Assembly: GCA_903922605.1 (NCBI GenBank) | Contig: CAIXUG010000072.1 | Coordinates: forward strand, 73,432-137,431 | Direction of reading: 5' to 3' | Source: an uncultured Verrucomicrobiota bacterium | GTDB lineage: Bacteria; Verrucomicrobiota; Verrucomicrobiia; Limisphaerales; UBA9464 | DNA: 64,000 nt | In this document: piece by piece, positions 1-64,000 of the stretch | Position numbering within the stretch: the first letter of the stretch is position 1 | Layout: the number at the start of each line of letters is the position of its first letter | Notes under the pieces: model-generated | Databases searched by the model: none | What the model saw: the letters and a program-made list of their open reading frames with translations, nothing else | Told to the model about the DNA's origin: nothing | Translations under genes and position numbers: made by a program

Positions 1-296
1 ACTTCATCGAGGACAAGTCAGCGGAAAACCCGTCGGACATGACCAGCTACTCGCTCCTCAAGGAGAAGCTGGCGGACGTGCTCGACTCGCTCACCGAGCG
101 CGAGCGCAAGGTGCTCGAGCTGCGCTTCGGCCTGCTCGACGGCTACAGCCGCACGCTCGAGGAGGTCGGCAAGCAGTTCAAGGTCACCCGCGAACGCATC
201 CGGCAGATCGAGGCCAAGGCCCTCCGCAAGATGCGCCACCCGACCCGTCTCCGTCAGCTCCACGGCTTCCTCGAAGGCGAGGAAGCGCTGGCCTGA
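1..296 (+). CDS. rpoD: RNA polymerase sigma-70 family factor (RpoD-like), C-terminal regions 3-4; the 5' end lies outside the window
   Basis: Frame 3 is open from the window edge ([12 protein letters not shown]...). Region-4 HTH signature [30 protein letters not shown]. Stop TGA at 294-296, followed by a hairpin terminator. Confidence 0.85.
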
Positions 297-327
297 GGCC
301 GGAGCGATTCATATCATTCCCTTTCAC

Positions 328-357
328 AGCCCCGCTTCGGCGGGGCTTTTTCGTTTG
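328..357 (+). terminator. Rho-independent terminator after rpoD
   Basis: Stem AGCCCCGC / GCGGGGCT with loop TTCG (328-347), followed by the T-rich run TTTTTCGTTT. Confidence 0.7.
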
Positions 358-359
358 GT

Positions 360-1592
360 TTGCCCTTGCCGTCCGGCTCTTATTCCGGTGTGAAATCCCG
401 CGGGCGCTGGCTGACTTTTGGGGCGATTGTCTTTCTGACGTCGTCCTTCTTCGCGGTTCGGCAGTGGCGGCATGCCAGCACCCACGTGGAAACGATCCTG
501 ACGACCGATTATCGGCGCGGGGCCGTTTCGGACGAGGTAGTTATTGCCGAACTGGAGGCCGCCGGTCCCGTGGCGGTGGACGAATTGCGGGCCGAATTGC
601 GACGGGAACCGACCCGGGTGGATCGGTTTCAGGACCAGGCGCTGATCTGGTTGAGAAATCAGGGATACAACGGGTTCAGCGATCCGCGCTGGTCACCCCG
701 GTGGGCCTTGCGCCTGCGGAAGCTGCATGCCCTGAATGCTCTGCTCCTGCTGGGTGAACGTGCTGCGGCCGCCCGGCCGGAGGTGCAAGCCTTGCAATCT
801 CCATCGGTGGAGCTCGGCAACGCGCTTTCCACGCTCCGTGCCATGAGCCCCAACAATCCCGCTACGATCAGCAATGCAGTGGCCACCCTTCAGCGTGGCG
901 GCCAGCCGGAGCGCTTCTACCTGACCTTAAGCTTTGCGAAAATCTGGACCAATCCTCCTCCCCATCTGCCGTCACTGGTAAACCTGCTCAAAGACCCGGA
1001 TGATGGGGTGCGTTCCCATGCGGTTCGCAACCTGGCAAGTTATGGCCCGGTGGTGAGCAACATCCTGCCACAACTGCTCCCGTTGCTGGAGGATCCCTCG
1101 CCAAAAGTCCGGCCACAGGCAGCCTATGCGGTGGGGCATATCGCACCGGCGGAGGCGCCGCGCGCCATCCGGGCGATGCTAGCTGAACAGGAGGCAAACG
1201 ACCCCGCCCGGGCCAACGTGGGCTGGATCGATCTCGAACCCTACCGTCTTTACGTCGAACTGGGGCCGCGTGCGCGGGCGGCGGTTCCGCGCCTGGAGGA
1301 AGAGCTCACGAGTCAGTCTTATCAGATGCAAGCAGGGCCGATCGCCTACGCCCTCTGGCGGGTCACGGGAGAAACGTCGCCCCGTATTGTCGAAGCATTG
1401 GGCAAAGGGGCGGAAAGCCGCCTCCAACGTTACCAGCTTCTCAGCCTTCGCGGCCTGAAGGAAATCGGCCCGTCTGCGAGCAATGCGGTGCCCGCGCTTC
1501 AGCGTATCGCCCGGGACCACCGTGTCCTGCTCCGCCGGATGGCGGAGGAGGCGCTTCAATCCATCACGAATCTGCCGGCGTCGACCCGTTGA
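360..1592 (+). CDS. HEAT-repeat protein with N-terminal membrane anchor
   Basis: 410-aa ORF with a TTG start (an alternative GTG lies about 30 nt downstream). Hydrophobic segment WLTFGAIVFLTSSFFAV. Repeated HEAT-like units: DPDDGVRSHAVRNLASYGP and LEDPSPKVRPQAAYAVGHI. Confidence 0.7.
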   Translation: MPLPSGSYSGVKSRGRWLTFGAIVFLTSSFFAVRQWRHASTHVETILTTDYRRGAVSDEVVIAELEAAGPVAVDELRAELRREPTRVDRFQDQALIWLRNQGYNGFSDPRWSPRWALRLRKLHALNALLLLGERAAAARPEVQALQSPSVELGNALSTLRAMSPNNPATISNAVATLQRGGQPERFYLTLSFAKIWTNPPPHLPSLVNLLKDPDDGVRSHAVRNLASYGPVVSNILPQLLPLLEDPSPKVRPQAAYAVGHIAPAEAPRAIRAMLAEQEANDPARANVGWIDLEPYRLYVELGPRARAAVPRLEEELTSQSYQMQAGPIAYALWRVTGETSPRIVEALGKGAESRLQRYQLLSLRGLKEIGPSASNAVPALQRIARDHRVLLRRMAEEALQSITNLPASTR

Positions 1593-1652
1593 TCGCACGC
1601 ATGCAGCGATACGCTCTTGGCTCCCGGCCCCGAATCCGTTTCTCATGCCGTC

Positions 1653-2795
1653 ATGAAGCGCATTGCACTGGCATGCGGGATTGCCCTGCTGGGGGTCGTC
1701 CTGTTCGCGCTCGTGCGCCGCGAGCCGACCAACCGTCCGTACGTCGTGTTTGGCCTGCTGAGCACAACTTGGCCGGGAAAGGAAAATGCGGAACGCGACG
1801 AGCTGCGGCGGCAGGGCGCGGCGGTGGTACCGGTGCTGGTCGATGCCATGCGACACCGTTCGCTGGCCGAGCGGGTAAAGTGGAACCGGCGGGTCGCCGC
1901 CCTGCCTGCCTGGCTCAGCTCGTCGTTGCCGCGCAGCGGGGAGTATGCGTATCGCCGCCGGACCGCCACCTGGATGCTCGGTGAGATGGGGCCGGCGGCC
2001 AGCAATGCCGTGCCTGCATTGGAGAAATACCGCACGACCGTCACCGATGAGGACCTGCACGCACAGGCGACCATTGCGCTGGCCAAGATCCAGCCTGGCA
2101 ACCCGGTGGCCCGGTCCAACCTGCTCGCCGAACTTCGCTCCGGCGGGCAGACCTCGCGTTTCTTCCTGGCCCAGGAACTTGGTGCGATCCAGCCGTTCGA
2201 TGCGGGACTGCTGACCGCCCTTACCCTGGCGCTGAACGACTCCGACGGCGAAGTGCGCGCGAATGCCGCATGGTCGGCGTCGCAGTTCGGGCCGGCGGCG
2301 CGCACCGTCGTCCCGCGCCTGCGCGAACTGCTTCACGACTCCTTCCGGCACGTTCCGGTGAATGCCGCCTACGCACTGGTGCGGGTCGCTCCCGAGCAGT
2401 CCCCGGAAGCGGTGGAAACTTTCCTCAAGCTTCTGGAGAAGGGCGTTTTCACGGCGGATTCGGTGGCTCAGCCGCTCGCCCTCGCGCTGGGCCCGCCCGC
2501 CACCAATGCCATCCCGTGGCTGGAGCAGTGCCTGCGGCGTTCCAAGGGAGCCGTCCCGCAGCAGGTGGCGCTGGTCGCGCTCTGGCGCATCCGGCAGCAG
2601 CCCACGCCGGAAATGTTGGAATTCCTGCCCCTGCTCGACTCGCCGGCGGCCATCCAGGCGCTGGGTGAACTGGGTCCGCTCGCCGCCGCCGCCGAGCCGC
2701 GCCTGCGCGAACTCACGACGGACACCGAGCTGGCCCGACGCGAAGCCGCCACCGAGGCCCTGCGCCAGGTCAGGCCGGCGACGGCGGTTCCGTAG
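1653..2795 (+). CDS. HEAT-repeat protein with N-terminal signal/anchor (paralogue of the preceding gene)
   Basis: ATG at 1653 gives MKRIALACGIALLGVVLFALV. HEAT-like units LNDSDGEVRANAAWSASQFGPAA and LHDSFRHVPVNAAYALVRVAP. The ORF track extends to 1617. Confidence 0.7.
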   Translation: MKRIALACGIALLGVVLFALVRREPTNRPYVVFGLLSTTWPGKENAERDELRRQGAAVVPVLVDAMRHRSLAERVKWNRRVAALPAWLSSSLPRSGEYAYRRRTATWMLGEMGPAASNAVPALEKYRTTVTDEDLHAQATIALAKIQPGNPVARSNLLAELRSGGQTSRFFLAQELGAIQPFDAGLLTALTLALNDSDGEVRANAAWSASQFGPAARTVVPRLRELLHDSFRHVPVNAAYALVRVAPEQSPEAVETFLKLLEKGVFTADSVAQPLALALGPPATNAIPWLEQCLRRSKGAVPQQVALVALWRIRQQPTPEMLEFLPLLDSPAAIQALGELGPLAAAAEPRLRELTTDTELARREAATEALRQVRPATAVP

Positions 2796-4575
2796 CGGCC
2801 GGATTGCACAGCGCATCGCGCAGACCGGACGCCCGTCGCACCTGGCGTCCGATGGCCTGGCGCAGGATGTCCTCATTGGCCCACAGCTCGATGGCCGACC
2901 GGGCCCGCGTCAATCCCGTGTAAACCAGCTCGCGGGTGAGCACCGGCGAGTCGCGCTCCGGCAGCACCAGCAACACGCGGTCGAACTCAGAGCCCTGGCT
3001 CTTGTGGATGGTCATGGCGAACACGGTCGCGTGCTCCGGCAGTCGTGCCGGTACGAAGGCGCGCACGCCGCCGGCCCCGTCGGCGTTGGCGAAAAATACC
3101 CGCAAGTGACCGCTCGCATCCGGCAGGGTGAGGCCCACATCGCCATTGAACAGTTTCGTGGCCGGGTCGTTGCGCGTCACGATCACGGGACGTCCCGCGT
3201 ACCAGGGGCCGCGACGGGCGATGAGCCCCGCGCGTTCCAGCAGCGTCTCGGCCAGTGTGTTGAGCGATTCCACGCCGTACGGACCGCGCCGTACCGCCGT
3301 CAGGAGCCGGAAGCGGTTGAACTGCGCCATCGCCGCCGCCGGATCGCGTTCCCGCACCACCGCCCCGTAGCCGTCGAGGATGCGCGTCCGCAACGCAGCG
3401 GACAGTTCGCCAGGTTTCGGGAGGGCCTGCCACAAGGCCGGTGAAGAGCGGAGCTGATCCATCACGGCCGCTTCATCGCCTGCGTTTACGGCCTGGCTCA
3501 ACGTGTGAATCTCCACGCCCGGAGCGAAGCGCCAGTTCTTCTGTAACTCCACCACACTGTCCGCCAAGGGTGACGCCGCGGAACTGCCGGCAGCCGCGCA
3601 AATTTCGCCGAGCACGTTGCCCGCCTCGACCGACGCGAGTTGGTCCTTGTCGCCGATGAGCACGATGCGTGCAGCGGTGGGAAGCGCGGCGAAGAGCTTC
3701 GCCATCAGCGCGAGGTCCACCATGCTCGCCTCATCCACGACCACGATGTCCACGGCCAGTGGGTTGGTGGCGTCATGCCGGAATCGTGGGGAATTGGGAA
3801 TCGGCCCCAGTAGCCGGTGCAGTGTGGTGGCCTCCTCGGGCAGCATGGCCTTCAGTGCGTCAGTGCAGGGCAATTGCCGCTTGGCCGCGCGCACAGACTC
3901 GGCAATGCGGGCGGCGGATTTGCCCGTGGGTGCCGCCAGGGCGATGCGGAGGGGACGTTCGCCCGCCTGTTCCAGCAGCGCGGCCAGCAACCACACCACG
4001 GTGCGGGTCTTGCCCGTCCCCGGTCCGCCGGTGATGACACTGAACGCCCGGGTCGCAGCGGTACGGACGGCGTGGCGTTGCCCATCGAATTCCTCGCCTT
4101 GCGCCGGAAACAGCCGCTGTAGGCTGGCCTGCAGCAGGGCTTCATCCACGGCGACCTGAAGCTGCGCCCGCCGGCGGATCGCCACCGCCAGGTCCGTCTC
4201 GTAGCGCCAGTAGCGATGGAGGTAGAGCCGGTTTGCCTCATCCAGCACCAGCGGCGTGAAGTCGCCGGGGCGCCCGACCGCGCCGCTGGCCCGGAGGGCT
4301 TTTCGCCAAGCGGTGAGGGTGGGCAGCCGCACCGAAGAATCCTCCAGATCGGAGGCCACGTCGCGCAGCCAGCGGCCGGCAACGGCGGCGAGGTCAAGGC
4401 AGGCATGACCGGCGGCGCGCTGGTGGCCCACCAGCGCGGCGGCGAGTTGCAATTCATCGCTGACCGGCGGCGACAATTCGACCACCACCCGCGCAAAGTG
4501 CCGGTCGAGGTCGGAGAAGCCAGTCAGCAGGATCGTCTTTCCATCGCTGGGGGCGCTGTGGCTGGCATTCCTCAT
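2770..4575 (-). CDS. recD: Exodeoxyribonuclease V alpha subunit RecD
   Basis: Walker A GGPGTGKTRTV, Walker B VVVDEASMVD, and helicase motif AMTIHKSQGSEFD. I prefer the start at ATG 4575 (MRNASH...); an upstream in-frame ATG at 4674 is possible. Confidence 0.85.
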   Translation of the reverse strand: MRNASHSAPSDGKTILLTGFSDLDRHFARVVVELSPPVSDELQLAAALVGHQRAAGHACLDLAAVAGRWLRDVASDLEDSSVRLPTLTAWRKALRASGAVGRPGDFTPLVLDEANRLYLHRYWRYETDLAVAIRRRAQLQVAVDEALLQASLQRLFPAQGEEFDGQRHAVRTAATRAFSVITGGPGTGKTRTVVWLLAALLEQAGERPLRIALAAPTGKSAARIAESVRAAKRQLPCTDALKAMLPEEATTLHRLLGPIPNSPRFRHDATNPLAVDIVVVDEASMVDLALMAKLFAALPTAARIVLIGDKDQLASVEAGNVLGEICAAAGSSAASPLADSVVELQKNWRFAPGVEIHTLSQAVNAGDEAAVMDQLRSSPALWQALPKPGELSAALRTRILDGYGAVVRERDPAAAMAQFNRFRLLTAVRRGPYGVESLNTLAETLLERAGLIARRGPWYAGRPVIVTRNDPATKLFNGDVGLTLPDASGHLRVFFANADGAGGVRAFVPARLPEHATVFAMTIHKSQGSEFDRVLLVLPERDSPVLTRELVYTGLTRARSAIELWANEDILRQAIGRQVRRASGLRDALCNPAATEPPSPA

Positions 4576-4825
4576 TTCAAAACGGTGGGGGTTGGCTGTC
4601 GAAGGCCCGGAAGGGTAGGGGCCGTAGGCACGGTGCGCTGCGCCGTCCCCGCCCTGTAGGGGTGGAAGAGGCATGCGGATGTCGTGGGCGTTCGTTCCGT
4701 CGCCTGACGCTGCGCTCGGCGACGGGGACGGCGCAGCGCGCCATCCCTACCTGTTTGCGGCGGTTGCCATGTGACGACGAAGCCCTCACTGCCTGTTTCT
4801 CGGTGGCGAACCGAATGGGCCTGGC

Positions 4826-7800
4826 TCATTCCCGGCCTCCTTCGGGTGCGGTCAGCAGCAAATCCCGCAGATCGGCTATCAGTTCCGTGCTTGGCTTGTC
4901 GGCGAACACGCCCAGCTCCGGCCGCCCCGGATCCAGGCCGCGCAGGAAGAGGTAGCGCACGCCGCCGAAATCGCGCGCGTAGTCATATCCGGGCACACGG
5001 AGCGCGAGCCAACGGTCCAGTGCGAGCGTGTAGAGCAGGTATTGCAGCGGGTAATGGTGCGCGGCCATTTCGGCGGCGACCGTAGCGGGCGTGTAATCCT
5101 CGGTGCGCGGACCAAGCCAGTTCGACTTCCAATCCATCAGCCACCAGCGGCCCCGCTGGCGGAAGACCAGGTCCATGAAGCCGCGCAGCACGCCTTCGAC
5201 CGGGCTGAATTCCAGCCGCTCCAGCGCGTGGGGAAAACCGACTGGCAAGGTAGCGCCGTGTCTCGCGAGCCTTGCCCGTAACTCGGTGGCGGAGAAACGG
5301 CGCAATGGGAAACAGAACTCCAGCTCGTTGAGCCGTTCATTTGCCCGGAGCTGACCCAGTTGCAGCCGTGGTTCGCCGTCGTCCAGCGGGACCGCCAGCG
5401 TCCGTTGCACCAGCTGCGCCACCGTCGGGGCGAAGTCACGCGCCAGGCCGTGCTCGCCCAAGGCGTTGCTGATGATGCTATCCAGTGCGGTCTCGGTAAC
5501 GGTTGCGAAATCAATCCGCTCGAAAACCTTGTGCAGGCAGGTGCCGGCCTCCATGCCGCGTGGGAAGGCGTGAATGCTTCCCGATTCAGGCAGCGCGGTG
5601 GTCACGGAAGTAGCCACGGTGCCGGTGTCGTAGTCGGGCGACTCATCGCGCCGGCCGGCGGTGAGCCACGAAAAACTGGCCACACGCCAGTCCCGCCGGA
5701 TCGGGCCGATGAAGGTGCGCGGAGCGAGTGCGGCGGTGGACTCGACGGCAGGCGTCCAGGCCGTCTTATCAGGAGCCGGCGGCGGCATCACGGCGATGGA
5801 GGGGACACCGGCCACCAAGGCCTCGACTGCTGCCCGCTTGGTTTCCGCTATCAACGTCTCGGCGGCCGCGGAGAGTGCCTGAACCGGGGCACTTTCCTCG
5901 GTGAGCGTAAGCGGTGTGAAAAGCCAGTCCGGAGCGGTGGTCCCATTCGTGAAATCGCCCCAGGCGAAATAGCAGCGGTTCCTTGCGCGGGTGAGGGCGA
6001 CGTAGAGCAGGCGGACATTCTCGGCGAGGCGTTCCTCGGCCGCCTGCCGTTCGTGCTCATCGCGTCGGGGCGAGCCAAGATCTCCCAGCATGGCTGCGCC
6101 CTGCTCGCGATCGTGGCAGAGGATGAGTTCATCCGGCCTGGGGTTGCGTGCGGGTTCGGCGGCGCGGAAGAAGAAGGGGCAGAAGACGACCGGATATTCG
6201 AGACCCTTGCTGCGGTGGATCGTGACCAGCTGCACCGCGTTGTCATCGCGCTCGAGGCGGAGCATTTCTTCGTCTCCGGCCTCATGCGAGTTGGCGCAGC
6301 GGTGGGCCAGATGCTGGCGCAGGCCATTCACGCCGAGACGGCGTTCGGTGGCGGCGGTGTGGAGCAGTTCGGCGAGGTGGAGCAGGTTGGTCAGCCGGCG
6401 CTCGCCATCCGGCAGCGCGAGCCAGCGGCGGCGGACATGCTGTGTCTGAAGCAGCCCTCGAAACATGGGGAGGAATCCGGCAGTATTCCACAGCGCCAGC
6501 CACGCTCGGAAATCTTCACGGCGGGCAGCCCAAGTGGTTTCGTCATGGGCAAGCGTTTCAAGTTCTTGGGCGTCGAAGCCGAGAATATCGGTCGCCAGCG
6601 CGGCGCGCAGGCGGGGCTCGGCATCGGGCTCGGCTATCGCGGTGAGCAGGATTTGCAGCTGTGCCGCCTCCTCGCTCGCGAACACTCCCTGCTGCGTCTG
6701 CTGCACCGCCGGAATCCCACGCGTCCGCAAGGCCTGGGCAACCAGTTCGGCCTGACGATGGCCCTCGACCAGCACCGCGATGTCGGCGGGCCGGATCGCA
6801 CGTTCACCGAGCCAGGCCGAGGTCGCAGGGGCGAGCAGCCGCACGATTTCCGTGGCGGCCATCTCGGCGAGCATGGGCTCTGCCTTGGTTTTCGTGAGTG
6901 GCTCCTCTGCCTGACAGAACCACAGCTGCAGCGGGGCGGGGCGGGTTCCGTTGTCGGTGAAAGGGGCGTTATCCGCTTCACCGGCGGCGGTCGTGCGATG
7001 GAACCCGATGTCGCGCACGACAAAGGGGCAGGGATGGTTCCCGAAAATCCCGTTCACCGCCGCGACCAGCCCGGACTCGGAACGCCAGTTCATCCCGAGG
7101 GTATGGGCATGCGGCGCGGCGGCAGCAGCCGTGAGATAGGTGAATACGTCGGCACCGCGGAACCCGTAGATAGCCTGCTTCGGGTCGCCGATGAGGAAGA
7201 GCCGCTGATCGGAGCCGCCAAAAAGCCGGTGGAAGATGCGCCATTGGACCGGGTCGGTGTCCTGAAACTCGTCAATCAGCGCCGCCGTGTACTGCTGGGT
7301 GACGACCGCCGCGAGCGCATCCCCACCGGGACCGCGCAGGGTGTCGTCCAATCGCGTGAGCAGATCGTCAAAGGTCTGGACCTTGCGTTCCCGCTTACGG
7401 CGCGGGAGTTCGTCGTTTGCCCATTCGTGAAAGGCGAGCTGCCAGGCCCCACGGAGCCTTCGCTGGGTCTCGGCAAGCTCCGAACAGAGCTCGAAGAAGC
7501 GGTGCTGTGGCGTCTGGTGCGGATTCTTCGTCCGCCGTTTGTTGGTGTGTTCCGTGAGCACCTCCGGCGTGAAATCGCCAAATACCCCGAAGTCATCCGT
7601 GCCGCCGTTGCCCTGGAAGCAGGCGGCAAAGTTGGCGAAGGCCGCATCCATCGCCGCGTCCTTGTGGTATTTCCCGGTCGCCCAGGTTGCCGCGTCGCCA
7701 AACTGGGCGCGCAGCTCCTGATGGCTCGCCGCGAACACGGCGACGGCTTCGGCAAACTGGATGTCGAGCCGGGACAGCAGCGCCGGCAGTTCGGCAGCGG

Positions 7801-8437
7801 TCGCTCCGGCCATCAACTGCAAGGCCGGGTGTCGCAGGGTTTCTTCCAGCAGTTTCCGCAACAGGGCCGGAGAAAATCCCGCCGCCAGTGCAAAGCCGGT
7901 CTGAAGGGAAGAACTGCCGCCGGATGTTCCGGCGAACGTCTGCCGCCACCAGTCACCGACGAGTTCGTCGAGGAGCGGGCGCGGATCGGTGACAAGTTCG
8001 ACGTCGAACAGGCTGCCGCTTTCGAACGCGCGGTCGTGCAGCACGCGCTGGCAAAAGCCGTGGATGGTGTAGATGGGCGTCTCGTCGAAACCGATGAGTG
8101 ATTGCGCCAGGGTGGCCTGGGTGTGCCGGAAATCCGGGTCGCTGCCGGCCAGCCGTTCGCGCAGCGCACAGAACAGCGGGTCATCCGGTTGCGCGTTCGG
8201 CGCAAAGGCCGCCTGCGCCTCCACCAGCCGAGCCCGGATGCGTCCACGCAGTTCCGCCGTGGCCGCCTCGGTGTACGTGACGATGAGCAACTGGCGATGG
8301 GAGATGCCATGCTCCAACAGCAGGCGGAGGAAGAGACCTGCCAAAGTGAAGGTCTTGCCTGTGCCCGCACTGGCCTCGATCAGTGTGGTGCCGGCCGGCA
8401 ACGGTGTCGTTGCCAGATCGAAGAGCGAAGGGGTCAC
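4826..8437 (-). CDS. recB: Exodeoxyribonuclease V beta subunit RecB (UvrD-type helicase plus C-terminal nuclease)
   Basis: 1203 aa. N-terminal motif IEASAGTGKTFTLAGLFLRLL, helicase motifs DEFQDTD and LIGDPKQAIY, then a C-terminal nuclease-like region. Confidence 0.9.
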   Translation of the reverse strand: MTPSLFDLATTPLPAGTTLIEASAGTGKTFTLAGLFLRLLLEHGISHRQLLIVTYTEAATAELRGRIRARLVEAQAAFAPNAQPDDPLFCALRERLAGSDPDFRHTQATLAQSLIGFDETPIYTIHGFCQRVLHDRAFESGSLFDVELVTDPRPLLDELVGDWWRQTFAGTSGGSSSLQTGFALAAGFSPALLRKLLEETLRHPALQLMAGATAAELPALLSRLDIQFAEAVAVFAASHQELRAQFGDAATWATGKYHKDAAMDAAFANFAACFQGNGGTDDFGVFGDFTPEVLTEHTNKRRTKNPHQTPQHRFFELCSELAETQRRLRGAWQLAFHEWANDELPRRKRERKVQTFDDLLTRLDDTLRGPGGDALAAVVTQQYTAALIDEFQDTDPVQWRIFHRLFGGSDQRLFLIGDPKQAIYGFRGADVFTYLTAAAAAPHAHTLGMNWRSESGLVAAVNGIFGNHPCPFVVRDIGFHRTTAAGEADNAPFTDNGTRPAPLQLWFCQAEEPLTKTKAEPMLAEMAATEIVRLLAPATSAWLGERAIRPADIAVLVEGHRQAELVAQALRTRGIPAVQQTQQGVFASEEAAQLQILLTAIAEPDAEPRLRAALATDILGFDAQELETLAHDETTWAARREDFRAWLALWNTAGFLPMFRGLLQTQHVRRRWLALPDGERRLTNLLHLAELLHTAATERRLGVNGLRQHLAHRCANSHEAGDEEMLRLERDDNAVQLVTIHRSKGLEYPVVFCPFFFRAAEPARNPRPDELILCHDREQGAAMLGDLGSPRRDEHERQAAEERLAENVRLLYVALTRARNRCYFAWGDFTNGTTAPDWLFTPLTLTEESAPVQALSAAAETLIAETKRAAVEALVAGVPSIAVMPPPAPDKTAWTPAVESTAALAPRTFIGPIRRDWRVASFSWLTAGRRDESPDYDTGTVATSVTTALPESGSIHAFPRGMEAGTCLHKVFERIDFATVTETALDSIISNALGEHGLARDFAPTVAQLVQRTLAVPLDDGEPRLQLGQLRANERLNELEFCFPLRRFSATELRARLARHGATLPVGFPHALERLEFSPVEGVLRGFMDLVFRQRGRWWLMDWKSNWLGPRTEDYTPATVAAEMAAHHYPLQYLLYTLALDRWLALRVPGYDYARDFGGVRYLFLRGLDPGRPELGVFADKPSTELIADLRDLLLTAPEGGRE

Positions 8438-11400
8438 GATTCGTCCTCCTCGGTGGCGTCCAGCATCGGTCCGAACACCCTTCGGGCGAGTTGCTCGAAT
8501 TCCTCGCTCAACGGATCCGCCTCATGACGGAAGCAGAGGTGAAACCACGCGTCGTCGCTTTCCCCTTTAATCTCGGGGCGCTCACTGCCGAACCACGATG
8601 GCATGGCTTGCTCCAGCGGTGATTTATTGGAGCGCGATTTGCCACCGGCCATCTTCCGTTCGGCTTCATAGAAGGCGAGGGCGGTACGGGGGAAGAAGGG
8701 CAGTGATTCCTGCAATCCCCGCCAGTAGAGGGCAAGCAAGGCCGTAAGCATTTCCCCGGGAGTGGCCACGGGATGATAGCGCAGCGTCTTGTCTTCACCC
8801 ACCAACAGGCTGGCGGGCGGGGCCGGTGACTTGGGGGCGATCTTGTTTTCAGTATGCCACTGCTGCCAGGCGAGATGCTCGACCCAGAGCTTGATCCGGT
8901 CGGCGGCCTTCAGCTTGGCGCAACGGAAATGCAGCAGGCTGCCGTCCGGTCGCGGCGTGATCGGTCCCGAGAGTCGAAATTCTCCCAACGTGAGACTCAC
9001 GGTCACGGGAGCCGCCAGAATGGTGTCGCCGAGGCGCGCGTGAAAGCGCTCGGCGGTCGCGTGAACCTCGTTAAACGCCAGTGCACCGGGCTGCCCGTGA
9101 GGCAGGCGGTTTTCGGCGGCGACCACGGCATCGAACCGTGCCGGGTCACGTCCGGCGAGCCGCCAGCCGACGAGATCCTGTTTCAGCGAGTACGCCTCGC
9201 GGGCATCGAGCTCAAGGGGTTCCTCATCGTCGAGCGTGTCGGTGGCTGATGGCAGTTGAAGACCGAGCCGTTCCCGCAGGAGGAACTTTGCCGGATGGCA
9301 GAGGAACTCGGCAAGTTTGCGCAAGGTGACCTGCCGATATTCCGGCGCGGGCTCGTCGAGCGGCTGCGCCAGAAACGGGGCCAGCCCCTGACGCCGGGCC
9401 CCGACGCGGGCGGCCGCGCAGTTTTCGCGCGAGTAGGAGAACAGCGGTGAAGAGGATTCCGGCTGGAAGTAGGCGGGGCTGAAGGCGTGCAGGCGGTGCT
9501 TGATCACCAGGCTGGTCGCGCTGAGTTTCTCCAGTTCGTTTCCGGTGGTGAACGAGGCGTCGAGGTGATCGAGCAGTTCGCTGATGACGACGCTGGGCGG
9601 GATCGGGCGGTTGTCGCGCTGGCTCTGGCCAACATGGCTGAGGTGGAGCCGGTCGCGGGCGCTCACCAGGGTCTCCAGAAAGAGGTAGCGGTCGTCGTCG
9701 CGCGTGGACCGGTCGCCCAGCCGGGGCTGTGCGGCCATCAGGTCGAAGCTGAGGTGCGGAGGCTGGCGGGGAAACGCGCCGTCATTCATGCCCAGCAGGC
9801 AGATGATGCGGAACGGAATGCTCCGCATCGGTTTAAGGGCACAGAAGGTGACGCCACCCGTCAGAAAGCCCGCGCCCGAAGTGTCGTCCTCCAGGGCGGC
9901 GGCGAGCGGTTCGAGCAGCACGGCCAGTTCGAGGGGCTCGGCGACACCGCCGGCGGTCATGCGCTGACTGAGTTCGTTGAGCGTGCGGCGAAGCTGCGCG
10001 AGTTCATCCGCCGTCGCTGGATCGTTGAAAAAAAAGCGGTCCACCACGTGGAGCAGCACGCGTTGCCAGTCCGTGGGTGATTGTTCGTGTTCCAGAGTAT
10101 CCACGATTCCGAAGAGGCTTTCGGCGAACTCGGCGAAATGACCCAGCAGTTCGGCCGCGCCACCCTCAATGTCGGGAAAGGGGAGCGTGCCGGCGAACAG
10201 TTCCGTACCATCGCCGGCCATGGCGTAGCCCAGCAATAGGCGTCGCAGGCCGGTGCGCCAGGTGTTCGCGTCGGTCGCTGGCAGACCCAGGGCGTCGCGA
10301 TGCTGCGCGTCACGTCCCCAATGGATGCGGGTGCGGATCACCCAATGACGCAGGATGGACAGATCGGCTTCGGCGAGATGGAAGCGCGCCCGGACGGCGG
10401 GGCATTCGAGCAGATCCAGCACGGCCGTGACGCCGAGCCGGCCCGAGGCGAGCTGGAGCAGCCGGAGAAAGGTGTCGGCAATCTGACCGTTCTGGCGCGG
10501 GCCGCGATCGGCGAGGTTGTAGGGGATGCGCTGGGCTTCGTCCTCGATCGGGTCAAACACCGCCGGCACCAATGGCGAATACGTCGCCAGGTCCGGGGTC
10601 ATCACCACGATGTCGCGGGGCGTCAGCGTCGGGTCACGCTGGAACCAGTCCAGCATCTGGTCGCGCAACACCTCCAGCTCACGGATCGGGCTGTGGCAGA
10701 CATGCACGCGCAACGAATCGTCACCGGACGCGACCAACCGTTTTTCCTGCCCCTGTGTGGCCGGATCGTTGAGTTCGAGCAGATCGCGTTGGAGCTGTTG
10801 CAACAGCGTCGTGCCGTCCGGAGCGCAAAAACTGTCGGCTTCGAGCGGGTCGGCGTGCTCGTAAATCAGCCGGAGAAAATCCCGGCCCAACGTCCCCAAC
10901 GAACCCAGCAGCCGATGGCCGGGTTCCAAATGGGCTTCCGCCGCATCCCCGGCGCGCCGGCCGAGATGGCGCAACAGGCGTTCGCTTTCGCGTCCGGTGG
11001 TAATGTCGCCCCACCATTCGGCGCAGGGCTGGAGCACGAAGCAGTGGACTTCGGTGTGATCCGCCAGGGCCGCGAACAGTTCGAGGTAGAATGGCGGCAA
11101 TGCCGACATGCCAAACAGGGCCAGTCGCGAAGGCAGCGCCGAAAAGTCGGGGGAAGCAATGCCGCTCGCTCCGGTGGTGTCATCCGCATGGGCGCCCTGT
11201 GAGCGAAGCAGCTTCAGAAACGAGGCGTGCAGTTCGGCCGGATGCGGTGTCGCTGATTCGGCGGCGAGCTGCCGCCAGAGTTCCGCCTGCCAGCCTTCCG
11301 CCGTGTGAGCGAGGGTTTGGCCGGAGGACAGACTTGCCGGAGCGCCAAGATCCCATGCGCGGATGAAGTCCGGGCGAAAGACCAGATACTGGTCGAAGAG

Positions 11401-11865
11401 GTTCGCCAGCCGCGAGGCGAGCTGGAGTCGCTTGCGGGCATCGCCCTCGGCCAGGTAGCGGCGAGGGCTCGCGAAGATTTCACTGTCGGGTAACTGGCCG
11501 AGCAGACGGAACAGCCGCCATTGCAGCACTTCGCGGCTGAAGGAGGAGTCTTCCGGCTTTTCGGGCAGCAGTTCGTGAAACAGCCGGTCGGCAAAGGCGC
11601 GGGGGAAGGGGAACTCCACGTGCGCGCAGACGCCGAGCCGGCGGGCCAGCTCCTGCTTGAGCCACCGGGCCATGCCGAGACTCTGCACCACGACCGTCTC
11701 CGGCGTGAAGGGCGACGCCAAGGGCGGCCGGACCACGGCGGCCAGCTGGTCGGCCAGGCGGTCCAGGCGGTTGCTGGTGTGGAGGTGAAACGGCACGACG
11801 GCGTGAGCTTGGAAGAATAGCGCCGAAGGAACAACGGGCGGGTGCATCTTTTCACCGTGGTCCAC
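8434..11865 (-). CDS. recC: Exodeoxyribonuclease V gamma subunit RecC
   Basis: 1143 aa. N-terminus LHTSNRLDRLADQL...VVVQSLGMARWLKQELA is typical of RecC. There is a 4-nt overlap (8434-8437) with the recB start. Start is GTG 11865 or ATG 11847. Confidence 0.85.
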   Translation of the reverse strand: MDHGEKMHPPVVPSALFFQAHAVVPFHLHTSNRLDRLADQLAAVVRPPLASPFTPETVVVQSLGMARWLKQELARRLGVCAHVEFPFPRAFADRLFHELLPEKPEDSSFSREVLQWRLFRLLGQLPDSEIFASPRRYLAEGDARKRLQLASRLANLFDQYLVFRPDFIRAWDLGAPASLSSGQTLAHTAEGWQAELWRQLAAESATPHPAELHASFLKLLRSQGAHADDTTGASGIASPDFSALPSRLALFGMSALPPFYLELFAALADHTEVHCFVLQPCAEWWGDITTGRESERLLRHLGRRAGDAAEAHLEPGHRLLGSLGTLGRDFLRLIYEHADPLEADSFCAPDGTTLLQQLQRDLLELNDPATQGQEKRLVASGDDSLRVHVCHSPIRELEVLRDQMLDWFQRDPTLTPRDIVVMTPDLATYSPLVPAVFDPIEDEAQRIPYNLADRGPRQNGQIADTFLRLLQLASGRLGVTAVLDLLECPAVRARFHLAEADLSILRHWVIRTRIHWGRDAQHRDALGLPATDANTWRTGLRRLLLGYAMAGDGTELFAGTLPFPDIEGGAAELLGHFAEFAESLFGIVDTLEHEQSPTDWQRVLLHVVDRFFFNDPATADELAQLRRTLNELSQRMTAGGVAEPLELAVLLEPLAAALEDDTSGAGFLTGGVTFCALKPMRSIPFRIICLLGMNDGAFPRQPPHLSFDLMAAQPRLGDRSTRDDDRYLFLETLVSARDRLHLSHVGQSQRDNRPIPPSVVISELLDHLDASFTTGNELEKLSATSLVIKHRLHAFSPAYFQPESSSPLFSYSRENCAAARVGARRQGLAPFLAQPLDEPAPEYRQVTLRKLAEFLCHPAKFLLRERLGLQLPSATDTLDDEEPLELDAREAYSLKQDLVGWRLAGRDPARFDAVVAAENRLPHGQPGALAFNEVHATAERFHARLGDTILAAPVTVSLTLGEFRLSGPITPRPDGSLLHFRCAKLKAADRIKLWVEHLAWQQWHTENKIAPKSPAPPASLLVGEDKTLRYHPVATPGEMLTALLALYWRGLQESLPFFPRTALAFYEAERKMAGGKSRSNKSPLEQAMPSWFGSERPEIKGESDDAWFHLCFRHEADPLSEEFEQLARRVFGPMLDATEEDES
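11840..11859 (-). repeat. 19/20 copy of the CACGGTGAAAAGATGCGCCC motif, overlapping the recC start region
   Basis: The minus strand reads CACGGTGAAAAGATGCACCC. The embedded ATG (11847-11845) is in frame with recC. Confidence 0.6.
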
Positions 11866-12131
11866 CGCTGGTTTCGGAGCAAAGTCGGACTTGGCGAACC
11901 CGGGCCGTTCTCCCTCACCTTAATCCTCTCCCGCTGGGAGAGGAGACAGCCACGAATGTCGCTGGCTGATGGGAAGATTGTCCGGCCAATCCCGCGCGCG
12001 CCTTCGTCGAAAGACGGCCACCCGATTTCGCCCGTGCTCCCAATGATCGAGTCCAACCGGAGCGAAAAATGCGTCCACAACGGCCACCCGCTGCGAATTC
12101 ACTTCCGGCGCGGGGACACTTCCCGGTTTGA

Positions 12132-13445
12132 TTGCGCGCAGAACACCGGATGAAGGCCAAGCCCTCGCACCTCAAAGACCTCGACTACTCGGTCGTGCAG
12201 CAGTGCATGCACTGCGGCCTCTGCCTGCCGACGTGCCCGACCTATGACGCGACCAAGCTCGAGCGCAATTCCCCGCGCGGCCGCATCGCCCTGATGCGGG
12301 CCATCGCCGATGAGCGACTGGAGCCGACCAAGGCCTTTGCGGACGAGATGTATTTCTGCCTCGGCTGCCTGGCGTGCATGACCGCTTGTCCGGCGGGTGT
12401 GAACTACGCCGAACTGTTCGAGCACGCCCGGGCCGAGGCGGAGCAATCCGGTGTGCTGCGCTCGCCGAAGCGCTCGCTCATCCGCGCCTTCACGCTGCGC
12501 TGGCTGTTTGGCGACCTGAACCGCCTGCGGCTGCTGGGCTCCGCGATGCGCCTCTGGCAGCAGACCGGCGCGCAGACGCTGCTGCGGCAGAGCGGGGTGC
12601 TGCGGCTGTTGCCCCGACGGCTGCGTGAACTCGAAGCGATGACGCCGGTGGTGGAAGACGCCTTTTCTTCCGATCTGATCGAACCGGTCACGCCGGCCAC
12701 GGAGCGACGCCGCTTCCGCGTGGCGATGCTCACCGGCTGCGCGCAGGACCTGACCTTTGCCACCGTGAACCGTGACACGGCCGAGGTGCTGGCGCGCAAT
12801 GGCTGTGAGGTCATCACGCCGGCGGAGCAGAGCTGCTGCGGTTCGCTGCACGCGCACAACGGCGAATGGGAGCTGGCGCAGAACCTGGCGCGGCGAAACA
12901 TCGACCAGTTCCCGCCGGCGGAGTTCGACGCCATCATCACCAACGCGGGCGGCTGCGGCTCCCACCTGAAGCATTACGCGAAACTGCTGGCGGATGATCC
13001 GCGCTATCTCGCCAACGCCCACGCGTGGGACGCGAAGGTCAAAGACATCCACGAATGGCTGGCGCAGATTGGAATCGTGGCTCCGTCAGCCGCCCAACCG
13101 GAGCAGGTGGTCACGTATCACGAGAGCTGCCATCTGTGCCATGGACAGAAGATCACGGCGCAGCCGCGCCAGCTCTTGAAGGCGATTCCGAAGCTGAAGC
13201 TGGTGGAGCTGTTCGAGTCCAGCTGGTGCTGTGGAAGCGCTGGCATCTACAACCTCACGCAGCCGGCAATGGCGAACCAGCTCCTCGATCGGAAGATGGA
13301 CCACGTCATCGCCACGAAGGCGCAGGTCGTGGCGACCGGGAACCCGGGCTGCCTGCTCCAGCTCATCAATGGCTGCCAGGCGCGGGGAGTGAGCTTGCGG
13401 GTGGCGCATCCGATCACGCTGTTGGCCGAGGCGTATCGGCGCTAA
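12132..13445 (+). CDS. (Fe-S)-binding protein, GlcF-like (two 4Fe-4S ferredoxin motifs plus two CCG cysteine-rich domains)
   Basis: CMHCGLCLPTCPTY and CLGCLACMTACPAGV. CCG-type motifs CCGS...H and SWCCGSAG. 437 aa. Confidence 0.8.
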   Translation: MRAEHRMKAKPSHLKDLDYSVVQQCMHCGLCLPTCPTYDATKLERNSPRGRIALMRAIADERLEPTKAFADEMYFCLGCLACMTACPAGVNYAELFEHARAEAEQSGVLRSPKRSLIRAFTLRWLFGDLNRLRLLGSAMRLWQQTGAQTLLRQSGVLRLLPRRLRELEAMTPVVEDAFSSDLIEPVTPATERRRFRVAMLTGCAQDLTFATVNRDTAEVLARNGCEVITPAEQSCCGSLHAHNGEWELAQNLARRNIDQFPPAEFDAIITNAGGCGSHLKHYAKLLADDPRYLANAHAWDAKVKDIHEWLAQIGIVAPSAAQPEQVVTYHESCHLCHGQKITAQPRQLLKAIPKLKLVELFESSWCCGSAGIYNLTQPAMANQLLDRKMDHVIATKAQVVATGNPGCLLQLINGCQARGVSLRVAHPITLLAEAYRR

Positions 13446-13448
13446 TTC

Positions 13449-13515
13449 GGGGCGCGGACGTTCACGTCCGCGTGGTCGGGTTAGGTGCTTACGCGGACGT
13501 GACCGTCCGCGCCCC
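13449..13515. terminator. Long nested palindrome between convergent genes (candidate bidirectional terminator / REP-like element)
   Basis: 12-bp outer stem GGGGCGCGGACG/CGTCCGCGCCCC, 10-bp inner stem CACGTCCGCG/CGCGGACGTG, and a 19-nt apical loop. Confidence 0.5.
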
Positions 13516-13524
13516 GATGTTCGC

Positions 13525-14010
13525 TTAGTCGCGGAAGTTCACGAAATTCACGGCGATGGGGAAGTCGTGGCCGCGCACGGCGGCGATGGCAGCCTGAAGA
13601 TCGTCACGGTTCTTGCCGGTCACGCGCACTTCGTCGCCCTGGATGGCGGCGGTGACCTTGAGCTTCGTGTCGCGCACAAACTGGCTGATCAGCTTTGCGG
13701 TCGGGCCGTCGATCCCTTGCTTGATCTTGATAAGCTGGCGGGCGTGGCCCAGCGGGGAGATTTCGGCCTCACCGCGATCAATGCTCTTCATGCTGATGCC
13801 GCGTTTGGCCAGCTTGCCGATCACGATTTCCTCCAGCGCCTTGATCTTGAATTTGTCTGTGGCCTTGAGCTTGATCTCGTGCTTTTCCAGCACGATCTCG
13901 GCACCGCTGCCCTTGAAGTCAAAGCGGGTCGCCAGTTCCTTCTGGGCCTGGTTGATCGCGTTCTCAACTTCCATGGAGTTGACCTGGGAGACGATGTCGA
14001 AACTTGGCAT
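13525..14010 (-). CDS. yajQ: YajQ-family (UPF0234) nucleotide / c-di-GMP-binding protein
   Basis: 161 aa. MPSFDIVSQVNSMEVENAINQAQKELATRFDFKGS is the characteristic YajQ N-terminus. Confidence 0.9.
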   Translation of the reverse strand: MPSFDIVSQVNSMEVENAINQAQKELATRFDFKGSGAEIVLEKHEIKLKATDKFKIKALEEIVIGKLAKRGISMKSIDRGEAEISPLGHARQLIKIKQGIDGPTAKLISQFVRDTKLKVTAAIQGDEVRVTGKNRDDLQAAIAAVRGHDFPIAVNFVNFRD

Positions 14011-14072
14011 GGGGGGAGATTGGCCGGAAAAGATGGAATTGGGAAGCCCCGGTGGTGTTCCGGCGTGGTTTC

Positions 14073-14132
14073 AATCCTGCTCTTGCTCTTGATCGCAGCG
14101 AAGTGATTACGATTACGAGTAAGATCAGGATT
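14073..14132. repeat. Hexamer-periodic palindromic element, copy A
   Basis: Left arm AATCCTGCTCTTGCTCTTGATC pairs 18/22 with the reverse complement of right arm GATTACGATTACGAGTAAGATCAGGATT. Both arms have 6-nt periodicity. Confidence 0.55.
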
Positions 14133-14144
14133 AAGAAGAAGATG

Positions 14145-14768
14145 TCAGCGGTTCATGAAGAACACGGCGCTGCCGAATTCTTGGCGGAGCAGGTCGCCCT
14201 TGGCATCGGCGGCGAACAGTTCGGCTCCCGTTTCGCGGGTGCTGAGCACCACGATTTCCAGCCGGTCGGGAGTCAGTCGGACCTCCACGTGATCCACCCG
14301 CTGGATGTGGCGACGGTCCAGCGCATCCCCCACCCGCAGGCAGGCGGCGAGAATGCGCACACGCCGCTGCTGCACCGGTGAAAGGGCCGAGTAGGCATCG
14401 TGTTCCGGCGAGGGGACGGCCTTGCGATGATAACGGGCCACCAAGGCCACGAGTTCGACCTCCTCGGGCGTCAGTGCGGTCCAGGGAAACTCGCGGATCA
14501 GCCGGGCTGATTCCTTGTGATGCCCCTTGCCATCGGGCTGCGTGACTGACCAGCCGATGTCGTGGAGGCAGGCGGCGGCATCCAGCAGTTGGCGGTCGCG
14601 GGCGCCGAGCTGATGCCATGCGGCCAGTCCGTCGAAGAGCTGGACCGCCAGCCGGGTGACCTGCAGCACGTGTTCCGGCTCGGACTCAAAGCGCTGCATG
14701 AGCACGCCAATCTCATTCCGGAGGGTTTCCGGATTGGCATTGGGAGTGGTGGCGGAAGGGGTATCCAC
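14145..14768 (-). CDS. HD-domain protein equivalent to the C-terminal domain of long Ppx/GppA enzymes
   Basis: LHDIGWSV...KGHHKESARLI HD signature. GTG start. It is in the same frame as the upstream Ppx/GppA ORF, separated only by TGA plus 13 sense codons. Confidence 0.7.
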   Translation of the reverse strand: MDTPSATTPNANPETLRNEIGVLMQRFESEPEHVLQVTRLAVQLFDGLAAWHQLGARDRQLLDAAACLHDIGWSVTQPDGKGHHKESARLIREFPWTALTPEEVELVALVARYHRKAVPSPEHDAYSALSPVQQRRVRILAACLRVGDALDRRHIQRVDHVEVRLTPDRLEIVVLSTRETGAELFAADAKGDLLRQEFGSAVFFMNR

Positions 14769-14807
14769 GAGATCAGGGCAATGTATTGCAGGCAGGGTGA
14801 TAGCGGC

Positions 14808-15749
14808 TCATTTGATCGTGGGCACGCCCAGTACCGCCGCGAACCGCAGGCCCCGGGTGCTGATGCCGAGCTCCGGCAGGGCGAAGACCTCGAGCACGGC
14901 CTCGTAGATGGCGGCCCCGGTGAGGATGACGTCGGCGCGCTCCGGCGGCAGGCCGGGCAACTGGCGGCGTTCCGCCAACGGCAGTGACCATAGCCGGGTG
15001 ACCAACGCCGACAGCATGGCCTGGTCAAAATGAGTTGCTTCCACCAGTTCGCGGCAGAAGTCACGGCAGCCATGGTGAATCAGCGCCAGCAGGGCGGTGC
15101 TGCCACCGACACCAAGGGTGCGTTCGGGCCGACCCTGGGCTGCAAACGCCGGGGCGAGCCGGGGTGCCACTTCGCGCTGAAGAAAGTCGCGCAGATAGGA
15201 TCGGCAGGTGGCCAAGGCTTCGGGTGAGGGTGCATCACCGGGATTGAGCCGCTCCAGCGCACGCACACTGCCGAGGGGGAAACTTTCGCGGAAACCAACA
15301 TGGCGATCCGCCCCCAGGATGAACTCCGTGCTGCCGCCGCCGACATCAAGCACCAGCAGCCGTTGCCCGGCGAGATCGGGTGCGGAAGCGACACCGGCAA
15401 AAGCCCATTCGGCCTCGGTTTCCCCCGAGATCACCTCGGTGGTCAGGCCGGAGGCGGAGAAAATCGCGGAGAGCAGTTCGTCCCGATTGGTGGCATCGCG
15501 GGCGGCGCTGGTGGCGATGACGCGGACGGATTCCGCGCCCCGGTCGCGGGCTTCGGCGGCAAAACGGGCGACGGCGACGCCGGTGGCGGCGATGGGCTCG
15601 GGCTGCAGCCGGTGCGTTTCGTAGAAGCCACGGCCCAGCCGCGTCTGCTCGCTGGTTTCCCACAGCGGCGTGACGCTGCCATCGGCCACATCGGCCACCA
15701 GCACCTTGACCGAGTTGGTTCCTATGTCGATGACCGCGCGACGTGACAT
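14808..15749 (-). CDS. ppx: Ppx/GppA-family phosphatase, N-terminal ASKHA (actin-like ATPase) domains
   Basis: MSRRAVIDIGTNSVKVLVADV, LVLDVGGGSTEF, and IATSAARDATN. I prefer the start at ATG 15749; the ORF track extends to 15821. Confidence 0.8.
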   Translation of the reverse strand: MSRRAVIDIGTNSVKVLVADVADGSVTPLWETSEQTRLGRGFYETHRLQPEPIAATGVAVARFAAEARDRGAESVRVIATSAARDATNRDELLSAIFSASGLTTEVISGETEAEWAFAGVASAPDLAGQRLLVLDVGGGSTEFILGADRHVGFRESFPLGSVRALERLNPGDAPSPEALATCRSYLRDFLQREVAPRLAPAFAAQGRPERTLGVGGSTALLALIHHGCRDFCRELVEATHFDQAMLSALVTRLWSLPLAERRQLPGLPPERADVILTGAAIYEAVLEVFALPELGISTRGLRFAAVLGVPTIK

Positions 15750-15798
15750 GGGCGCGGATTGGACGGGGGAAAACGCCGCCCGGCAAGCCGGCAGCTGA

Positions 15799-18700
15799 TC
15801 ATTGGCGTACGGCGCGTACAAACTGCCCGCCCGTGCCCGGGGTAAACTGCAGCTGGAACGTGGAGGGTCCGGTGTTCGTGCTCACTGCGGTCCAGTGAAC
15901 CAGGTCGGTTGAAACTTGCAGGGCGTAGCTCACATCGGCGGGAACTGCGAGTTTGAGCTGCAGGCCATTCGGTGCGGTTTCGATGCCGCCAATGGCGAAG
16001 ACCGGCGGGGGCGGATCGGCACGATTGGGCGAGCCGCCCACCAGGGAACTGGCCCGCCAATGCAGGGCATCGTTCAGATCGGCCGGGCCGTTGTCGGCGG
16101 GCACGAGCGAGTAACCTGTTCCATCCGCTTCGGCCGGCCAGGGGGCCAGGTTTGAATAGGTGAACGAGAACAGGACCGTGCCGCCGGCACTGGTCTTCAA
16201 GGTCACGGTCTCGCCGCTGTTGTCGAGCGAGCCGTTGTAAGGGCCGAAGAGCGGCAGGCTCTCGGGCAGGCTGTAATAGGTTCGAAAGGCGGGAAAGTCT
16301 GCGGTCTTCAGCACGAGTGCGTAGTTGCCGGGCTGGAGCAGGGAGTTCGTCGGAAAGGTGTAATCCACGCCCGCCGTGAACTTCGCACCGGAGAGGTCCA
16401 GGGCGTTGACACTGCTGGCGTTGAACAGTTCGATGAATTCGAAGCCCTCCGCCGGCGGATTGTACATCAGCTCGGTGAAACGCAGGCTTTCCACGAGACC
16501 GGCGGCGATGTCCGACTCGCCTGCGGTGAACTCGACCGGGAGCGACCAGTTGCTGGCGCGACCCACTGTATCGGTGTAACGGACCCGCGCCCGATACAGC
16601 TTGCCGGGCCGGAGGGCGGCCGCCGGGAAGGTGAGATCGGTGACGGCGCTGGTCAGTTCGGCGGTTTCCCAGGTGGACTGGGCCTCAAACCGCATGGCTT
16701 CACCCGGGTTGAACGAAGGATGATCCGGGCGGCTGATTTCGGCGATGCGCCACTTCATCGACGCGAAGCCGGCCGCCCCGGCATAGTCGCTCGCATGGAA
16801 ATTCAGACGGTTGATCGGGTAGGGTGCCGGCCCTGTGTAAGTGAGCGTGGGGGTCGTGGGGCGGTCAGGCTCCTTGGCCATGTTGTCCAGGATGGCCGCC
16901 CGCTTGGTCAGGTAGTTCTTCATGAGCTGCACGGCTCCCGAGAAATTCTTGGCCACGGTCGGCTCCTGCGGAAACTTGTAGAACAGTCCCCAGCCCGCCT
17001 TGTAAGTGAGCACGATCGCGGGATTCGTCATGATGGGATTGTAGTCCCACTGGGCGCGGTCGGCGTCGATGATCGAAAGGGTGTTGGTGCCACGGATGAG
17101 GCGGGCCTGCTCGTCAATGACCGCACCGCCCTGGTCGGCGTTGAGGAGCAGGTCGCGCAGCTCGCGGACGCGGTTGCGGAATTCGCGGGAGATGTTCGGG
17201 TAGGTCGGCGCGGTGAGGCTGAAGTTGGCCAGCACCCGTGATTTGAAGGGCTCGTCACCGCCGCTGGTGCCGGCGCGGTACATGTTGTCCGCCCAGGTCA
17301 GATCCAGATCCCACGGCTGCTCTTCCCAGAGTCCCGACACCGAATTCCGGTAGTAGAAGTAGTTTTTGCCGTCGGCGATGTCGTAGTGATGGATCCCCTG
17401 CACCACGGTCTGATAGCCGAAATAGCTGGCGAGATTGAGGTTGGTGCGCCACCAGGTCTCGGGGGGCGAGGTGTTGTTGTAGGTGTTCAGAAACGTGTAC
17501 AGATCGGAATAATCCACGGGCCCCAGCTTCCCTACGTGGTTGATGACGCCGCCGCCGTTGGCCATTTTGTAGATGTTGCCGTCGGCCAGACCGCGATCCT
17601 TCAGGAACTGCCCATCCTGCTCTTCCACTCCCAGATAGAGGCCCCAGAAGTCGCTGCCGTACTGGTCTCCCTGCTTGTCCTCCGCCGGTTTGTCCACGAT
17701 CCGGAACTGCATGTGGGCATTGTGGTTGGCATCCACCCCGGCGAGCTGGAACAGCCTGTAGGCGACGCTCTCGAACAGGCCCTGTTCACCCCGGTGGTCG
17801 GAGTCGGCCTGCTGGATGTCGGGACGCAGACTCAGCTTGTCCCAGGTCGCGTTGAAGGGATTGCCGAAGTTATCCTTCATGTTCAGGTTGCGTCCCCGGT
17901 TGAAGTCGAACTTCCAGGCGTTTTTGCCCATCGAGTAGCGCCAGACCCCGCCGCGCGCCCGGTAACGGATGTGGTCATATACCACGCCGTCGTAAACGAG
18001 CGCCCCTTTCCAGAGGTAGGTGCTGCCGCGGTATTGGTTGTTGGGCTGGCCCGGCGCCCAGCCGGTGGCCACGGCGACGGAATTGCTCTTGGAAATGAGC
18101 AGAAACACCGGCAGCCGGTTCATTTCCTCATGGCTGACGGCAAACTGCTGCCCCAACGCGCCGGTCGCGCCCGGATGGATGGCCCCGTCCCATTCATGCA
18201 CCCCATTATAGCAGAAAAAGGCGAAATTCGGCGTCGGATCATCGGCGTAGGGGGTCGTCACCTCCGCCCCCAGCGTGTCGCGGGCAATCACCCGGTAGCG
18301 GATGAGATTGCGGTGCCGGGACAGGGAGGTCGGCAGGGTCACACTGAACACGTTGGTATCGTCCAACGTGGGCGTCATGCTCAGGCGGGTCCAGTTGGTG
18401 GTGTATTCCGGATCGGTCAGCTCGATATAGTTTCCCGGAGTGACCACCTGATAGTCGAGCGCCACGGCGGCGACACCGTCCGGGTCGGTGACGCGGGCCG
18501 AAACGGTGACCGCGATTCCGGCCGTCGGCTGGGTGGGGGAATGGCCGACCTGACGTACGCTCGGGGGAGCGTTGAGGGCAAAAGCCCGGTTACGCTGGCC
18601 GGGTGTGGGACCGACCTCTGGCGGGGTGCTGCCGCTGGCCGAGGGACGCCAGTTCCCGCCCAACGAGTTGTCCAAGTCCGGATTGATCAGCTCAATGGAG

Positions 18701-19125
18701 AGTCCGGGAGGGGTGCCCACGAGGGGCCAGGGGAAACCGAGCTGGTAATCCACCTCGTTTACCTTGTTCCCGCTCGCGTCCTTCAGGGTCAGGTTCTCGC
18801 CATCACCGTTGAGTGAACCTTCCCAGGGCCCCAAGGCGCCGCTGGAGCCGAATTTCGTCTTGAGGGCCGCCGGATCCTCCGCCAGCACGAGATAGCTGCC
18901 GACGGCCATGACTGTGTTCGTCGGGATGGTAAACTTGACGCCGCCACCGAGCTTCCAGTTGCTGAGATCCACCGCATTGGTGCCCCGGTTGTAGAGCTCG
19001 ACAAACTCCACCCGCTCCTGCTTGGGGTCGGGGGAATGGTGGATCTCGTTGATCACCACCGGGCCGTCAGCTGCCATGGCGGTGGCGCAGAGGATTGGCA
19101 GCAGGGCGCAGGCGGTGAACTTCAT
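15799..19125 (-). CDS. Secreted CotH-kinase-family protein flanked by two lamin-tail (LTD) domains
   Basis: Signal peptide MKFTACALLPILCATAMA. LTD motifs VINEIHHSP...VEFVELYNRG and RFTELMYNPP...FEFIELFNAS. Central CotH-like region YRARGGVWRYSMGKNAWKFDFNRG. Confidence 0.8.
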   Translation of the reverse strand: MKFTACALLPILCATAMAADGPVVINEIHHSPDPKQERVEFVELYNRGTNAVDLSNWKLGGGVKFTIPTNTVMAVGSYLVLAEDPAALKTKFGSSGALGPWEGSLNGDGENLTLKDASGNKVNEVDYQLGFPWPLVGTPPGLSIELINPDLDNSLGGNWRPSASGSTPPEVGPTPGQRNRAFALNAPPSVRQVGHSPTQPTAGIAVTVSARVTDPDGVAAVALDYQVVTPGNYIELTDPEYTTNWTRLSMTPTLDDTNVFSVTLPTSLSRHRNLIRYRVIARDTLGAEVTTPYADDPTPNFAFFCYNGVHEWDGAIHPGATGALGQQFAVSHEEMNRLPVFLLISKSNSVAVATGWAPGQPNNQYRGSTYLWKGALVYDGVVYDHIRYRARGGVWRYSMGKNAWKFDFNRGRNLNMKDNFGNPFNATWDKLSLRPDIQQADSDHRGEQGLFESVAYRLFQLAGVDANHNAHMQFRIVDKPAEDKQGDQYGSDFWGLYLGVEEQDGQFLKDRGLADGNIYKMANGGGVINHVGKLGPVDYSDLYTFLNTYNNTSPPETWWRTNLNLASYFGYQTVVQGIHHYDIADGKNYFYYRNSVSGLWEEQPWDLDLTWADNMYRAGTSGGDEPFKSRVLANFSLTAPTYPNISREFRNRVRELRDLLLNADQGGAVIDEQARLIRGTNTLSIIDADRAQWDYNPIMTNPAIVLTYKAGWGLFYKFPQEPTVAKNFSGAVQLMKNYLTKRAAILDNMAKEPDRPTTPTLTYTGPAPYPINRLNFHASDYAGAAGFASMKWRIAEISRPDHPSFNPGEAMRFEAQSTWETAELTSAVTDLTFPAAALRPGKLYRARVRYTDTVGRASNWSLPVEFTAGESDIAAGLVESLRFTELMYNPPAEGFEFIELFNASSVNALDLSGAKFTAGVDYTFPTNSLLQPGNYALVLKTADFPAFRTYYSLPESLPLFGPYNGSLDNSGETVTLKTSAGGTVLFSFTYSNLAPWPAEADGTGYSLVPADNGPADLNDALHWRASSLVGGSPNRADPPPPVFAIGGIETAPNGLQLKLAVPADVSYALQVSTDLVHWTAVSTNTGPSTFQLQFTPGTGGQFVRAVRQ

Positions 19126-19397
19126 GGATTTCTGCAACGTTGCTGAACCGTAACAACCCCGCAAGTGCGGCTTGGGAATCAGAAGGGCTCAAACGCCGCC
19201 CGGCCGAATGGGACAGAGCTCCAAGCGAACCGTGCCCATCCGGTTTGTTGCCAAAGGAGCGCCGAGCACCCGCTTGGCCCGTTGGAAGCCCCGAGCGTTC
19301 AGGCCGAGCAGGGGCTCGGCGCTCCGCGATCGACTGGTTTTGTCAACAAACAGGATAGGCATGAAGCGAACACCGGAGCTGGCTTGCGGCCGAGGGT

Positions 19398-19422
19398 GGG
19401 TGTGGCTCCACTGGCCACACCC
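19398..19422. terminator. Hairpin downstream of the HTH-protein gene
   Basis: Perfect 9-bp stem GGGTGTGGC/GCCACACCC with a 7-nt loop. There is no clear U-tract. Confidence 0.35.
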
Positions 19423-19437
19423 ATTTGACCGGCGGAT

Positions 19438-20496
19438 TTATTCCAAGTCCTTGGCGCGAATCCGCCACACGGTCCCGATCTTCTTGGCCTTGATTTCGCC
19501 ATTGTTGATGGCGCTCATGAGGTCGGCTTCCGTGATCTTGAGCTTGGAGGCGGCCTCGGTCGGGGTCAGCCATTCCACCTCGCCCTTGTCGGCGGCTTCC
19601 GTCTTGCCAGGTTTTTCGGAGGCGGGTGCGGCGGGTCGGTCGTTGCCCTTGGAGGGAGGAGCGGCAGCGGCTCCGGGTGCGGGGGCCGCCGGTGCGGCTT
19701 GTGGTGCCTGCGGTGGTGCGGCAGCAACGGCCGGAGTCCCGGGCGGCTGAAGGAAGAGGCCGGCCACATTGGTCGCCGTATTGGTTTTTGCCTTGTTGCC
19801 CACCATTCCGCCAATGGTCCCACCGAGTTCTTTCAGGCTGCTAAAAATGCTCGCCGTGGTGGCGCTGTCGTGTTCGGCCTTGTTTTTTTTCAGGACTTCC
19901 ACCTGGGCGTCTGCGGCCACTTTGGCCGCCTGCTGTTTCGCATCGCCCTCCACCGGCAGATCGGCCTGCTCGGAGCGCAGGTAGCCCAGCTTTTCCTGGG
20001 TCAGTGACTTGATCGCCCCAAAGGAGCCGTCGGGGCGGACGCTGAAGCTGTCGTGGATGGTGGGGATGGCGTCACCCTTGTCATATTTCCTGGCCAAATA
20101 GCGGGAACTCAGGTTGTCGGTCTGGAGCTGCTTGCCCACCTCGCCAGGCAGTGGCTTCCCGGCGGACATCAGGTCGCGGACCGTGTAGCGCGGTTCGTCG
20201 CATTCCAGTTCCAGCGTAAACTCGACCAGGGCGCTTTTGTCCGGTCGGGTCCGCAGCTTGGGCTCCGTTTCTTTCGTCGCGGTGAGGCCTTTGGGGATGC
20301 TTTCCGTGATATGTTTGCTGGCGCTCGCAACAATGGCCGCCTCGTTGGCCGTGGGCGATTCGCCCGTGACGCCCAGCGGGATCGCGGCGGCCAGCAGGGT
20401 CAGGCAGAGCAAGTGGCCCAGAGTCCGCCCGGTATGATGGCAGGGAGCAAAGTTCAATTCACCGCCGCGCCGTTGCGGTGCATTTTTAATGGACAT
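19438..20496 (-). CDS. Hypothetical membrane-anchored protein with Pro/Ala-rich linker and C-terminal excisionase-type helix-turn-helix
   Basis: N-terminal hydrophobic segment LGHLLCLTLLAAAIPLGV. Linker AVAAAPPQAPQAAPAAPAPGAAAAPP. C-terminus WLTPTEAASKLKITEADLMSAINNGEIKAKKIGTVWRIRAKDLE. Confidence 0.65.
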   Translation of the reverse strand: MSIKNAPQRRGGELNFAPCHHTGRTLGHLLCLTLLAAAIPLGVTGESPTANEAAIVASASKHITESIPKGLTATKETEPKLRTRPDKSALVEFTLELECDEPRYTVRDLMSAGKPLPGEVGKQLQTDNLSSRYLARKYDKGDAIPTIHDSFSVRPDGSFGAIKSLTQEKLGYLRSEQADLPVEGDAKQQAAKVAADAQVEVLKKNKAEHDSATTASIFSSLKELGGTIGGMVGNKAKTNTATNVAGLFLQPPGTPAVAAAPPQAPQAAPAAPAPGAAAAPPSKGNDRPAAPASEKPGKTEAADKGEVEWLTPTEAASKLKITEADLMSAINNGEIKAKKIGTVWRIRAKDLE

Positions 20497-20607
20497 TATT
20501 TTGGCAGGGTTTGGGATTTGGCGTCATCAATTGCTGCCGATCCGGCAGCGAAGGCAAGCGGGAAAGTGCCTCCATTGCCCCGGTTGGGAGGATCTGACCC
20601 TTTTGGT

Positions 20608-22212
20608 TCACGGCCCCAAGCCGGCGGCGGCCTGGCGGAACCGGGTCGTGAGGAGGGATTTGGCCCAGCGCAATCGCCACCCGTTCAGCCCCAGTTGAAG
20701 GAATATCGTGGGCAGAAAACTCAGTTGGGCGACGACCACCATGCTCGCCGAGGCCGCGAACCGGACCAACAGCAGGGCCGCCAATCCCCCGCCTATGGAG
20801 GCTCCCACCGCGATGGCGATTTCGCTGCCGAAGGTTTTCACCAGGGCAATCTCCGTCCGCCGGCTCGAGATGCCGTACCACATCGCGGACCACGTGAAAG
20901 CCACCCAGTCCAATACGTTGCTGAGATTCTCGCCGAGCGTCGAAAGCACGATGGTCTGGCGGGTTCCAGGGGGGACCGTTGCCGACAGGGTCATGAGCGT
21001 GTGCGCCATCCCCAGAACGCTGAAGAGGACATCGAGCCCGGCCAGCCAGAACACCACGCGGCGCATGGCCCGCCACAGCAGCCGGACCAGTTCGCCGTCC
21101 CCGAGCCGGGTCGTGAGCAGGATCTCCATCTCGCCGCTGTGCCGGGCATCGGCGAAGACGCGCGTGGCGAGGTAGGCAAACAGCAGCAGCCGGGCCAGCC
21201 CGGCCATTCCGGCCAGCACGCTGGTCGAGCTCAGGGCGATGCCTCCCGACGTGGTGATGTTCAGTGAAACCCATTGCAGCACCGCGCTGAAGTGGCCGAG
21301 ACAGGTCAGCAGGACCAACCCGGCCAACCAGCGGCCCAGATGGATGCGTGCCGCCAGGGTCTGGGCGATCACTTCGCCGAAGTCGGTCCGGACCTTTCCC
21401 GACCGGCGCCGCTTCGGTGCGGTGTGGGACGCGGATTCGTCCCGTCGCCATATTCCGCGCAGACGTCGCGCGGCGTCGGCCACGAGCAGTCCGGCCAGGG
21501 CCAGCTGCGCGGCGAGACTCCACCAATAGCGTGCGGCGTCGACCCGCTGGCTCACATCGTCGGCCAGCGTGATCCCCGCGATCGGGCTGAAGAGCGCCAC
21601 GGTGGCGTCAGTCATGTGGAAGGTGCCGGTGCGCGCCTGCCAGCCGGCGTCGAGGGCGAGCGGCAGGGCCGTGGCTCCCATCAGCAGGGCCGTCGCCGTC
21701 GCGATGGCCACCATGCCGTCGCGGCAGCGCACCGAGGCCCATGCCCCGCAGGCCAGGGAGACCGCGAGCGCCGACAGGAGGGCCAGAATGCAGCGGAAGA
21801 ACTGCCCGCCGGTCACGCCGCCGAACAGGATGGCGAGCCCCGTAATGGGCAGGGTGGCCAGCAGCGTGTACAGCGTGGTGACCGCCGCCCCGGACAGTTT
21901 GCCGAGCAGCACGTCCAGGCTGCTGAGGTCGGTCAGGAACAGGAAGCCCAGCGTGCCCTCGCGCCGCTCCTGGCTGATCCCGCCCGCCGCCATCCGCAAC
22001 CCTTCGACCAGGACATAAACCAGCAGCAGGATGATGAGGCCCATCAGTTCCGCGCCAATCGGCCCCCCTCCCATACGGCGGGACATGGCCGCGACCAGCA
22101 AGGCCAGGCCGACGATCAGGGTGACCGCTCCGGCGGCAGCCGCCCGGACGTAGAACGTCGAAGTAAGACGCGAACGGACCGACAGTTCACGAATGACGAC
22201 GGGAAGCAGCAT
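20608..22212 (-). CDS. Polytopic membrane protein, ABC-2-permease-like N-terminal half
   Basis: 534 aa with at least 10 hydrophobic segments. The N-terminus MLLPVVIRELSVRSRLTSTFYVRAAAAG resembles ABC-2-type permeases. No ATPase gene is adjacent. Confidence 0.55.
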   Translation of the reverse strand: MLLPVVIRELSVRSRLTSTFYVRAAAAGAVTLIVGLALLVAAMSRRMGGGPIGAELMGLIILLLVYVLVEGLRMAAGGISQERREGTLGFLFLTDLSSLDVLLGKLSGAAVTTLYTLLATLPITGLAILFGGVTGGQFFRCILALLSALAVSLACGAWASVRCRDGMVAIATATALLMGATALPLALDAGWQARTGTFHMTDATVALFSPIAGITLADDVSQRVDAARYWWSLAAQLALAGLLVADAARRLRGIWRRDESASHTAPKRRRSGKVRTDFGEVIAQTLAARIHLGRWLAGLVLLTCLGHFSAVLQWVSLNITTSGGIALSSTSVLAGMAGLARLLLFAYLATRVFADARHSGEMEILLTTRLGDGELVRLLWRAMRRVVFWLAGLDVLFSVLGMAHTLMTLSATVPPGTRQTIVLSTLGENLSNVLDWVAFTWSAMWYGISSRRTEIALVKTFGSEIAIAVGASIGGGLAALLLVRFAASASMVVVAQLSFLPTIFLQLGLNGWRLRWAKSLLTTRFRQAAAGLGP

Positions 22213-22407
22213 GGCCGAAGACTTTCGGGAATCGGTGCCGCAGGCAAGCGGGGTGACACGACATCCAGGGGCCGATCGCCGTTTACGATGTAAGGGCTCT
22301 CCTGTTGCGCTGGTGGGGCAAAGCTGCCGCTTTACCCGCTATTCAGCCGCCCTGCGTGCGCAGCGATGCAGGCGGCTGGCGTTCCCGGCTAAGTCCAAGT
22401 TGCGAAA

Positions 22408-22860
22408 TCAATTCAATTCAAGTGCCGGAAGCCGATCAGATACGTCATAAAGGCGCGCAAAATTGACTCTGCTGATGTAATGGAAACTTTGTGGAGGCCG
22501 GAATCCTCCGCGTCGCTTACGAAGTGCAGGCAGCGGGATAGGTATGGGTAGTCTCCAAGCGCGTCTTATCACAATCGCATGGGCCATCATTTTGCCCGAA
22601 AAATACTGCCTGAACTCTGCGTAGGAAATTCCGGTTTTCTCTCCTAGTGCTCTCCACAACATCTGGGGTGCAGCGGAAATCACCTCTTCGACTTCAAACG
22701 CTCCTTGAAGCTCTTTGGTGGGCGAGGAAACATAAACAAATGCCAAATCCCCTGAAGTCACTCGCGGCTTTACCCGGCGAAGCTCAACGGTTTTTTTTCC
22801 CGCGAAAATCTTCGCCGCAAACTGTGGGCGAATCGAAATCAAGAGCGCGTGCTGACTCAT
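22408..22860 (-). CDS. Stand-alone ASCH-domain (PUA-like fold) protein
   Basis: 150 aa. MSQHALLISIRPQFAAKIFAGKKTVELRRV...AFVYVSSPTKELQGAFEV is typical ASCH. The ATG at 22860 overlaps the upstream stop (ATGA). Confidence 0.8.
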   Translation of the reverse strand: MSQHALLISIRPQFAAKIFAGKKTVELRRVKPRVTSGDLAFVYVSSPTKELQGAFEVEEVISAAPQMLWRALGEKTGISYAEFRQYFSGKMMAHAIVIRRAWRLPIPIPLPALRKRRGGFRPPQSFHYISRVNFARLYDVSDRLPALELN

Positions 22861-24968
22861 TGACGAGAATGGTTCATTCCAAGTTGGTAGATGGCAACGA
22901 ATTGGTCGTTCGTGATTCTTCGTGGATTGACGGGCTGTGGCACAGCCAACTCTTTTATCTCGGCAAGCGAGACGGGTCGAGCAAATCGCTCGGTTCTGGA
23001 AAAACGGAATGCCAGGAGAGTTGCATCCAAATCGTTTTTGGCCCGCGCAAAGACATCCTTCCATTCGAAAACCCCAAGATGGCGGAACTTCCGATACAGT
23101 TCCTTGGGTTTCCCCACGACGATCTCCGCGAGATGCGAACACGCCTTGACTTCCATGGCCCCTCTGCCGGACGGGCCTTGACTTACATACCAGAGAATTC
23201 TGGCCGGTGCACGGAGGTGCCTATTCTTCCCAGAACAGTAATAGGCACCTTCGATACCTAGATGGAGTCTTTCCTTCAAATCCATCCATAATTGGCCACC
23301 TGTCGGAGCGTCAAAAAAATGTTCCGCCCAATCGGGGAAGATGGGCACAACGAAACTAGGCAAGTTGATGTCGACAATCTTCACCGGCGCGAGAGATTGC
23401 TCGCAACGTATTGCCAAATCCGGGTGCGAAGTCGCAGCCAAAACGCAAGACGCTAATTGTCCTTTGAGAGAAGGCGGAAGTCCGGACGAGCATACTGCAT
23501 CCGTTGCTTCTTTTATGTTCACCACCCCGGCCAAACTGAGTTTCCACCAAGCTTCCCCATCAGTAAGAAAACCTAGTTCCTGCATCGCGGAGGTCGCCAC
23601 TTCGGAAACACCTTTGTCAGAAACAGAGAGCAAGTTGCTTGTTCCTTGGGCCGTATCCAGCACAGCCGCATGAAGCATGTGCCGGATCAAAGTACCGGCG
23701 AGGGGATGGTTGGAATGACGCAAAAATGCGATTTCAAGGGCTGCATCACCGGTTCTTGTTTGAACAAGCAAAACGGCCAGGGCATATGTGTCGTCAACAG
23801 CCAAGCGACATGCCGACGTGTCGGGGTGAGCAAGGTGGTGCCGGAGCCTAGATTCAAATTCGTGCAACCGCTCCGAACGTGTCTGGTGAAACACTTCGCA
23901 CAAATGCGGAATGTCTGCCTCGGTAACTAGCCTTTCTCGCCAACGTGAACCTTCCAATCGGACGGGCCGGTATTCGGCCTCCCGACGTAGATTGTCGAAA
24001 CGAACAATCAAGTCGGTCGGATGAAGAATGCGCAGGCCGTATCGTTCGAAGATGCGATCAGCGTGGCTTAGCATTCCGGCGTCCCGGGTTACAAGAAAAG
24101 CGACTTCGGCGGCTATGGCGTGGGCAACCTGCCGCATGTCGGACCTATCGCGGTCGCAGATCGCGTTATTGAACAGAGGCTTTAACTCAGCTTCTATCAG
24201 CTTGGTCCTGCTCTCATCAGTCTTGAGTTCTCGGAATCCTTGGGCAGCGCCTCGAGAACGCTGTTGATCGGATGCCGAATCGGCCCGATGAATCTCATTG
24301 AACAGCTCTGGCGTGATGCATAGTTCAAGGCAGCCATCGAGCCAGTCCGCTTCCAACATTCGCGTATCCTCTCCGTGTGGGCGGCCATCGACCGTCAGAT
24401 CGTAGAAAACATTGGCATCAATGGCGACAGTGACCCGTTGACTGGCTTCTTCGCGAGTGGCAGCAATCGAAAAGAGGTCTTCATGGTTATGGCCGAACCA
24501 CCACAAATCAAGAAGCGCTCCATCTGCACCACGACCAGTTTTCGTATTTCTAACCGTAAACCCAAACTTCGACCACATACCTTCCAGCCGGTAGTCACGA
24601 CGACAATTCAGACTGATTCCCAAAAGATGCGAAGTATCGCCTTTCAAGCGATCAATCAGTAACTGTGCAACGCCAGTGCCTCGGAACTGTTCCGCGCTGG
24701 TAAGGTGTGTAATGGCCGCCCGGCGCTTCGCGACTCGGTAAAGTAGATATCCAGCCAGAGAGCCGTCTGGCGCTAAAGCGACAAGAATATGATTGAGCTT
24801 AGCGCGCTCCTCAAAAGCTCCGGTAGGTAACGGCCCTAGACGGGCTTTTGAAACTGCGTGAAGCGCCAATACTCCTTTCAGCAACGGAGAGTCGGCTCCA
24901 ATACACTCCACCTTGAAAGGAATTGGAATTTCCTGAGCTATCGGCTGGGCGGGATTGACTTTACTCAC
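22857..24968 (-). CDS. Multidomain GNAT acetyltransferase - PIN nuclease - GNAT-like - ASCH-like protein
   Basis: 703 aa. GNAT motif A is R96-G-T-G-V-A101. PIN acidic residues are D184 (VAIDANVF), E215/E221, D277 and D296 (LVTRDAG). The C-terminal 160 aa resemble the downstream ASCH protein. Confidence 0.8.
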   Translation of the reverse strand: MSKVNPAQPIAQEIPIPFKVECIGADSPLLKGVLALHAVSKARLGPLPTGAFEERAKLNHILVALAPDGSLAGYLLYRVAKRRAAITHLTSAEQFRGTGVAQLLIDRLKGDTSHLLGISLNCRRDYRLEGMWSKFGFTVRNTKTGRGADGALLDLWWFGHNHEDLFSIAATREEASQRVTVAIDANVFYDLTVDGRPHGEDTRMLEADWLDGCLELCITPELFNEIHRADSASDQQRSRGAAQGFRELKTDESRTKLIEAELKPLFNNAICDRDRSDMRQVAHAIAAEVAFLVTRDAGMLSHADRIFERYGLRILHPTDLIVRFDNLRREAEYRPVRLEGSRWRERLVTEADIPHLCEVFHQTRSERLHEFESRLRHHLAHPDTSACRLAVDDTYALAVLLVQTRTGDAALEIAFLRHSNHPLAGTLIRHMLHAAVLDTAQGTSNLLSVSDKGVSEVATSAMQELGFLTDGEAWWKLSLAGVVNIKEATDAVCSSGLPPSLKGQLASCVLAATSHPDLAIRCEQSLAPVKIVDINLPSFVVPIFPDWAEHFFDAPTGGQLWMDLKERLHLGIEGAYYCSGKNRHLRAPARILWYVSQGPSGRGAMEVKACSHLAEIVVGKPKELYRKFRHLGVFEWKDVFARAKNDLDATLLAFRFSRTERFARPVSLAEIKELAVPQPVNPRRITNDQFVAIYQLGMNHSRQ

Positions 24969-25313
24969 AGCAAGGCTGAGGTGTGTGTATCTGGCCTATT
25001 TGTGCCTAATGTAAACTCAAATGCCAAGATGTTTGAATTTGCCCGGTTCACTCTTCCGGACCGCCTATAGTGCGATTGTCTGGCCATCCTAGCTTGAAGG
25101 CAATGTGGTTGCCTACTACTTGGGACTGGTTCATTTCTTTGGAGGTTAGTGAACAGAAACTCTGCCTCTGGCGAGGGTTTGAGAACGACATATGTTGCAA
25201 TTAACAAAAAAGACCTATTTTGCTGCGTGCTCAGCACTCCCGCTCCGTGCTCGCAAAGACTTGGAGCGGATTCTTGATGGCAGGTCATGGGCCGGTCGCT
25301 ACGCTGGTCACTC

Positions 25314-25610
25314 ATGAACTGGCACATTGTCGTCTGGATCTACATCGCGCTGCTCGAGGTCGGCGGCCTCATCGGCCTCCTGAAGGCGGGCAGCAAGGCT
25401 TCGATCATCGCCTCGACCATTTTTGCGGTACCGTTGGTTCTTGGGCTGGTTTTGGCGTGGCCGATCAACGTGATGTTGATCGTGTTGGGCGTTCACTTCC
25501 TCTACTTCGCGGTCAGTTTCGCCCGGAAAAAGAAATTCATGCCCGGTGGCCTGATGGCGATTGCGTCGCTGGGAGCCGGCCTGTTCGTGTACTTTACCGC
25601 TTACCGCTGA
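25314..25610 (+). CDS. Small TMEM14-family (UPF0136-like) membrane protein
   Basis: MNWHIVVWIYIALLEVGGLIGLLKAGSKASIIAS with four hydrophobic helices. The ORF track start is 25287. Confidence 0.65.
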   Translation: MNWHIVVWIYIALLEVGGLIGLLKAGSKASIIASTIFAVPLVLGLVLAWPINVMLIVLGVHFLYFAVSFARKKKFMPGGLMAIASLGAGLFVYFTAYR

Positions 25611-25617
25611 TCGACCG

Positions 25618-25638
25618 GCGGCGGTCATAGACCGCCGC
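25618..25638 (+). terminator. Hairpin after the TMEM14-like gene
   Basis: Perfect 9-bp stem GCGGCGGTC/GACCGCCGC with loop ATA. No U-tract. Confidence 0.35.
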
Positions 25639-25667
25639 TAGAGGCAGAGTCCAGTTTTCAAAGGAAC

Positions 25668-28400
25668 ATGGCGAACCAAGGTCTGCCGGTCTGGCTGCTT
25701 CAGGCCGACATCCTCCGCACGCTGACGGCGGGCAACCAACTCGTGCTGGTCGCTGCCACCGGCTCCGGCAAAACCACGCAGGTGCCCCAGATGCTCCTGG
25801 ATGCCGGGCTGGCCGGCGCCAAGCGCATCGTGGTGCTCCAGCCGCGTCGCGTGGCCGCCCGGACCGTGGCCGCCCGGGTCGCCTGGGAGCGGAAAGGCCG
25901 GCTGGGGGATGAGGTCGGCTATCAGGTGCGCTTTGAGGACCATCTCTCCGAGGCTTCGCGCCTGTGTTTTGTCACCGAGGGCATCCTGTTGCGCTGGTTG
26001 CAGAACGACCACGAACTGAGCGACATCGGTGTGGTGATCTTCGACGAATTCCACGAGCGGAACCTGCTGAGCGACGTTGCCCTCGCGCTGGTGAAACGGC
26101 TCCAGCAGACCACGCGGCCCGACCTGAAGATCGTGGTGATGTCGGCCACGCTGGAGGCCGAGCCGGTGGCGCGTTACCTGGCGGCTGGGCCTTCTCATGC
26201 TCTTGCTCCTGCTCTTGCTCTTGATCTTCCTCCTAGTCTGCCGGACGCCGTCGAGAGTAAGAGCACGAGCAAGAGCATGAGCAAGATGGGGGCTGAGCCG
26301 GAGGCCTGCCCGGTGCTTGTGTCCGAGGGGCGGACCTACCCGGTGTCGTTGAACTGGTCCCAGTACGGTGACGACCGGCCAGCTTCGGAACGGGCGGCGG
26401 AGGCAGTGGAGCGGCTCGTCCGTAACGGCGAACTGGGTGACATCCTCGTGTTCATGCCCGGCATGGGTGAGATCAACGCCACCATCAACGCGCTGCGGGC
26501 CGCGCGACTGGACGAGCGTTGCACCTTCATCCCGCTGCACGGCGATCTGGCACCGGACGACCAGGATCGGGCCTTCCAGCCGAGCGACGTGCGCAAGATC
26601 GTCGTGGCCACCAACGTGGCCGAGACCAGCGTCACCATCGACGGGGTCTGCCACGTGGTAGATGCCGGCTTGGCGCGTATTGCCCGTTACGATGCCGAGC
26701 GCGGCATCCAGACCTTGGCGGTGGAGGAAATCAGCCGCGCCAGTGCGGACCAGCGCGCCGGCCGGGCCGGGCGTACGGCACCGGGAACCTGCTGGCGCTT
26801 GTGGACGGAAAGCAACCACCTGAACCGTCCGGCCCGGAATACGCCAGAAATCCGCCGGGCGGACCTGGCCGAAACGGTCTTGCTGCTTCACTCATTGGGC
26901 ATCCGGCGGGCGGCGGAATTCGACTGGCTGGACCGGCCCGATACCGAAGCCGTGGAGCGCGCCGAACGCCTGCTGACCACCCTCGGTGCGTTGGTGCCGG
27001 TGGAGCAGGGCGGGGGATTGGCCGAGACCGGGTCGGACCTGACTCCCGTTGGCCGCCAGATGCTGCGTCTGCCGATGCACCCACGTTATTCGCGCATGCT
27101 GATCGAGGCGTCGCGTCGCGGGTGTGTGCCGGCGGCGGCGCAATGCGCGGCGCTGGTCAGCGGGCGCGACCTGCTCATGCGGGTGGGCCGCGATGATGGC
27201 CAGATGAAGGAGGCCCGGGAGACCTTTGAAGGCAGCACGCAGAGCGATTTTCACACGCTGATGCGGGCGCACCAGTTCGCGAAGCAGAGCCAGTTTGACC
27301 TGAATGCCTGCCGCCGCATGGGCATCCATGCGCAGACCGCCCGGCAGGTGGAGGACACCTTCCGCCAACTGCTCCAGATCGCCGAACGCGAACGGCTGCT
27401 GGAGGACGAGGAGGAGGGCGCAAAATCACCTGCCATTGGCAACCCGACCGATCCCGATGCGCTGGCGAAGTGCCTGCTCGCCGGCTTCATCGATCAGCTG
27501 GCCGCCCGCAAGGACACCGGCACCTTGGATTGCCTGCTCACCGAGAGCCGTACCGGCGCGCTGGTCCGGGAGAGTGTGGTCAGCACGCCCTTGTTGGTGG
27601 TCGCCAGCATTCGCGAGGTGGAGGGCCGGGGCGGTCGCATGACCTTGCTCAGCTTGGCCACGGCGGTGAAGCGCGAGTGGATCACGGAAATCTTTCCACA
27701 ACACCTCCAGTCGACGGTGGAGCATCTATTCGACCGCACGCATAAGCGCGTCGCGGCGATCCGGCAGGTGCGCTGCCTCGGGCTGGTCATCGGGCAGGAA
27801 CACCAGCGCGAAACCGATCCGGAAGCGGCGGGACGCACTTTGGCGGAAGCCTTTGCCAAGGGCTGGTTTGAGCTGCCCAACCTCACGCACGACGTGAAGC
27901 AGTTCATCGCCCGGGTGAACCTCGTCTGCGCCGCGCTGCCAGAACTGGATTTTCCGCGCTTCGACAGCCCGGCCCTGCTGGCGGCGCTGACCCGCGCCTT
28001 TACGGGCTTTACCCTGGTCAAGGAGGCGCAGGCCGCCGAACTGCGGCCCCATTTCCGGGCGCATCTCGTACCCGAAGAGCGGGGCTGGCTGGATGAGCTG
28101 CTGCCCCTGTCGATCCCGTGGCCGGATGGCCGCACGGTGAAGCTCACCTATCCCGAGCCGGGCCGCGATGCGGAGGATGGTCCCGCCTGGCCCACCGCCC
28201 AGGTAAAGCTGAACGATTGCTGGGCGCTCAAAGCGCATCCGGTCCTGGGCGAGGGCAAAGTGCCGGTGCGACTCTGCCTCCAGGCGCCCGATGGCAAGCG
28301 CCTGGATGCCACCACCGACTTTCCGGCCTGGAAAACAGCCGGTTACCCCAAGCTGAGGGCGGCCATCAAGGCGAAGTACGCGGGCTTTGCCTGGCCGTAA
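25668..28400 (+). CDS. hrpB: ATP-dependent DEAH-box RNA helicase HrpB (carries a 36-codon repeat-derived insertion)
   Basis: GSGKTTQVPQ, DEFHERN, MSATL, and TNVAETSVTIDGV. 910 aa. Confidence 0.9.
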   Translation: MANQGLPVWLLQADILRTLTAGNQLVLVAATGSGKTTQVPQMLLDAGLAGAKRIVVLQPRRVAARTVAARVAWERKGRLGDEVGYQVRFEDHLSEASRLCFVTEGILLRWLQNDHELSDIGVVIFDEFHERNLLSDVALALVKRLQQTTRPDLKIVVMSATLEAEPVARYLAAGPSHALAPALALDLPPSLPDAVESKSTSKSMSKMGAEPEACPVLVSEGRTYPVSLNWSQYGDDRPASERAAEAVERLVRNGELGDILVFMPGMGEINATINALRAARLDERCTFIPLHGDLAPDDQDRAFQPSDVRKIVVATNVAETSVTIDGVCHVVDAGLARIARYDAERGIQTLAVEEISRASADQRAGRAGRTAPGTCWRLWTESNHLNRPARNTPEIRRADLAETVLLLHSLGIRRAAEFDWLDRPDTEAVERAERLLTTLGALVPVEQGGGLAETGSDLTPVGRQMLRLPMHPRYSRMLIEASRRGCVPAAAQCAALVSGRDLLMRVGRDDGQMKEARETFEGSTQSDFHTLMRAHQFAKQSQFDLNACRRMGIHAQTARQVEDTFRQLLQIAERERLLEDEEEGAKSPAIGNPTDPDALAKCLLAGFIDQLAARKDTGTLDCLLTESRTGALVRESVVSTPLLVVASIREVEGRGGRMTLLSLATAVKREWITEIFPQHLQSTVEHLFDRTHKRVAAIRQVRCLGLVIGQEHQRETDPEAAGRTLAEAFAKGWFELPNLTHDVKQFIARVNLVCAALPELDFPRFDSPALLAALTRAFTGFTLVKEAQAAELRPHFRAHLVPEERGWLDELLPLSIPWPDGRTVKLTYPEPGRDAEDGPAWPTAQVKLNDCWALKAHPVLGEGKVPVRLCLQAPDGKRLDATTDFPAWKTAGYPKLRAAIKAKYAGFAWP
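26192..26299. repeat. Hexamer-periodic palindromic element, copy B, inserted in frame within hrpB
   Basis: Arms at 26194-26221 and 26253-26281 pair 26/28. The unit is 108 bp, flanked by GGCTGGGCC (26183-26191) and GGCTGAGCC (26291-26299). Confidence 0.65.
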
Positions 28401-28506
28401 GCCGGCCATCGTGAAAGACTTGGCACTGCTTTCGCTGGACAGCGAGAAGGCCTATGCTTTGTTGTTTCACCCTAAAGTTTCCGACGCTGCCGCCGATTGA
28501 GGGGTT

Positions 28507-28824
28507 GTGGAGTCGTTGGAAACACCGAATCTGCCTGCCTTAACGGAAAAACCTCATATGGAAATCAAGCTAAATGCTCAGGTTGACCCGCTCCCGCCTC
28601 AGGCGACGAGCCAGGCGAAACCGCGCGCTGTTTCCGAGCCTGTTGACCACGTGACTCTCGATCAATCGCAAGCACTGGATCAACGGCTCCAGGATGAACC
28701 GCCCGTGCGGGCCGACAGGGTGGCCAGCGCCAAGGAATTGGTGGCTTCGAGCAATTATCCTCCCCACGAAACGATCCAGAAGATCGCCAATTTGCTGGCC
28801 AGGAACCTGGACCTGGTCGAATAA
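28507..28824 (+). CDS. flgM: Anti-sigma-28 factor FlgM
   Basis: C-terminal DRVASAKELVASSNYPPHETIQKIANLLARNL is FlgM-like. Start is GTG 28507 or ATG 28558. Confidence 0.7.
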   Translation: MESLETPNLPALTEKPHMEIKLNAQVDPLPPQATSQAKPRAVSEPVDHVTLDQSQALDQRLQDEPPVRADRVASAKELVASSNYPPHETIQKIANLLARNLDLVE

Positions 28825-28843
28825 GCTGCCACCGCCTGCCTGT

Positions 28844-29275
28844 ATGCGCGCTGTCAATCCCTGGGCCTCCTACCGACAAGTCGCCACCCAGACCGCGAGT
28901 TCCGGCCAGCTGGTGCTGATGCTGTTTGATGGCATCATCCGCTTTTTGGAGCGGGCCAACGGGGGATTCGGCCTGACGGACCCGGCGGCGGCCAATGAGC
29001 AGATCAGCAACAATCTGCTGAAGGCGCAGGCGATCATTCACGAGCTGAACATTTCGCTGAACGTCCAGGAGGGCGGCCAGTTCGCCGACACGCTCCGGCA
29101 GCTCTACCACTACTTTGACCGCCGGCTGCAGCACAGCAACATGACCAAGACTCCGGATGGCATCAGTGAGGTGATCGGCCGGGTAACCGTCTTGCGCGAT
29201 GCCTGGGCACAGATGCTGCAGGCCCAGACCGACGTGAGCGTTCCCGACCGGGGCTCCGAGCTGCTAGCCGCGTGA
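28844..29275 (+). CDS. fliS: Flagellar export chaperone FliS
   Basis: YRQVATQTASSGQLVLMLFDGIIRFL...LLKAQAIIHELNISLN...LYHYFDRRL. ATG at 28844. Confidence 0.85.
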   Translation: MRAVNPWASYRQVATQTASSGQLVLMLFDGIIRFLERANGGFGLTDPAAANEQISNNLLKAQAIIHELNISLNVQEGGQFADTLRQLYHYFDRRLQHSNMTKTPDGISEVIGRVTVLRDAWAQMLQAQTDVSVPDRGSELLAA

Positions 29276-29285
29276 TTGCCGCCGC

Positions 29286-29645
29286 ATGAGCGCACAGGAC
29301 CAGCAACTCCCCGGTTTGCTCGCCCAATGGCGTGAACTGACCGAGCGGGAGGCCGAGGCCATCCGCACGGGTCAGTGGGCCGAGTTGCACCGTCATCAGC
29401 GGGAAAAGCAGGCTTTGCAGCTGACGATCAGCCAGTCCAGCCCGACGGCCCGTTCGGCACCCCTTTTGCGTTCGGCCGTGTCGGAACTGATGACGCTCGA
29501 ACGGCGGAACGCGGAGCTGCTGGGCGAACGGCTCAGCCAGGCGCGGCGCCGGCGGGACGAGTCGGAACAGTCCTGCCGTAATCTGCGGCGGATGCGGCAG
29601 TCCTATGGGTCGGTGGCGCAGTCCAACTGGCATTCCTATTCCTGA
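29286..29645 (+). CDS. Hypothetical coiled-coil protein in the flagellar cluster (possibly FlgN/FliT-like)
   Basis: 119 aa. It starts 10 nt after the fliS stop and has helical Q/E/R-rich composition. The function is a guess from context. Confidence 0.5.
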   Translation: MSAQDQQLPGLLAQWRELTEREAEAIRTGQWAELHRHQREKQALQLTISQSSPTARSAPLLRSAVSELMTLERRNAELLGERLSQARRRRDESEQSCRNLRRMRQSYGSVAQSNWHSYS

Positions 29646-29925
29646 TCCGATCCGGATCCGGACGGTCATAGGCGTGGCCGGGTCGCTTCTTGCTCGCTTC
29701 CGGACCGGTCACGTGCCAAAATCGGTGCGCCGATTTCACGTCGGGTCCGCCTTGACCAAACTTGCCGCCAGAGCCCGATCGGGGTCTGTCTTTATGGGAA
29801 AAGGCGTGGCCTTGTCAGATTTTATACGGATGGATGCGCGGCAGATGGTTTCCCCAAATGGTCATTGCCCGGTGACGCCGCACCCACGGCGGACGCCCGG
29901 GTCGGGTGGCATCCCGCCTTTCCGG

Positions 29926-32559
29926 ATGCGCCACCGGGCCATTCGCTGCCTGGTTCCGCTCCTGGTCCTGACGCTTCTTTTAGCGGCAAGGGCCGAGAGC
30001 ATGCAGGTGCTGATCCTGGACTCCTACCATCCGGGCTACCTGTGGTCGGATGCGGAGCTGGACGGTGCGCAGAAGACGCTGAAGGCCGGACGGGCCGACC
30101 TGGAAATCTCCATCGAATATCTCGACCAGTCGCGCAATCCAGGGGCGGGCAACCTGAGCCGCCAGGCGGGATTTCTGAGGCAAAAGTATGCCGGCAAACG
30201 ATTCGGTGCCGTGCTGACCTTCGACCAGGCCGCCCTGGATCTGATGGTGGCCAACCACGGCTCCCTGTTCCCCCAGGTTCCCGTGGCCTTCTGCGGAGTC
30301 GAGCAGCTGCCCGACGTGGCCCCGCAGGACCGCTGGTTTACCGGGGTGATGGAAAAGGCCGACCCCGCCGGTTCGGTCGGTCTGGCCCGGCAGCTTCAGC
30401 CCAGGCTGAAGCGGCTGCTGATTTTCGATGCGCCGATGGAAAAGGCGCTGCAGCTGCGGGAACAGGTGCTCGGCCTGACCCCGGCACTGCCGGCGGAGAT
30501 CTCGGTGGAGGTGCTGACCAACGCCCCCCTTTCGGAAATGCTGCGCCTGGTCGAGGCCCTGGACAATACCACCGCCGTGCTGGCGGGGAGCTCGCTGAGC
30601 CTGCAGGAGGTCCAACAGCTGCTGCACAGCCGCAGCAAGGCCCCGTTCTACGGGCTGCAGTCCCCCAACCAGCTGGCCGGTGTGGTGGGGGGAAGCTTCT
30701 CCGACGGTTTTTTGCAGGGGCAGACGGCCGCCCGCCTGGTGCTGCGGTTGCTGAACGGCGAGTCGATCGCCCAGCTCCCGGTGATCGAGCAGCCCCCGTT
30801 GCGTCTGGCGGTGGACTATGTCGCGGCCCGGCGGCTCGGCCTGTCGCTGGCCGCGCTGCCGGCCGGCGTAGAACTGCTCAACCGTCCGGCCTCCTATTGG
30901 GAGCAGAACCGGCAGATCATTCTGACCTCGCTGGCGGTCATTTCCGTGCTCGGCCTGGCGGTCATCGCCCTGGCCTGGACCGTCCGCGAAAAGCGCCGCG
31001 CCGAAATCGCCCTCGGCGCAAGCGAGCAGCGCTACCGGCTGCTGGTGGAAAATTCCCAGGACGTGGTGTCGGAGCTGAATTCCACCGGACAGGTGCTTTT
31101 CATCACCGCCAGCGCCGAGGCCGTGTTCGGCCGTTCGCCGGAGGAACTGATCGCCACCCCGCTGTTTTCCCATGTCCATCCCGACGACGTGGCCGCCCTG
31201 CGCGAAACGCTCTGGCATACCGGCGGCTCGCTGACCTGCCGCTACCTGCACAAGGATGGCTCGTGGCGCTGGGTGGAAAGCGCGGGACGGCGCTTCCACA
31301 CCGATCGCGGGGAAGAGCGGGTGGTGGTGATTTCCCGGGACGTCACCGCGCGCAAGACCGCGGAGGAACAGCGGCAGCGGCTGGAGGAGCGGCTGCGGCA
31401 GTCACGCAAGATGGAGGCGCTGGGCACCCTGGCCGGCGGCATCGCGCATGACTTCAACAACATGCTCACCGCGATCATCGGCAACATCGAGCTGCTCAAG
31501 ATGGAGCGGCAGGTGCCGCCCGAGATGCGCGAGAGCATCCTTCAGATCGACCAGGCCGGCCAGCGCGCCAAGGGGCTGGTGCGGCAGATCCTGACTTTCA
31601 GCCGGCCCAATTCGACGCATCGCGAGCCGGTGGACCTCCCGCAGATCGTGGATGAGGTGCTGGCCGTGGTCCGCACCAATGCCTCGGCGGATATCCGCAT
31701 CAGCACGCAGATGGTGCCGCAGCTGCCGCCGGTCTGGGGGGATCCGACGCAGCTTCACCAGGTCGTGCTGAACCTCTGCACCAATGCCGTGCAGGCGCTG
31801 GAGGCGAATGGCGGGCTGCTGACCGTGGCGGTGGACCCGGTGGAACTCGACGAGGCCTTCTGCCGTATCCACCAGCTCGCGCAGGCCGGCACGCATGTGA
31901 CGCTGTCGGTGCGGGACACCGGCCCCGGCATGTCGCGGGAGACGCTGCAACGCATTTTCGAGCCGTTCTTCACGACGAAGGGGCTTGGGCTGGGTACGGG
32001 GCTCGGCCTGGCCGTGGTCCATGGCATCGTCCAGAACCACAAGGGAGCCATCTCCGTCGAAAGCCGGCCGGGCAACGGCACGGCCTTCCATGTGTATCTG
32101 CCCATCGCCCCCGCCGCCCCGCTGGAGCGCGCGGCCACGTCGCAGCCGACGGTGGGAGCCACGGTCACGGCGGTTGAGCAGGGCGAGGCGATATTGCTCG
32201 TGGACGATGATCCGGTGGTCACGTCGGTCATCCGCCGGATGCTGGAGGCAGTGGGCCATCCGACGACCGTCTTCAATTCGCCACAACTGGCGCTCCAAAC
32301 CTACATGGAGCGTCCGCACAGCTTCCCGCTGGTCATCACCGACCTGGCCATGCCCGAAATGTCCGGCGTCGCCCTGGCGCGGGAAATCCTCCGGCTCCGT
32401 CCGGAGCAGGCCATCCTGCTGGTGACCGGATTCAGCGGTGACATCAATGAGGCGCAGGCACGCAAGCTCGGGTTCCGCGGGCTGCTGAACAAGCCCTTCG
32501 GGCCGGACCTGCTTCAGGCGGAGATCGCCCGTTGTCTGGGACGCGGAGCGGCCTCCTGA
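29926..32559 (+). CDS. Hybrid sensor histidine kinase / response regulator with periplasmic substrate-binding-like domain and PAS
   Basis: Signal/anchor MRHRAIRCLVPLLVLTLLLAARA. HisKA HDFNNMLTAIIGN. HATPase DTGPGM...GLGLGTGLGLAVV. Receiver ILLVDDDP...DLAMPEMSG. The ORF track start 29605 is probably an over-extension. Confidence 0.85.
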   Translation: MRHRAIRCLVPLLVLTLLLAARAESMQVLILDSYHPGYLWSDAELDGAQKTLKAGRADLEISIEYLDQSRNPGAGNLSRQAGFLRQKYAGKRFGAVLTFDQAALDLMVANHGSLFPQVPVAFCGVEQLPDVAPQDRWFTGVMEKADPAGSVGLARQLQPRLKRLLIFDAPMEKALQLREQVLGLTPALPAEISVEVLTNAPLSEMLRLVEALDNTTAVLAGSSLSLQEVQQLLHSRSKAPFYGLQSPNQLAGVVGGSFSDGFLQGQTAARLVLRLLNGESIAQLPVIEQPPLRLAVDYVAARRLGLSLAALPAGVELLNRPASYWEQNRQIILTSLAVISVLGLAVIALAWTVREKRRAEIALGASEQRYRLLVENSQDVVSELNSTGQVLFITASAEAVFGRSPEELIATPLFSHVHPDDVAALRETLWHTGGSLTCRYLHKDGSWRWVESAGRRFHTDRGEERVVVISRDVTARKTAEEQRQRLEERLRQSRKMEALGTLAGGIAHDFNNMLTAIIGNIELLKMERQVPPEMRESILQIDQAGQRAKGLVRQILTFSRPNSTHREPVDLPQIVDEVLAVVRTNASADIRISTQMVPQLPPVWGDPTQLHQVVLNLCTNAVQALEANGGLLTVAVDPVELDEAFCRIHQLAQAGTHVTLSVRDTGPGMSRETLQRIFEPFFTTKGLGLGTGLGLAVVHGIVQNHKGAISVESRPGNGTAFHVYLPIAPAAPLERAATSQPTVGATVTAVEQGEAILLVDDDPVVTSVIRRMLEAVGHPTTVFNSPQLALQTYMERPHSFPLVITDLAMPEMSGVALAREILRLRPEQAILLVTGFSGDINEAQARKLGFRGLLNKPFGPDLLQAEIARCLGRGAAS

Positions 32560-32605
32560 GCGGTCCCGGAAATGCCGGCAGGACCACCCAAGCCTTTGGC
32601 AGTTT

Positions 32606-32682
32606 CTTAATCCTAATCTTAATCGTAATCATAATCACTTTTTCTCCTGCGATTACGATTACGATTAAGATTAGGATTAAGA
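32606..32682. repeat. Hexamer-periodic palindromic element, copy C (best preserved)
   Basis: (NTAATC)x5 left arm at 32606-32637, 13-nt loop, (GATTAN)x5 right arm at 32651-32682. The arms pair 31/32. Confidence 0.8.
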
Positions 32683-32902
32683 GGGAGATGGGGATGGGGG
32701 CCCACCTGACATTTCCCCTAAAGCGGAGCCGCTTTTGGCCGATGCTTAGGAAGAATGACGGTCCCGGGCGGAAATACGGGCCGCCCATCGCTTTTTTTCG
32801 GCGTTCCGATCGGAGGAACGCGGCTTGTATGGCGATGGATGCGGTGGTCTGTTTTACCCATGATAGGAGACCTTCAGGTGAAGCATTTGCCATGACACCC
32901 CT

Positions 32903-35900
32903 GTGCCGGATCAGCAAACAATCCATGCGATGCCGTCTTCGTCCATGAGCCTGGTGTCCGCCGGGGCATTGCCAACCATCGCGTTGCCGATGGAAGGCTT
33001 CGCCGCCGCTTTCCCCTTTTTCTTCTGCGTCTCCGGCGAGGGCCGGATTGTTCAGGCTGGTCGGACCCTGTTACGAATCCGCCCGGCGGTCGCGGAGCAG
33101 CCGGAAGTGGAAACGCTGTTTGCCTGCGTTCAGCCCGAAGGGCAGATGAGCACCGGGTGGCTGCGGGAAAACGAGGGACGGCTCCTGATGGTCGAGCTGC
33201 TGGGCACCGGCCTGCGCTTTCGGGGCCAGTCACTCACCGTGGCCGACGGCAGCCAGATGATCTTCCTCGGCTCGCCGTGGTGCTCCGACAGCACGCAATT
33301 CCGGACGCATGGGCTGACGATGGAGGATTTCGCGCTGCATGATCCGGGGGCGGACCTGGTCCATGCCCTCCAGGCGCAGCGCAGCGCACTGCTCGACGCC
33401 CATCAGCGGCTGCAGCAGCAGGACGTCGAGACCCGGCTGCTGGCCCTCGTCGCCGCCCGCACCGACAACGCCGTGGTGCTGACGGATGCCCAGGGCGGCA
33501 TCGAATGGGTGAACGAGGGTTTCACGCGGCTCACCGGCCACACGCTCGACGAGGTGCGCGGCCGCAAGCCCGGGGCCGTCCTGCAATGTCCCGATACCGA
33601 TTCCCGGACCATCGAGCACATGCGGCAGATGATCGCGCAGCAACGGGGTTTTTCGGTCGAGATCCTGAACTGCCGCAAGGATGGCCAGAAATACTGGGCG
33701 GCCGTGGAGATCCAGCCGATTGCCGACGACAGCGGCACCGTCACCCATTTTGTCGCCATCGAGAGCGACGTGACCCATCGCCGGGACGCGGAAAGCCGCC
33801 TGGCGGTGCAGTACGCCTGCTCCCGGGCGCTGGCGGATTGCGACTCCTTCGAGCTGGCGATGATGGCCATTTTCCAGGCGTTCAGCCGCCGGCTGGACTG
33901 GAGCGTGGGCGTCTATTGGCAGGTGGACCCGATCACCCGGCAGCTGCGCTGCCAGTTTGTCCGCAATGTGGCCGAGGGCCCCGCCCAAAGGCTGATCGCC
34001 GAACTGCAAAGCGCGCTGCTTGAATCGGAAAGCTGCCTGCCAGGGCAGGTCTGGGCCAATCGCCAGCCGGCCTGGCTGGCGGAACTGGGCAGTGACGCCT
34101 GCTTTCCCGCCCTGGAGGCCGCGAAGGCCGCCGGGCTGGCCAGTTCCGTCGCGTTTCCGGTGCTGGCGGGCGGGGAGACGGTCGGCGTGGTGCAGCTTTT
34201 CTGCGAGGAGCACCGTCAGCCCAGCTCGGAGCTGCTGAAAGTCTTCGGCTCGGTGGGCCATCAGATCGGCCTTTTCATCGTCCGCAAACGCGCCGAATCG
34301 GAACTGCAGCGGCAGCGTGATTTCGGTCAGCAGGTGATGAGCCTGATGGGGCAGGGGCTGACGATCACCAACGAGCAGGGCGTCTATGATTTCGTGAATC
34401 CCGCCTTTGCCCGGCTGCTGGGGTATGAGCCGGTCGAGCTGATCGGACGCCAGCCCGAGGAGCTGGTGGCGCTGGAAGACCGGCACATTTTCGCGGACCT
34501 GCGCGAACGCTGCCTGCGGGGCGAGACCATCACCTGCGGCCTGCGGATGGTGCGGCAGAACAGCTCCCCGGTCTATTCCCAGCTCACCGGTGTGCCGCGC
34601 TGGCGTGATGGGCGCGTCGTGGGCACGGTCACGACCGTCACCGATCTGACCGACCACAAGCGCGGCGAGGAGCAGCTGCAGCTGGCCAAGGAGTCGGCGG
34701 AATCGGCCAACCGCGCCAAGAGCGACTTCCTCGCGACGATGAGCCATGAGATCCGCACGCCCATGAACGGGATCATCGGCATGTCGAACCTCGTGCTGGG
34801 AACCCAGCTGGATGCCCGGCAGCGCGAAATGCTGGAAGCGGTGCGGGCCAGCGGCGAGGCGCTGATGTCGATCATCGAGGACATTCTCGACTTCTCGAAG
34901 ATCGAGGCAAACAAGCTCCAGCTCGTCCATGAGGCCTTCGAGCTCGATCCCGTGCTTGATGGCGTGGTGGACCTCCTGGCCCACAAGGCGCAGCAAAAGG
35001 GGCTGGAATTCGCGATTGTGATGGAACCGGCCGTGCCGACGACCCTGCATGGTGATGCGGGCCGCCTCCGGCAGATCCTGCTCAACCTGGTGGGCAACGC
35101 GATCAAGTTCACGGAGCACGGCGACATCACGATGGAGGTCGCGACCGATGTGGATGAGGACGGGATACGGCGGCTGCGCTTTCTGGTGCGCGACACCGGC
35201 ATTGGCATCTCCCCCGAACAGCAGCAGCGCCTGTTCAACCCCTTCACCCAGGTGGATTCCTCCACCTCACGGCGTTTCGGCGGCACCGGCCTGGGCCTGG
35301 TCATTTGCAAGCGGCTCGTGGAAATCATGGGCGGCCTGATCGGCATGGAGAGCATCCCGGGAAAGGGGTCGCTGTTCTGGTTCACGCTGCCGGTGGGCGG
35401 CGGTGTGCCCAACCGCCTGTCAATTCCCCACAATCGCGCCCGCGTGCTGATCGCCGAAACCAACGCCCAGAGCCGGCGGGCCGCGCTGTCGCATTTTACC
35501 GCCTTGGGTGCCACGGCCGAGGCGGTGGGTACCGAAGCCGAAGTCATCGAGCGGCTTCGGCTGGCCCGCCCGGCGTTTGATCTGGTGCTGGCGGATCGTG
35601 CCCTGCTAGGTTCCACGGCACTCACCGATGTCTGCCGACGATTGCGTCGTCCCCCGCGTCTGTTGGTCACCTGCCTGCTCACGGACACCATTCGCGAGGG
35701 CACGGAGATCCAGGGCGTGGACGCCTTTCTCGCCCGGCCACTGAAGCGTTCTCAAGTGCAGACCATTCTGGCCAACCACTTCGTGGGCCCCGCCCCGGCG
35801 GGGTCAGCGGCCGCCGGCTCGGGACGCGCGGAGAAGGGGACCCAGACCGCCGGGCTCAACGTGCTGGTGGTGGAAGACAATGAGATCAACCGCCGTCTTG

Positions 35901-36628
35901 CTGTTCTCATCCTGGAAAAGCTCGGCCACCGGACGGCCCTGGCCGAGAACGGGCAGGAGGCGTTTGACGCGGTCCAACAGCGCGATTTCGACGTGGTCCT
36001 GATGGACTGCCACATGCCGGTGGTGGACGGCTATACCGCCACCCGGATGATCCGCGATTTTTATGCGTTAAACTCCACGCGCCGGAGTCCGATAATCATA
36101 GCCATGACCGCGAACGCCATGGCCGGGGAACGTGAACATTGCCTGTCCGTGGGCATGGATGAGTTTCTGGTCAAGCCGGTGAACATCGACCACCTGCGCG
36201 AGACGCTGGATCAGGCGCGGCTGGCCAATCCGGCGCCATCCGAGGCGCCCGTGGCAGCCGACAGTGCCCGTGCCTCCTCCATGCGAACCACACTGGCCCC
36301 GCTCATCGAGCAGCTCGGAGCCGAATCCATTGTCGAACTGTTGGCGGCCTTTCTGAACGACAGCCCGAGCCGCATCGACGAACTGAAACGGCTCGTCGGC
36401 GGTGCCGACCAAAAAACCCTGCGTCGCGTCGCCCACACGCTGAAGGGCAGCTCCAGCATCTTTGGCCTGACGGCGCTCACCCAGGGCTGCCTGCAGCTGG
36501 AAAACCTCGCCGCCGGCCAAAAGACGGATGGCCAGGCCGAGTTGGCAGCCGCCATCGAGCGCGAATTTGCGCAGGCCCGGCCGGACATCGACCGGATCCT
36601 CACGCAACTGGCCACGGGTTCGCTCTGA
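32903..36628 (+). CDS. Hybrid sensor histidine kinase: HNOBA-like N-terminus, PAS, GAF, PAS, HisKA, HATPase, two receivers, Hpt
   Basis: FPFFFCVSGEGRIV...FLGSPW (HNOBA-like). SDFLATMSHEIRTPMNGIIG. DTGIGI...GGTGLGL. VLVVEDNEINR...LMDCHMPVVDG. HTLKGSSSIFG (Hpt). Confidence 0.85.
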   Translation: MPDQQTIHAMPSSSMSLVSAGALPTIALPMEGFAAAFPFFFCVSGEGRIVQAGRTLLRIRPAVAEQPEVETLFACVQPEGQMSTGWLRENEGRLLMVELLGTGLRFRGQSLTVADGSQMIFLGSPWCSDSTQFRTHGLTMEDFALHDPGADLVHALQAQRSALLDAHQRLQQQDVETRLLALVAARTDNAVVLTDAQGGIEWVNEGFTRLTGHTLDEVRGRKPGAVLQCPDTDSRTIEHMRQMIAQQRGFSVEILNCRKDGQKYWAAVEIQPIADDSGTVTHFVAIESDVTHRRDAESRLAVQYACSRALADCDSFELAMMAIFQAFSRRLDWSVGVYWQVDPITRQLRCQFVRNVAEGPAQRLIAELQSALLESESCLPGQVWANRQPAWLAELGSDACFPALEAAKAAGLASSVAFPVLAGGETVGVVQLFCEEHRQPSSELLKVFGSVGHQIGLFIVRKRAESELQRQRDFGQQVMSLMGQGLTITNEQGVYDFVNPAFARLLGYEPVELIGRQPEELVALEDRHIFADLRERCLRGETITCGLRMVRQNSSPVYSQLTGVPRWRDGRVVGTVTTVTDLTDHKRGEEQLQLAKESAESANRAKSDFLATMSHEIRTPMNGIIGMSNLVLGTQLDARQREMLEAVRASGEALMSIIEDILDFSKIEANKLQLVHEAFELDPVLDGVVDLLAHKAQQKGLEFAIVMEPAVPTTLHGDAGRLRQILLNLVGNAIKFTEHGDITMEVATDVDEDGIRRLRFLVRDTGIGISPEQQQRLFNPFTQVDSSTSRRFGGTGLGLVICKRLVEIMGGLIGMESIPGKGSLFWFTLPVGGGVPNRLSIPHNRARVLIAETNAQSRRAALSHFTALGATAEAVGTEAEVIERLRLARPAFDLVLADRALLGSTALTDVCRRLRRPPRLLVTCLLTDTIREGTEIQGVDAFLARPLKRSQVQTILANHFVGPAPAGSAAAGSGRAEKGTQTAGLNVLVVEDNEINRRLAVLILEKLGHRTALAENGQEAFDAVQQRDFDVVLMDCHMPVVDGYTATRMIRDFYALNSTRRSPIIIAMTANAMAGEREHCLSVGMDEFLVKPVNIDHLRETLDQARLANPAPSEAPVAADSARASSMRTTLAPLIEQLGAESIVELLAAFLNDSPSRIDELKRLVGGADQKTLRRVAHTLKGSSSIFGLTALTQGCLQLENLAAGQKTDGQAELAAAIEREFAQARPDIDRILTQLATGSL

Positions 36629-36815
36629 GCCGAGGAACGGCGGACCCTGGGCGCCGGAAAACCAACGCTGAACGTCCAACGTCCGACGGCAAATGTCCAA
36701 GGGCGCGCTGCTTCCAGCGGCCCATCGCTCATTCGCTGTTTACAGCAGGCGAGCTAACCTGGTCCGCGAGCGGGGCCGAGCTGCCGCTCACTGCCCCCTG
36801 AGCCCTGACTTGCTG

Positions 36816-36840
36816 GCTTACTCGCTTACTCGCTTACTGG
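36816..36840 (+). repeat. Short 8-bp tandem repeat (GCTTACTC x3)
   Basis: GGCTTACTCGCTTACTCGCTTACTGG, located upstream of the prepilin-like gene. Confidence 0.5.
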
Positions 36841-36915
36841 CCCTTGATCGGTGCTTTTCGTGACCTATTCTTTGCTCGACGTCAGCCCCAGTTCGGAGTC
36901 ATCTAGAGCCGTCCC

Positions 36916-37674
36916 ATGAAACTTCGCCGCAACCAACGAGCCTTCACTTTGGTGGAGCTGCTGGTGGTTGTGGCCATTATCGGCGTCTTGGCGGGCATGA
37001 TGCTGCCGGCGCTGACCAAGGCGAAGTTCTACTCCAAGGTCGCCAACTGCGCCTCGAACTACCGCCAGTGGGGCGTCGCGGTCAGCGTCTACGCCAGTGA
37101 CGATTCACACGGACGGTTGCCGTCCTACAAGATGCCCCGTACCGGGCTCAATCCATGGGATGTCTCGATCGACATGGCACCCGGCCTGGAACCTTACGGG
37201 CTGACGGTGCCCATGTGGCATTGCCCCACGCGGCCGTGGGAGTTTGCCGAGGCCAACAACTGGTTCCTGAAGACCAAGAAGCGCGAGCTCTCCTCGGTGA
37301 CGGACCTCAGCGAGTATTTCAGCCGGCAGTACATTGATTTTGCGATCATCCGCCATTGCTGGTGGGTGCCCCGTCCGCTGGCCGACACGGGTGAGCTTTT
37401 CCCCACGCCGCTGAATGATGGTACGGCGGTTCGCGATCCCGATGGCTGGCCAACCAAGGCCGATTCCGGCGTGGCGGCGCGTCAGCCCATCATCAGCGAC
37501 CTGTGCCTGGCCCCGGGCAGCAAGGAGACCGATCCGACGAAGGCCATGGCCGGCCATTCCGACGGCAAGAATCTCATCAATGTGAATCTGGCCTTTGCCG
37601 ATGGCCACGTGGAGACGCACACGCGGGAGAACATCCGCTGGCAGCAATCCGGCAACTGGACCGCGTTCTACTGA
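36916..37674 (+). CDS. Prepilin-type N-terminal cleavage/methylation-domain protein (PVC-type, H-X9-DG-like C-terminus)
   Basis: MKLRRNQRAFTLVELLVVVAIIGVLAGMMLPAL and C-terminal NLAFADGHVETH. Confidence 0.85.
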   Translation: MKLRRNQRAFTLVELLVVVAIIGVLAGMMLPALTKAKFYSKVANCASNYRQWGVAVSVYASDDSHGRLPSYKMPRTGLNPWDVSIDMAPGLEPYGLTVPMWHCPTRPWEFAEANNWFLKTKKRELSSVTDLSEYFSRQYIDFAIIRHCWWVPRPLADTGELFPTPLNDGTAVRDPDGWPTKADSGVAARQPIISDLCLAPGSKETDPTKAMAGHSDGKNLINVNLAFADGHVETHTRENIRWQQSGNWTAFY

Positions 37675-37703
37675 GACGCTGAGTCCTGGCGGTGCTCGCA
37701 GTT

Positions 37704-37776
37704 TCGTGCTCGTGCTCTTACTCCTGCTCGTTAACCGACGAAGAGAATAGATTACGAGCAAGAGCAGGATGAGAAG
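37704..37776. repeat. Hexamer-periodic palindromic element, copy D (degenerate)
   Basis: TCGTGC TCGTGC TCTTAC TCCTGC ... GATTAC GAGCAA GAGCAG GATGAG. The arms pair only about 18/27. It lies between convergent genes. Confidence 0.4.
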
Positions 37777-37806
37777 GCTCCTGCTCCCACTTCGCGCCGA
37801 ACCGTC

Positions 37807-39099
37807 TTACAACCGCCAGCCCTTGCGGTACTGGTAGTGGATGAACTCGTCGGCCTCGGGCGCACCGACCGCTTTCATCTTCGCGGCATTCCAGACGATC
37901 TCCTTCCCGGTGCGGTGGGCGACGTTTCCGAGCAGGACGCTTTCCGTGAGCGGCCCGGAATAGTCGAAGTTACAAAGCGTCTTGCCCCCATGCTTGCAGG
38001 CCTCGGTCCATTCCTTGTGGTGGCCGATGGAATCGGGGATTGATTTGGCCGGCCGCTGGTAACTGGCGAAATCCGCCTCGGGCAGCAGCGCCAGCTTGTC
38101 GTAATCGGCCAGCAGCATTCCCTTGCTGCCGACGAAGAGCGTGCCGTTGCCCCATTTGGGCAGCTTGCCCTCGGCAAACTGCGGCGGGCGCTTGTCACCG
38201 TGATACCAGCGGAGCTTCACCGGCGGTTGCGCGGCGCGCGCGGGGTAATCGTACTCGACGATCAGCCAGGTGGGCGGGCATTCGGGGTCCGGTTTGGGGC
38301 CGTCCACCACGCGGACGCGCTCGGGAGTGCGCAGGCCGAGCGCCCAGTGCGACAGGTCGAAGTGGTGGCAGCCGAGATCCGCCAAGGTCCCGCCGCCGAA
38401 GGCCCAGTAGTTGCGCCATTTGAACGGCAGGTAATCAGGATGATACGGCCGCGCCGCGACCGGTCCGAGCCACAGATCGTATTCGAGCGTGGAAGGCACA
38501 GGCGGCGTCTCGGTGGGGCGCTTCAGGCCGCCGAAGCCACCGCCCACCCAGACGTGGACCTCGCGGATTTCGCCAATCGCGCCGGCCTGGACCAGTTCGA
38601 CCACCCGGCGGTAATTGGCCCCGCCATGGATCTGCGTGCCGATCTGCGTGACCAGCTTCTTCTCGCGCGCCAGTTCCGTCACGAAACGTGCCTCGGCAAT
38701 CGTGCGGGCGAGCGGCTTCTCGCAATAGAGATGGCGTCCGGAGTGCAGCGCCGCCGCACTGATGACCGCGTGGGTGTGATCGGGGGTGCCAACCACCACG
38801 GCGTCGATGCCCTTGAGGTCGAGCACCCGGCGGTAGTCGCGGAACTTCTGTGCGCCCGTGTGGGTTCCGGCCGCCTTGTTCAGGAAGATTTCATCCACAT
38901 CGCACAGCGCGACAATGTTCTCGTGGGAAACGTTGTTGAGATCGTACAGCGCCTGGTTGGCGGTGCCGATCATGGCGATGTTCAGCTTCTCGTTCGGCGA
39001 GACAGCCCAGGCCGGGCCGGCGTAGCTGAGCAGTTTCGTGGCGACGGCCGCCTGGGCGGTGCGCGTGAGGAAGCGGCGACGGGAGAGCGGGGAATTCAT
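37807..39099 (-). CDS. Gfo/Idh/MocA-family oxidoreductase with twin-arginine signal
   Basis: MNSPLSRRRFLTRTAQAAVA (TAT motif). Rossmann region LNIAMIGTANQA. EKPLA motif CEKPLARTI. ATG at 39099; the ORF track extends to 39288. Confidence 0.85.
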   Translation of the reverse strand: MNSPLSRRRFLTRTAQAAVATKLLSYAGPAWAVSPNEKLNIAMIGTANQALYDLNNVSHENIVALCDVDEIFLNKAAGTHTGAQKFRDYRRVLDLKGIDAVVVGTPDHTHAVISAAALHSGRHLYCEKPLARTIAEARFVTELAREKKLVTQIGTQIHGGANYRRVVELVQAGAIGEIREVHVWVGGGFGGLKRPTETPPVPSTLEYDLWLGPVAARPYHPDYLPFKWRNYWAFGGGTLADLGCHHFDLSHWALGLRTPERVRVVDGPKPDPECPPTWLIVEYDYPARAAQPPVKLRWYHGDKRPPQFAEGKLPKWGNGTLFVGSKGMLLADYDKLALLPEADFASYQRPAKSIPDSIGHHKEWTEACKHGGKTLCNFDYSGPLTESVLLGNVAHRTGKEIVWNAAKMKAVGAPEADEFIHYQYRKGWRL

Positions 39100-39217
39100 G
39101 ACCGTAGTGGCGACGAGGCTAGCACCGGTCAAATTCAGGGAACAACATCCGGCACCGGTTCGGGCCAGATATTTTAGGGTAGGCTCTGAACCACGGATTT
39201 CACGGAGGGCACGGATA

Positions 39218-39298
39218 AGAGGCTCTATCTTTCTGTCTTCAACCAGGGCGCAGCGTGTTTCACCCAAGCCCAGATTGAGCCTCGTCACCTCGTCTCCT
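39218..39298. repeat. About 80-bp intergenic repeat, copy 1
   Basis: 66/80 identity with 39368-39448 at an exact 150-bp offset. Confidence 0.6.
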
Positions 39299-39367
39299 AC
39301 AATTCCGACGAGTGGTCACCGTGCGTGAGGGGAGAACTGCCGAGCGCGCTGGTGGGAGTCGACGTGA

Positions 39368-39448
39368 GAAGGCTCCATCTTTCCGGCTTCGCCCCGGACG
39401 CAGCCTGCGTCACCCAAACCCAGAATGAGCCTCGTCACCTCGTCGCCT
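39368..39448. repeat. About 80-bp intergenic repeat, copy 2 (abuts the SNF2 gene stop codon)
   Basis: See copy 1. It ends at the TAG stop (39447-39449) of the helicase gene. Confidence 0.6.
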
Positions 39449-42400
39449 AATCCGCCAGGAGGAAGCGCAAGTCGTCGAGCGACAGGCTCTGGGCGAACTT
39501 CTCCTCGCCGAGCACGTCCAGAGCGAGTGCGGATTTCGTGCGTTGCAGCGCGCGGATCTTTCCCTCGACCGAATCTTTGATGAGCAGCCGGTACGCGATG
39601 ACCTTCTGCGTCTGGCCGATGCGGTGCGTGCGGTCGATCGCCTGCGCCTCGACCGCGGGATTCCACCAGGGATCGAAGAGCACGACGTAGCTGGCCGCCG
39701 TGAGGTTCAGGCCGAAGCCGCCCGCCTTGAGCGAGATGAGAAACACGCCGGCCCCGTCGTGGCCCTGGAACTGCCGGACCAGATCACCGCGATTTTCGGT
39801 GCCGCCGGAGAGGAAGAACTGCGTCCAGCCGCGCTCGGCGATGGCGGCTTTGAGCAGCTCCAGCATTTCCACGAACTGCGAGAAGACGAGCACCTTGTTG
39901 CCCTCTTCCATCAGGGGCTCGAGGGTTTCCATCAGGGCCTCCAGCTTCGCGCTTTCCCCCTTGGAGTCGGGTTTGGCCAGCTTGGGATGGCAGCAGATCT
40001 GGCGGAGCCGCAGCAGCGAGGTGAGGAAGTTGAAGCGGTGCCGGTTCAGTGCCGCCGGGGTGTTCACGCGCAGGAGCATCGCCTGGGCGCGCTTCAGTTC
40101 CGCGCGATACAGGGTCTTCTGCTCGCCTTCGAGTTCGCAGAAGAGATCCTCCTCGATGCGGTCGGGCAGGTCCTTGGCCACCTGGGTCTTGGTGCGGCGG
40201 AGCAGGAACGGGCGCACGCGCGCGGCGAGGCGCTGGCGGGCGAGCGGGTCGTTCTTGGAATCGAAAACCTTCGCGAACTCGTTACGGCCGCCGAGGGCGC
40301 CCGGCATCGCGAAACTCATCAGGCTCCACAGGTCGAGCAGCTTGTTCTCGATGGGGGTGCCCGAGAGCACCAGGCGATGTTCGGCGCGCAGGCTGCGGGT
40401 GACCTGGGCGGTGATGCTCGCGGGGTTCTTGATGTATTGACCCTCATCCAGCACCACCGCGAGGAAGTTCATCCGGGCCAGCCTTTCGCCGACGATGCGG
40501 AGCTGGTTGTAGTTGATGACATGCAGGTCGGCCGAGCCGGCGAGCGCGGGCAGGTTCTCAATAGATTCGCTGCTCCAGACTCGCACGCGGAGATCAGGGA
40601 GGAACCGTTCGACTTCGGCCCGCCAGTTGTCGGTGACCGACTTGGGACAGATCACCAGAAACGGAGCCGGTCCCGCCGCCGCGCCGGAGGGTAGGACTTC
40701 GGCCTCCTCGACGGTTTTCTTTCCGCGTTTGGCCTTTTTTGCCGGAACGATACTTTCAGTGGCGATTGCGGAAGATGGGGAGGTGGAACTGGCGGCCAGC
40801 GCGGAAGTGCCCACAGGCAGGCCGAGTGGCCCGGTCATCGCCTCCGCTTTCAACCAGGCCAGCCAGGCGAGCGTCTGCAACGTCTTACCGAGGCCCATGT
40901 CGTCGGCGAGGATGCCGCCAAAGTGGTTGGCGGAGAGGTAGCAGAGGAAATGAAAGCCTTCGAGCTGATAGGGGCGGAGTTCGGCCTTCAGCGTGGTCGG
41001 CAGGTCCGGCGTGACCCGCGCGCGGATTTCCGCCACCCGTCGCTGGATGCGGGCAAAGGTCTCCTCGCCGATAAATGACTTGGCCGCCGCGTCGGCGAGC
41101 TGCAGTGCGTGGAGGCGTTGCGGTTCGCTGGTCAGCTCATGCGGGCTGAGGCCCAGCTTGGCCAGCTGCGCGTCCTCCTCGGCGCTCAGCTTGAACTCCA
41201 GCTTGCGCCAGCCCTTGCTGCCGAGGCGCACCCATTTGCCCCGCGCATCGAGCAGCGCCTTGATCTCCTCCTGGGTGAGCTGCGTGTCGCTGACGTCGAG
41301 GATGACCCGGAGGTCGAACCAGTCCATGCCCGCCTCGGCCACATCGAGGCGCACCTGGCCGGCGACGGTGGCATTCTGGAACGAGGCCAGTTCGCCGTGC
41401 AGCTCCAGGGCGATATGGGGCGGCAGGCTGGTGAGCCAGCCCATGAACTGGTCGGGGAACCTGGCCGTGACCCGCAGCAGCCAGCGCTGGCGGGCGAAAT
41501 CCCATTTGAAACCCGACGGCTCCAGCAGCCGCGGAAGCTCGCCCAACGCCGAACGGTCATACGTCACGAGCGGGTCAGTGCTGCGGACAGTCTCAGCGAT
41601 GGATGATTCCGGTACGGCCGTCGCGGCGGTGGCGGGCCGTTGGTTGTCACCGTCCCTGATTTCACTCCACGCGCTGCCGTTCCAACGTTCTCCGTGGCCG
41701 CTGCCGGGGGCGGAAGCGGTGACATCCAGCACCACGTATTCCGTCTCGCTGCCGAACGAGATGGTGCGCAGTTCGGCCTGCAGGCGCGCCTGCAACGGCA
41801 CGATCCGTACCCGCTCGGCCAGGCGTGGAGGCAGGGGCACGGACAGATGCTGGAGGAAGCGCACACCGGTCGCGGTTTCCAAGGCCGGGGCGGGAATCGG
41901 CGTTTCCACCATCGGGTCCAGGGCACGGTCTTCCACGGGCGGGCCGGAGAAGATCGCGGTGGTGGTCACATACAGCGTGGGGCGGCCCGGGAGGGTGAAC
42001 AGGAACCGGGGTACCGGGGAACCGTCGCCCTGACGCAGCCGCAGATGGTAATCGTCGTCCTCATCGGCGGCGGAGCTGAGTTCCCAGCGCAGGGGTGTCT
42101 CGGGACGCCGCAGGGGTTCGCCATCCTCGCCTACGATGAACGAGCGCAGGGCCGGCAGCCGCAGGAAGCGGTTCAGCATCCGGCGCGTCTGCGCATCGTG
42201 CCAGACCAGGTTGATCGCATGGCCGTAGCGCGCCCGCTGGGCGAGCGGCTGCCAGAGCAGGGCGACTTCCGGGGTGAGCTGGTCGGCGTTCTTCTCGTCA
42301 AAATCCTTGAAGCGACCCGGCTTGATGGGGCTCCAGTCCAGGGCACCGGGCTTGCGGTATTCAATCAGCCCTTCCTGTTCGGTCAGCCGGAGGCGCAGTT

Positions 42401-43196
42401 CCACCTCTTCGCCAGTTCCAGAATCTTCGCCGTGCCCGAGCTGCAGGTTGTTCAGCAGGCTGCGCCAGCGATCGACATTGCGCCGTCGCCGCCATTCCGC
42501 GACCAGCCGGGTCACCTCGCCCAGATCGGTGATTGGGCGCAGAAATTCGGGCCAGGCGAGGCCCCGCTCCTCGACCGCCAGCGCGACGTAGAGCCAGTAC
42601 TCATGCTCATCCTTCGGGGTGGCCGGCCAGGCCTCCAGTTTCTCCCAGGAATTCGGGCCGGTGAACTTGAAGCCGAATCCCAGCAGGTCGTCGCCGGTGA
42701 GGAAGGGACGATCGCGCAGTTTCGCAAAGCGTTCCTCGATCTTGCGGACAAACTCGGCCTCGGGCCGTGAGAGTTCGCGGCCCAGGGTTTCAGCGGCCTT
42801 GCAGGCGAGCAGGCCGGGGGCGGCGGGGGTGGGCACCCGTTTGGCCACCCGGCCGCCGGCGCTCAGGTTCCGCACGCTGGCGGCACTGTGCTCGGCGAGC
42901 AGCGCCTTCATCGCCGCATAGGCGTGTTCGCAACCGCCGCCGACGGGGCAGGTGCATTCTTCCCACCACGACTTGGATTCCGGATCGTAGCGCAGGCCGG
43001 TCTGCAGAAGGGTCTCGCCCTGAACGTCCGCGACAAACTCCCCACCGGGGGCGATGCAGCGCAGCTCGCGGACCGCCTCGGCGGCAAACAGCTCGTCCCC
43101 ACGGCGACGGACGTCCGTGGGGAATTCCTTCAGGAAAAGCTGGGCGGCATCGGCGTTGAACTGCGCGAAGTCGGCGGGTTCCATGTAGCCGGTCAA
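39447..43196 (-). CDS. SNF2-family helicase with N-terminal SWIM zinc finger
   Basis: SWIM motif CTCPVGGGCEHAYAAMKAL. SNF2_N motifs DDMGLGKTLQTLAWL and DEGQYIKN. Helicase C motif GGFGLNLTAASYVVLFDPWWNPAVEAQAIDRTHRIGQ. Confidence 0.9.
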   Translation of the reverse strand: MTGYMEPADFAQFNADAAQLFLKEFPTDVRRRGDELFAAEAVRELRCIAPGGEFVADVQGETLLQTGLRYDPESKSWWEECTCPVGGGCEHAYAAMKALLAEHSAASVRNLSAGGRVAKRVPTPAAPGLLACKAAETLGRELSRPEAEFVRKIEERFAKLRDRPFLTGDDLLGFGFKFTGPNSWEKLEAWPATPKDEHEYWLYVALAVEERGLAWPEFLRPITDLGEVTRLVAEWRRRRNVDRWRSLLNNLQLGHGEDSGTGEEVELRLRLTEQEGLIEYRKPGALDWSPIKPGRFKDFDEKNADQLTPEVALLWQPLAQRARYGHAINLVWHDAQTRRMLNRFLRLPALRSFIVGEDGEPLRRPETPLRWELSSAADEDDDYHLRLRQGDGSPVPRFLFTLPGRPTLYVTTTAIFSGPPVEDRALDPMVETPIPAPALETATGVRFLQHLSVPLPPRLAERVRIVPLQARLQAELRTISFGSETEYVVLDVTASAPGSGHGERWNGSAWSEIRDGDNQRPATAATAVPESSIAETVRSTDPLVTYDRSALGELPRLLEPSGFKWDFARQRWLLRVTARFPDQFMGWLTSLPPHIALELHGELASFQNATVAGQVRLDVAEAGMDWFDLRVILDVSDTQLTQEEIKALLDARGKWVRLGSKGWRKLEFKLSAEEDAQLAKLGLSPHELTSEPQRLHALQLADAAAKSFIGEETFARIQRRVAEIRARVTPDLPTTLKAELRPYQLEGFHFLCYLSANHFGGILADDMGLGKTLQTLAWLAWLKAEAMTGPLGLPVGTSALAASSTSPSSAIATESIVPAKKAKRGKKTVEEAEVLPSGAAAGPAPFLVICPKSVTDNWRAEVERFLPDLRVRVWSSESIENLPALAGSADLHVINYNQLRIVGERLARMNFLAVVLDEGQYIKNPASITAQVTRSLRAEHRLVLSGTPIENKLLDLWSLMSFAMPGALGGRNEFAKVFDSKNDPLARQRLAARVRPFLLRRTKTQVAKDLPDRIEEDLFCELEGEQKTLYRAELKRAQAMLLRVNTPAALNRHRFNFLTSLLRLRQICCHPKLAKPDSKGESAKLEALMETLEPLMEEGNKVLVFSQFVEMLELLKAAIAERGWTQFFLSGGTENRGDLVRQFQGHDGAGVFLISLKAGGFGLNLTAASYVVLFDPWWNPAVEAQAIDRTHRIGQTQKVIAYRLLIKDSVEGKIRALQRTKSALALDVLGEEKFAQSLSLDDLRFLLAD

Positions 43197-43288
43197 CCTA
43201 ACACATCAACGCGGCAGGACAAGGGTTGTCGCAATTGGTCGGGAGATCCAACCGTGCCAACTCCGGTCCGGCCGGACAGGATCCGGAA

Positions 43289-44542
43289 TCAGGGAGTCTG
43301 CAGGCGGTAAAAGGCCTGGTTTCCGGAAAGCGGTACCGTTATCTGGTACTCCAGATTGGTTGGGTTGAGCACTGGCGGGTTCGTCACCGATCCCCAATCC
43401 GAGGTGCCGGGCCCGGTGGATTGCTGTAGCGTGAGATGCTCCGAAGGCAGGGGCCAGGAAAGCACCAGGGCCAGGTCACCGGCCGGAGTGAGCCGGAGAG
43501 AAGGAGCTGCCGCCGCGTGCAGCACGTAGAGCGGACCGGAAATGGTTGTGTTGGCGTTCTGCTTCGAACTGTACATGGCGGCGGGCAGTTTGCTGCCGTC
43601 GGCCGACGAGGCCACGGCTTGCCAAAGCCCATCGGGCAGGTTGGCTTTCTGCCAGCTCAACCCCGAGTCCGAAGACGTATAAACCACGTCAATAAGGGGC
43701 GCGGCAACCATCCTGCTGCCGTCGGACGAGCATGCGACTGACGGCCAGTACCGGTACCGGGGCAGGCTGGTGACGGTCCAAGTAAGACCGGCATCTGCCG
43801 AGACGTAAACCCCGGTGTCGGAAGTGGCGGCCACCAACCGGGTACCGTCCGCCGACGAGGCGATGGAAGTCCATGAGTCGTACCGGGCGCTGGTCTTGGT
43901 CCAAGTGATGCCGGAATCCTGCGAGGTGTAGATGTTTCCGGCGGCGGCCGCGACCGCCAGACGGGTGCCATCGGCAGAGGAGGCCACGCAAAATCCGTTG
44001 CCGGATGGCCAGAGTCCCTTTCCATCCGGTGCATTTGGATAGGCCCAATTGAGGCCTGAATTGGTGGAAACCATGATCCGGCTCACGAATCTGGAGCCGG
44101 CCGAAGCCACCAATGTTGTGCCGTCGGCGGAAGAGGCGACCGAGCATTGGTCACTCGCCGCCAGCAGGCTGGTCCAAGTGGCGCCCGAATCATGGGAGGC
44201 AAAGATGCCGCCCGGGTTCAAGCTGCCACTCGCGGCGGTCCCGGCGACCAGTTTCGTTCCATCGGCTGATGAGGCCAGGGACAACCAACCCTTCGCAGGG
44301 GCGCCGCTGGGAGACCAGGTGGCGCCCGCGTCGGTGGAAAGGTAGATCTTGTCGGCACCAACAGCGGCCAGCCGGTTTCCATCGGCCGAGGAGGCGATCG
44401 CCCACCAGTTCGTGCTCGGGGCGCTGGTCAGGATCCAGTCCTGGGCCCGGAGGACAGGCTCCATCAGCAGGAAGCCGCCGAGGGCGACGGCCCCGAGGAG
44501 CAGTATTCTGATCCTTATGACCAGGGAACTATAATAGGGCAT
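43289..44542 (-). CDS. Secreted BNR/Asp-box repeat beta-propeller protein
   Basis: Six S-x-D-x-G-x-T-W boxes: STDAGATWS, SHDSGATWT, STNSGLNWA, SQDSGITWT, SADAGLTWT and SSDSGLSWQ. N-terminal anchor. Confidence 0.8.
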   Translation of the reverse strand: MPYYSSLVIRIRILLLGAVALGGFLLMEPVLRAQDWILTSAPSTNWWAIASSADGNRLAAVGADKIYLSTDAGATWSPSGAPAKGWLSLASSADGTKLVAGTAASGSLNPGGIFASHDSGATWTSLLAASDQCSVASSADGTTLVASAGSRFVSRIMVSTNSGLNWAYPNAPDGKGLWPSGNGFCVASSADGTRLAVAAAAGNIYTSQDSGITWTKTSARYDSWTSIASSADGTRLVAATSDTGVYVSADAGLTWTVTSLPRYRYWPSVACSSDGSRMVAAPLIDVVYTSSDSGLSWQKANLPDGLWQAVASSADGSKLPAAMYSSKQNANTTISGPLYVLHAAAAPSLRLTPAGDLALVLSWPLPSEHLTLQQSTGPGTSDWGSVTNPPVLNPTNLEYQITVPLSGNQAFYRLQTP

Positions 44543-45122
44543 GATGGTAGCGCATCGGGGTTGATCTGAGGGGGAAAGTCACAAATGTAAATAAGCAGTT
44601 GCAATGCCAGCCCGATCACGCCCGTAATCGGCCTGCTGCCCAGCCTTCCTTACCCATAAAACTCCAGAGAAAGCCTGATTTCTCAATGGCTTACGATAGG
44701 ACTCTTCCGGCACCCCCTCGAGGACATGGGCGGTGTCCGGGGGTGGTTGCCCTTCGGCTAAATTCCGGTCCGCCTCGGGCGCGAAGCTGAGCCTGGCCGC
44801 TCTTCGCAAATTTTCGCAGTCCTTCAGACAGTTCGCCTCCGGAGCGCATTTGTCCGGCCCGGGGGGCGGTGAAGCCCACGTGCAAAGACAGGCGTCCGAG
44901 GGCGGGAGGCTGTTGAGAATCGCCGGATGCCCTGCGGGAGCGACGGGCGGGCGGCCCACAAATTGGGCGTAACCGCTGGGGGCTCGCAGGCGTCGCCTGC
45001 TGGTGACGGTCGGCGGCAGCCCCTCATCGGTATGCCTACGGCTTTGACAGCGGCCGGTCCATGACTGAATCTGTTGGCATGGGTCTGCGTCTGAGCGTGT
45101 GATGGTGAAAAGTGGTCAATTT

Positions 45123-45827
45123 ATGAAAACTATTGCGGTAAAGGTGGTTACGCTGGTTTCTTTGACCGGCATCCTGGCCGGTTGTGTCGACCGGTATGGC
45201 CGGCAGGACAATACGGGGAGCGGAGCTTTGATCGGCGGCGCCTCGGGTGCGGCCATCGGGGCGATCGCGGATCGTCGAAATCCGGGCGCCGGTGCGCTCA
45301 TCGGTGGCGTGGCCGGTTTGATCACGGGTGGCCTGATCGGCCACAGCGTGGACGAGGAACGTCGGCCACCACCGCCGGTCTATGTGGCAACACCACCCCC
45401 ACCGGCACCGGTGGCGACGCCCCCGCCCGTCAGCGTTACTGACGTCGAAAACCTCAGCCACTCGGGCGTGAGCGACAATGACATCATCAACCAGATCAAC
45501 AGCACACATGCGGTGTTCCATCTGGATGCGGAAACCATTATCGGCCTCAAGAACTCCGGGGTGAGCCAGAATGTGATCGCCTACATGCTCGGCACGGCCA
45601 ACGCCGTCGCCACGCAGGCACCGCCCCCTGCTCCTACGGAGACGGTGGAGGTCGCCCCCGGGCCCGATTATGTCTATGAACGCGGCGAATGGGTTTGGAA
45701 CGGCGTGGCCTGGGTCTGGGTCGGCGGCCGTTGGGTGGTGCCACCCTATCGTCATGCGGTCTGGGTAGAGGCACATTGGGTTGCCGGCCGGCATGGTTGG
45801 TACCGTGTGCCAGGGCATTGGCTGTGA
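45123..45827 (+). CDS. Lipoprotein with glycine-zipper segment and Trp-rich C-terminal repeats
   Basis: Lipobox LTGILAGC. GALIGGASGAAIGAI...GALIGGVAGLITGGLIG. C-terminal WVWNGVAWVWVGGRWV. Confidence 0.75.
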   Translation: MKTIAVKVVTLVSLTGILAGCVDRYGRQDNTGSGALIGGASGAAIGAIADRRNPGAGALIGGVAGLITGGLIGHSVDEERRPPPPVYVATPPPPAPVATPPPVSVTDVENLSHSGVSDNDIINQINSTHAVFHLDAETIIGLKNSGVSQNVIAYMLGTANAVATQAPPPAPTETVEVAPGPDYVYERGEWVWNGVAWVWVGGRWVVPPYRHAVWVEAHWVAGRHGWYRVPGHWL

Positions 45828-46137
45828 TCTTAGGGAGATGCACCGGGCCGGAGGGCCGGCCGGTCACGCTGCTCGCAGAAGGCTGTCAGCCATGGTGATA
45901 CAAACGTGGTTTTTTTCGCCTTAGGAAGTAAGAATCATTTGACGTGGGGCGTCCACGTTTACAAAGTAAAACTGTGCCTGCGACGTCGGAAGAGATTCCG
46001 GGGGTTCTTGGCACCGCCGCTCCGAAATTAGCCGGTTAGCTAAAATGCACCGGAGCGGCGAAGTTTTTCCTGGAGCTCCCGAGCCATCGTGTAACCACCA
46101 AGGACGCATTAGCGTCTGCGCAAAAAAAGTCACCGGA

Positions 46138-46434
46138 ATGTCCCTGAAAATTGCCATCGAAAGCATTCTCAAACACCGTGAACCCGTGCCGTTTTCGCAT
46201 GTCCGGGCGGTGGGCGGCACCACGGTGGGTGGGGGACGTTGGCTGCTGCTGGAAGGTCAGGCGATCACGGCGATTGAAAATCAGCGGAGCACCTTCTTCG
46301 TCCGTAAGGACGGGCGGGAAGTGGCCGTGGTCGTGGGCACCTCACCCACGGGCATCAAGTATCTCACGACGGCGGTGGATGGCGAAATCCCGGAAGCGCT
46401 GCTGGGCTTGCCGGACCATTATGCCAGGCGTTGA
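46138..46434 (+). CDS. Small DUF3892-like protein
   Basis: 98 aa. The pattern ...WLLLEGQAITAIENQRSTFFVRKDGREVAVVV...KYLTTAVDGEIPEALLGLP resembles DUF3892 from memory, so confidence is low. Confidence 0.55.
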   Translation: MSLKIAIESILKHREPVPFSHVRAVGGTTVGGGRWLLLEGQAITAIENQRSTFFVRKDGREVAVVVGTSPTGIKYLTTAVDGEIPEALLGLPDHYARR

Positions 46435-46543
46435 GCCGGCCAATCGGTGCCCAGCCTAAACAAGGCACCCTCCGTACGGGCGAGCTTGTGAACAATTCAG
46501 GCTTGCCGACTGACCGTACGCTTATATCAATGCGTCCGAGCAC

Positions 46544-46915
46544 ATGTCCCCCAAGCAGGAAAAAGCCGTCGTTGACTGGGAATCGTTCCGGTTCGCCGCG
46601 CTTTTGTGCGCCCTTGGGATCGGCCTGCTGCTGGTGGTCTTTCTGACACCGGATGCCACCAACCGCAATTTTCGCGCGCTGCTGAGCGTGGCGCGCGCCT
46701 CCCCCTGGCGGCATTGGGGTGATTGGCCGGCTGCCTGGTGCAGCTTCAAAATCATCCTGCTCAGCCTGGCCGGATTTCTCATTCTGTTCCCCCATGCGAT
46801 GGTGTTGCGCCTGCAACAGCGGCACACGCTGTCCAACCTGATCATGGCGGCCACGCCCTTCCTGTTTCCGGTCTACCTGGTCGGGGTTTACTGTCTCATC
46901 AAGTCGCTCCTCTGA
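46544..46915 (+). CDS. Hypothetical small membrane protein
   Basis: 123 aa with three hydrophobic helices (FAALLCALGIGLLLVVFL etc.). Confidence 0.5.
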   Translation: MSPKQEKAVVDWESFRFAALLCALGIGLLLVVFLTPDATNRNFRALLSVARASPWRHWGDWPAAWCSFKIILLSLAGFLILFPHAMVLRLQQRHTLSNLIMAATPFLFPVYLVGVYCLIKSLL

Positions 46916-46953
46916 AGGGTTTTCGCCGCGCCGGCGAAACCTCCCGCAGCCCA

Positions 46954-47904
46954 TCAGGCGGACGGGGTGAGCAGGTTTTCGAGCAATGCGTGCGCCGTCC
47001 GGCGCACCTGTTCCGAGCGGGCTTCGAGGCGCTGGTAGAGCTCGCTCCAGCCGGGATGCGCCTGATTCCGTTCCCGCCAGAGCGTCTTGAGCACGCGCTC
47101 GGTGCGTTCGACCTGCTGGATGGCCGAGGCGAGCGATTCGCGGCCCTCGGGCAGATCGGAAACCTGCCCGACGAAGAAGCGGCTGATGCGCCGGTCGTCG
47201 AACACCGCGTGCAGCAGCGTCACCACGGTCTGCTCGTAGGCATACCAGCGGCGGCGTAGCATCTGGCCGAGGAATTCGTGGCCGAGGGCAAAGAATTCTG
47301 AGCGCGGCCGCTCGGTGTATTCGCGGATTTCCTGAGCTTCCGCCGGGAACCAGTTGTAGAGCAGGGCAAAGGTTCCGTAAGTCTCGATGAGCTGCTTGGA
47401 ATGCCCGTGGCCGGTCTCAATCTCACCGATGCAGACGTCCTGGCCGAGTTCGAGGATGATTTCCGGCAGGTCGGCCAGCCGCGAGAGCACTTCACGGCCG
47501 GCGGGGGTGCCGTAGTTGAAGTCGCCCGGGATGAGCCAATAGACGTCACCGGGCTGGCCGCGCTCGTAGGCGAGACCGAGGCCGGAATACCACATCTGGC
47601 AGGTATCGACGCACCAGGCATCCACGAGGTCGGAACCGGTGGCCACCGTCTGCTCACGAAAACGGTGAAACCGGGCGTCGTCGGCCATCGCGTAATGGGT
47701 CTTCCGATCCATCACCGTGAGCGGGCGGGCGTAAGCGGTGGGCCGTCCGGCGAGTTGCGCCACCAGCCGGTACAACTCCTCCAGATCGGCGTAATCGTCG
47801 GGCTGGCGGTACGGGTAGATGACGACGGGATGGATACGGCCCTTGCGGGCGGCAGTGGACTTACCACCGACACGGCGGGCCGTGCGGGCTGTGGTCTTGG
47901 CCAT
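46954..47904 (-). CDS. Hypothetical protein (no recognised domain)
   Basis: Long ORF with non-repetitive, balanced composition. ATG at 47904 (MAKTTARTARR); the ORF track TTG start is at 48021. Confidence 0.6.
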   Translation of the reverse strand: MAKTTARTARRVGGKSTAARKGRIHPVVIYPYRQPDDYADLEELYRLVAQLAGRPTAYARPLTVMDRKTHYAMADDARFHRFREQTVATGSDLVDAWCVDTCQMWYSGLGLAYERGQPGDVYWLIPGDFNYGTPAGREVLSRLADLPEIILELGQDVCIGEIETGHGHSKQLIETYGTFALLYNWFPAEAQEIREYTERPRSEFFALGHEFLGQMLRRRWYAYEQTVVTLLHAVFDDRRISRFFVGQVSDLPEGRESLASAIQQVERTERVLKTLWRERNQAHPGWSELYQRLEARSEQVRRTAHALLENLLTPSA

Positions 47905-48070
47905 AGGCTTTCGGATCTGGGATTGGGCGCAGCATGCCCAACCCGCAGCGGACAACAACCCGGAAATTGCTGAGGGGCTCAACGGGGCGCGTCTTTTCAC
48001 CGTGATTAGCTCCGCCAGCAAACCTTCTCAGGCCTGGCGAGAGCTGGCGCTGGCGGCCGAGAGAAAACCC

Positions 48071-48145
48071 GGTGGGGCGAGCGTCCGCGCGAGCCACGGC
48101 CGCCTCGGTCTGGGGCGACCCGGCTCGCGGGGACGCTCGCCCACC
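48071..48145. repeat. Long imperfect palindrome (REP-like)
   Basis: GGTGGGGCGAGCGTCCGCGCGAGCC (48071-48095) pairs 23/25 with 48122-48145. The loop is 26 nt. Confidence 0.55.
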
Positions 48146-48167
48146 ATGCCTCGGAGCCCTTGGTAAC

Positions 48168-48187
48168 CACGGTGAAAAGATGCGCCC
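48168..48187 (+). repeat. Exact 20-mer CACGGTGAAAAGATGCGCCC, copy 1
   Basis: Identical to 61102-61121, and a 19/20 match at 11840-11859 on the minus strand. Confidence 0.7.
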
Positions 48188-48239
48188 GGCTCAACGTCCA
48201 GCGTTGGACGTGGGACGTTTTCCCGGATGAGCCGAAAAC

Positions 48240-49565
48240 CTATTGCTTGGTCAGGCGGTAAAACACGGGCGTCCCAGAAGCGGGAGCGGTAAAGGTGTAA
48301 TGATCGCCCGTCTGCGTGATGCCGGAGGTGATGGCTGACCACGAAGCGTTGGCTTCCAGGGAGGAGGAGGTCTGCAGCCCGAAGCCGGTTGCCGTAGCGG
48401 TGAGCCACGTGAGCACGACCTGGTCACCGGAAAGCGCCTGCTCGAGCAGGGGTGACGCCTGGGTGAGGAATTCACCCGATTCCGAAGTGAGCGTGGCCCC
48501 GCTGGCCGTATCCGGGGTCAGGTTGAAATGCAGCGTGTGCTCGAAATCCGCCCGGGTTTCCACCTGGGCGTAAACGGAACCGCCCAAGCCCCGGCTGGGA
48601 TCGCTGCCGCCGCCGCTATTCAGCGACTGGCTGGCATAAAAGTAAAAATCACCCTTGGGCACCACAATGGTCACACTGAAGGGCTCGTGGATCGTCAGCG
48701 AATCGCCCGGGCCCGCCTGCCGGTCAATGCTCACTCCGCCAATATAGTGTCGCTCCAGCGTATCGTAGCTGCCGCCCTCCCCGTCCTCGCCGCCGGTGTG
48801 GTGTACGACCTGGGGCGCCGAATAAATGCTGATCTCCATGTGCGCGAGGACCTCGGCCAGGTTCGGGCCGGTGGCGATCACGGTGGGAGACCCGGCCGAG
48901 GACGGCACAAAGGACCCGGGCGGATTGGCGCTGATCTGCCCGTTCCAGACCCCTGAAAGAGTCAGGGTGGTATCGGCCGAAGTGGTCACGTAGTCGGCGA
49001 TTTCCGAACTGGAAGTGGCCGACCCCTGCGCCCCAAAACCATCGTATGGGGGTGCCGGCGTCTTGGCGACGCCGGGACCATCCAGGCCGTAGGACGCCGA
49101 GTTGCGCAGGATGCCCGAGGCCAGGTTGGCGGCCGCATGAGTCTTGCCCGAGTAGCCGATCCCCACCCCGACCGTCCCGCCGCCATCAATCGGGAATGTT
49201 CCGTTGGAGCCCGCGCTCGGCCCTACCGTGCCGTCTGTCTCCTGCGCGACCTGGGTGCCATTGCCAACCTCGATCAGGGGGATGAACGGGCGCACCGAAT
49301 AGTACCGGTAGTTCCCGCCATTCTGGTAGAAATAGGCCGAGATGGTGGCGTCGAGGATGCTGATGGCACGGGCGCCCGCGAAGTGCGCACCCTGGCTGGG
49401 ATCTAGCAGATACTGCGCGTCCAGATTCACGAGGGTGAGCGTCCGGTCACCGAGTGGACCGGTGGCGGGGGCGGCCAGTGCCTGGCCGGCGGTCAATGCC
49501 GCCAAAACCACGGTTGCAGAGAGGAAACGGGAGGGACGGACCGCGAGGGAAAAGAGTTTCATCAT
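48240..49565 (-). CDS. Secreted hypothetical protein with conserved C-terminal ...FYRL module
   Basis: Signal MMKLFSLAVRPSRFLSATVVLAALTAGQALA. The C-terminus VVLTWLTATATGFGLQTSSSL...WSAI...PVFYRLTKQ is shared with two other secreted proteins in the window. Confidence 0.7.
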   Translation of the reverse strand: MMKLFSLAVRPSRFLSATVVLAALTAGQALAAPATGPLGDRTLTLVNLDAQYLLDPSQGAHFAGARAISILDATISAYFYQNGGNYRYYSVRPFIPLIEVGNGTQVAQETDGTVGPSAGSNGTFPIDGGGTVGVGIGYSGKTHAAANLASGILRNSASYGLDGPGVAKTPAPPYDGFGAQGSATSSSEIADYVTTSADTTLTLSGVWNGQISANPPGSFVPSSAGSPTVIATGPNLAEVLAHMEISIYSAPQVVHHTGGEDGEGGSYDTLERHYIGGVSIDRQAGPGDSLTIHEPFSVTIVVPKGDFYFYASQSLNSGGGSDPSRGLGGSVYAQVETRADFEHTLHFNLTPDTASGATLTSESGEFLTQASPLLEQALSGDQVVLTWLTATATGFGLQTSSSLEANASWSAITSGITQTGDHYTFTAPASGTPVFYRLTKQ

Positions 49566-49639
49566 CCTGCGTTCGCCGACAGGAGGACGTCTTTTTCAGA
49601 AATCTTTCGGATTCTTTGGACTGGCGGGTCGGGCCTTTC

Positions 49640-50923
49640 TCACGGCGTTACCGCGTCGCATTCCGCCTGTGCCTCACCCAGCGGCTCCCCATACGGCAGG
49701 TCGTCGGGCAGGGGTACCAGTTCGCGGATCCACTCCCAGAGCTGGGTGAAGTCCTTGTTCACGTCGCCGGAAAGGCAGTCGGTGATCAGGCCGGCGGCTT
49801 CCGGATGGCGTTTGATCACTTCGCGAAATGAAAACGCGGGCTCGTAAAAGGCGTAGACCAGTTTGCGCATGTTCTCGACACCTTCGCGGAGCATGCGGCC
49901 GTAGGGAGCAAAGTGTTCCGGTGAAAGGTCGCCGGTGAGCAGGCCGGCGTGAACGGCTTCGCCGGCGAGTTGGCCGCTCTTCAACGCCAGCATCACGCCG
50001 CTGCTGAACACGGGGTCAAGGAAGGCGAAGGCGTCGCCCACCAGCAGCAGGCCGGGCGAGGCGCAGTAGCGGGAGTGGCGGCTGTATTCGCTGGTGATGA
50101 AATATTTCCCCACCGGTTCACCGACCGCGAGGTGCTCCTTGATCCATTCGTTCTGATTGACCTCGCGGTGGAAGATGTCCTTCGGCTCCCTCAGTCCGTC
50201 GCGGGTCAGGTACTTGCCCTCGGCCACCACGCCCACGCTGACCATGTTGTCGTGCTGGGGAATGTACCAGAACCAACCCTTGTCCGGCACATAGGCCACC
50301 GTGGTGTCGCCCTCATCAAGCCCTTCCCCGCGCTTCGCCCCCCGGTAGTAGGTCCACACCGCGATCTTGTTGAGGTAAGGGTCGGACTCACGCCAGCCGC
50401 GCCGGTTCGCGGCGAAGGCTTCCTTGCCACTGCAATCGAGCGTGACGGGAGCGCGCACCTCGTAGGTGCGGCCGGACTTGTCCGTCGCCTCGACGCCCAC
50501 GACGCGGTCGCCCTCCATGAGCAGGCGGTTGACGGTGGTTTCTTCGCGCACCTCGGCGCCTTTCTCGCGGGCGTTGTCGAGCAGCAGTTGGTCGAACTCG
50601 GAGCGCAGCACCTGCCACGACTGGGCCACGGTCTCGATGTCGTAGCGCGAGAAGAAGTAGAACGGGTGCGAACGCCGGCCATCGCGCTGTACGAAGGTGA
50701 CGCTGTACTTTTTCACGAAGTGCGACGCCCGCATCTTGGGAATCATCCCGATCCGCTCGAGCGGACCAAAGGTGAATGGGATCAGCGATTCGCCGATGTG
50801 GTAGCGGGGGAACTTCTCCCGCTCAAGGATGAGGACCTTGTGGCCGTATTCGGCGAGGATGGCGCCGGCACAGGAGCCGGAGGGACCGCCGCCAATCAGG
50901 ATTGCGTCATAGTTTTCAGTCAT
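49640..50923 (-). CDS. FAD-dependent oxidoreductase of the flavin-dependent halogenase family
   Basis: GxGxxG motif ILIGGGPSGS. GWxWxIP motif KGWFWYIP. FLDPVFSSGV motif. Confidence 0.8.
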   Translation of the reverse strand: MTENYDAILIGGGPSGSCAGAILAEYGHKVLILEREKFPRYHIGESLIPFTFGPLERIGMIPKMRASHFVKKYSVTFVQRDGRRSHPFYFFSRYDIETVAQSWQVLRSEFDQLLLDNAREKGAEVREETTVNRLLMEGDRVVGVEATDKSGRTYEVRAPVTLDCSGKEAFAANRRGWRESDPYLNKIAVWTYYRGAKRGEGLDEGDTTVAYVPDKGWFWYIPQHDNMVSVGVVAEGKYLTRDGLREPKDIFHREVNQNEWIKEHLAVGEPVGKYFITSEYSRHSRYCASPGLLLVGDAFAFLDPVFSSGVMLALKSGQLAGEAVHAGLLTGDLSPEHFAPYGRMLREGVENMRKLVYAFYEPAFSFREVIKRHPEAAGLITDCLSGDVNKDFTQLWEWIRELVPLPDDLPYGEPLGEAQAECDAVTP

Positions 50924-50982
50924 AAGATCAATTGCCAGGCGGCCGGAACGGCGGTCGGCGCGCTGGGGTGTCGAGGGCCGGT

Positions 50983-52380
50983 TCAGGCTGCCGGTAGCAG
51001 CTCTCCACGGGGCACGCGTTTATGGGCAAAGAGGGTGAGCAGCGGGCCGGTCATCATGGTGGTCGTGAGGGCCATGATGACGAGCATCGCGAAGATGCGC
51101 GGCGAGAGGATGCCCAGATCATAGCCGATGTTCAGCGCGATCAGTTCCATGAGGCCGCGCGTGTTCATGAGCGCGCCGAGCTGCAGCGACTCGCGCCAAC
51201 TCATGCCGGTAAAGCGGGCCGTGACTGCCGTGCCGCCCAGCTTGCCGAGCGTCGCGACGCCGATGACGGCGAGGCAGACCGACCAGTCCTGCCAACCGGA
51301 CAGCAGGCCGATCTGCGTGCGGAGGCCGATGAAGGCGAAGAAAATCGGCAACAGGAGCACCGAGCTGAAGTTCTCGATCCGCAGTCCGAGCTTGTGCCGG
51401 AACTGGTGGGTGTCGGGCATGATCGTGCCGGCCAGGAACGAGCCGAACAGGGCGTGGATGCCGATCAGTTCGGTGCTCAGGGCCGCCAGAAGCAGGATGA
51501 CGATGACGGTCGCCATGGTGCCCCGGGACAAATCATCGGCCGCGAGCCGGGCGTCTCCCAGTTGGCGGCGGAACCAGGGCTTGATCACCCAGATCATTAA
51601 GGCGATGAAGCCCAGCACCAGCAGGATGCTCCAGGCCCAGCCGCCCAGGCCGACGGAGCGCACCGTTGCCACCACAAAGGCAAGGATGGTCCAGGCGGTG
51701 ACATCGCCCACCGCCGCGCAGGTCAGCGCGGTGCTGCCCAGCGGCGTCTGCGTGAGGACGCGTTCCTGCAGGATGCGGGCGAGCACCGGAAACGCCGTGA
51801 TGCTCATGGAAATGCCCATGAACAGCGCAAACGCGGTAAAGCCCGCCCCGGGTGCCGCCAGCGTGCTGTAGAGGAACCACGCGGTGACGACGCCCAGGAC
51901 GTAGGGAATGACGATGCTGGCGTGGCTCACGAGCACGGCCACATGCGCGCGATTGCGCACATGGCTGACGTCGAACTCCATGCCCACGGTGAACATGAAC
52001 AGGCACACGCCGATCTGGCTCAGCAGCTTGAGCACCCCCAGGGAGCCGCTGGGAAAGACGGACGCGAAAGCATCCGGCGCCAACACGCCAAAGAGTGAAG
52101 GCCCCAGCAGGATGCCGGCGACCATTTCGCCGACGACCGAGGGCTGGCCCATGCGGGTGAACAGCCAGCCGGTCAGCCGTGACACGATGAGGATGACCAG
52201 GAGCTGCACAAACAGCCGGGTCAGATCGGAGGCTGCCGCAGCACCGGCCGCGCCACCCTTGCCGGCCGCCAGCACGTCGCCGCCCGGGAGCGGCAGGGCG
52301 CCGCCCAGATGCAGCACCCACGCAATGGCGGCTCCCGTCATGGCCAGGGTTACGAGGTAGAAAATGGAGGCGCGTTTCAT
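50983..52380 (-). CDS. Cation:proton antiporter (CPA2 / Kef-type)
   Basis: MKRASIFYLV... then SRLTGWLFTRMGQPSVVGEMVAGILLGPSLFG. 465 aa with at least 11 TM segments. The 823-aa ORF in the track over-extends into the LysR antisense region. Confidence 0.85.
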   Translation of the reverse strand: MKRASIFYLVTLAMTGAAIAWVLHLGGALPLPGGDVLAAGKGGAAGAAAASDLTRLFVQLLVILIVSRLTGWLFTRMGQPSVVGEMVAGILLGPSLFGVLAPDAFASVFPSGSLGVLKLLSQIGVCLFMFTVGMEFDVSHVRNRAHVAVLVSHASIVIPYVLGVVTAWFLYSTLAAPGAGFTAFALFMGISMSITAFPVLARILQERVLTQTPLGSTALTCAAVGDVTAWTILAFVVATVRSVGLGGWAWSILLVLGFIALMIWVIKPWFRRQLGDARLAADDLSRGTMATVIVILLLAALSTELIGIHALFGSFLAGTIMPDTHQFRHKLGLRIENFSSVLLLPIFFAFIGLRTQIGLLSGWQDWSVCLAVIGVATLGKLGGTAVTARFTGMSWRESLQLGALMNTRGLMELIALNIGYDLGILSPRIFAMLVIMALTTTMMTGPLLTLFAHKRVPRGELLPAA

Positions 52381-52458
52381 CAGGTGCCGCTGGGGACGGT
52401 CGCGTTGTACCGGGTTCCGATCCGTCGCCAAGCTATCCGTTTGTGTCTTGTAACGGAA

Positions 52459-52486
52459 ATAGCATTTGGCTATCGCATTGATAGCC
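52459..52486. promoter_or_regulatory. Overlapping palindromes in the LysR/antiporter divergent promoter region (candidate LysR T-N11-A site)
   Basis: ATAGC-N5-GCTAT (52459-52473) and GGCTATC-N5-GATAGCC (52468-52486). Confidence 0.4.
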
Positions 52487-52503
52487 ATTCGCGATAAGAC
52501 CTT

Positions 52504-53415
52504 ATGGATCTCCGCCACTTCCGCTATTTCCAGGCCGTCGCCGAGGAACTGAGTTTCACTGGCGCGGCGCGACGGCTCAACGTCGTGCAGCCGGCCCTGA
52601 GCCGCGCGATCAAGGAACTGGAGGCCGAGCTTGGCGTGGAACTGTTTGCCCGCACGCGCCGGTCCGTGGCCCTCACCTCGGCCGGGCGGGTCCTGCTGGG
52701 TGAGACCGGCCTGATGTTCGAACGGCTGGACCAGGCCGTCCGCCGGGTCCGCCGCGCCGCCACCGGGGAGAGCGGCGAATTGCGCCTGGGGTACATCGGG
52801 CCACCCACCCAGCGGTTCCTCGGGCGCCTGCTGGAGGAATACCACCGGCGCTGCCCGGAGGTGACCGTCCACCTCGAGGAGCGCACGCCGGAACGCGTCT
52901 GGGAGATGGTGGCGAAAGGCCGGCTGGATGCGGGGCTGACCCGGCCGGTGCTGGCCCACACCGCGCTGCGCATGGAGACCCTGAAGCTGGGCGACGAGCG
53001 GCTCTGCGCCGCCGTACCGCACAGCCATGCGTGGAGCGTCAAGAAGTCGCTCGCGTGGAGCAGCCTGGCCGCACAGCCACTCGTGGTGCTGGCACGGCGC
53101 GAAGGTGCGGGGCTGCACGACGAGATTCTGGCCGCGTGCCGGCGCGCGGGCTTCACCCCGCGGCTCGCGCACACACCGAGCCTCATCAGCACCGTGCTCA
53201 GGCTGGTTGAAAGCGGTGCCGGAATCGGCCTCATTCCCGACTGTCTGGCAGAAACCGATCCCTGCCTCCGTTGGAAGCCGGTGCAACTCACCCCCGCGCG
53301 CACCATTCCGCTGGTTCTCGTCTGGAAAAAGGAACAGGAGGAACCGCCTGCCCGCGCCTTCCGCACGTTGGTGTCGGAGTGGATCCGGTCCGGCGAACTG
53401 TGGGGAAAGAAGTGA
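52504..53415 (+). CDS. LysR-family transcriptional regulator
   Basis: MDLRHFRYFQAVAEELSFTGAARRLNVVQPALSRAIKELEAELGVELF. Confidence 0.9.
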   Translation: MDLRHFRYFQAVAEELSFTGAARRLNVVQPALSRAIKELEAELGVELFARTRRSVALTSAGRVLLGETGLMFERLDQAVRRVRRAATGESGELRLGYIGPPTQRFLGRLLEEYHRRCPEVTVHLEERTPERVWEMVAKGRLDAGLTRPVLAHTALRMETLKLGDERLCAAVPHSHAWSVKKSLAWSSLAAQPLVVLARREGAGLHDEILAACRRAGFTPRLAHTPSLISTVLRLVESGAGIGLIPDCLAETDPCLRWKPVQLTPARTIPLVLVWKKEQEEPPARAFRTLVSEWIRSGELWGKK

Positions 53416-53426
53416 AGGGCCGCTGG

Positions 53427-54848
53427 CTACTTCGCATCGATTCGCAGCACCCAATCCGCTTCCTGCCGGCTGTTCGGCCCCGGAGGTGTGAATTCGTGAA
53501 CGCCCGCGCCCTTCAGCGAACCGCTGATGGTACGGTATTGGCCGCTGGTAGGATCAAACCAGCGGGCGGTGCGCCGGGGCTTCAGCCCGGAGAGATCCAC
53601 CGCGATGGGGCCGACATGGGCGGGCGGAACGTAGGCGATCAGCAGCGAGCCATCCTTGCTGGCGGAGGCGGCCACGAAGCCGGGCGCGGTGTCCTTGTTT
53701 TCCGAATCCACGATGAGCGCCTTCATCCCATTCAGGCCTGAGGGCACCAGCGTCCACCAGGGGATCGATTTGATGAACGTGTTCAGCCACGCCATGTCGA
53801 GGGCGGTCTGGGTATTGAGGTGCTGCTGCCAGAGGGGATCGATGAAGGGCCAGATGTAGCCATTGCCAGAGACATAGCCGCCCACGGTGCCGAGCCAGCC
53901 CCACCATTGGAAACGCCGCACCGGCTGGGTCGCGTTGCGGTTGTAGTTGTTCCCGTCGGGACCCTCCTCGTCGTACGGCTCCTCCAGGAGAAACGCTGGC
54001 ATCACCGGCTGATGCGCGTAGCCGCGCCGGGTGACCATGGCCACCGGCCGGTTCGTATCCCACGTGTAGCAGCCGTTGATCGTCATTTCGTGACCAAAGT
54101 CCGCATTCTCATTGGCGTTCTCTCCGCTGAAGGATTCGGCCGTGTAGAGGATGGATTGTTGGCCTGGGACGCTCTTCAGGCCCCGGATCAGGGCCGCCTC
54201 GGCGGTGCGCTGGGTGGCGTTGAATTTCCCGAAATCGCCCAGCAGCATCCAGATGAGGTTCTTGCGCTGCCGGTAGCGGGTGGCGAACCACGCCCCATAG
54301 GCCTCGGTCTTTTCCGGCCCGTTGGCGATCAGCTCCTGTCCCCAGCCCTGTTCCTTGAAATCGTAGCCGAGGTAGGCCGGGAAGAGAAACACCACGACGC
54401 CCTCACGCTCGCAACGGGCCAGAAACGTATCGAGGTAACGCCAATAGTTCTCGTTCGGAGTCAGCAGGTCCGGCCCCTCCGTCCGGATGTCCCGGAACTC
54501 CAGTTTCCCGTCCCATGCCTCGCCATTGAGCCGCCGCAGAAACGGCTGTTCTCGTTCCCCATTGAAGGGCGGGTGATTGCCCATGGGCCAGTGGCAGAGC
54601 GCGCTGACCTCAATCGCGTTGTGCCCGTGCGCGAGCGTGTTTTCCAAGAACTTGCCGTACCCGCTCTCCGGCTGGGAAATCACGCACCACGCGGTACGCC
54701 CGAGAATCGGGAAGGGGGTGTTGCGCTGGTCCACCAGATAGCGGCTGTCTTCGCTGAGCTTCAGCGGCAGAACCCATGCGCCGTGGCTCCGCGGCATCAT
54801 TACGAACGCAAGCAGGACCGCAAAAGCGAAGCGCCGAAGGGATTTCAT
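53427..54848 (-). CDS. Secreted glycoside-hydrolase-like protein (DUF4038 / GH140-like, from memory)
   Basis: Signal MKSLRRFAFAVLLAFVMMPRSHGA. TIM-barrel-like region plus C-terminal WFDPTSGQY motif. The family assignment is tentative. Confidence 0.6.
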   Translation of the reverse strand: MKSLRRFAFAVLLAFVMMPRSHGAWVLPLKLSEDSRYLVDQRNTPFPILGRTAWCVISQPESGYGKFLENTLAHGHNAIEVSALCHWPMGNHPPFNGEREQPFLRRLNGEAWDGKLEFRDIRTEGPDLLTPNENYWRYLDTFLARCEREGVVVFLFPAYLGYDFKEQGWGQELIANGPEKTEAYGAWFATRYRQRKNLIWMLLGDFGKFNATQRTAEAALIRGLKSVPGQQSILYTAESFSGENANENADFGHEMTINGCYTWDTNRPVAMVTRRGYAHQPVMPAFLLEEPYDEEGPDGNNYNRNATQPVRRFQWWGWLGTVGGYVSGNGYIWPFIDPLWQQHLNTQTALDMAWLNTFIKSIPWWTLVPSGLNGMKALIVDSENKDTAPGFVAASASKDGSLLIAYVPPAHVGPIAVDLSGLKPRRTARWFDPTSGQYRTISGSLKGAGVHEFTPPGPNSRQEADWVLRIDAK

Positions 54849-55336
54849 AATGTGGAGGGTCGCGAAAGCGATACCCGCTGCCAGCGGAAAGCGCTGACCC
54901 GTCGCTGCTGGGCGAAGCTTGTTCTACAAAAGCAGGATGGTTTCTCCTCGACCACCATCCATTTATCGAGCTGCAGGATGAACTTGGTGACGGGATGGTC
55001 GTGGCTGAGCTCGCGCTCATCCACGAGCATCATGATGGAGGCCACAGCGAACATCTTGGTCATCGAGGCGATCCAAAAAACATTGTGCTCGCGCATTGGT
55101 TGCTTCGCCTCGACGTCGGCAAAGCCCAGGAGATTTTGGTAATGCACCTTGTCCGTCTTGTCCGCGATGAAGCCGAGGACGTGGGCTAGTTTGTAGCTGT
55201 TCGGGTAGGGTGGCATGGCCGCCGTCACTTCGGAGCTTGCGGAAGGCGTGTATTCGTCTGCTTCGCCGTGGATGGTGGGGAGTGCAGCTGCCAGAGGAGC
55301 AGGAACTGCCCGCACAAGGAGCGTAGTTTCATGCAC
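54845..55336 (-). CDS. Serine hydrolase (beta-lactamase family), N-terminal fragment only; possible pseudogene
   Basis: SxxK motif in FWIASMTKMFAVASIMMLVDE...HPVTKFI. Similarity ends after about 120 aa. The ORF is 163 aa, whereas full-length members are usually over 350 aa. Confidence 0.5.
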   Translation of the reverse strand: MHETTLLVRAVPAPLAAALPTIHGEADEYTPSASSEVTAAMPPYPNSYKLAHVLGFIADKTDKVHYQNLLGFADVEAKQPMREHNVFWIASMTKMFAVASIMMLVDERELSHDHPVTKFILQLDKWMVVEEKPSCFCRTSFAQQRRVSAFRWQRVSLSRPSTL

Positions 55337-55422
55337 TTGAATTGCGGCAAACTGCAGTCGGGTGGAAGCTCAAAAGGGCTTTGCTGTTTTGATGCAGCGG
55401 AGGGGCCTGATTTGTATCCTAC

Positions 55423-57543
55423 TTAGCCTTTCGCGAAAATTGGCGCGATTATTTCAAGATCAGCATGGAAGAATTCAGCAAACGATGACTTAAATTCTTT
55501 GGCGGAGATTGGTGGCAAGAGTGACCTGCCTAATGCGATAAAAAGTTCGCCAGCGATTATTTTTTGGTTCGCCACCAACAGTTGTTCAGCCAAAAAAGAA
55601 CGAGTCTGCATGCTTGCCAATTGTCCCCATTCGGCTCGATGCACAAGTCGCAAAAGCGCTGCTCGGATTAATCCTTCGGTATACCGATCTTTAACATTTT
55701 CAGGGCTCATCACATTGCTGACTGGAAAACGAGGATGGAGTTGCTTTTTAAGGTATTTATCATTTCGCTGAGCTTGCAGAGCACTAGCTAATGCAAACAT
55801 CACAACCATCGAAGACGATTCGCCTGAGCAAATCGGAGATTGGTCACCCAACACAACAGATGACACACCTGGCAGCAAGAGAATAGGTTCATCACTAATG
55901 CCCTCAGTGCGGTTACGCAACTTCGCTAGTCGCGCGGTGAGCCATCTAGGGGGGCGCGCAAATCGTCTAGCGATACCAGAAATAAAGTCAAACTCGCGGC
56001 ACCACGGACACAACTCTTCGTTCCAATTAGGAAGGATAATCTCTTCGACAGCGTGGAAATGCCCTTTCCAATTATGGCCATCTGTTAGTGTTTTTGATAA
56101 CTCGGTAAGATGTTGAGGTGTGGACGGGCGGGCAAGTGCCACCAAGTAGCTGAGCATCTGGCATGACAGATAATGCCCCTCCCGCACAGATTGAATGTAC
56201 TGCCTGAGTCGGGAGCCTGAGTTTACAACATCATCGACGATTAGAATCTTTCTTGCATTTAGAACAATGCCAAGATCATTTACGGAAAGCGCATTCCTAT
56301 CCAATGTGTCGTGAATTATAACAGGGCAACCGAACACGGCTTTTGCTCTGTCCGCCATGTATTTTCCGGCCTCATGGTCCGGGGAAACTATAAGATCAAC
56401 ATTTCCTAGTAATGAAACTAGTTTCTCGTCGAAACGCTTGGCAAACTCTGGATGTGAAAATAGCGTAAACATATTGAGATCGAATGCATGATGGCGGCCA
56501 TCATTTCGATCGTCATGATGGACGATAAAAAGGTTTTTAGTGTCTCGATAGCGCTCAATAAATGGTTTTGCAGCTGCGAGATGTGATTTTGATAATAGCA
56601 CTTCCGGCTCGCTCAATGATTTCAAATGATAAGCTGCCGGGTCAATGTGAATAGGGATGCTTCCAGATGCGCATAGTTCGCAAGGATCTTGAAAGAATGT
56701 TTCGTGTGTGGGAATCCGGGCGAAGCAATTCAGCTGATTGGGAGTGCTCGCAAATCCATAAATGCTTAAACATTCAATGGTAAACCGGCCCGCTGCTCGT
56801 TCGTTGAACATTGTTTGGATATGCTCCACCAATCTGCCGCTGCCACTTATGCTTACGAAAGCCACAAGTCTTCCTCCGAGTGGCAATCGGGCAAGTAGGC
56901 CTTCTACAACTCTTTGGCATGCAATGCTATTATGTGCCGGGTGTTCGGGGAAGCAGTCAAATGGAATCTGAAGTCGGTTGATCTGAAGTGTTCGCAGTAT
57001 TGCAGAAGCGATGCTCCAACTGTCCACAAGGATTGCATCTGCTGTTCCGATATACGGTCGGAGCCAGAAGGCCATTTGATCCAAAGTGTGAAGATTATGA
57101 AGCAAATCGCCTATACGCATGAACCGCGAGGTATGAGTCAAGGAAGGGGTGACGAAATGGTAATTTGCGTGTGCTTCAAAGGCGCACGCTCCACCGTCCT
57201 CTTCTAGTAGTTGTAACAAGTCCGCCTTCCGCACCTTTGAAACGACCGGTTCGACTTCCAATTGTGAAAAACCTGCCGGGGCAATAAGATCAGCCTTAAT
57301 AGAAAATGAAGGGCCAGGTGTCAGGACAACAGTCGGCTTTTCGGCCGCATACTGAAGTAGAGGTTTTGCTGCAATAGCATCGAAGGCAATTGGTGTATTG
57401 CTAAGAAACGCAAGCGACGATGCTGCGCGAAACGTATCTGCGTTGAGTCGGCTGATTTTCTCTGCGACATCAGCAAGTGTGCTCTCCTCCCGCAGATAAA
57501 AGACTCGAGGCGAATCGAGTGAGTTGGTGTTCCATTGAGGCAT
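55423..57543 (-). CDS. Tandem phosphoribosyltransferase (PRTase)-like protein with C-terminal helical domain
   Basis: 706 aa. Canonical PRPP loop KILIVDDVVNSGSRL (aa 432-446, nt 56206-56250). Degenerate N-terminal copy RLVAFVSISGSGRLV (aa 225-239). CxxC after each module (C288/C291 and C512/C515). Confidence 0.8.
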   Translation of the reverse strand: MPQWNTNSLDSPRVFYLREESTLADVAEKISRLNADTFRAASSLAFLSNTPIAFDAIAAKPLLQYAAEKPTVVLTPGPSFSIKADLIAPAGFSQLEVEPVVSKVRKADLLQLLEEDGGACAFEAHANYHFVTPSLTHTSRFMRIGDLLHNLHTLDQMAFWLRPYIGTADAILVDSWSIASAILRTLQINRLQIPFDCFPEHPAHNSIACQRVVEGLLARLPLGGRLVAFVSISGSGRLVEHIQTMFNERAAGRFTIECLSIYGFASTPNQLNCFARIPTHETFFQDPCELCASGSIPIHIDPAAYHLKSLSEPEVLLSKSHLAAAKPFIERYRDTKNLFIVHHDDRNDGRHHAFDLNMFTLFSHPEFAKRFDEKLVSLLGNVDLIVSPDHEAGKYMADRAKAVFGCPVIIHDTLDRNALSVNDLGIVLNARKILIVDDVVNSGSRLRQYIQSVREGHYLSCQMLSYLVALARPSTPQHLTELSKTLTDGHNWKGHFHAVEEIILPNWNEELCPWCREFDFISGIARRFARPPRWLTARLAKLRNRTEGISDEPILLLPGVSSVVLGDQSPICSGESSSMVVMFALASALQAQRNDKYLKKQLHPRFPVSNVMSPENVKDRYTEGLIRAALLRLVHRAEWGQLASMQTRSFLAEQLLVANQKIIAGELFIALGRSLLPPISAKEFKSSFAEFFHADLEIIAPIFAKG

Positions 57544-58661
57544 TACAATCCCAGGTTCAGCACCTCTTGATCAGGATTCTCATTGGAAACGGGCCAAAAA
57601 ACTGAAATCGCAGTTCCTTGAAGGCCCGTCGGAATCTCAATCCTTGACCAAACTGATTGGCCTTCCTTTGTCTCATTAAACGCAGCCTGACCGGCGGAGT
57701 TTACAAAGATGCAGGCCTGTAAACGAGCGGCAGCGTCCAGTATATTTGCCAACCCTTGCCCTCGATTTGGGCTACCACTTCGTGGCTTGCGACTCGTGCC
57801 CCGTTCGAATGCCCTCATGAGTCGAGACCATTCCGACTCATCGCCCGACGGCAGGAGTGTATTTTGAATGCCCTGGCCATAATCAGCTACAGTGGCACAG
57901 AGCCAGAGCGAATTGCGTCGTTGAAATCGTGGTTCAATAAAGCTTCTTAGAAACGCCGGTATCTGGTTTCGTTGCGATAAGTTATCGAACGATTGAAGCA
58001 CGAGTTTTTCGACCGACACACCCCAAATTCCTTGATATTCAGGAATTGCGTGTTCAATCGAATTTCGAAAAGCCTCGAATAGAAATCCAGAGATCGCTGC
58101 TTCGGTCAGTGAGCCAAAAAACCTTTTCCCAGCACCAAGACCTTCACCAATATTGCCAAGTGCCGATTCAAATTCTCTGCGGCTAGGAAGTTTATTTGTT
58201 TCCGAAGAACGAACCAGTTCAGGAATAGGTGAATCAAATTCGCGAGAGATTAGATTCTGACTTTTCCCATCACCGACGATGCCTCCTGTCTTTAATAAAA
58301 TCTGTCGCCACATGCAATCAAAGGCATTGGCGGATAAATCTCTGCTATTCGCATCAACTACCGTATCTGCTGCCTCAAGAAGAGCTACTCCAATTAGAGT
58401 CAAGAAAAAATCAGGCCATTCTTTCATTGACATGGTGTGAATCTCCCCACGCGGAAAGGGAAATTCGCAACGAATGATTACGGCTGATGCTTTGGAACGA
58501 ACTCGACGCACAGCAGAAATTGCAATGCCTGTTGTGAGCAGTCTGAAACCTGACTCACGCGTTATTTGGAATTCAACTTCGTCACCGGGCTGGCAATCCC
58601 ATCTAGCGACATCTTCAATGGACGCCCACTCTTGTATCCGAAATTGTAATGTCTTAGCCAT
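57543..58661 (-). CDS. GHKL / histidine-kinase-like ATPase-fold protein with unassigned N-terminal domain
   Basis: From ATG 58661 (372 aa): N-box EAFRNSIEHA (196-205), G1 DYGQGI (260-265), G2 GQGLANI (301-307), and GTAISVFWP. The stop overlaps the downstream start (TAATG). The ORF track extends to 58844. Confidence 0.75.
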   Translation of the reverse strand: MAKTLQFRIQEWASIEDVARWDCQPGDEVEFQITRESGFRLLTTGIAISAVRRVRSKASAVIIRCEFPFPRGEIHTMSMKEWPDFFLTLIGVALLEAADTVVDANSRDLSANAFDCMWRQILLKTGGIVGDGKSQNLISREFDSPIPELVRSSETNKLPSRREFESALGNIGEGLGAGKRFFGSLTEAAISGFLFEAFRNSIEHAIPEYQGIWGVSVEKLVLQSFDNLSQRNQIPAFLRSFIEPRFQRRNSLWLCATVADYGQGIQNTLLPSGDESEWSRLMRAFERGTSRKPRSGSPNRGQGLANILDAAARLQACIFVNSAGQAAFNETKEGQSVWSRIEIPTGLQGTAISVFWPVSNENPDQEVLNLGL

Positions 58662-59075
58662 CTGCTTCTCGGGGGAGGGAATTACATCGTTTCGTGTTTG
58701 CGCGCAAGGTATTGGGTGTTTGTCTGTGCTTTTCGGGGAAATCTTTCGATTCTTGCTGTAATTCTTCGATACCGCTATCTTGGAATTGACGTCGGCGCCA
58801 GCTTTCCTACCGGGTAGACCGGCTCTGTACTGCAGCGCCGGCATTGCGCGACAACATTTCTTTGAGCGTACTGCCGGATCTTCTTCCTTTGTTCCTTAGT
58901 CGTTTTATCCGCGGCTTGCGTTTTCTCTCGCCTTGAGCCAAGCTAATGTTTGCTTGCCGGGAGCATCCTGTCCGCGGAAATGGGCCCAGCCCACCGGTCT
59001 GTTACGAAACATCAGAAACCTGACTTTCTGGCCCAGAGTTGGCGGACACACGGGCGCAATTAAGAAAGTAAGGTT

Positions 59076-60338
59076 ATGGCGACTGTATCCCGGGACCTGC
59101 CTGCCAGGCCCCATATCGATGTTCCGAAACGGGAGGCCCGCGCATTGCTGAAGGCGTGGCGGGACAAATCCTCCGAAGCGCTGGAGCGGATTCGCCGGCG
59201 GCATCCCCGATTCCACGACGCGGATGAGACGGCGATTTCGTCCGCAAAGTTCCTCCTGAATGACGCCCAGCTGGTCCTCGCGCGGGAGTACGGATTTTCC
59301 AACTGGGCGCAACTGAAGGAGCGGATCGACGCGAACACCGTGACGGGCCTGCTGCTGACGGCCATTCGGGACGACGATCGGGAGACGACGGTGAGACTGC
59401 TCCGGGCGCATCCGGAGCTGTTGCACGTCCCACTCTGGAGTGGGAACTGGGGGCCGCCCATGAGCCACGCGGCGAATCTCGGGAGGCTGGAAATTATTCA
59501 GGCGGTGGCCGCCCTTGGGGCGCGGGACTATCAGCACGCCTTTGGTCGGGCGCTCTTGCAGGGCAAACTGGAAACCGCCCGCTGGCTGCACGGGCACGGT
59601 GCGAAATTGGAACCCGGAATCGTGATGGGCGCCTGCGAGTGCCTGAATCCGGCCGGGCTCGGCTTCCTGGCCGATCTGGGCGCGCCCTTCACGGATGACC
59701 AGGGGGACCGGCTGGCACCGCTGGGGTTGGTGCTGGAAACGTACGGACGAAATCCGGTGGGAAAACATGCCGTGCTGAAGCTCTTTGCAGGGCAGGGGTA
59801 CACGTTTCCGGATACGCCGATGATGGCGTTCCATCGCGGCGATCAGGAGCGGCTCAAGGACTTTTTGCGGCGCGACCCCGGCCTGTTGGAACGACGCTTC
59901 AGTCTCCTCGAAATTTATCCGCCCGAGCTCGGTTGCGCGAAGGATGGCCGGTCTGGGATGCACTGGACCCCGATCGGTTGCACGACGCTGCTGCACCTGG
60001 CAATCGACTTCGATGACGCGGAAGTTTTCGACCTGCTGCTGGCTCACGGAGCCGATGTGAATGCGCGGGCGCTCGTGGATGCGGACGGTTTTGGCGGTCA
60101 CACGCCCCTCTTCAACGCCGTCGTGAGTCACGGGGCGCACCAGGGGGCGATGGCCCGCAGGCTGGTGGCGCACGGAGCCTCGGCGACGGTGCGCGCGTCC
60201 CTGCGCAAGTTCCTGGACTGGTGTGAGACGCCGCGCTGGCACGAGGCCCGGGAAGTGACGCCGGCGGAGTGGGGGCGGAGCTTTCCGGATCAGGGCTGGG
60301 TGAATGCGGAAGCGTTGCAAGCAGCCGGGAGCCCATAA
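59076..60338 (+). CDS. Ankyrin-repeat protein
   Basis: TLLHLAIDFDDAEVFDLLLAHGADVNARA...GHTPLFNAV and further ANK-like units. 420 aa. Confidence 0.8.
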   Translation: MATVSRDLPARPHIDVPKREARALLKAWRDKSSEALERIRRRHPRFHDADETAISSAKFLLNDAQLVLAREYGFSNWAQLKERIDANTVTGLLLTAIRDDDRETTVRLLRAHPELLHVPLWSGNWGPPMSHAANLGRLEIIQAVAALGARDYQHAFGRALLQGKLETARWLHGHGAKLEPGIVMGACECLNPAGLGFLADLGAPFTDDQGDRLAPLGLVLETYGRNPVGKHAVLKLFAGQGYTFPDTPMMAFHRGDQERLKDFLRRDPGLLERRFSLLEIYPPELGCAKDGRSGMHWTPIGCTTLLHLAIDFDDAEVFDLLLAHGADVNARALVDADGFGGHTPLFNAVVSHGAHQGAMARRLVAHGASATVRASLRKFLDWCETPRWHEAREVTPAEWGRSFPDQGWVNAEALQAAGSP

Positions 60339-60352
60339 ACACTCTCCCCGAC

Positions 60353-60673
60353 ATGCCCTACCTCAGCACGTTGATCGGCCACCCATTGGAGTCGGCCCCC
60401 GGATCGCTATTCCGCTCACGACCCGGGCTTCCCATCGAGGCGTCCACCCTGGGCGAGGCGGTCTCCCTCGCGGCCAAGCTGTTCGGAGTCCGCATCGTTC
60501 CGCACGACCCACCCAAATGGTTTCGCATCTACGGCATGCCGGAGTCCGTTGCTGAATATATCCTCGTGGACATTCACATCCATCGGGACGGTCAGGACAT
60601 CTGCGCCCTGCAGGACTTGTCCATTCCATTGCTGAAGTCGGACGCGGTCAGCATTGGCATGCTTGCCTGTTGA
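60353..60673 (+). CDS. Hypothetical small protein
   Basis: ATG at 60353, 14 nt after the ankyrin gene stop. 106 aa with no recognised motif. Confidence 0.45.
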   Translation: MPYLSTLIGHPLESAPGSLFRSRPGLPIEASTLGEAVSLAAKLFGVRIVPHDPPKWFRIYGMPESVAEYILVDIHIHRDGQDICALQDLSIPLLKSDAVSIGMLAC

Positions 60674-60895
60674 GCGAGTCTGCCAGGCACGGGGTCAGCG
60701 GGGACTGGATAAGGCAGGGGAGTCGACACCGCCATTCAGGATCCATGGGCCGGTTGGGGCGGCCGCTTCGAGCAGTGTCAGGCACCGGTATCATCGAAAT
60801 GAAATCCACCACCTCGATTGTCTTATTCGGCCTCATCGTCCTGCGGACGAAGTGAGTTGAGAGGCCCACCCCACTGATATCCTGAACCGCCGGTT

Positions 60896-61060
60896 AGGCT
60901 GCCCGTCGCAGACGGGCCTCTGGAAGTAGCGCAGAATTGCATTCTGCCGTATCGCAGGTTTGCAACCTGCACCGGCAACGGGATTTCCCGAGTGCGTCCG
61001 ATTATCCCACCCCGTGCAGATTGAAAATCTGCGATACAGCAGGTTGCAAACCTGCGCTAC
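60896..61060. repeat. REP-like cluster: one GC hairpin plus two 47-nt double-hairpin units in inverted orientation
   Basis: The hairpins are GCAGAAT-TGC-ATTCTGC, GCAGGTT-TGC-AACCTGC, GCAGATT-GAA-AATCTGC and GCAGGTT-GCA-AACCTGC. Unit 61014-61060 matches the reverse complement of unit 60926-60972 at 39/47. Confidence 0.75.
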
Positions 61061-61101
61061 ACCCGCGCCGCGCCGCCATCCCGCGATGAGCCCCGGGGAA
61101 A

Positions 61102-61121
61102 CACGGTGAAAAGATGCGCCC
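61102..61121 (+). repeat. Exact 20-mer CACGGTGAAAAGATGCGCCC, copy 2
   Basis: Identical to 48168-48187. It lies about 10 nt beyond the pgm stop codon. Confidence 0.7.
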
Positions 61122-61129
61122 ACGGAGGC

Positions 61130-62770
61130 CTATCCCGCCAGCGCCTCCGTCACCAGTGCCTGGGCCTCGGTCACGATCCGTTGCAGGTGTTCCTCGCCGC
61201 GGAAGCTTTCCGCGTAGAGCTTGTAGATGTTCTCGGTGCCGCTCGGGCGGGCGGCGAACCAGCCATTTTCAGCCACGACCTTCAGGCCGCCGATTTCGGC
61301 GTGGTTGCCGGGAGCGCGGGTCAGCTTGGCCGTGATGGGTTCACCGGCGAGCGTGGTGCCCTTCACCGCGTCGGGAGAGAGCTTCTTGAGCTTCGCCTTC
61401 TGGGCCGGGGTGGCGGGGGCATCGAGGCGGGTATAGCTGGGCGCGCCGAGCTGCGCGGTGATTTCAGCGTAGTGCTGGCCCGGGTCCTTGCCCGTCACGG
61501 CGGTGATCTCGGCGGCGAGCAGGCCGAGGAGCAGCCCGTCCTTGTCGGTGGTCCAGGCGGTGCCGTCACGCCGGAGGAAGCTCGCCCCGGCGCTTTCCTC
61601 GCCGCCGAAGAGGCAGGTGCCCTCATGCAGTCCGGGCGCAAACCACTTGAAGCCCACCGGCACTTCCATGAGGCGACGTCCCAGTTGGGAGACCACCCGG
61701 TCGATGAGGCTGCTGCTGACCAGCGTCTTGCCGACGACCGCCGCGACGAACCATTGCGACCGGTGCGTGAGCAGGTAGCGGATGGCCACGGCGAGATAAT
61801 GGTTCGGGTTCAGCAGGCCCGCGCTGCGGGTCACGATACCGTGGCGGTCCGCGTCCGGATCACAGCCCCAGGCGATGTCGAACTGGTCTTTCAGACCCAC
61901 GAGGCTGGCCATCGCGAACGGGCTGGAGCAGTCCATGCGGATCTTGCCGTCGTGATCCAGCGTCATGAAGCTGAACGTCGGGTCCACGACTTTGTTCACG
62001 ATGGTCAGGTTCAGCCCGAAGCGTTCCGCGATGGGTTGCCAGTAGGGCAGGGAAGCCCCGCCCAGCGGGTCCACGCCCAGGCGCAGCCCGGCATTCTTGA
62101 TGGCCTCCATATCAATGACCGAGGCGAGGTCGCTGACATAGGGCGTGACGAAATCGTGAGCATGCGTGGTGGCCGCCCGGAGCGCGCTGGCGAAAGGCGT
62201 GCGCTTCACGTCGCGGTTGCCGCCGCGCAACAGCGCGTTGGCCCGGTCCTGCACCCAGCCGGTGACATCGGTGTCGGCGGGGCCGCCGTTGGGCGGGTTG
62301 TATTTGAAGCCGCCATCCTGCGGCGGATTGTGCGACGGCGTGATGATCAGGCCGTCGGCCAGGGCGCTGGTGCGTCCATGATTGAAACCAAGAATGGCGT
62401 GCGACACGACTGGCGTGGGGGTGAAGCCGTCGTTGGCCGCGAGGAACGTTTCGACCCCGTTGGCGGCGAGCACCTCCAGCGCGGTGCGTTCGGCGGGCCG
62501 GGAAATGGCGTGGGTGTCCTTGCCCACAAAGATCGGACCCCGGTTGCCCTGCGCCTGCCGGTAATCGCACACGGCCTGCGTGATGGCAGCGATGTGCGCA
62601 TCGGTGAAGCTGCCGTCGAACGGGGTGCCACGGTGTCCGCTGGTACCGAAGGCCACGAGCTGATTGGGATCGCCCAGATCGGGAGTGCGCCCGAGGTAGT
62701 CCCGCTCCAGAGCAGCAAGGTCGATGAGTAGTTCTTTCGGGGCAGGCAGGCCGGCTAGCGGGTGTGGCAT
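61130..62770 (-). CDS. pgm: Phosphoglucomutase (alpha-D-glucose-phosphate specific)
   Basis: 546 aa. Active-site loop [34 protein letters not shown]. Confidence 0.9.
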
Positions 62771-62880
62771 TCCCGCGAAACTACCTTAGGGAGCTGGCGG
62801 AAGCCAAGCGGGCATGCAGGGAACGAGAGGGGAAACGTCCAATGATCAACTTTGAACACCCGACGTTCAACCGCCTGCTT

Positions 62881-63579
62881 TCAGGCCATCTCGGTGACCG
62901 TCGTGGCCTTCTTCGCGGCGGCGTGGCGATGGCGGCGCCAGGCGAAGAAGCCGGCCCCGACGAGGAACGCGCCCGCCGCGTACGTGCTCGGCTCCGGCAC
63001 CAGACGGATGTCGTCGATGGCGAAATCGTTGCCGCCGACGGTGGTGTTGCTGTCCACCAGGCGGATCGTGGCGCTGTTGGTGCCGGTGCTGCTCCAGTTG
63101 AGGGAGAACTGCTGCCAGGTGCCGGCTCCGCTCGGAGCGGTGAAGGTGGTCGTTTGCAGCGCGTTGTTGATATACACCTGAAGGGTCGCCGGCGTACCGG
63201 CGACCGCGCTGGCCATCCACAGGCTGAACGTGAAGTTGCGACCGGCGGTGACCGAGACCGTGTCCTGCCACAGGGTCTTGCTGGCGACCGTCGAGCCGTT
63301 GATCACCATCATGTTGCCCGAACCCGTCGTATGGTCGCCAAAGCTGGAGAAACCGGATTGGGTGTTGTTGGGGTTCGTGGTGACGTAGTAGTTGCCTTCA
63401 CCGGCCCCTTCGCCACCAGAGGAAAGACTGGAGCTGTAATTGTATCCGGTGGTGAAGCCCGTGTTGCCCGAGGTGAAGTCGCCGTTGGTGATCAGGTTCT
63501 GCGCCACGGCCGCACCCTGGGAGAGGGCCAGCAAGGCCAATCCCCCGGCGGCGATCTTCATGGTGCGGTAAACGTTCAT
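62881..63579 (-). CDS. PEP-CTERM-anchored secreted protein with CBM-like domain
   Basis: Signal MKIAAGGLALLALSQGAAVA. NLITNGDFTSG... C-terminal VPEPSTYAAGAFLVGAGFFAWRRHR (PEP-CTERM sorting signal). Confidence 0.85.
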   Translation of the reverse strand: MNVYRTMKIAAGGLALLALSQGAAVAQNLITNGDFTSGNTGFTTGYNYSSSLSSGGEGAGEGNYYVTTNPNNTQSGFSSFGDHTTGSGNMMVINGSTVASKTLWQDTVSVTAGRNFTFSLWMASAVAGTPATLQVYINNALQTTTFTAPSGAGTWQQFSLNWSSTGTNSATIRLVDSNTTVGGNDFAIDDIRLVPEPSTYAAGAFLVGAGFFAWRRHRHAAAKKATTVTEMA

Positions 63580-64000
63580 CTGTTGCTGGGAAAACCTTCG
63601 CCGGTTTTCGCCGCACCCAACAACCCGGACACGGTTAAGCGCAGGACTTAACCGAGGATGACCAACGACAGAATTCCCTAGCGGTGCTGAACGGGCCTCC
63701 CTAGGGAGCTGTCGGACCTCTTTTCGGAGGAGACTCAGGAGGGTGAATAGTCAACCCGATGAGGAATTGGCGGCCGATTATTGGGCAATTCGGCCCGAAA
63801 AGCTGGTCCGGCCGAGGAGGCCGGTAGTCGTTGCCGGCTTCGATGCAGTTGCAAGTGGCCGATCGTTAGTTGCTGATGAACAGCAGGTTATAGTTATTGG
63901 ATGATGCGTTTTGAAGGCGATTAAGGCGACTTGATCGGAAACCGCCGGTTACCTCCCGCCCGGGGGATTGAGGGTAGGTACTTCTCCGGAAGTGCCGCCA

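Follow-up and report, generated by a model that had tools for sequence, protein, structure and literature searches.

Matelska et al. (2017; families PIN_15/PIN_17) and Bell, Wolf and Koonin (2020) have reported PIN-GNAT-PUA/EVE proteins encoded in an operon with a second, ASCH-domain gene, and both cite an earlier description by Iyer et al. (2013). In PADLOC these operons are catalogued as PDC-M11, a phage-defence candidate defined by its embedding in RM, BREX or DISARM loci (Payne et al., 2024, preprint). Among ASCH proteins, ZmASCH of Zymomonas (ZMO0922; PDB 5GUQ/5GUS) degrades ssRNA in a Mg-dependent manner and uses Y47, K53, and S128 to bind nucleic acid (PMC5615036). According to a preprint, the ac4C of tRNA is deacetylated by ASCH proteins, among them ZmASCH in vitro, by means of an essential Lys/Glu dyad; ZmASCH did not hydrolyze free ac4C, nor did it lower ac4C in vivo (bioRxiv 10.64898/2026.02.27.708502). 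The work on ZmASCH dealt with the protein by itself and took no operon partner into account.

The pair of genes compared here with these systems lies in a 64,000-nucleotide stretch of DNA (the window) from an uncultured Verrucomicrobiota bacterium. As shown in Table 1, the 703-aa and 150-aa ORFs and the ATGA overlap described by the sequence-only reading are all present. Both genes are confirmed as real, because the large protein has 115 homologue clusters of ~695 aa (first search) and its C-terminal domain matches more than 849 representatives (50% identity) at E ≤ 1e-30. The annotation of the source contig in ENA also gives the large gene as 703 aa, and one public gene call (P0001) gives only 500 aa. 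Its exact start is uncertain: besides the GTG at 24968, another GTG in the same frame, 19 codons further on, is a candidate. The GC content of the islet that holds the pair is ~0.50-0.57 compared to ~0.65-0.72 in the flanks. Besides the two genes, the islet contains the Tmemb_14 ORF and, upstream of the pair, 318 bp of AT-richer intergenic DNA (24969-25286). The neighbors in the window are housekeeping genes (hrpB, Tmemb_14, and the ABC-2-like membrane protein) with no restriction gene among them, and two relatives (P0007 and P0037) are likewise found in a housekeeping context.

Table 1. Features of the locus, in window coordinates.
Feature	Position	Strand	Basis
Large gene, GNAT/PIN/GNAT-like/PUA-ASCH-like order	22857..24968	-	ORF list; 703 aa, GTG start
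N-terminal canonical GNAT, residues 1-170	24459..24968	-	Sub-threshold Pfam; profile against PDB; conservation
PIN_3 nuclease domain, residues 175-330	23979..24446	-	Pfam PF13470; acidic residues D184, E221, D277, and D296; T294
Internal degenerate GNAT fold, residues 336-528	23385..23963	-	AlphaFold and Foldseek
C-terminal PUA-like (ZmASCH-type) domain, residues 529-703	22860..23384	-	AlphaFold, Foldseek, hhalign, PADLOC
Small gene, stand-alone ASCH protein, GKER type, ZmASCH homologue	22408..22860	-	150 aa from ATG; Pfam ASCH; PADLOC PDC-M11B
ATGA stop/start overlap coupling both genes	22857..22860	-	Sequence
Low-GC islet, ~3.3 kb	22350..25650	.	Composition profiles
Tmemb_14 ORF inside the islet	25287-25610	+	Pfam Tmemb_14
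hrpB, flank of the islet	25668-28400	+	
ABC-2-like membrane protein gene, flank of the islet	20608-22212	-	

At the N-terminus, Pfam gave only sub-threshold GNAT matches (residues 59-140). A profile of residues 17-170 matched many solved GNATs, the best being AAC(3)-I, Ard1, and RimI-type structures (E 1.7e-6 and weaker). The acetyl-CoA motif that had been read as intact, R96-G-T-G99-V-A101 (R96-x-x-G99-x-A101), is indeed kept among 155 homologues: position 96 is Arg in 127 and Gln in 11, G99 occurs in 147, and position 101 is Ala in 134 and Gly in 6. Moreover, Y74, W132, and F137 are invariant (155/155), and H88, C122, and R123 are each found in 154. The 60 best PDB matches for this profile included no TacT/AtaT-type structure, and the domain showed no specific similarity to TacT/AtaT-type toxins or TmcA, the best matches being aminoglycoside and N-alpha acetyltransferases. 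Pfam PIN_3 matched residues 181-296 above the gathering score (E 9e-9), and it can be aligned to the corresponding PIN domain in a PDC-M11A protein from Rhodococcus. The acidic residues D184, E221, D277, and D296 are conserved in 155, 154, 143, and 141 of the 155 homologues, respectively, while E215, which had also been put forward, is present in only 77. The Pfam check upheld the PIN domain and the ASCH domain of the small protein above cut-off and left the N-terminal GNAT below it; with the structural and profile evidence, all four domain assignments are confirmed.

The second GNAT-like region without motif A was recovered in the predicted structure. The AlphaFold model of residues 336-528 (pLDDT 92.2) has as its closest PDB structures in Foldseek GNATs such as SpeG (7kwj, E 1.4e-6) and RimJ/L, at E ~1e-6. 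The β4-α3 loop is five residues shorter and reads HPLAxT in place of the motif-A loop, a gap seen in the alignment with PDC-M11A. This fold and the N-terminal GNAT share no significant sequence similarity. For the C-terminal domain (AlphaFold model of residues 524-703, pLDDT 80), the top Foldseek match was ZmASCH (5GUQ, E 2.8e-8, TM 0.75-0.80), followed by an McrB N-domain (6n0s), an EVE protein, and the dsDNA-bound ASCH domain of TRIP4. Its resemblance to the downstream ASCH protein, proposed at first from the letters, was also found by profile-profile comparison with the small-protein family (hhalign probability 90.5%, E 1.4e-6, 132 columns), which supports the two as paralogues. The C-terminal copy has the ZmASCH fold without the Lys/Glu dyad: the Lys is replaced by a hydrophobic residue and the Glu by the invariant Y576. 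A548, F552, Y576, W593, Y594, and S611 are found in all 155 homologues, and D553 (154), R590 (152), W547 (151), and Y577 (150) are nearly invariant.

The small protein scored 27.5 bits against the Pfam ASCH model (cut-off 21.2) and aligned over its whole length with ZmASCH (PDB 5GUS/5GUQ, E 2e-17), with which it shares the GxKxxExR octapeptide of GKER-type ASCH proteins. Residues Y43, K49, and S125 are the equivalents of ZmASCH Y47, K53, and S128. K23, E26, R28, and R29 are invariant in 120 of 120 homologues, K23 and E26 forming the Lys/Glu dyad, and Y43, Y86, and a PPQ motif are invariant or nearly so in the same set. In PADLOC the protein matched PDC-M11B (E 9.5e-31), as did ZmASCH itself (E 5e-29).

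The sequence-only reading knew of no named TA or defence family with this architecture; that view has to be given up. Residues 173-691 align end to end with the Rhodococcus PDC-M11A protein (hhalign probability 97.9%, E 3.1e-13), which itself scores E 2.7e-152 on the PDC-M11A model. Homology of residues ~173-703 and of the small gene to the PIN-GNAT-EVE and ASCH operons rules out an unnamed family. The pair is a variant of this catalogued TA/phage-defence candidate, augmented by an acetyltransferase. In both, PIN, a GNAT-like domain without canonical motif A, and a PUA-like domain follow in the same order, and the operon always encodes a second PUA-like protein (ASCH); both have a patchy distribution close to restriction and defence genes, and both are candidate systems. 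PADLOC recognized the small protein, but its PDC-M11A model matched the C-terminal domain of the large one only (E 9.6e-15), so the window locus would probably not be called. What sets the clade of the window apart is an added domain fused before the PIN domain, a canonical GNAT (~170 residues) whose motif A is intact; it is constant in the clade and absent from the Rhodococcus comparison protein. Furthermore, the motif-A loop of the internal GNAT is five residues shorter than in PDC-M11, and the C-terminal domain is nearer to ZmASCH than to EVE proteins. Some classical PDC-M11 operons include an AAA_17 ATPase partner (and ATPase-annotated genes), which was found in none of the contexts examined for the window clade.

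Of 80 related loci, drawn from more than 10 phyla, 78 carry the partner gene immediately downstream and in the same orientation. Of the remaining two, one stops at a contig end and one has a truncated gene. Tight coupling, proposed from the ATGA overlap, is thus seen in relatives too: of 77 related loci, 11 have a gap of -4 (ATGA), and in 72 the gap falls within the range -11 to +37 nt. Relatives are rare, with a confirmed one in only 183 of 185,579 species-representative genomes. The hosts are scattered and include Verrucomicrobiota, Planctomycetota, Cyanobacteria (the three on which the clade centers), Chloroflexota, Desulfobacterota, Gammaproteobacteria, Elusimicrobia, and one archaeon. No relatives of the pair were found on viral contigs. 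A look at neighboring genes showed that relatives often sit in defence islands or mobile elements. The closest (68-70% identity) lie beside integrases or within a conjugative element next to Wadjet, and others adjoin Wadjet, a reverse transcriptase/PLD operon, Eco57I, or GmrSD. HNH_5 adjoins the pair in 7 loci of several phyla, and further neighbors include N6_Mtase, Eco57I and MmeI methylases, type IIG RM, integrases, YhcG/PDC-S02, PDDEXK_3, Fic, and reverse transcriptases.

The conserved pairing, the patchy phyla, and these contexts are in keeping with a toxin/immunity or defence-type module, as proposed in general terms at the outset. We consider the best explanation overall to be a horizontally mobile conflict module, TA-like or anti-phage, from a PDC-M11 clade that gained an N-terminal GNAT, with a probability of roughly 0.55. 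This value blends two unequal parts: class membership with a conflict role, which is highly probable, and the specific mechanism, which is tentative and has less than an even chance.

In that mechanism, both proteins would be made together from one operon, translationally coupled because of the ATGA overlap. The large protein would be the effector. Its PIN domain, which keeps the acidic residues, probably cuts RNA, and its N-terminal GNAT, judging from the conserved motifs, probably moves acetyl from acetyl-CoA to a nucleic-acid-linked target, for which N4 of cytosine in RNA and the amino group of aminoacyl-tRNA are candidates. The internal GNAT fold may be a non-catalytic scaffold, and the C-terminal domain with its invariant aromatic pocket may be a reader, recognizing a modified or acetylated base and so docking the effector there. 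The small ASCH protein, having the dyad and the nucleic-acid cleft of ZmASCH, would restrain the effector in uninfected cells by removing the acetyl mark (DarG-like), by occupying the same ligand, or by binding the paralogous C-terminal domain. Phage infection or loss of the element would upset this balance, and acetylation and RNA cleavage would then stop translation.

The proposal of GNAT as writer, ASCH as eraser, and PIN as nuclease is compatible with the data, and is strengthened by the invariant Lys23/Glu26 dyad and the ac4C deacetylation reported in the preprint. On the other hand, large proteins of the classical PIN-GNAT-EVE type have no canonical GNAT motif A, but an ASCH partner is present in every such operon. 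The role of ASCH is therefore older than the fusion of the writer domain. This weakens a strict writer-eraser interpretation, and the partner cannot have originated as the eraser of that writer. Also counting against the preferred explanation are the negative results of ZmASCH on free ac4C and in vivo, the absence of specific similarity of the N-terminal GNAT to TacT/AtaT-type toxins or TmcA, the housekeeping neighbors in the window, and the PDC-M11A match limited to the C-terminal domain. The analogy with DarTG is purely conceptual: one gene would add a group to nucleic acid, and the partner, an enzyme with conserved catalytic residues, could remove it. The two systems are unrelated in sequence and fold, and ADP-ribosylation with a macrodomain stands against acetylation with ASCH as a candidate writer-eraser pair.

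A plain protein-protein TA pair is unlikely. Here the PIN and/or GNAT domain would be the toxin, and the small ASCH would neutralize it only by stoichiometric binding, for example to the paralogous C-terminal domain, with no erasing and no reading of bases. Such an account draws on the two tightly coupled genes, the paralogy of the C-terminal domain and the small protein, and the PIN and GNAT domains, which are common toxins (Matelska et al., 2017; Bell, Wolf and Koonin, 2020). The operons of alphaproteobacterial relatives begin with an HTH-ASCH fusion gene, in the usual position of an antitoxin and like one that autoregulates, which also speaks for the conflict module. The large gene is interrupted or truncated in 9 of the 80 related loci and the small gene is intact in 8 of these, but the excess is not significant once gene length is considered (estimate, p ~0.2). 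Moreover, pure binding leaves unexplained the invariant or nearly invariant K23, E26, R28, R29, Y43, Y86, and PPQ, which are catalytic and cleft residues of ASCH, and the frequent linkage to restriction systems points to nucleic-acid sensing. Known toxins match in part. The type II GNAT toxins TacT, AtaT, ItaT, and KacT share the acetyl-CoA motif, the two-gene module, and mobile DNA, and aminoacyl-tRNA is a plausible common target. Each of them is a protein of its own (~160-180 aa) whose RHH/DUF1778 antitoxin is encoded upstream, whereas here the GNAT belongs to a four-domain protein and the ASCH partner is encoded downstream. Likewise, the PIN domain resembles VapC (PIN_3) in its above-threshold HMM match, four acidic residues, and the Thr before the last Asp. 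VapC, however, is a single-domain toxin neutralized by the upstream-encoded DNA-binding antitoxin VapB; this PIN forms only one part of a 703-aa protein, and a VapB-like gene is absent from the ORF list.

It is quite improbable that the pair is a modification-dependent sensor-nuclease resembling type IV restriction, in which both PUA-like domains would read a modified base in phage DNA or RNA, or a modified nucleotide set free during infection, and so direct or activate PIN, while the GNAT would mark or inactivate some target of phage or host, and in cyanobacteria the pair would work with the adjacent McrBC. In modification-dependent restriction enzymes and McrB N-domains, reading is usually done by PUA-like domains (EVE, SRA, YTH, ASCH), and the Foldseek matches to 6n0s and to TRIP4 bound to dsDNA accord with this, as does the definition of PDC-M11 by RM, BREX or DISARM loci. 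Sensing of m6-dAMP as a signal of infection has been reported for a PUA domain, and DNA base acetylation was proposed for the class by Iyer et al. (2013), as cited in Bell, Wolf and Koonin (2020). McrB and McrC lie directly downstream of the pair in 23 of the 80 loci, forming a four-gene cassette with gaps of ~80-290 nt that is also carried by two cyanobacterial plasmids; on the Calothrix PCC 6303 plasmid the order is Dcm methylase, Eco29kI, pair, McrB, McrC. This linkage is confined to cyanobacteria, where it could reflect defence-island clustering; the N-terminal region of McrB is unrelated to the domains of the pair, and the window copy has no restriction neighbor. As in McrB (EVE/YTH), PUA-HNH, and PUA-PD-(D/E)XK proteins, a PUA-like β-barrel is fused to a nuclease and type IV restriction genes are nearby, but the large protein has two GNAT folds and no DNA endonuclease domain: its nuclease is PIN rather than HNH or PD-(D/E)XK, and VapC-like PIN_3 proteins are usually classed as RNase toxins (Matelska et al., 2017).

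A housekeeping pair for RNA modification or processing with no conflict role, such as regulated acetylation/deacetylation with tRNA or rRNA trimming, would suit the classical ties of ASCH and PUA domains to RNA metabolism and translation, the deacetylation of tRNA ac4C by ASCH proteins, and the housekeeping neighbors of the window copy and some relatives, but is very improbable given the rare and patchy distribution, the low-GC islet, the differing contexts of the closest relatives (integrative elements, plasmids, defence islands), and the disrupted large genes.

With the mobile conflict module as the preferred reading, what is new here for the PDC-M11 family is the constant extra N-terminal canonical GNAT, together with the McrBC-linked cassette in cyanobacteria.

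The large gene and the small gene downstream of it most probably form a distant version of PDC-M11, a phage-defence candidate of the PADLOC library, and we put the probability of membership of this class together with a role in conflict at about 0.85. The small protein matched PDC-M11B, the model of the ASCH partner, with an E value of 9.5e-31 in the PADLOC library. In a direct hmmscan of the large protein, only the C-terminal domain matched, to the C-terminal part of the large-protein model PDC-M11A (E 9.6e-15), and since the match was limited to this domain the window protein is a distant PDC-M11A member. A 493-aa plasmid protein of Rhodococcus ruber matched PDC-M11A over its full length (E 2.7e-152) and has a PDC-M11B partner. 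When A1, the alignment of the large-protein family, was compared with this protein by hhalign, residues 173-691 were aligned with its residues 7-487 over 461 columns (probability 97.9%, E 3.1e-13). This alignment indicated that residues ~173-703 together with the small gene are a distant but complete PDC-M11 unit, to which the first ~170 residues, a canonical GNAT, are an addition.

The class has a literature of its own. A GNAT-like domain without motif A was described as always fused, with a PIN domain N-terminal and a PUA-like domain C-terminal to it, and with a second PUA copy always in another gene of the same operon (Matelska et al. 2017). The same operons often contain an AAA_17 ATPase, PIN-GNAT-EVE frequently adjoins type I RM, and none of the modules is characterised (Bell, Wolf and Koonin 2020); these authors credit Iyer et al. 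2013. Altogether, three predictions of the PIN-GNAT-PUA and ASCH class have appeared since 2013, and PADLOC includes it; the PDC-M systems there are untested multi-gene phage-defence candidates, selected for their occurrence within BREX, DISARM or type I RM loci (Payne et al. preprint). A named candidate family of this architecture, of which the sequence-only reading was not aware, thus exists. In the literature, we found no experimental report on toxicity or anti-phage activity for any class member. The window pair shares with PDC-M11 the order PIN (181-296), GNAT fold (336-528) and PUA/ASCH fold (524-703) in the large protein, the second PUA-like (ASCH) protein in the operon, and a PIN-associated internal GNAT without motif A as defined by Matelska 2017. 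It differs in the extra N-terminal GNAT with motif A, which lies outside the family definition.

The features of the locus are collected in the table, together with the loci used for comparison. Both ORFs had been placed rightly by the sequence-only reading, as the ORF list and a check of the sequence showed, and the public source contig (ENA ERZ27313340) shows the same two gene calls of 703 and 150 aa. Where the large gene starts is uncertain, and an in-frame GTG 19 codons downstream is a possible alternative. Automatic calls annotate the N-terminus of this protein family unreliably, as in the database records P0001 and P0331. P0001 is a 500-aa record of the window gene itself that starts at an internal Met, and by that call the GNAT and the first PIN strand would be cut off.

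Features of the gene pair, its flanks and compared loci (window positions unless a plasmid is named)
Feature	Position	Strand	Details
Large gene	22857..24968	-	703 aa, GTG start; ORF list
Small gene	22408..22860	-	150 aa counted from the ATG within the ATGA overlap
ATGA stop/start overlap joining large and small gene	22860-22857	-	Sequence
Low-GC islet with the pair	~22350-25650 (~3.3 kb)		GC 0.50-0.57 vs 0.65-0.72 in the flanks (composition profiles)
HrpB helicase gene (hrpB), flank	25668-28400	+	ORF/Pfam
Small Tmemb_14 ORF inside the low-GC stretch	25287-25610	+	Pfam
ABC-2-like membrane protein gene, flank	20608-22212	-	ORF/Pfam
352-aa ORF, Ala/Pro-rich low-complexity middle and C-terminal HTH_17	19438-20496	-	HTH_17 E 9.5e-9
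Pseudomonas sp. CIP-10 plasmid operon (L085)	4377-7009 (plasmid)		AAA_17 ATPase, GNAT-EVE, ASCH, 198-aa GNAT
McrBC-cassette loci, first half			L028-L031, L034, L035, L038-L040, L049, L051, L054
McrBC-cassette loci, rest			L058-L061, L063, L064, L067, L068, L071, L072, L077; L095, Calothrix plasmid

The window copy is a solo islet amid housekeeping genes, as are the copies of the relatives P0007 and P0037. The ORFs on either side of the pair (window 19.4-28.4 kb; hrpB, Tmemb_14, ABC-2-like, HTH_17) include neither McrB nor McrC, and no RM or defence gene adjoins it, the flanks being hrpB, Tmemb_14 and the ABC-2-like membrane protein. The upstream region (24969-25286) contained no antitoxin ORF, and the next gene there is the divergent Tmemb_14. 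An Rfam scan of 21.8-25.8 kb gave no match at E <= 1, no sigma-70 promoter was predicted, and terminator-like sites were no more frequent than expected by chance. A perfect 15-nt direct repeat, TCCTGTTGCGCTGGT, at 22300-22314 and 25984-25998 brackets the islet. It was not called an attachment site, because the second copy lies within hrpB, 316 nt into the coding sequence and ~330 nt past the GC boundary. The ORF with the HTH_17 domain, which is of the excisionase/MerR-like type, is two genes away from the islet. A second low-GC island of the window (55423-60320, reverse strand, GC 0.48-0.56) contains three ORFs, 471, 433 and 706 aa long and all on one strand, among which a stop/start overlap occurs at 57543. 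Pfam gave no match for any of the three, and the 706-aa protein resembled the PADLOC candidate PDC-M65B (E 2.9e-19); this island is probably another candidate defence system.

All four domains that had been called by eye in the large protein, including a second GNAT-like region without motif A and a C-terminal domain resembling the downstream ASCH protein, were borne out by Pfam, profile searches, AlphaFold with Foldseek and profile-profile comparison. The N-terminal GNAT gave sub-threshold Pfam matches only. A profile of residues 17-170 matched many solved GNATs in the PDB (best E 1.7e-6); the best 60 matches were of the AAC(3)-I, Ard1/Naa, RimI and YpeA types, and there was no GNAT toxin structure among them. 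In motif A, R96 was present in 127 of 155 homologues (Q in 11), G99 in 147 and A101 in 134, while Y74, W132 and F137 were invariant and H88, C122 and R123 were each found in 154/155. The PIN domain was matched above the Pfam threshold at residues 181-296 (PIN_3, PF13470, E 9e-9). Of the acidic positions proposed earlier for it, D184 (155/155), E221 (154/155), D277 (143/155) and D296 (141/155) held, and E215 was not conserved in these 155 homologues. The PIN active site and the GNAT cofactor motif are under purifying selection.

The domains also set the protein apart from the familiar toxin families. GNAT toxins (TacT, AtaT, ItaT and KacT) are stand-alone toxins of ~170 aa with an upstream RHH/DUF1778 antitoxin, whereas the window GNAT opens a four-domain protein of 703 aa, has the downstream ASCH gene as its sole partner, and shows no specific sequence relation to the characterised toxins. 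The PIN fold with its conserved acidic quartet is shared with VapBC. However, VapBC consists of a single-domain toxin and an upstream DNA-binding VapB, and the window protein is multidomain without an upstream antitoxin ORF.

Sequence searches of the PDB with the whole large protein and with profiles of the middle and C-terminal domains gave nothing significant, and therefore structure prediction and Foldseek were needed for these parts. The internal region (336-528) was modelled with a pLDDT of 92.2, and its best PDB matches were all GNATs (SpeG, RimJ/RimL; E ~1e-6). Its pyrophosphate-binding loop reads HPLAxT in place of Q/R-x-x-G-x-G/A, and it has a five-residue gap at the motif-A loop relative to the R. 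ruber PDC-M11A protein; it is a GNAT fold whose cofactor loop has been lost. By hhalign, this region showed no significant similarity to the N-terminal GNAT (E 0.12), so the two GNAT folds are not recent duplicates. For the C-terminal domain (524-703; pLDDT 80), the best match was the Zymomonas ASCH protein ZmASCH (ZMO0922 of Z. mobilis ZM4; 5GUQ, E 2.8e-8, TM 0.75-0.80), followed by the McrB N-terminal reader domain, an EVE protein, the dsDNA-bound TRIP4 ASCH and, weakly, YqfB. The profile of this domain also aligned with that of the small protein family over 132 columns (probability 90.5%, E 1.4e-6), which shows that the two are paralogues. Exactly at the position of the small protein's ASCH octapeptide, the C-terminal domain has a 17-residue insertion; in the alignment, the catalytic Lys corresponds to a hydrophobic position and the catalytic Glu to an invariant Tyr (Y576).

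The small protein exceeded the PF04266 (ASCH) cut-off (27.5 bits vs 21.2) and is of the GKER type, to which ZmASCH, TthASCH, EOLA1 and TRIP4 also belong. Its G21, K23, E26 and R28 form the octapeptide GxKxxExR with the Lys/Glu dyad, and K23, E26, R28 and R29 were invariant in 120/120 homologues. Only the small protein qualifies as a GKER-type ASCH protein, because in the large protein the C-terminal domain shares the fold and lacks the dyad. Of the two PUA-like paralogues, the stand-alone one alone has retained the ASCH catalytic dyad. It was aligned with ZmASCH over its full length (E 2e-17), and its Y43, K49 and S125 correspond to Y47, K53 and S128 of ZmASCH, which matter for nucleic-acid binding and cleavage; ZmASCH binds ssRNA and ssDNA and cleaves ssRNA in a Mg-dependent manner (PMC5615036). 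Nineteen ASCH proteins including ZmASCH are reported to remove ac4C from tRNA in vitro, an activity that required the Lys/Glu dyad in those members in which it was examined; ZmASCH was inactive on the free ac4C nucleoside and in vivo (2026 preprint, bioRxiv 10.64898/2026.02.27.708502). The ac4C deacetylase and ssRNA nuclease activities are known from other ASCH members only. ZmASCH itself scored as PDC-M11B (E 5e-29), and no other close relative of the small protein has been studied biochemically. The strongest rival to an enzymatic partner is a purely binding antitoxin, which would hold the large protein in check by contact; the paralogy of the two PUA-like domains would suit it, and the invariant dyad speaks against it.

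The distribution of the family was determined by scanning one genome per species for 185,579 species. A confirmed relative of the large protein was found in 183 genomes, with 31-57% identity to the window protein over the full length. The hosts included Verrucomicrobiota, Planctomycetota, many Cyanobacteria, Chloroflexota, Desulfobacterota, Gammaproteobacteria, Elusimicrobia, Acidobacteriota and one Thermoplasmata archaeon. The profile of the C-terminal domain collected 1,480 representatives at 50% clustering, 849 of them at E <= 1e-30, and the best 150 matches were almost all proteins of ~700 aa or fragments of such proteins. A 536-aa relative, P0331, was considered as a three-domain form without the N-terminal GNAT and rejected, because its gene is cut by the contig end and, upstream of the called start, the reading frame runs on through the GNAT motifs GIAR and CRRDF; the four-domain architecture is therefore constant in the clade. 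One database relative of 934 aa, P0113, combines GNAT-PIN (~residues 1-325) with a UvrD-like helicase and HRDC, which take the place of the internal GNAT and PUA domain. It comes from a single 4.7-kb ENA contig, which may be a chimera unless the domains have genuinely been swapped.

The coupling of the two genes, which the sequence-only reading had seen in their overlap, recurred across genomes. The small gene lay directly downstream on the same strand in 78 of the 80 best loci, the two exceptions being a contig ending 41 nt past the match and a locus with a truncated large gene. The distance from the large-gene stop to the small-gene start was -4 (ATGA) in 11 of 77 loci and -11 to +37 nt in 72 of 77. 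The large ORF was interrupted or truncated in 9/80 loci (L028, L041, L045, L055, L058, L064, L067, L074 and L077), and the small gene was still intact in 8 of these 9, a bias that is not significant given the gene lengths. The broken genes may result from selection against a toxic effector, or from assembly or sequencing errors. Taken over all loci, the two genes are inherited together, closely coupled and mobile.

McrBC was a frequent neighbour of the pair. The AAA+ GTPase McrB and the nuclease McrC, which are not at the window locus, followed the pair directly in 23 of 80 relatives, as an McrB-like AAA_5 gene and McrC on the same strand after a gap of ~80-290 nt. All or nearly all of these 23 loci are cyanobacterial, and the four-gene cassette occurs at different genomic sites and on plasmids. 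The McrB-like protein has ~520 aa, and its N-terminal ~270 aa carry no Pfam domain and showed no relation to any of the five domain profiles of the pair. A Calothrix PCC 6303 plasmid has the order Dcm methylase, Eco29kI, pair, McrB, McrC, and on a Nostoc plasmid the pair adjoins an McrB-like ATPase and transposition genes. A less likely alternative is a modification-dependent sensor-nuclease that cooperates with McrBC; the cyanobacterial cassettes would fit this, and the window locus, which lacks McrBC, speaks against it.

Among the 149 other immediate neighbours, in raw counts, matches included 7 HNH_5, 4 N6_Mtase, 3 Eco57I, 2 MmeI, 4 integrases, 4 PIN, 3 YhcG/PDC-S02, 3 PDDEXK_3, 2 Fic and 2 reverse transcriptases; the rest were diverse. 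An HNH_5 gene (~260-300 aa) lay immediately upstream of the large gene in seven loci of Verrucomicrobiota, Planctomycetota and Desulfobacterota (L004, L017, L020, L022, L048, L057 and L075), and also in L084; the gene is 30-170 nt off where measured, in either orientation. A sub-variant may thus have it as an additional, third component. For the two closest relatives (68-70% identity), the surroundings are tyrosine integrases, and a conjugative element with DUF3800 and Wadjet next to the pair. Further relatives are flanked by a reverse transcriptase/PLD operon and Wadjet, belong to a conjugative element, or come straight after an Eco57I-type enzyme that has GmrSD in its vicinity. When 2.9 million viral contigs were scanned with the family alignment, no relative was found, and the idea of a phage-borne module was dropped on this ground. 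Outside the window, the context resembles mobile defence DNA. A housekeeping RNA enzyme pair, for which the window copy amid housekeeping genes might be taken to speak, is the weakest of the rivals beside so mobile a setting.

Classical members on plasmids have related operons. GNAT-EVE followed by ASCH, with or without the ATPase, was found in Vibrio, Paenibacillus, Rhizobium and Pseudomonas, and on a Rhizobium plasmid HTH-ASCH is followed by PIN-GNAT-EVE and the ATPase and adjoins two HNH endonucleases. In the Pseudomonas operon L085, the GNAT-EVE protein matches PDC-M11A (E 1.8e-137), the ASCH protein matches PDC-M11B, and the separate GNAT has the motif A-like FQGSGAG. This separate canonical GNAT indicates that a stand-alone, active-looking GNAT may also accompany classical systems. 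The similarity of the stand-alone Pseudomonas GNAT to the N-terminal GNAT is only generic (E 0.0016, probability 16%) and does not establish an origin by fusion.

Within the PDC-M11 class, a mechanism may be sketched for the window pair. The large protein would be the effector, acetylating and cutting its nucleic-acid target, most probably RNA, and its dyad-less C-terminal PUA-like domain would be the reader. The small ASCH protein would restrain the effector by erasing the mark, competing for it or binding the paralogous domain, and infection or loss of the element would unleash it. This scheme of writer, reader, eraser and nuclease is tentative, and we would sooner expect it to fail than to hold. 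Still less probable, in our view unlikely, is a self-contained immune or addiction system based on an acetyl mark on nucleic acid. The N-terminal GNAT would then acetylate a base, for example as N4-acetylcytosine in tRNA, other RNA or even DNA, the C-terminal domain would read the mark and bring the PIN nuclease there, and the small ASCH enzyme would erase it and keep the cell alive; the McrBC next to the pair in cyanobacteria might draw on the mark as well. What speaks most against a strict writer-eraser origin is the make-up of the classical members, whose large protein lacks a canonical GNAT motif A and whose operons nevertheless always include an ASCH partner. An objection already published is that the GNAT of the class is without the acetyl-CoA motif and probably inactive.

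The kind of system described here is already known from comparative genomics and is a PADLOC-listed candidate. New are a large, widespread clade in which an extra GNAT, to all appearance intact, is constantly fused before the PIN domain, the further degeneration of the internal GNAT, the four-gene cassette with McrBC in cyanobacteria, and the scoring of ZmASCH as a member of the PDC-M11B partner family. An intact-looking extra GNAT beside a partner with the Lys/Glu dyad of ac4C deacetylation makes a hypothesis of reversible nucleic-acid acetylation coupled to a PIN nuclease directly testable, and cultured carriers exist in Calothrix PCC 6303 (plasmid pCAL6303.01; pair WP_015173919.1 and WP_015173918.1), Nostoc CENA543, Scytonema HK-05 and Anabaena 4-3. 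If this hypothesis fails, the locus is one more uncharacterised accessory toxin-antitoxin-like pair. Together with the new ASCH deacetylase data, the variant gives a sharp hypothesis for a class that has defied interpretation for over ten years. The self-contained acetyl-mark system, if it exists, would have no precedent among toxin-antitoxin and defence systems in resting on reversible nucleobase acetylation, as a counterpart of DarTG for acetylation. Confirmation of the hypothesis would provide a physiological context for ZmASCH and a new chemical principle for bacterial immunity and toxin-antitoxin biology.

What the first reader, a model, noticed from the sequence alone, without database searches (positions are those of the whole stretch)
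26192..26299. Palindromic repeat inserted in frame inside the hrpB helicase core, with 9-bp flanking direct repeats
hrpB contains a 108-bp (36-codon) segment between helicase motif III (MSATL) and the following SEGRTYPV strand. The segment is a member of the hexamer-periodic palindrome family, and its arms pair 26/28. It is flanked by GGCTGGGCC (26183-26191) and GGCTGAGCC (26291-26299), exactly 108 nt apart, which looks like a target-site duplication. Removing the unit leaves ...ARYLAAGPEACPVLVSEGR... in frame. The insert encodes SHALAPALALDLPPSLPDAVESKSTSKSMSKMGAEP. This resembles the in-frame palindromic insertions known from Rickettsia (RPEs). It implies the element family is, or was, mobile and is tolerated in a surface loop of an essential-type enzyme fold.
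Basis: partly seen in the sequence, partly recalled or inferred. Interest (0 to 1): 0.62.

Follow-up and report, generated by a model that had tools for sequence, protein, structure and literature searches.

The report
In-frame hexamer hairpin repeat in hrpB
A 108-base hairpin-forming repeat built from six-base units sits in frame in a floppy linker of the HrpB helicase of one small group of Verrucomicrobia, and it belongs to a widespread, unexplained repeat family whose arms also wrap small Avd-like genes.

Summary
Window 26192-26299 is a 36-codon in-frame segment of hrpB that holds a strong hairpin with 31-nt arms, 90% complementary (fold z = -7). Each arm is a run of hexamers: (TCNTRM)n, a loop, then (KYANGA)n.

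The segment is lineage-specific. Only four HrpB proteins carry it, and they form one clade. About 96 of 113 diverse HrpB proteins have a 15-17 residue linker at this position. A confident AlphaFold model (pLDDT 92) places the insert in a disordered loop between the two RecA domains. hrpB stays under strong purifying selection (dN/dS 0.04-0.09).

The genome holds 52 such hairpins, and this is the only convincing copy inside a gene.

The target-site-duplication reading fails. Other copies have no flank duplications, three filled/empty site comparisons show none, and both 9-mers encode linker residues also found in relatives without the insert.

Two new results:
- The same hexamer arms enclose a PF05635 (23S-rRNA-IVS/Avd-like) gene in this genome and in its relatives.
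- The same hexamer hairpins occur in many phyla.

The insert therefore behaves like a Rickettsia palindromic element or an intragenic REP. It is instead a cargo-less member of an uncharacterised periodic foldback family. How that family spreads is unknown.

The parts
25668..28400 (+). hrpB (DEAH/RHA helicase HrpB), 910 aa, host gene of the insert
   Evidence: ORF. NCBIfam TIGR01970 E = 1e-162. The AF2 model's best PDB match is E. coli HrpB 6EUD, E = 2e-60. dN/dS outside the insert is 0.038 and 0.093.
26192..26299 (+).
   Evidence: It has no counterpart in nearly all of the best 150 50%-cluster representatives, whose matches restart at query residue ~212-217. It has no counterpart in any solved DEAH helicase. 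AF2 gives pLDDT below 50 for residues 184-204 and no secondary structure for 173-215.
26195..26236 (+). left arm: 7 hexamer units TCNTRM (TCATGC TCTTGC TCCTGC TCTTGC TCTTGA TCTTCC TCCTAG), read as (L/P/H)(A/D) dipeptides
   Evidence: contig C72:99626-99717 = window 26195-26286.
26237..26256 (+). loop of the hairpin; unique sequence, unrelated to the loops of other copies
   Evidence: All-against-all BLAST of loops and flanks of the 52 copies finds no shared sequence.
26257..26286 (+). right arm: 5 hexamer units KYANGA (GTAAGA GCACGA GCAAGA GCATGA GCAAGA), read as S-(K/T/M) dipeptides
26183..26191 (+). left 9-mer GGCTGGGCC (codons for A-G-P); not a demonstrable target-site duplication
   Evidence: Insert-free relatives also read YLAAG.../YLADSG... 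at this position. The family-wide TSD test is negative.
26291..26299 (+). right 9-mer GGCTGAGCC (codons for A-E-P); native linker sequence
   Evidence: It is homologous to GGCGCGGAGCC (..DGAEPK..) in the insert-free orthologue of G007.
14075..14136 (.). intergenic family copy (3/5 units)
   Evidence: It is present at the orthologous site in G004 and in metagenome locus L032.
32605..32682 (.). intergenic family copy, best preserved (32-nt stem, 97% complementary), TAA-type units
   Evidence: It is present in G004 with 12 nt fewer. It is absent in L032, where a different small hairpin occupies the site.
37704..37769 (.). intergenic family copy (4/3 units), poorly paired
   Evidence: It is present in G004 and L032.

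Best explanation
The segment is a cargo-less copy of a hexamer-periodic foldback repeat: arms (TCNTRM)n and (KYANGA)n around a unique loop. It entered the DNA encoding the RecA1-RecA2 linker of HrpB once, in the common ancestor of a small Chthoniobacterales clade. It has been carried since as a translated passenger.

Shown:
- It is lineage-specific.
- It sits in a disordered surface linker of an otherwise confidently folded helicase.
- The host gene stays under strong purifying selection.
- The insert has stayed open and in frame in four lineages while its length changed.
- Length changes are mainly gains and losses of whole hexamers (two codons), which cannot shift the frame.
- The arms are read in the one mirrored pair of frames that avoids the TAA/TGA words of the units.
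- The same arms occur at 51 other, intergenic sites in the genome, and they enclose a PF05635 (23S-rRNA-IVS/Avd-like four-helix-bundle) gene.

Inferred:
- The short hairpins are non-autonomous relatives of that PF05635 cassette.
- Spread happened in the G000/G004/L032 lineage.
- The insert is neutral or nearly so for HrpB.

The way copies are made is unknown. There is no target-site duplication, no conserved ends beyond the arms, and no linked transposase.
For: Lineage specificity:
- Same-genus genomes G002, G003, G008 and G009 read YLSDDDETPAPML, with no insert.
- Only P0001-P0004 carry the hexamer insert, and they form a clade with support 0.987 when the loop is masked.
- The MSATL-SEGR spacing is 15-17 aa in 96 of 113 HrpB proteins and 56 aa here.

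Same site and same codon phase in L032, but with TAA-type units (LNRNPNLNLNP...SKLTIKSKIK).

G000 against G004: left arm -1 hexamer, right arm -2 hexamers, loop +3 nt.

Structure: AF2 pLDDT 92.2, pTM 0.86. The only low-confidence segments are 184-204 and 587-591. The insert lies between helix 164-172 and strand 216-219. The best PDB match is HrpB 6EUD. In PDB alignments the insert falls between HrpA residues 246 and 248.

Selection: dN/dS 0.038 at dS 0.34, and 0.093 at dS 0.68.

Family:
- 52 copies. T, C and T of each unit are 98-99% invariant. Variable positions covary between arms: N 57% against 32%, R 83% against 49%, M 82% against 47%.
- Abundance is patchy: 81 and 58 pattern hits in G000 and G004, 2-9 in five other relatives, 0 in 24, and 0 for the control pattern.
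- Other 'inside ORF' cases are spurious ORFs or over-extended N-termini.

PF05635 link:
- All 8 PF05635 genes of G000 lie between inverted arms of 6-8-nt tandem units. The gene at C1:78108-78506 has TCTTAATC.../GATTAAGA... arms.
- Its orthologues in G004, G009, G006, G001, G023, G029 and G024 keep hexamer arms.
- In 8 genomes of other phyla, 22 of 30 PF05635 genes have arms of 18 nt or more, including hexamer GATTAN/TGCTCG types.
Against: - No copying mechanism is identified.
- Loops and flanks of the 52 copies share nothing. Whole-element copy-paste is therefore not demonstrable, although the copies are old enough (dS at least 0.34-0.68) for loops to have diverged beyond recognition.
- The link to PF05635 is by shared arm type and co-occurrence only. 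No PF05635 gene lies within 8 kb of 120 cargo-less hairpins in other genomes.
- Hairpin strength differs among the orthologous inserts: z = -7.0 in G000, -3.5 to -4.0 in G004, and only -1.6 in L032. Pairing is therefore not uniformly maintained. The near-perfect stem in G000 may reflect recent unit turnover or an unrecognised function.
- Translation of the insert is inferred from frame conservation.
Confidence: 0.72

Rival explanations
1. Classical cut- or copy-and-paste MITE. The arms act as terminal inverted repeats for an IS-type transposase, for example IS4-like. The insertion into hrpB generated the 9-bp (up to 13-bp) direct repeat GGCTGGGCC/GGCTGAGCC as a target-site duplication.
For: The 9-mers match 8/9 and are exactly 108 nt apart. 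Extended, TGGCGGCTGGGCC and TGGGGGCTGAGCC match 11/13. Only about 1.8% of shuffled flank pairs reach 9 with one mismatch or fewer. Earlier notes of this scan describe IS4-type MITEs with hexamer-repeat cores and 10-11-bp duplications in other genomes; these notes are unchecked leads.
Against: - Across the family there is no excess of flank direct repeats: mean 6.29 against 6.11 +/- 0.14, and 1.9% against 1.8% reach 9 or more.
- Complementarity does not extend beyond the arms: 5.7 of 20 positions.
- Flanks carry no conserved sequence or tags.
- Three G004-filled/G000-empty sites show non-homologous filler and no duplication.
- Both 9-mers encode residues present in insert-free relatives: YLAAG... 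in G012 and ...DGAEPK in G007.
- The five Y1 transposase loci are not flanked by hexamer hairpins.
Confidence: 0.08
2. The hairpin is retained because it does something. At the RNA level it could be an RNase III processing site, a translational pause or an mRNA stability element inside hrpB, like the processed stems of 23S rRNA intervening sequences. At the DNA level it could be a binding site for a protein that reads the 6-nt period. On this reading it is not a neutral passenger.
For: - The T, C and T positions are 98-99% invariant in 254 units of copies old enough to have diverged elsewhere.
- The same two unit flavours recur in many phyla with GC content from 35% to 64%.
- The arms covary.
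- The stem is still near-perfect in G000 at dS 0.34 from G004.
- Arms and PF05635 subfamily co-inherit.
Against: - The orthologous insert in L032 barely folds (z = -1.6). The in-frame copy in a Lentimonas permease does not fold at all (z = +0.65).
- Most HrpB proteins, including congeners, do without the insert.
- Obligatory mRNA cleavage at the stem is hard to reconcile with dN/dS of 0.04 downstream.
- There is no Rfam match.
Confidence: 0.15
3. Local origin. The linker grew by slippage of a dipeptide-coding hexamer and a nearby fold-back (template-switch) duplication, independently of the dispersed family.
For: The linker is length-variable in this order (25-65 aa between MSATL and SEGR), and several long versions are not hairpins: L003 z = 0.55, L009 z = -0.08, P0039 z = 0.05. 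Unit-number changes by slippage are seen directly between G000 and G004.
Against: - The units are the exact family units found at 51 other loci and around a PF05635 gene.
- The insert exists only in the lineage where the family is abundant.
- In another family (G020) the same linker holds a hairpin made of that genome's own octamer units. This points to repeated acquisition, not to coding-driven growth.
Confidence: 0.05

Closest known systems
Rickettsia palindromic elements (RPEs; Ogata et al., as summarised in PMC10969869 and PMC3733652)
   Same: A dispersed palindromic repeat inserted in frame in a conserved enzyme gene. It is translated as an extra surface segment and is compatible with fold and function.
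   Different: RPE copies share a full-length consensus and a conserved peptide, and nearly half lie inside ORFs. Here only the periodic arms are shared and the loops are unique. Units vary copy by copy, and 1 of 52 copies is intragenic. The phylum differs too.
Intragenic REPs of the GTAG/CGTC super-families (Di Nocera et al. 2013, PMC3733652)
   Same: Mostly intergenic stem-loop repeats, with a minority lying entirely within ORFs. Many of those ORFs are replication and repair genes, and recB of two Xanthomonas species is hit at about the same site. The authors propose tolerance in flexible linkers.
   Different: There is no GTAG or CGTC tag and no RAYT association. The arms are 18-48 nt tandem hexamer arrays, not a 20-40-bp unit.
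23S rRNA intervening sequences and free-standing PF05635 ('23S rRNA IVS protein', Avd-like; PMC10053308) cassettes
   Same: A long inverted-repeat stem that may enclose a PF05635 ORF or nothing, inserted into a conserved, highly expressed gene without destroying it. In this genome the same hexamer arms enclose a PF05635 gene.
   Different: The host here is a protein-coding gene and the element is translated, whereas an IVS is cut out of RNA. RNase III processing was not tested. The association of periodic arms with PF05635 was seen in these data. I found no paper describing it.
Paired tandem-repeat sites of Geobacter metallireducens (classes 1-3, Aklujkar et al. 2009, PMC2700814)
   Same: Pairs of sites on opposite strands, each made of 3-5 tandem 7-9-nt units, at variable distance. 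There are tens of copies per genome and the function is unknown. The authors guessed that they bind a global regulator.
   Different: The units here are hexamers of another sequence. An intragenic in-frame copy was not described for those paired classes.
Bacterial MITEs (PMC10969869)
   Same: A short, non-coding, inverted-repeat element with many copies that occasionally makes in-frame fusions.
   Different: No target-site duplication, no IS-derived ends, and no parent IS identified.

Membership tests
Rickettsia palindromic elements (RPE) | Copies share a full-length consensus sequence and encode a conserved peptide | tested here: not met
   Loops and flanks of the 52 copies share no similarity. 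Orthologous inserts encode LAPALALDL...SKSTSKSMSK against LNRNPNLNLNP...SKLTIKSKIK.
Rickettsia palindromic elements (RPE) | High fraction of copies inserted in frame in ORFs | tested here: not met
   1 of 52 in this genome and 1 of 130 in other genomes.
Rickettsia palindromic elements (RPE) | Insert lies on the protein surface and leaves the fold intact | tested here: met
   AF2 pLDDT 92; the insert is a disordered loop between the RecA domains. dN/dS is 0.04-0.09.
REP / BIME (GTAG or CGTC super-families) | Terminal GTAG or CGTC tetranucleotide tag | tested here: not met
   GTAG is found in 2 and 0 of 52 flanks, which is background level.
REP / BIME (GTAG or CGTC super-families) | RAYT (Y1 transposase) genes flanked by the repeat | tested here: not met
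   Five PF01797 loci exist; none is flanked by hexamer hairpins.
MITE | Target-site duplication at each copy | tested here: not met
   Flank direct repeats equal the shuffled control. Three filled/empty pairs show no duplication.
MITE | Ends derived from a full-length IS in the same or related genomes | not tested
   Only Y1 transposases were checked. No search was made for an IS with hexamer-array ends.
PF05635 / 23S-IVS-type foldback cassette | Long inverted-repeat stem that can enclose a PF05635 ORF | tested here: met
   This holds for the family, not for this copy, whose loop is 20 nt. Hexamer arms enclose the PF05635 gene at C1:78108-78506 and its orthologues.
PF05635 / 23S-IVS-type foldback cassette | Stem processed by RNase III in the host transcript | not testable with these tools
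Paired tandem-repeat sites (Geobacter type) | Two arrays of 3 or more tandem short units on opposite strands at variable spacing, tens of copies per genome | tested here: met
   3-8 units per arm, loops of 14-55 nt, 52 copies. Definition taken from PMC2700814.
HrpB (DEAH/RHA helicase), host gene | Full-length HrpB architecture including the HrpB_C domain | tested here: met
   TIGR01970 E = 1e-162, 543.2 bits against a curated cut-off of 546.15; the score is split by the insert. Homologues carry PF08482. Foldseek top hit is 6EUD.

The most novel reading that the evidence does not exclude
On this reading, the periodic arms are the cis-sites of the PF05635 (Avd-like four-helix-bundle) protein family. 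Arms and protein together would form one cross-phylum class of foldback elements. This would be the same class that appears as 23S rRNA intervening sequences. Its cargo-less hairpins would colonise intergenic DNA and, rarely, protein-coding linkers. The hrpB insert would then be a protein-gene counterpart of an rRNA IVS. The 6-nt (two-codon) unit is what would allow such an element to persist and keep changing length inside a reading frame.
Probability: 0.3. Interest if true: 0.8.

Novelty: new variant of a known kind. Interest (0 to 1): 0.6.

Why it matters
In-frame palindromic repeats in enzymes are usually quoted as a Rickettsia curiosity, with scattered REP cases elsewhere. This case shows the same outcome in Verrucomicrobiota with a different kind of repeat.

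The arms of this repeat are arrays of two-codon units, so slippage can never break the frame. The finding also ties the repeat to two unexplained things. One is the paired tandem-repeat hairpins noted in several phyla. The other is the PF05635/23S-IVS gene family.

Two features make the system experimentally approachable. There is a dated natural series: no insert, TAA-type insert, TGC-type insert. Cultured carriers of the repeat family also exist, namely Chthoniobacter flavus Ellin428, Melioribacter roseus and Stygiobacter electus.

Tried and rejected
1. Target-site duplication was tested in three ways: across the family, on three filled/empty site pairs, and against insert-free linkers. I rejected it.
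2. REP/RAYT membership was rejected. The flanks carry no tags, and the Y1 genes are not flanked by the hairpins.
3. A larger composite element was rejected, because flanks and loops share no sequence.
4. A known RNA family was ruled out. Rfam gives nothing at gathering scores and only generic hairpin (miRNA) models below threshold.
5. A literature search for the hexamer strings returned only unrelated primers.
6. The first AlphaFold run used 29 close homologues and was too poor to use (pLDDT 58). It was replaced by a run with 113 sequences.
8. tblastn with PF05635 proteins against the 120 eight-kb loci around cargo-less hairpins gave no hits.
9. Other long HrpB linkers were tested for hairpins. 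G021 (L003), G011 (L009) and the P0039 clade are not hairpins. Recurrent hairpin colonisation of this linker therefore rests on two cases: this clade and G020.
Full report
**What is in the sequence**

hrpB is the ORF 25668-28400(+), 910 aa. It matches NCBIfam HrpB (TIGR01970, E = 1e-162), and the match breaks exactly at the segment in question.

Between motif III (MSATL, residues 158-162) and the SEGRTYPV strand lie 56 residues. Of these, S176-P211 are encoded by 26192-26299.

The segment holds an inverted repeat with arms 26194-26224 and 26251-26281, 31 nt each and 90% complementary. Several alternative registers exist because each arm is a tandem hexamer array. As RNA it folds at -75.4 kcal/mol, with z = -7.0 and no shuffle out of 200 as stable.

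Removing the unit keeps the frame.

**The repeat family**

The arms are (TCNTRM)n on the left and (KYANGA)n on the right. A relaxed scan of the 5.3-Mb, 64% GC genome finds 52 such hairpins. Each has 3-8 units per arm and a loop of 14-55 nt. A control pattern gives zero hits in 31 genomes.

- Positions T, C and T of the unit are 98-99% invariant over 254 units.
- The variable positions agree between the two arms of a copy far more than between copies: N 57% against 32 +/- 3%, R 83% against 49%, M 82% against 47%.
- Loops and flanks share nothing among copies.
- There is no GTAG or CGTC tag.
- The five Y1-transposase loci of the genome are not flanked by these hairpins.
- Rfam has no matching family.

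With crude gene calls, 45 or more copies are intergenic. Every apparent 'inside an ORF' case other than hrpB is one of two things. Some are ORFs without any Pfam match whose sequence looks like antisense translation. The others are ORFs over-extended upstream of the real start. The hrpB copy is therefore the only convincing intragenic copy, 1 of 52.

**Is the insert lineage-specific?**

Yes. In 31 related genomes the HrpB match usually splits at query residues ~172/213.

- Same-genus genomes G002, G003, G008 and G009 read YLSDDDETPAPML at this point.
- Among the closest proteins in a 5.8-billion-protein collection, only P0001 (this window), P0002 (G004, 97% identity), P0003 and P0004 (85%) carry a hexamer insert.
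- With the loop masked, these four form a clade with support 0.987.
- In 113 HrpB proteins, including about 100 representatives of 50%-identity clusters, the MSATL-SEGR spacing is 15-17 aa in 96 of them. It is 21 aa in the insert-free close relatives of this group. It is 51-64 aa only in the three insert carriers included in that alignment.
- No solved DEAH/RHA helicase has residues here. The alignment jumps from E. coli HrpA residue 246 to 248.

**History of the insert**

The DNA of P0003 (locus L032) has the element at the same site and in the same codon phase. Its units are mostly TAA-type, reading TCTTAA TCGTAA TCCTAA ... GATTAA GAGCAA GATTAA. G000 has TGC-type units instead.

G004 differs from G000 by -1 hexamer in the left arm, -2 hexamers in the right arm and +3 nt in the loop. 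The three other window copies show the same kind of unit gain and loss between G000 and G004. One insertion in the clade's ancestor, followed by unit turnover, is the parsimonious reading.

Outside the insert, hrpB has dN/dS 0.038 against G004 (dS 0.34) and 0.093 against L032 (dS 0.68). The gene is functional with its passenger.

Hairpin strength is not uniform: z = -7.0 in G000, -3.5 to -4.0 in G004, and -1.6 in L032. I therefore do not claim that pairing is selected inside the gene.

**Where it sits in the protein**

An AlphaFold model built on 29 close homologues was unusable (pLDDT 58). A model built on 113 diverse sequences is confident, with pLDDT 92.2 and pTM 0.86.

- Its only low-confidence stretches are residues 184-204 and 587-591.
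- Residues 173-215 have no secondary structure. They lie between the last RecA1 helix (164-172) and the first RecA2 strand (216-219).
- Its best PDB match is E. coli HrpB 6EUD (E = 2e-60).

The insert is a disordered excursion at the inter-domain junction. 'Surface loop' is right. 'Core' is only topologically true.

**The target-site-duplication claim**

- Across the 52 copies, the best flank direct repeat (one mismatch or fewer) averages 6.29 nt, against 6.11 +/- 0.14 for shuffled left/right pairings. Only the hrpB copy reaches 9. The fraction reaching 9 or more (1.9%) equals the control (1.8%).
- Complementarity does not continue beyond the arms.
- I found three sites where G004 has a hairpin and G000 does not (L034, L043, L052). 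The conserved flanks are separated by unrelated filler, and in one case by a different small hairpin. There is no duplication.
- Insert-free relatives already read YLAAG... (G012) on the left and ...DGAEPK (G007) on the right. Both 9-mers are therefore native linker codons (A-G-P and A-E-P) that happen to resemble each other.

I reject the duplication as evidence of transposition.

**What the family is related to**

Following a lead from earlier notes of this scan, I searched the genome for PF05635, the '23S rRNA intervening sequence protein'. It is a four-helix-bundle family resembling the DGR accessory protein Avd (PMC10053308).

- All eight PF05635 genes of this genome lie between inverted arms made of tandem 6-8-nt units, and each gene has its own unit.
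- The gene at C1:78108-78506 has arms TCTTAATCTTAATCCTAATC... and ...GATTAAGATTATGATTAAGA. This is the hrpB family.
- Its orthologues keep hexamer arms in G004, G009, G006, G001, G023, G029 and G024. In the same-genus genomes G004, G009 and G001 the upstream flank is homologous to that of G000, so the locus is syntenic there. A more distant paralogue has heptamer arms.

The short hairpins therefore look like cargo-less relatives of a PF05635 foldback cassette. Their abundance is lineage-specific: 81 and 58 pattern hits in G000 and G004, 2-9 in five relatives, and 0 in 24.

**Breadth**

The organisms are:

- many Verrucomicrobiota (Akkermansia, Chthoniobacter flavus Ellin428, Opitutales, Limisphaerales)
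- Planctomycetota, Lentisphaerae and Kiritimatiellia
- Desulfobacterota
- Bacteroidota
- Ignavibacteriota (Melioribacter roseus, Stygiobacter electus)
- Acidobacteriota
- Hydrogenedentes
- Saccharimonadales

The same TAA and TGC unit flavours appear at GC contents from 35% to 64%.

Eight such genomes from other phyla all encode PF05635 genes (1-15 each). By comparison, 1 of 14 control genomes does. Of the 30 genes inspected, 22 have flanking inverted arms of 18 nt or more. Many arms are periodic, including hexamer GATTAN and TGCTCG types and the heptamer TCAGTRA type.

Among 130 hairpins in those loci, one more is truly intragenic and in frame. It lies in the central loop of an ArsP_1 permease of a Lentimonas MAG, although it no longer folds.

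In G020, a different family of the same order, the same HrpB linker holds a hairpin made of that genome's own octamer units (GGGAAAGY, z = -3.5). The same units form a hairpin elsewhere in that genome (z = -5.3). Other long HrpB linkers are not hairpins.

**Comparison with what is known**

- In-frame palindromic repeats are known from Rickettsia (RPEs).
- Less famously, intragenic REPs occur in several proteobacteria. Many lie in replication and repair genes, and recB of two Xanthomonas species is hit at about the same site (PMC3733652; PMC10969869).
- Paired tandem-repeat sites were noted without explanation in Geobacter metallireducens (PMC2700814).

The present element works like an RPE or an intragenic REP but fails their membership tests. 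By architecture it belongs with the paired tandem-repeat foldbacks and, by its arms, with PF05635 cassettes. I found no paper describing the arm-PF05635 association or these hexamer strings. That is absence in the searched library only.

**Verdict**

This is a real, lineage-specific, in-frame copy of a periodic foldback repeat. It is tolerated in a disordered inter-domain linker of a functional HrpB. Its target-site-duplication evidence is not. Mobility remains an inference without a mechanism. The most interesting open point lies beyond the 108 nt: what reads or makes the 6-nt period, and whether PF05635 proteins are involved.

Noticed in passing
G000 contigs C14:8977-9279, C72:206410-206724 (outside the window), C18:46154-46471, C1:78108-78506, C16:127491-127781, C23:37981-38289, C16:43931-44230, C17:35309-35602: All eight PF05635 (23S rRNA IVS protein / Avd-like) genes of this genome are enclosed by inverted arms built from tandem 6-8-nt units. 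Each gene has a different unit (GGAGACA, GCCAGTGA, GGAGATG, TCTTAA, GAATTAG, CGTAAAT, GCGAACA ...).
   Followed up: partly
L067:3618-3700 (Lentimonas sp. MAG, JBLHTV010000073.1), ORF 3139-4308: A second in-frame hexamer-array insert (…LSPNLNPNLNLNPNLNPNP…SKLTSMSMIK…) lies in the central loop of an ArsP_1 (PF03773) permease. The two arrays no longer fold (z = +0.65).
   Followed up: partly
L005 / L175 (G020:C104:57280-57480), same HrpB linker: A different family of the same order carries an octamer-unit (GGGAAAGY) hairpin in the same RecA1-RecA2 linker. The same units form a hairpin at G020:C172:21780-21990 and a one-armed array at G020:C91.
   Followed up: partly
window 32605-32682 against L032:16926-17233; G004 locus L034 against G000 C72:179964-180000: Where one genome has a hexamer hairpin, the orthologous intergenic site in a relative sometimes holds a different, small GC-rich hairpin. 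Examples are CGCGCAA-AGGG-TTGCGCG and CCGGC-TGCCC-GCCGG. This looks as if hairpins replace hairpins downstream of genes.
   Followed up: no
window 13447-13517, 4624-4750, 19256-19325, 60949-61060: Other strong inverted repeats unrelated to the hexamer family (27-nt arms 96%, 28-nt arms 89%, 24-nt arms 88%, 22-nt arms 95%), listed.
   Followed up: no
P0033/P0039 clade of HrpB (L223), same linker: A large metagenomic clade (67% identity) has a 24-29 residue Ala/Pro/Val-rich extension in the same linker. Its DNA is not a hairpin (z = 0.05), so the linker is generally permissive to length growth.
   Followed up: yes
L150, L167 (Chthoniobacter flavus Ellin428), L166 (Stygiobacter electus), L079 (Melioribacter roseus): Cultured or named species carry strict hexamer hairpins of this family and would allow experiments.
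   Followed up: no
G000 C1:78063-78107: The left hexamer arm of the PF05635 cassette is open in frame with the gene (LVLNLNPNLNLNP before the GTG start). This is the same reading of the units as in the HrpB insert of P0003.
   Followed up: no

Follow-up and report, generated by a model that had tools for sequence, protein, structure and literature searches.

Within the 64,000-nucleotide stretch of Verrucomicrobiota DNA analysed here (the window), two minus-strand genes form a compact cassette. Gene 1 (57543..58661) is an ORF of 372 amino acids with an N-terminal α/β domain and a C-terminal Bergerat domain of the histidine-kinase type, and gene 2 (55423..57543) is an ORF of 706 amino acids with tandem PRTase modules that matches the PDC-M65B family. 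A TAATG stop/start overlap on the same strand (57541..57545) couples gene 1 to gene 2, with the junction reading ...TTGTAATGCCT..., and both the ORF list and the sequence bear out this layout as originally predicted. The longest ORF of gene 1 starts at 58844 and spans 433 amino acids; however, we favour the start at 58661, since close homologues measure 368-373 amino acids. Full-length homologues of both genes, at identities down to about 25%, and confident AlphaFold models (AF2; pLDDT 83.8 and pTM 0.87 for gene 1, pLDDT 81.7 for gene 2) indicate that these are real genes and not chance ORFs. They are the sole genes inside a low-GC islet (55300..58900, unstranded), in which GC is 0.40-0.52 over ~55,300-58,900 compared to ~0.65 elsewhere in the window. 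This is the window minimum, the sole other low-GC patch, at 22-25 kb, having a GC of 0.53, and it agrees with the claim that the cassette is the only cargo of the most compositionally foreign segment. Neither an integrase nor convincing flanking repeats were found in the islet, and there is no tRNA gene anywhere in the window, no match to Rfam families at the cassette, and no RNA structure signal in the cassette leader (z = +0.69). The flanking genes, as read from their ORF translations, are housekeeping genes: a LysR regulator, a glycoside hydrolase, an ankyrin protein and a phosphoglucomutase.

The ATP-binding domain of gene 1 (57546..58127, minus strand; amino acids 179-372) is marked by Bergerat boxes and invariant alignment columns. 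Its N box holds E196 and N200 (EAFRNSIEHA, 58047-58076), G1 reads D260-x-G-x-G and G2 reads G301-Q-G-L, the stretch from G1 to G2 (DYGQGI...GQGLANI) being located at 57741-57884; an F-box-like RAFERGxSRKP lid and a conserved C-terminal P-D-Q are also present. N200, D260, G262, G301 and G303 are invariant among 119 representatives of 50%-identity clusters. The motif set of the original prediction, numbering included (N200, D260, G301), thus stands, as does its assignment of a Bergerat/GHKL ATP-binding domain: Foldseek retrieves GyrB/ParE ATPase domains (prob 0.9-0.98), and the CheA kinase (P4) domain is the top match of the family profile (3.9e-6), with the N, G1, F and G2 boxes included. The C-terminus of the protein follows directly after the ATP-binding domain. 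Because a transducer domain is absent, and because the best profile alignment is to CheA including the F box, this domain is of the histidine-kinase/CheA/RsbW (anti-sigma-kinase) type. The MORC analogy that had been drawn for gene 1 was rejected for the same lack of a transducer domain and the closer match to the CheA kinase domain. The N-terminal domain (58128..58661, minus strand; amino acids 1-178) is modelled as a compact α/β fold at a pLDDT of about 90-96, in which W21, G127, G132 and P147 are conserved. No known family could be assigned to this domain: searched alone it has no Pfam or PDB match, and Foldseek searches with gene 1 matched nothing outside the GHKL domain among the best 50 per library.

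From its N-terminus, gene 2 runs through a small α/β domain, a PRTase module that is degenerate and a second one that is canonical and of type I, and it closes with a helical C-terminal domain. Module 1 (56644..57192, minus strand; amino acids 118-300), placed by conservation and hhalign, carries ‘VSISGSGRL’ in place of the acidic PRPP loop, has an invariant D174 and G236, and ends on C288-x-x-C291. Module 2 (55984..56541, minus strand; amino acids 335-520), placed by Pribosyltran matches and invariant residues, contains an H342...R350-H-H-x-F-D355 cluster, S-P388-D-H390, C512-P-W-C515, and, in translation, the PRPP loop KILIVDDVVNSGSRL (56206-56250). Across 27 homologues, down to 23% identity, D437, D438, R445, C512, C515, H342 and H351 are invariant, so that the predicted loop and its two aspartates are family features. 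The two modules align to each other in hhalign (P = 9e-4) with their loops and the CxxC motifs at their ends in register, compared to P = 0.16-0.5 for the unrelated domain pairs that served as a control, and a metal site of four cysteines probably holds them together. Pribosyltran is matched by 25 of the 27 family members (best 1.8e-6) and the structural matches from Foldseek include OPRT and APRT at prob 1.00, in line with the original call of a type-I PRTase accompanied by a degenerate module. The Pfam scores of both gene 1 and gene 2 fall below the gathering thresholds. The C-terminal domain (55426..55983, minus strand; amino acids 521-706) is mostly helical and modelled at lower confidence; R538, L542, G548 and R593 are invariant in it, and no family could be assigned.

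The conserved adjacency of the two genes holds in all loci examined. In every recovered locus (about 25 distinct) they are neighbours on the same strand and nearly gapless; the order from gene 1 to gene 2 was seen in 16/16 loci and then in further locus sets, and the intergenic gap in 17 further loci ranges from -4 to +19 nt. Furthermore, the two genes co-diverge (Mantel r = 0.956, a value reached by 0/5000 permutations). Shared ancestry alone also predicts co-divergence of adjacent genes, a point that counts against a defence reading. The family comprises roughly 257 clusters and is sporadic, with only 7 loci among 185,579 species-representative genomes, from four phyla, and 20-27 clusters at 90% identity among 5.8 billion proteins. 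In 7/7 MAG loci the GC of the pair lies 5-13 points below that of its flanks. The clade of the window occurs mainly in Verrucomicrobiota-type MAGs and metagenomes; pairs of the family are also present in RefSeq, in C. necator (pHG1) and R. solanacearum, and megaplasmid-borne cases are known. Given this sporadic distribution and foreign composition, horizontal acquisition is the most likely origin of the cassette.

The cassette had been put forward as previously undescribed and unassigned, which is too strong. Searching the PADLOC-DB v2 profiles, we find that gene 2 matches PDC-M65B (2.9e-19, amino acids 102-638) and that 60 of the 119 representatives of the gene 1 superfamily match PDC-M65A. 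PDC-M65 is one of 145 candidate defence systems in PADLOC (Payne et al. 2024, bioRxiv 10.1101/2024.01.29.577857), and we found no published function, domain annotation or phenotype in the literature on it. It shares its two-gene architecture and gene order with the window pair: PDC-M65A, of about 398 positions, has a histidine-kinase-like ATP-binding C-terminal half as gene 1 does, and PDC-M65B, of about 763 positions, has PRTase modules as in gene 2. Both PDC-M65 and the present family are embedded in or lie beside RM systems. Where they differ is that gene 1 of the window escapes the PDC-M65A model, with no match even at E <= 10, and PADLOC would therefore probably miss this copy. Gene 1 is a homologue of the PDC-M65A family. 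Its escape from the model, like the low Pfam scores of both proteins, counts against a defence reading. As the pairs of C. necator and R. solanacearum in RefSeq are likewise only half-detected by PADLOC, the clade of the window falls outside the reach of these models. The window pair is a divergent clade of a superfamily listed as candidate PDC-M65.

The association of the pair with defence islands, a check proposed with the original prediction, is strong, and extends over RM, Lamassu, SIR2-HerA, AVAST and toxin–antitoxin loci. In one locus the pair is embedded in a type I RM operon, in a second it lies between SIR2-HerA and Mrr, and in a third between type II RM and Lamassu-like genes; others have it adjoining a methylase/HNH RM or a type IIG enzyme, or within an islet of RM and ParE, and on pHG1 of C. 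necator it adjoins AVAST Avs1b/c. Furthermore, the 56 neighbour ORFs of the MAG loci include matches to NERD+UvrD, PDC-S13, a type I S subunit and TIR. Against a defence reading count two loci with no defence genes, and the window itself, in which no defence gene lies within 5 kb of the cassette. The neighbourhood is different in every locus, and no conserved metabolic neighbour was seen across loci.

Among characterised systems, ShosTA is comparable, being a two-gene defence module whose toxic part is a non-canonical type-I PRTase with the PRPP loop that gene 2 also conserves. ShosT depends on PRPP binding and interferes with purine metabolism (PMC11961720, PMC12961424). Its partner, however, is the DprA-like DNA-binding antitoxin ShosA and not a kinase-like ATP-binding protein, and gene 2, at 706 amino acids, combines tandem PRTase modules with a Cys4 site and additional domains. 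The ShosT HMM does not match gene 2 of the window, and matches only one distant relative (0.009), confined to the PRPP loop. PRTase-like effectors with anti-phage activity also occur in type III-A retrons (e.g. Retron-Eco11), PsyrT and Ophion OpnC (PMC12746101; 10.1101/2025.09.30.679545), and the PADLOC model PRTase_III-A gives a weak match to gene 2 (0.0064) on the PRPP loop. In contrast to these systems, the window cassette is without a reverse transcriptase, ncRNA, RecQ-like helicase, radical-SAM or PHP partner, and the tandem-module architecture of gene 2 differs; the ORFs and Rfam confirm the earlier statement that DprA, a reverse transcriptase and an msr/msd-like RNA are absent. PRTase-CE (PF24390 in Pfam) is matched by 14/27 gene 2 relatives (best 0.0015). 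Nicastro, Burroughs, Iyer and Aravind reportedly described, in 2023, predicted immune systems that contain PRTase-CE effectors and HSP90-like (GHKL) modules. The present pair shares this concept of nucleotide-targeting PRTase-type effectors coupled to NTPase or GHKL-type regulators, but gene 2 of the window scores below the cut-off for PRTase-CE (15.4 bits against 27), and the ATP-binding domain of gene 1 is of the histidine-kinase type and not demonstrably HSP90-like.

On balance, we favour the reading that the cassette is a horizontally acquired two-gene conflict/defence module, from a divergent clade of candidate PDC-M65, in which an ATP-dependent sensor plausibly controls an effector that consumes PRPP or nucleotides. 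So how would gene 1 work? It is conceivable, at about one chance in four, that gene 1 is a protein kinase like RsbW/SpoIIAB instead of a clamp-type ATPase sensor, a variant that differs from the favoured reading in the working of the ATP-binding protein. Gene 1 would then hold the PRTase effector inactive in a complex, or phosphorylate either the effector or its own pseudo-substrate N-domain, until the effector is set free by a phage signal or by dropping ATP levels. The CheA alignment and the missing transducer domain fit this well: like RsbW/SpoIIAB and the CA domain of CheA, gene 1 has N, G1, F-like and G2 boxes in a Bergerat domain that is not followed by a transducer. Moreover, the RsbW-type model HATPase_c_2 matches 5/119 gene 1 members, the RsbW-like domain of Rv1364c weakly matches the family, one source labels a homologue ‘anti-sigma regulatory factor (Ser/Thr protein kinase)’, both proteins contain several invariant His and Ser residues, and the pTM of 0.87 implies that the N-domain packs against the kinase-like domain. 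However, GyrB/ParE ATPase domains rank first in Foldseek, a phospho-acceptor site was not identified, and no convincing STAS-like character was found for the N-domain with STAS_2 (2/119 members only, E = 0.035), in profile searches, or with hhalign against SpoIIAA (prob 0.5%, non-significant). Gene 1 also differs from these kinases in that no DHp/HisKA domain, receiver, sigma factor or demonstrable STAS partner was found, in its family-specific N-terminal domain of 178 amino acids, and in being always coupled to a PRTase.

Alternatively, the pair could be a plain toxin-antitoxin or addiction module that stabilises islands and megaplasmids without a specific anti-phage role, with gene 2 acting as a toxin on metabolism and gene 1 neutralising it. 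The compact overlapping operon, its occurrence on megaplasmids, and the ParE, PIN and RelE modules that repeatedly adjoin it would suit such a role, and the PRTase system studied in most depth, ShosTA, belongs to the type IV toxin-antitoxins. We nevertheless think this unlikely: embedding in type I RM and placement with SIR2-HerA/Mrr and AVAST are typical of defence systems, and a 372-amino-acid ATP-binding protein with conserved catalytic motifs would be an unusually elaborate antitoxin. Abortive-infection and toxin-antitoxin roles are, moreover, not mutually exclusive.

Just as improbable, in our estimate, is that gene 2 is a pyrophosphokinase and not a PRTase, its two PRTase-like halves forming one active site that uses ATP to pyrophosphorylate a ribose-phosphate or a nucleotide, so that ATP is drained or an aberrant or signalling nucleotide is produced. 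The classical example of two PRTase-like domains in tandem is PRPP synthetase, in which the acidic ribose-5-phosphate loop is kept in the C-terminal domain only, and the tandem build of gene 2 parallels this. By sequence, the active module is closest to PRPP synthetase and not to a nucleobase PRTase, which counts against the favoured reading: the top NCBIfam match of gene 2 is ribP_PPkin (1e-4, amino acids 350-448), and the top PDB sequence match of module 2 is the C-domain of Thermoplasma PRPP synthetase (0.004), including the ‘VSPD’ segment, with the invariant His/Asp cluster (H342, H351, D355) ahead of the module. These scores are, however, far below family cut-offs (21 bits against 113), the Foldseek leaders are OPRT and APRT with no PRPP synthetase among the best 50, the relative orientation of the two modules is modelled with low confidence (pTM 0.55), and neither the flexible-loop motif nor the ATP-binding motif of PRPP synthetase could be recognised in gene 2. 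Gene 2 furthermore differs by an additional domain at its N-terminus, a pair of CxxC knuckles and a helical tail of 185 amino acids, and PRPP synthetase is universal whereas this family is sporadic and foreign. An ordinary metabolic or regulatory pair of a nucleotide-salvage enzyme with its dedicated kinase-like regulator, to which the salvage-type PRTase fold and PRPP loop and the housekeeping neighbours in the window might point, is very hard to reconcile with the extreme sparsity of the family, its foreign composition in every host, neighbours that vary by locus, and repeated embedding in defence loci.

The cassette is therefore most likely a defence module that is gated by ATP and has PRPP or nucleotides as its target. 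Gene 1 would be the regulator or sensor, with its histidine-kinase/RsbW-type ATP-binding domain fused to the family-specific N-terminal domain; in this role it would be expected to bind ATP and either to hold the effector inactive or to activate it, whether by binding or by phosphorylation. Gene 2 would be the effector, a putative fused pseudo-dimer of two type-I PRTase modules in which the acidic loop for PRPP/ribose-5-phosphate is retained by the second alone. Judging from ShosT and other PRTases used in defence, gene 2 would be expected to consume PRPP or alter purine/pyrimidine nucleotide pools, and thus to arrest the infected cell or phage replication.

Both genes of the cassette lie on the minus strand, with gene 1 (57543-58661) encoding an ATP-binding protein of 372 aa and gene 2 (55423-57543) a tandem phosphoribosyltransferase (PRTase) protein of 706 aa, and a TAATG overlap joins the two in the window. 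The junction sequence reads TTGTAATGCCT, and therefore one base is common to the stop and the start codon. The longest possible ORF for gene 1 begins at 58844, and the start at 58661 is supported since near homologues measure 368-373 aa. The original prediction of a coupled minus-strand pair agrees with this junction and these ORFs, and the motifs it had named translate exactly where it had placed them. Over ~55,300-58,900, GC content falls to 0.40-0.52, the minimum of the window, versus ~0.65 elsewhere. ORF calling found nothing in this islet beyond gene 1 and gene 2, which upholds the view that the cassette is the sole cargo of the most foreign segment, and its flanks in the window are housekeeping genes. 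No tRNA, integrase or convincing flanking direct repeats were found at the islet, and promoter and terminator sites were not enriched versus shuffles.

The 3' end of the cassette is adjoined by a 163 aa ORF (54845-55336, minus) of intermediate GC (0.55-0.60), which looks like a serine beta-lactamase-family protein (S-M-T-K motif) reduced to a shortened N-terminal portion, and may be a gene remnant from cassette insertion. Also beside the islet, an ankyrin-repeat protein (59076-60338, plus) gives a weak match to the PADLOC profile PDC-M72A (1.7e-5, aa 303-374) that is probably repeat-driven and not meaningful. A second low-GC islet of the window (~0.53) holds ORFs at 22408-24968 (minus) matching the PADLOC candidate system PDC-M11, namely a 703 aa product at 22857-24968 (minus) that matches PDC-M11A in the C-terminal part only (9.6e-15), and a 244 aa product at 22408-23142 (minus) that matches PDC-M11B (3.8e-30).

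The cassette had been proposed to be previously undescribed and unassigned, and this claim falls. Gene 2 matches PDC-M65B at E = 2.9e-19 (66.8 bits; aa 102-638 on model positions 116-682 of 763), and PDC-M65 is listed in PADLOC-DB v2 as a two-gene 'phage defence candidate' (10.1101/2024.01.29.577857). It is one of 145 candidates (cassette CAS_00195, table count 40), and was derived through guilt-by-embedding in BREX, DISARM and type I restriction-modification (RM) loci (10.1101/2024.01.29.577857). The window pair shows the PDC-M65 order, A then B, adjacent and on the same strand, as do all loci recovered. What stands of the claim is that the window gene 1 matches nothing: neither the 372 aa form nor an alternative longer version of 433 aa, also run against the PADLOC profiles, matches PDC-M65A even at E <= 10. 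PDC-M65A is matched by 60 of the 119 gene 1 superfamily members (best 2.2e-23) and by the gene 1 partners in loci L016, L007, L008 and L011, so that the homology of the window gene 1 to PDC-M65A, as judged by sequence, is transitive only. Because gene 2 matches PDC-M65B and half of the gene 1 superfamily matches PDC-M65A, profile comparison places the cassette within the PDC-M65 superfamily, as a divergent clade. PADLOC is assumed to need both profile matches for multi-gene systems; a tool with this need would miss the window copy, and RefSeq pairs are also just half-detected by the PDC-M65 profiles. Literature searches for 'PDC-M65' and 'PRTase-CE' found no papers, nor was a PDC-M65 domain annotation found. 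No paper was found on a system of a histidine-kinase-type ATPase and a tandem PRTase, the Aravind-lab PRTase-CE paper being outside coverage. The cassette is new and divergent within a known, uncharacterised candidate kind, and not an unrecognised class.

The two genes behave as a unit. In all loci recovered, a gene 1 homologue directly precedes gene 2 and shares its strand, as the check for conserved adjacency had called for: order and strand are kept in 16/16 loci of the first set, and adjacency is also found in 6 further loci, in C. necator and R. solanacearum, and in 12/12 metagenome loci, some of which duplicate earlier ones. The intergenic gap ranges from -4 to +19 nt, and the distance matrices of the two proteins are correlated (r = 0.956), a value that none of 5000 permutations reaches. 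The pair is rare: at 90% identity, a set of 5.8 billion proteins holds just 20 clusters of the one family and 27 of the other, and the gene 1 superfamily comprises 257 clusters at 50% identity. A third search for homologues, queried with the alignment of gene 2, gave the same 20 proteins and none new. Among 185,579 species genomes there are 7 loci, all in metagenome-assembled genomes (MAGs) of Verrucomicrobiota, Acidobacteriota, Bacteroidota and Binatia, and in 7/7 the GC content of the pair is 5-13 points under that of its flanks. The pair was found neither in phage records nor on viral contigs, and mobile-element carriage is limited to distant homologues on R. solanacearum megaplasmids, among them the Po82 pair at ~65.9-69.3 kb, and on C. 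necator H16 pHG1. Some copies are probably decayed by frameshifts or as pseudogenes: in L022 (2071-5228) a 109 aa ORF and a shortened 528 aa PRTase gene come after the 373 aa partner gene, in L029 the PRTase gene is broken into 125 aa and 602 aa, and in L035 into 125 aa and 349 aa, the latter ending at the contig edge.

Neighbourhoods of the pair differ from locus to locus, yet defence genes recur in them. It sits inside a type I RM operon in the order HsdM-Fic-HsdS-pair (L017), is flanked by SIR2-HerA and Mrr (L019) or by type II RM and Lamassu-like genes (L006), and adjoins an ABC-ATPase/DUF4276 pair (L018), a methylase/HNH RM (L008), a type IIG enzyme (L016) or, on C. necator H16 pHG1 (L023, 162815-166232), AVAST Avs1b/c. 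In L001 it lies in an islet of RM and ParE within argG fragments. The 56 ORFs neighbouring the pair in the MAG loci also include matches to NERD+UvrD, PDC-S13, a type I S subunit and TIR; one locus family lacks any defence neighbour. In C. necator H16 the pair (H16_RS32265/H16_RS35355; WP_041688671.1 and WP_136227934.1) is annotated just as 'hypothetical protein', with an annotated AVAST type 1 system ~2.5 kb away and IS66 elements nearby. In L001 (8886-19000), three argininosuccinate synthase C-terminal-domain fragments sit just downstream of an intact argG, and since the cassette and two RM-type methylase genes interleave with these argG-type fragments, the arrangement suggests that the 3' end of argG is an integration hotspot, repeatedly inserted into.

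By motifs and fold, gene 1 is a GHKL/Bergerat-fold domain protein, with ATP binding and hydrolysis or phosphotransfer as its predicted activities. Its AlphaFold model is a confident, single body (pLDDT 83.8, pTM 0.87), with disorder confined to residues 289-303, which make up the ATP lid, and to the C-terminal tail. The N box (E196/N200), G1 (D260/G262/G264) and G2 (G301/G303) follow in order, and N200, D260, G262, G301 and G303 are invariant across 119 superfamily sequences. Foldseek likens the C-terminal half to GyrB/ParE ATP-binding domains (prob 0.9-0.98, E ~2e-3). As a single sequence, gene 1 scores 15.8 bits with Pfam HATPase_c, under the cut-off of 26.4; a profile built from 119 family representatives finds the CheA P4 kinase domain (3.9e-6), in an alignment covering an F-box-like 'AFxxGxSxK' segment and G2. 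The predicted GHKL motif set is thereby borne out, and the putative ATP-binding module is of the histidine-kinase/anti-sigma-kinase type. A two-component histidine kinase would share this affinity, and is rejected here for the lack of a DHp/HisKA domain with phospho-acceptor His and of a cognate receiver. As had been noted from the sequence, HisKA is missing from gene 1; neither HisKA nor receiver profiles match gene 1, gene 2 or 119 gene 1 relatives, no DHp domain, receiver or sigma factor accompanies the module in these proteins, and annotated loci show no conserved receiver neighbour. The analogy to MORC-like GHKL ATPases drawn in the original prediction does not survive. Gene 1 ends at residue 372, just past the last ATP-binding-domain strand (E350-358) and a short disordered tail, and its extra domain is N-terminal; the comparison fails because nothing follows the ATP-binding domain where an S5-fold transducer would be, and the sequence affinity is to CheA and histidine kinases.

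The N-terminal 178 residues of gene 1 form a well-predicted α/β domain that the first reading of the sequence could not place, and profile, hhalign and Foldseek assign it to no family either. Its profile has no match in PDB or Pfam, STAS included; among the matches listed, Foldseek gave no N-domain assignment in PDB, and GHKL-domain matches only in viral structures. The β-α-β-α-β-α order of its elements hints toward STAS, the domain that serves RsbW/SpoIIAB partner-switching kinases as substrate or antagonist, and STAS_2 is weakly matched by 2 of 119 superfamily members (E = 0.035); comparison with a PDB-validated SpoIIAA sequence yields an hhalign probability of 0.5%, which leaves STAS likeness an unsupported lead. 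In a distant clade, the partner is the ATP-binding domain alone (L007, 252-875, 207 aa, beside a PRTase protein of 733 aa), and it matches PDC-M65A at 2.4e-11, beating most full-length relatives. The N-domain is therefore accessory, since this partner does without it. For the accessory domains of gene 1 and gene 2, comparison gave no sign of homology to one another.

Loop and fold identify gene 2 as a predicted type-I PRTase. Its AlphaFold model (pLDDT 81.7) resembles OPRT and APRT (Foldseek prob 1.00, target-normalised TM-score 0.5-0.6), and module 2 (aa 335-520) carries a canonical PRPP loop, KILIVDDVVNSGSRL, with a hydrophobic strand, an acidic pair and then a small-residue phosphate loop. 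In 27 homologues as distant as 23% identity, D437, D438, R445, H342, H351, P388, H390, C512 and C515 are invariant, and C288 and C291 nearly so, in line with the loop originally recognised. Pribosyltran is matched by 25 of these 27 relatives (best 1.8e-6); the window protein alone scores 14.6 bits, below the cut-off of 26.3. The second, degenerate module that had been proposed is likewise recovered: module 1 (aa 118-300) aligns with module 2 in register (hhalign P = 9e-4, versus 0.16-0.5 for unrelated domain pairs), placing 'VSISGSGRL' on 'VDDVVNSGSRL' and CELC on CPWC. Because this alignment beats the controls, a tandem PRTase, with the acidic pair lost from module 1, is a reasonable reading, and the two CxxC knuckles probably form a single Cys4 metal site linking the halves. 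No family could be assigned to the N-terminal 117 and helical C-terminal 185 residues.

Among named families, PRTase-CE (PF24390) is matched by 14 of 27 gene 2 relatives (best E = 0.0015), and membership is rejected for gene 2 itself as its score of 15.4 bits (E = 0.017) is under the gathering cut-off of 27 bits. The best sequence matches of module 2 are to the PRPP synthetase C-domain. A bona fide ribose-phosphate diphosphokinase is rejected as well, as NCBIfam/TIGR01251 scores 21.3 bits (cut-off 113) with a C-domain match only, the PDB match spans aa 381-461 only, and there is no full-length two-domain correspondence. ShosT requires PRPP binding and disrupts purine metabolism (PMC11961720, PMC12961424). 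In ShosTA the partner is the DprA-like ShosA, whereas the window pair has an ATP-binding partner, and with no ShosT profile match to the window gene 2 we reject membership. Retron type III-A has a reverse transcriptase and msr/msd ncRNA beside its effector, unlike the islet, which offers no other ORF, no Rfam match at the cassette and an unstructured leader; the predicted absence of DprA, reverse transcriptase and msr/msd thus held. In L001, the intergenic spaces flanking the cassette are just 24-27 nt. The PRTase system of DefensePredictor is another pair (PRTase+NADAR), and Ophion and Ambrosia are different systems.

So what could the pair do? The observations behind the original prediction were confirmed and its interpretation was supported in part, its undescribed status and the MORC analogy excepted. 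The best-supported reading is that of an ATP-gated defence or abortive-infection module, in which gene 1 may sense, inhibit or activate, and may either hydrolyse ATP or be a protein kinase. By analogy with ShosT, the gene 2 effector would best be read as acting on PRPP or nucleotide pools, through PRTase/pyrophosphatase or PRPP-synthetase-like pyrophosphokinase chemistry. A bolder proposal, which we regard as unlikely, is a new ATP-gated immune switch, where gene 1 would respond to a phage cue or to the ATP state of the cell and control a Zn-stapled PRTase/PRPP-synthetase-like gene 2 with chemistry unlike that of ShosT. Here, the family-specific N-domain might be a pseudo-substrate, control could run by partner-switching or phosphorylation, and gene 2 would be a pseudo-dimeric enzyme that carries out, e.g., pyrophosphoryl transfer or aberrant-nucleotide synthesis instead of simple PRPP consumption.

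As an ATP-gated defence module, the cassette is a well-defined and experimentally approachable candidate: invariant residues in both proteins provide mutation targets, and C. necator H16 pHG1 and the R. solanacearum megaplasmids offer cultured, genetically tractable carriers. For PDC-M65, this study adds an anatomy, a kinase-type ATP-binding protein with a tandem PRTase bearing a probable Cys4 metal site, and indicates that the gene 1 family is wider than the PADLOC models capture (~257 clusters at 50% identity, half detected). Detocs-type systems use histidine-kinase-type ATP-binding modules in immunity. If validated, the pair would be the second such case, here without a phosphorelay partner, and would add to the few defence systems directed at PRPP or nucleotide supply.
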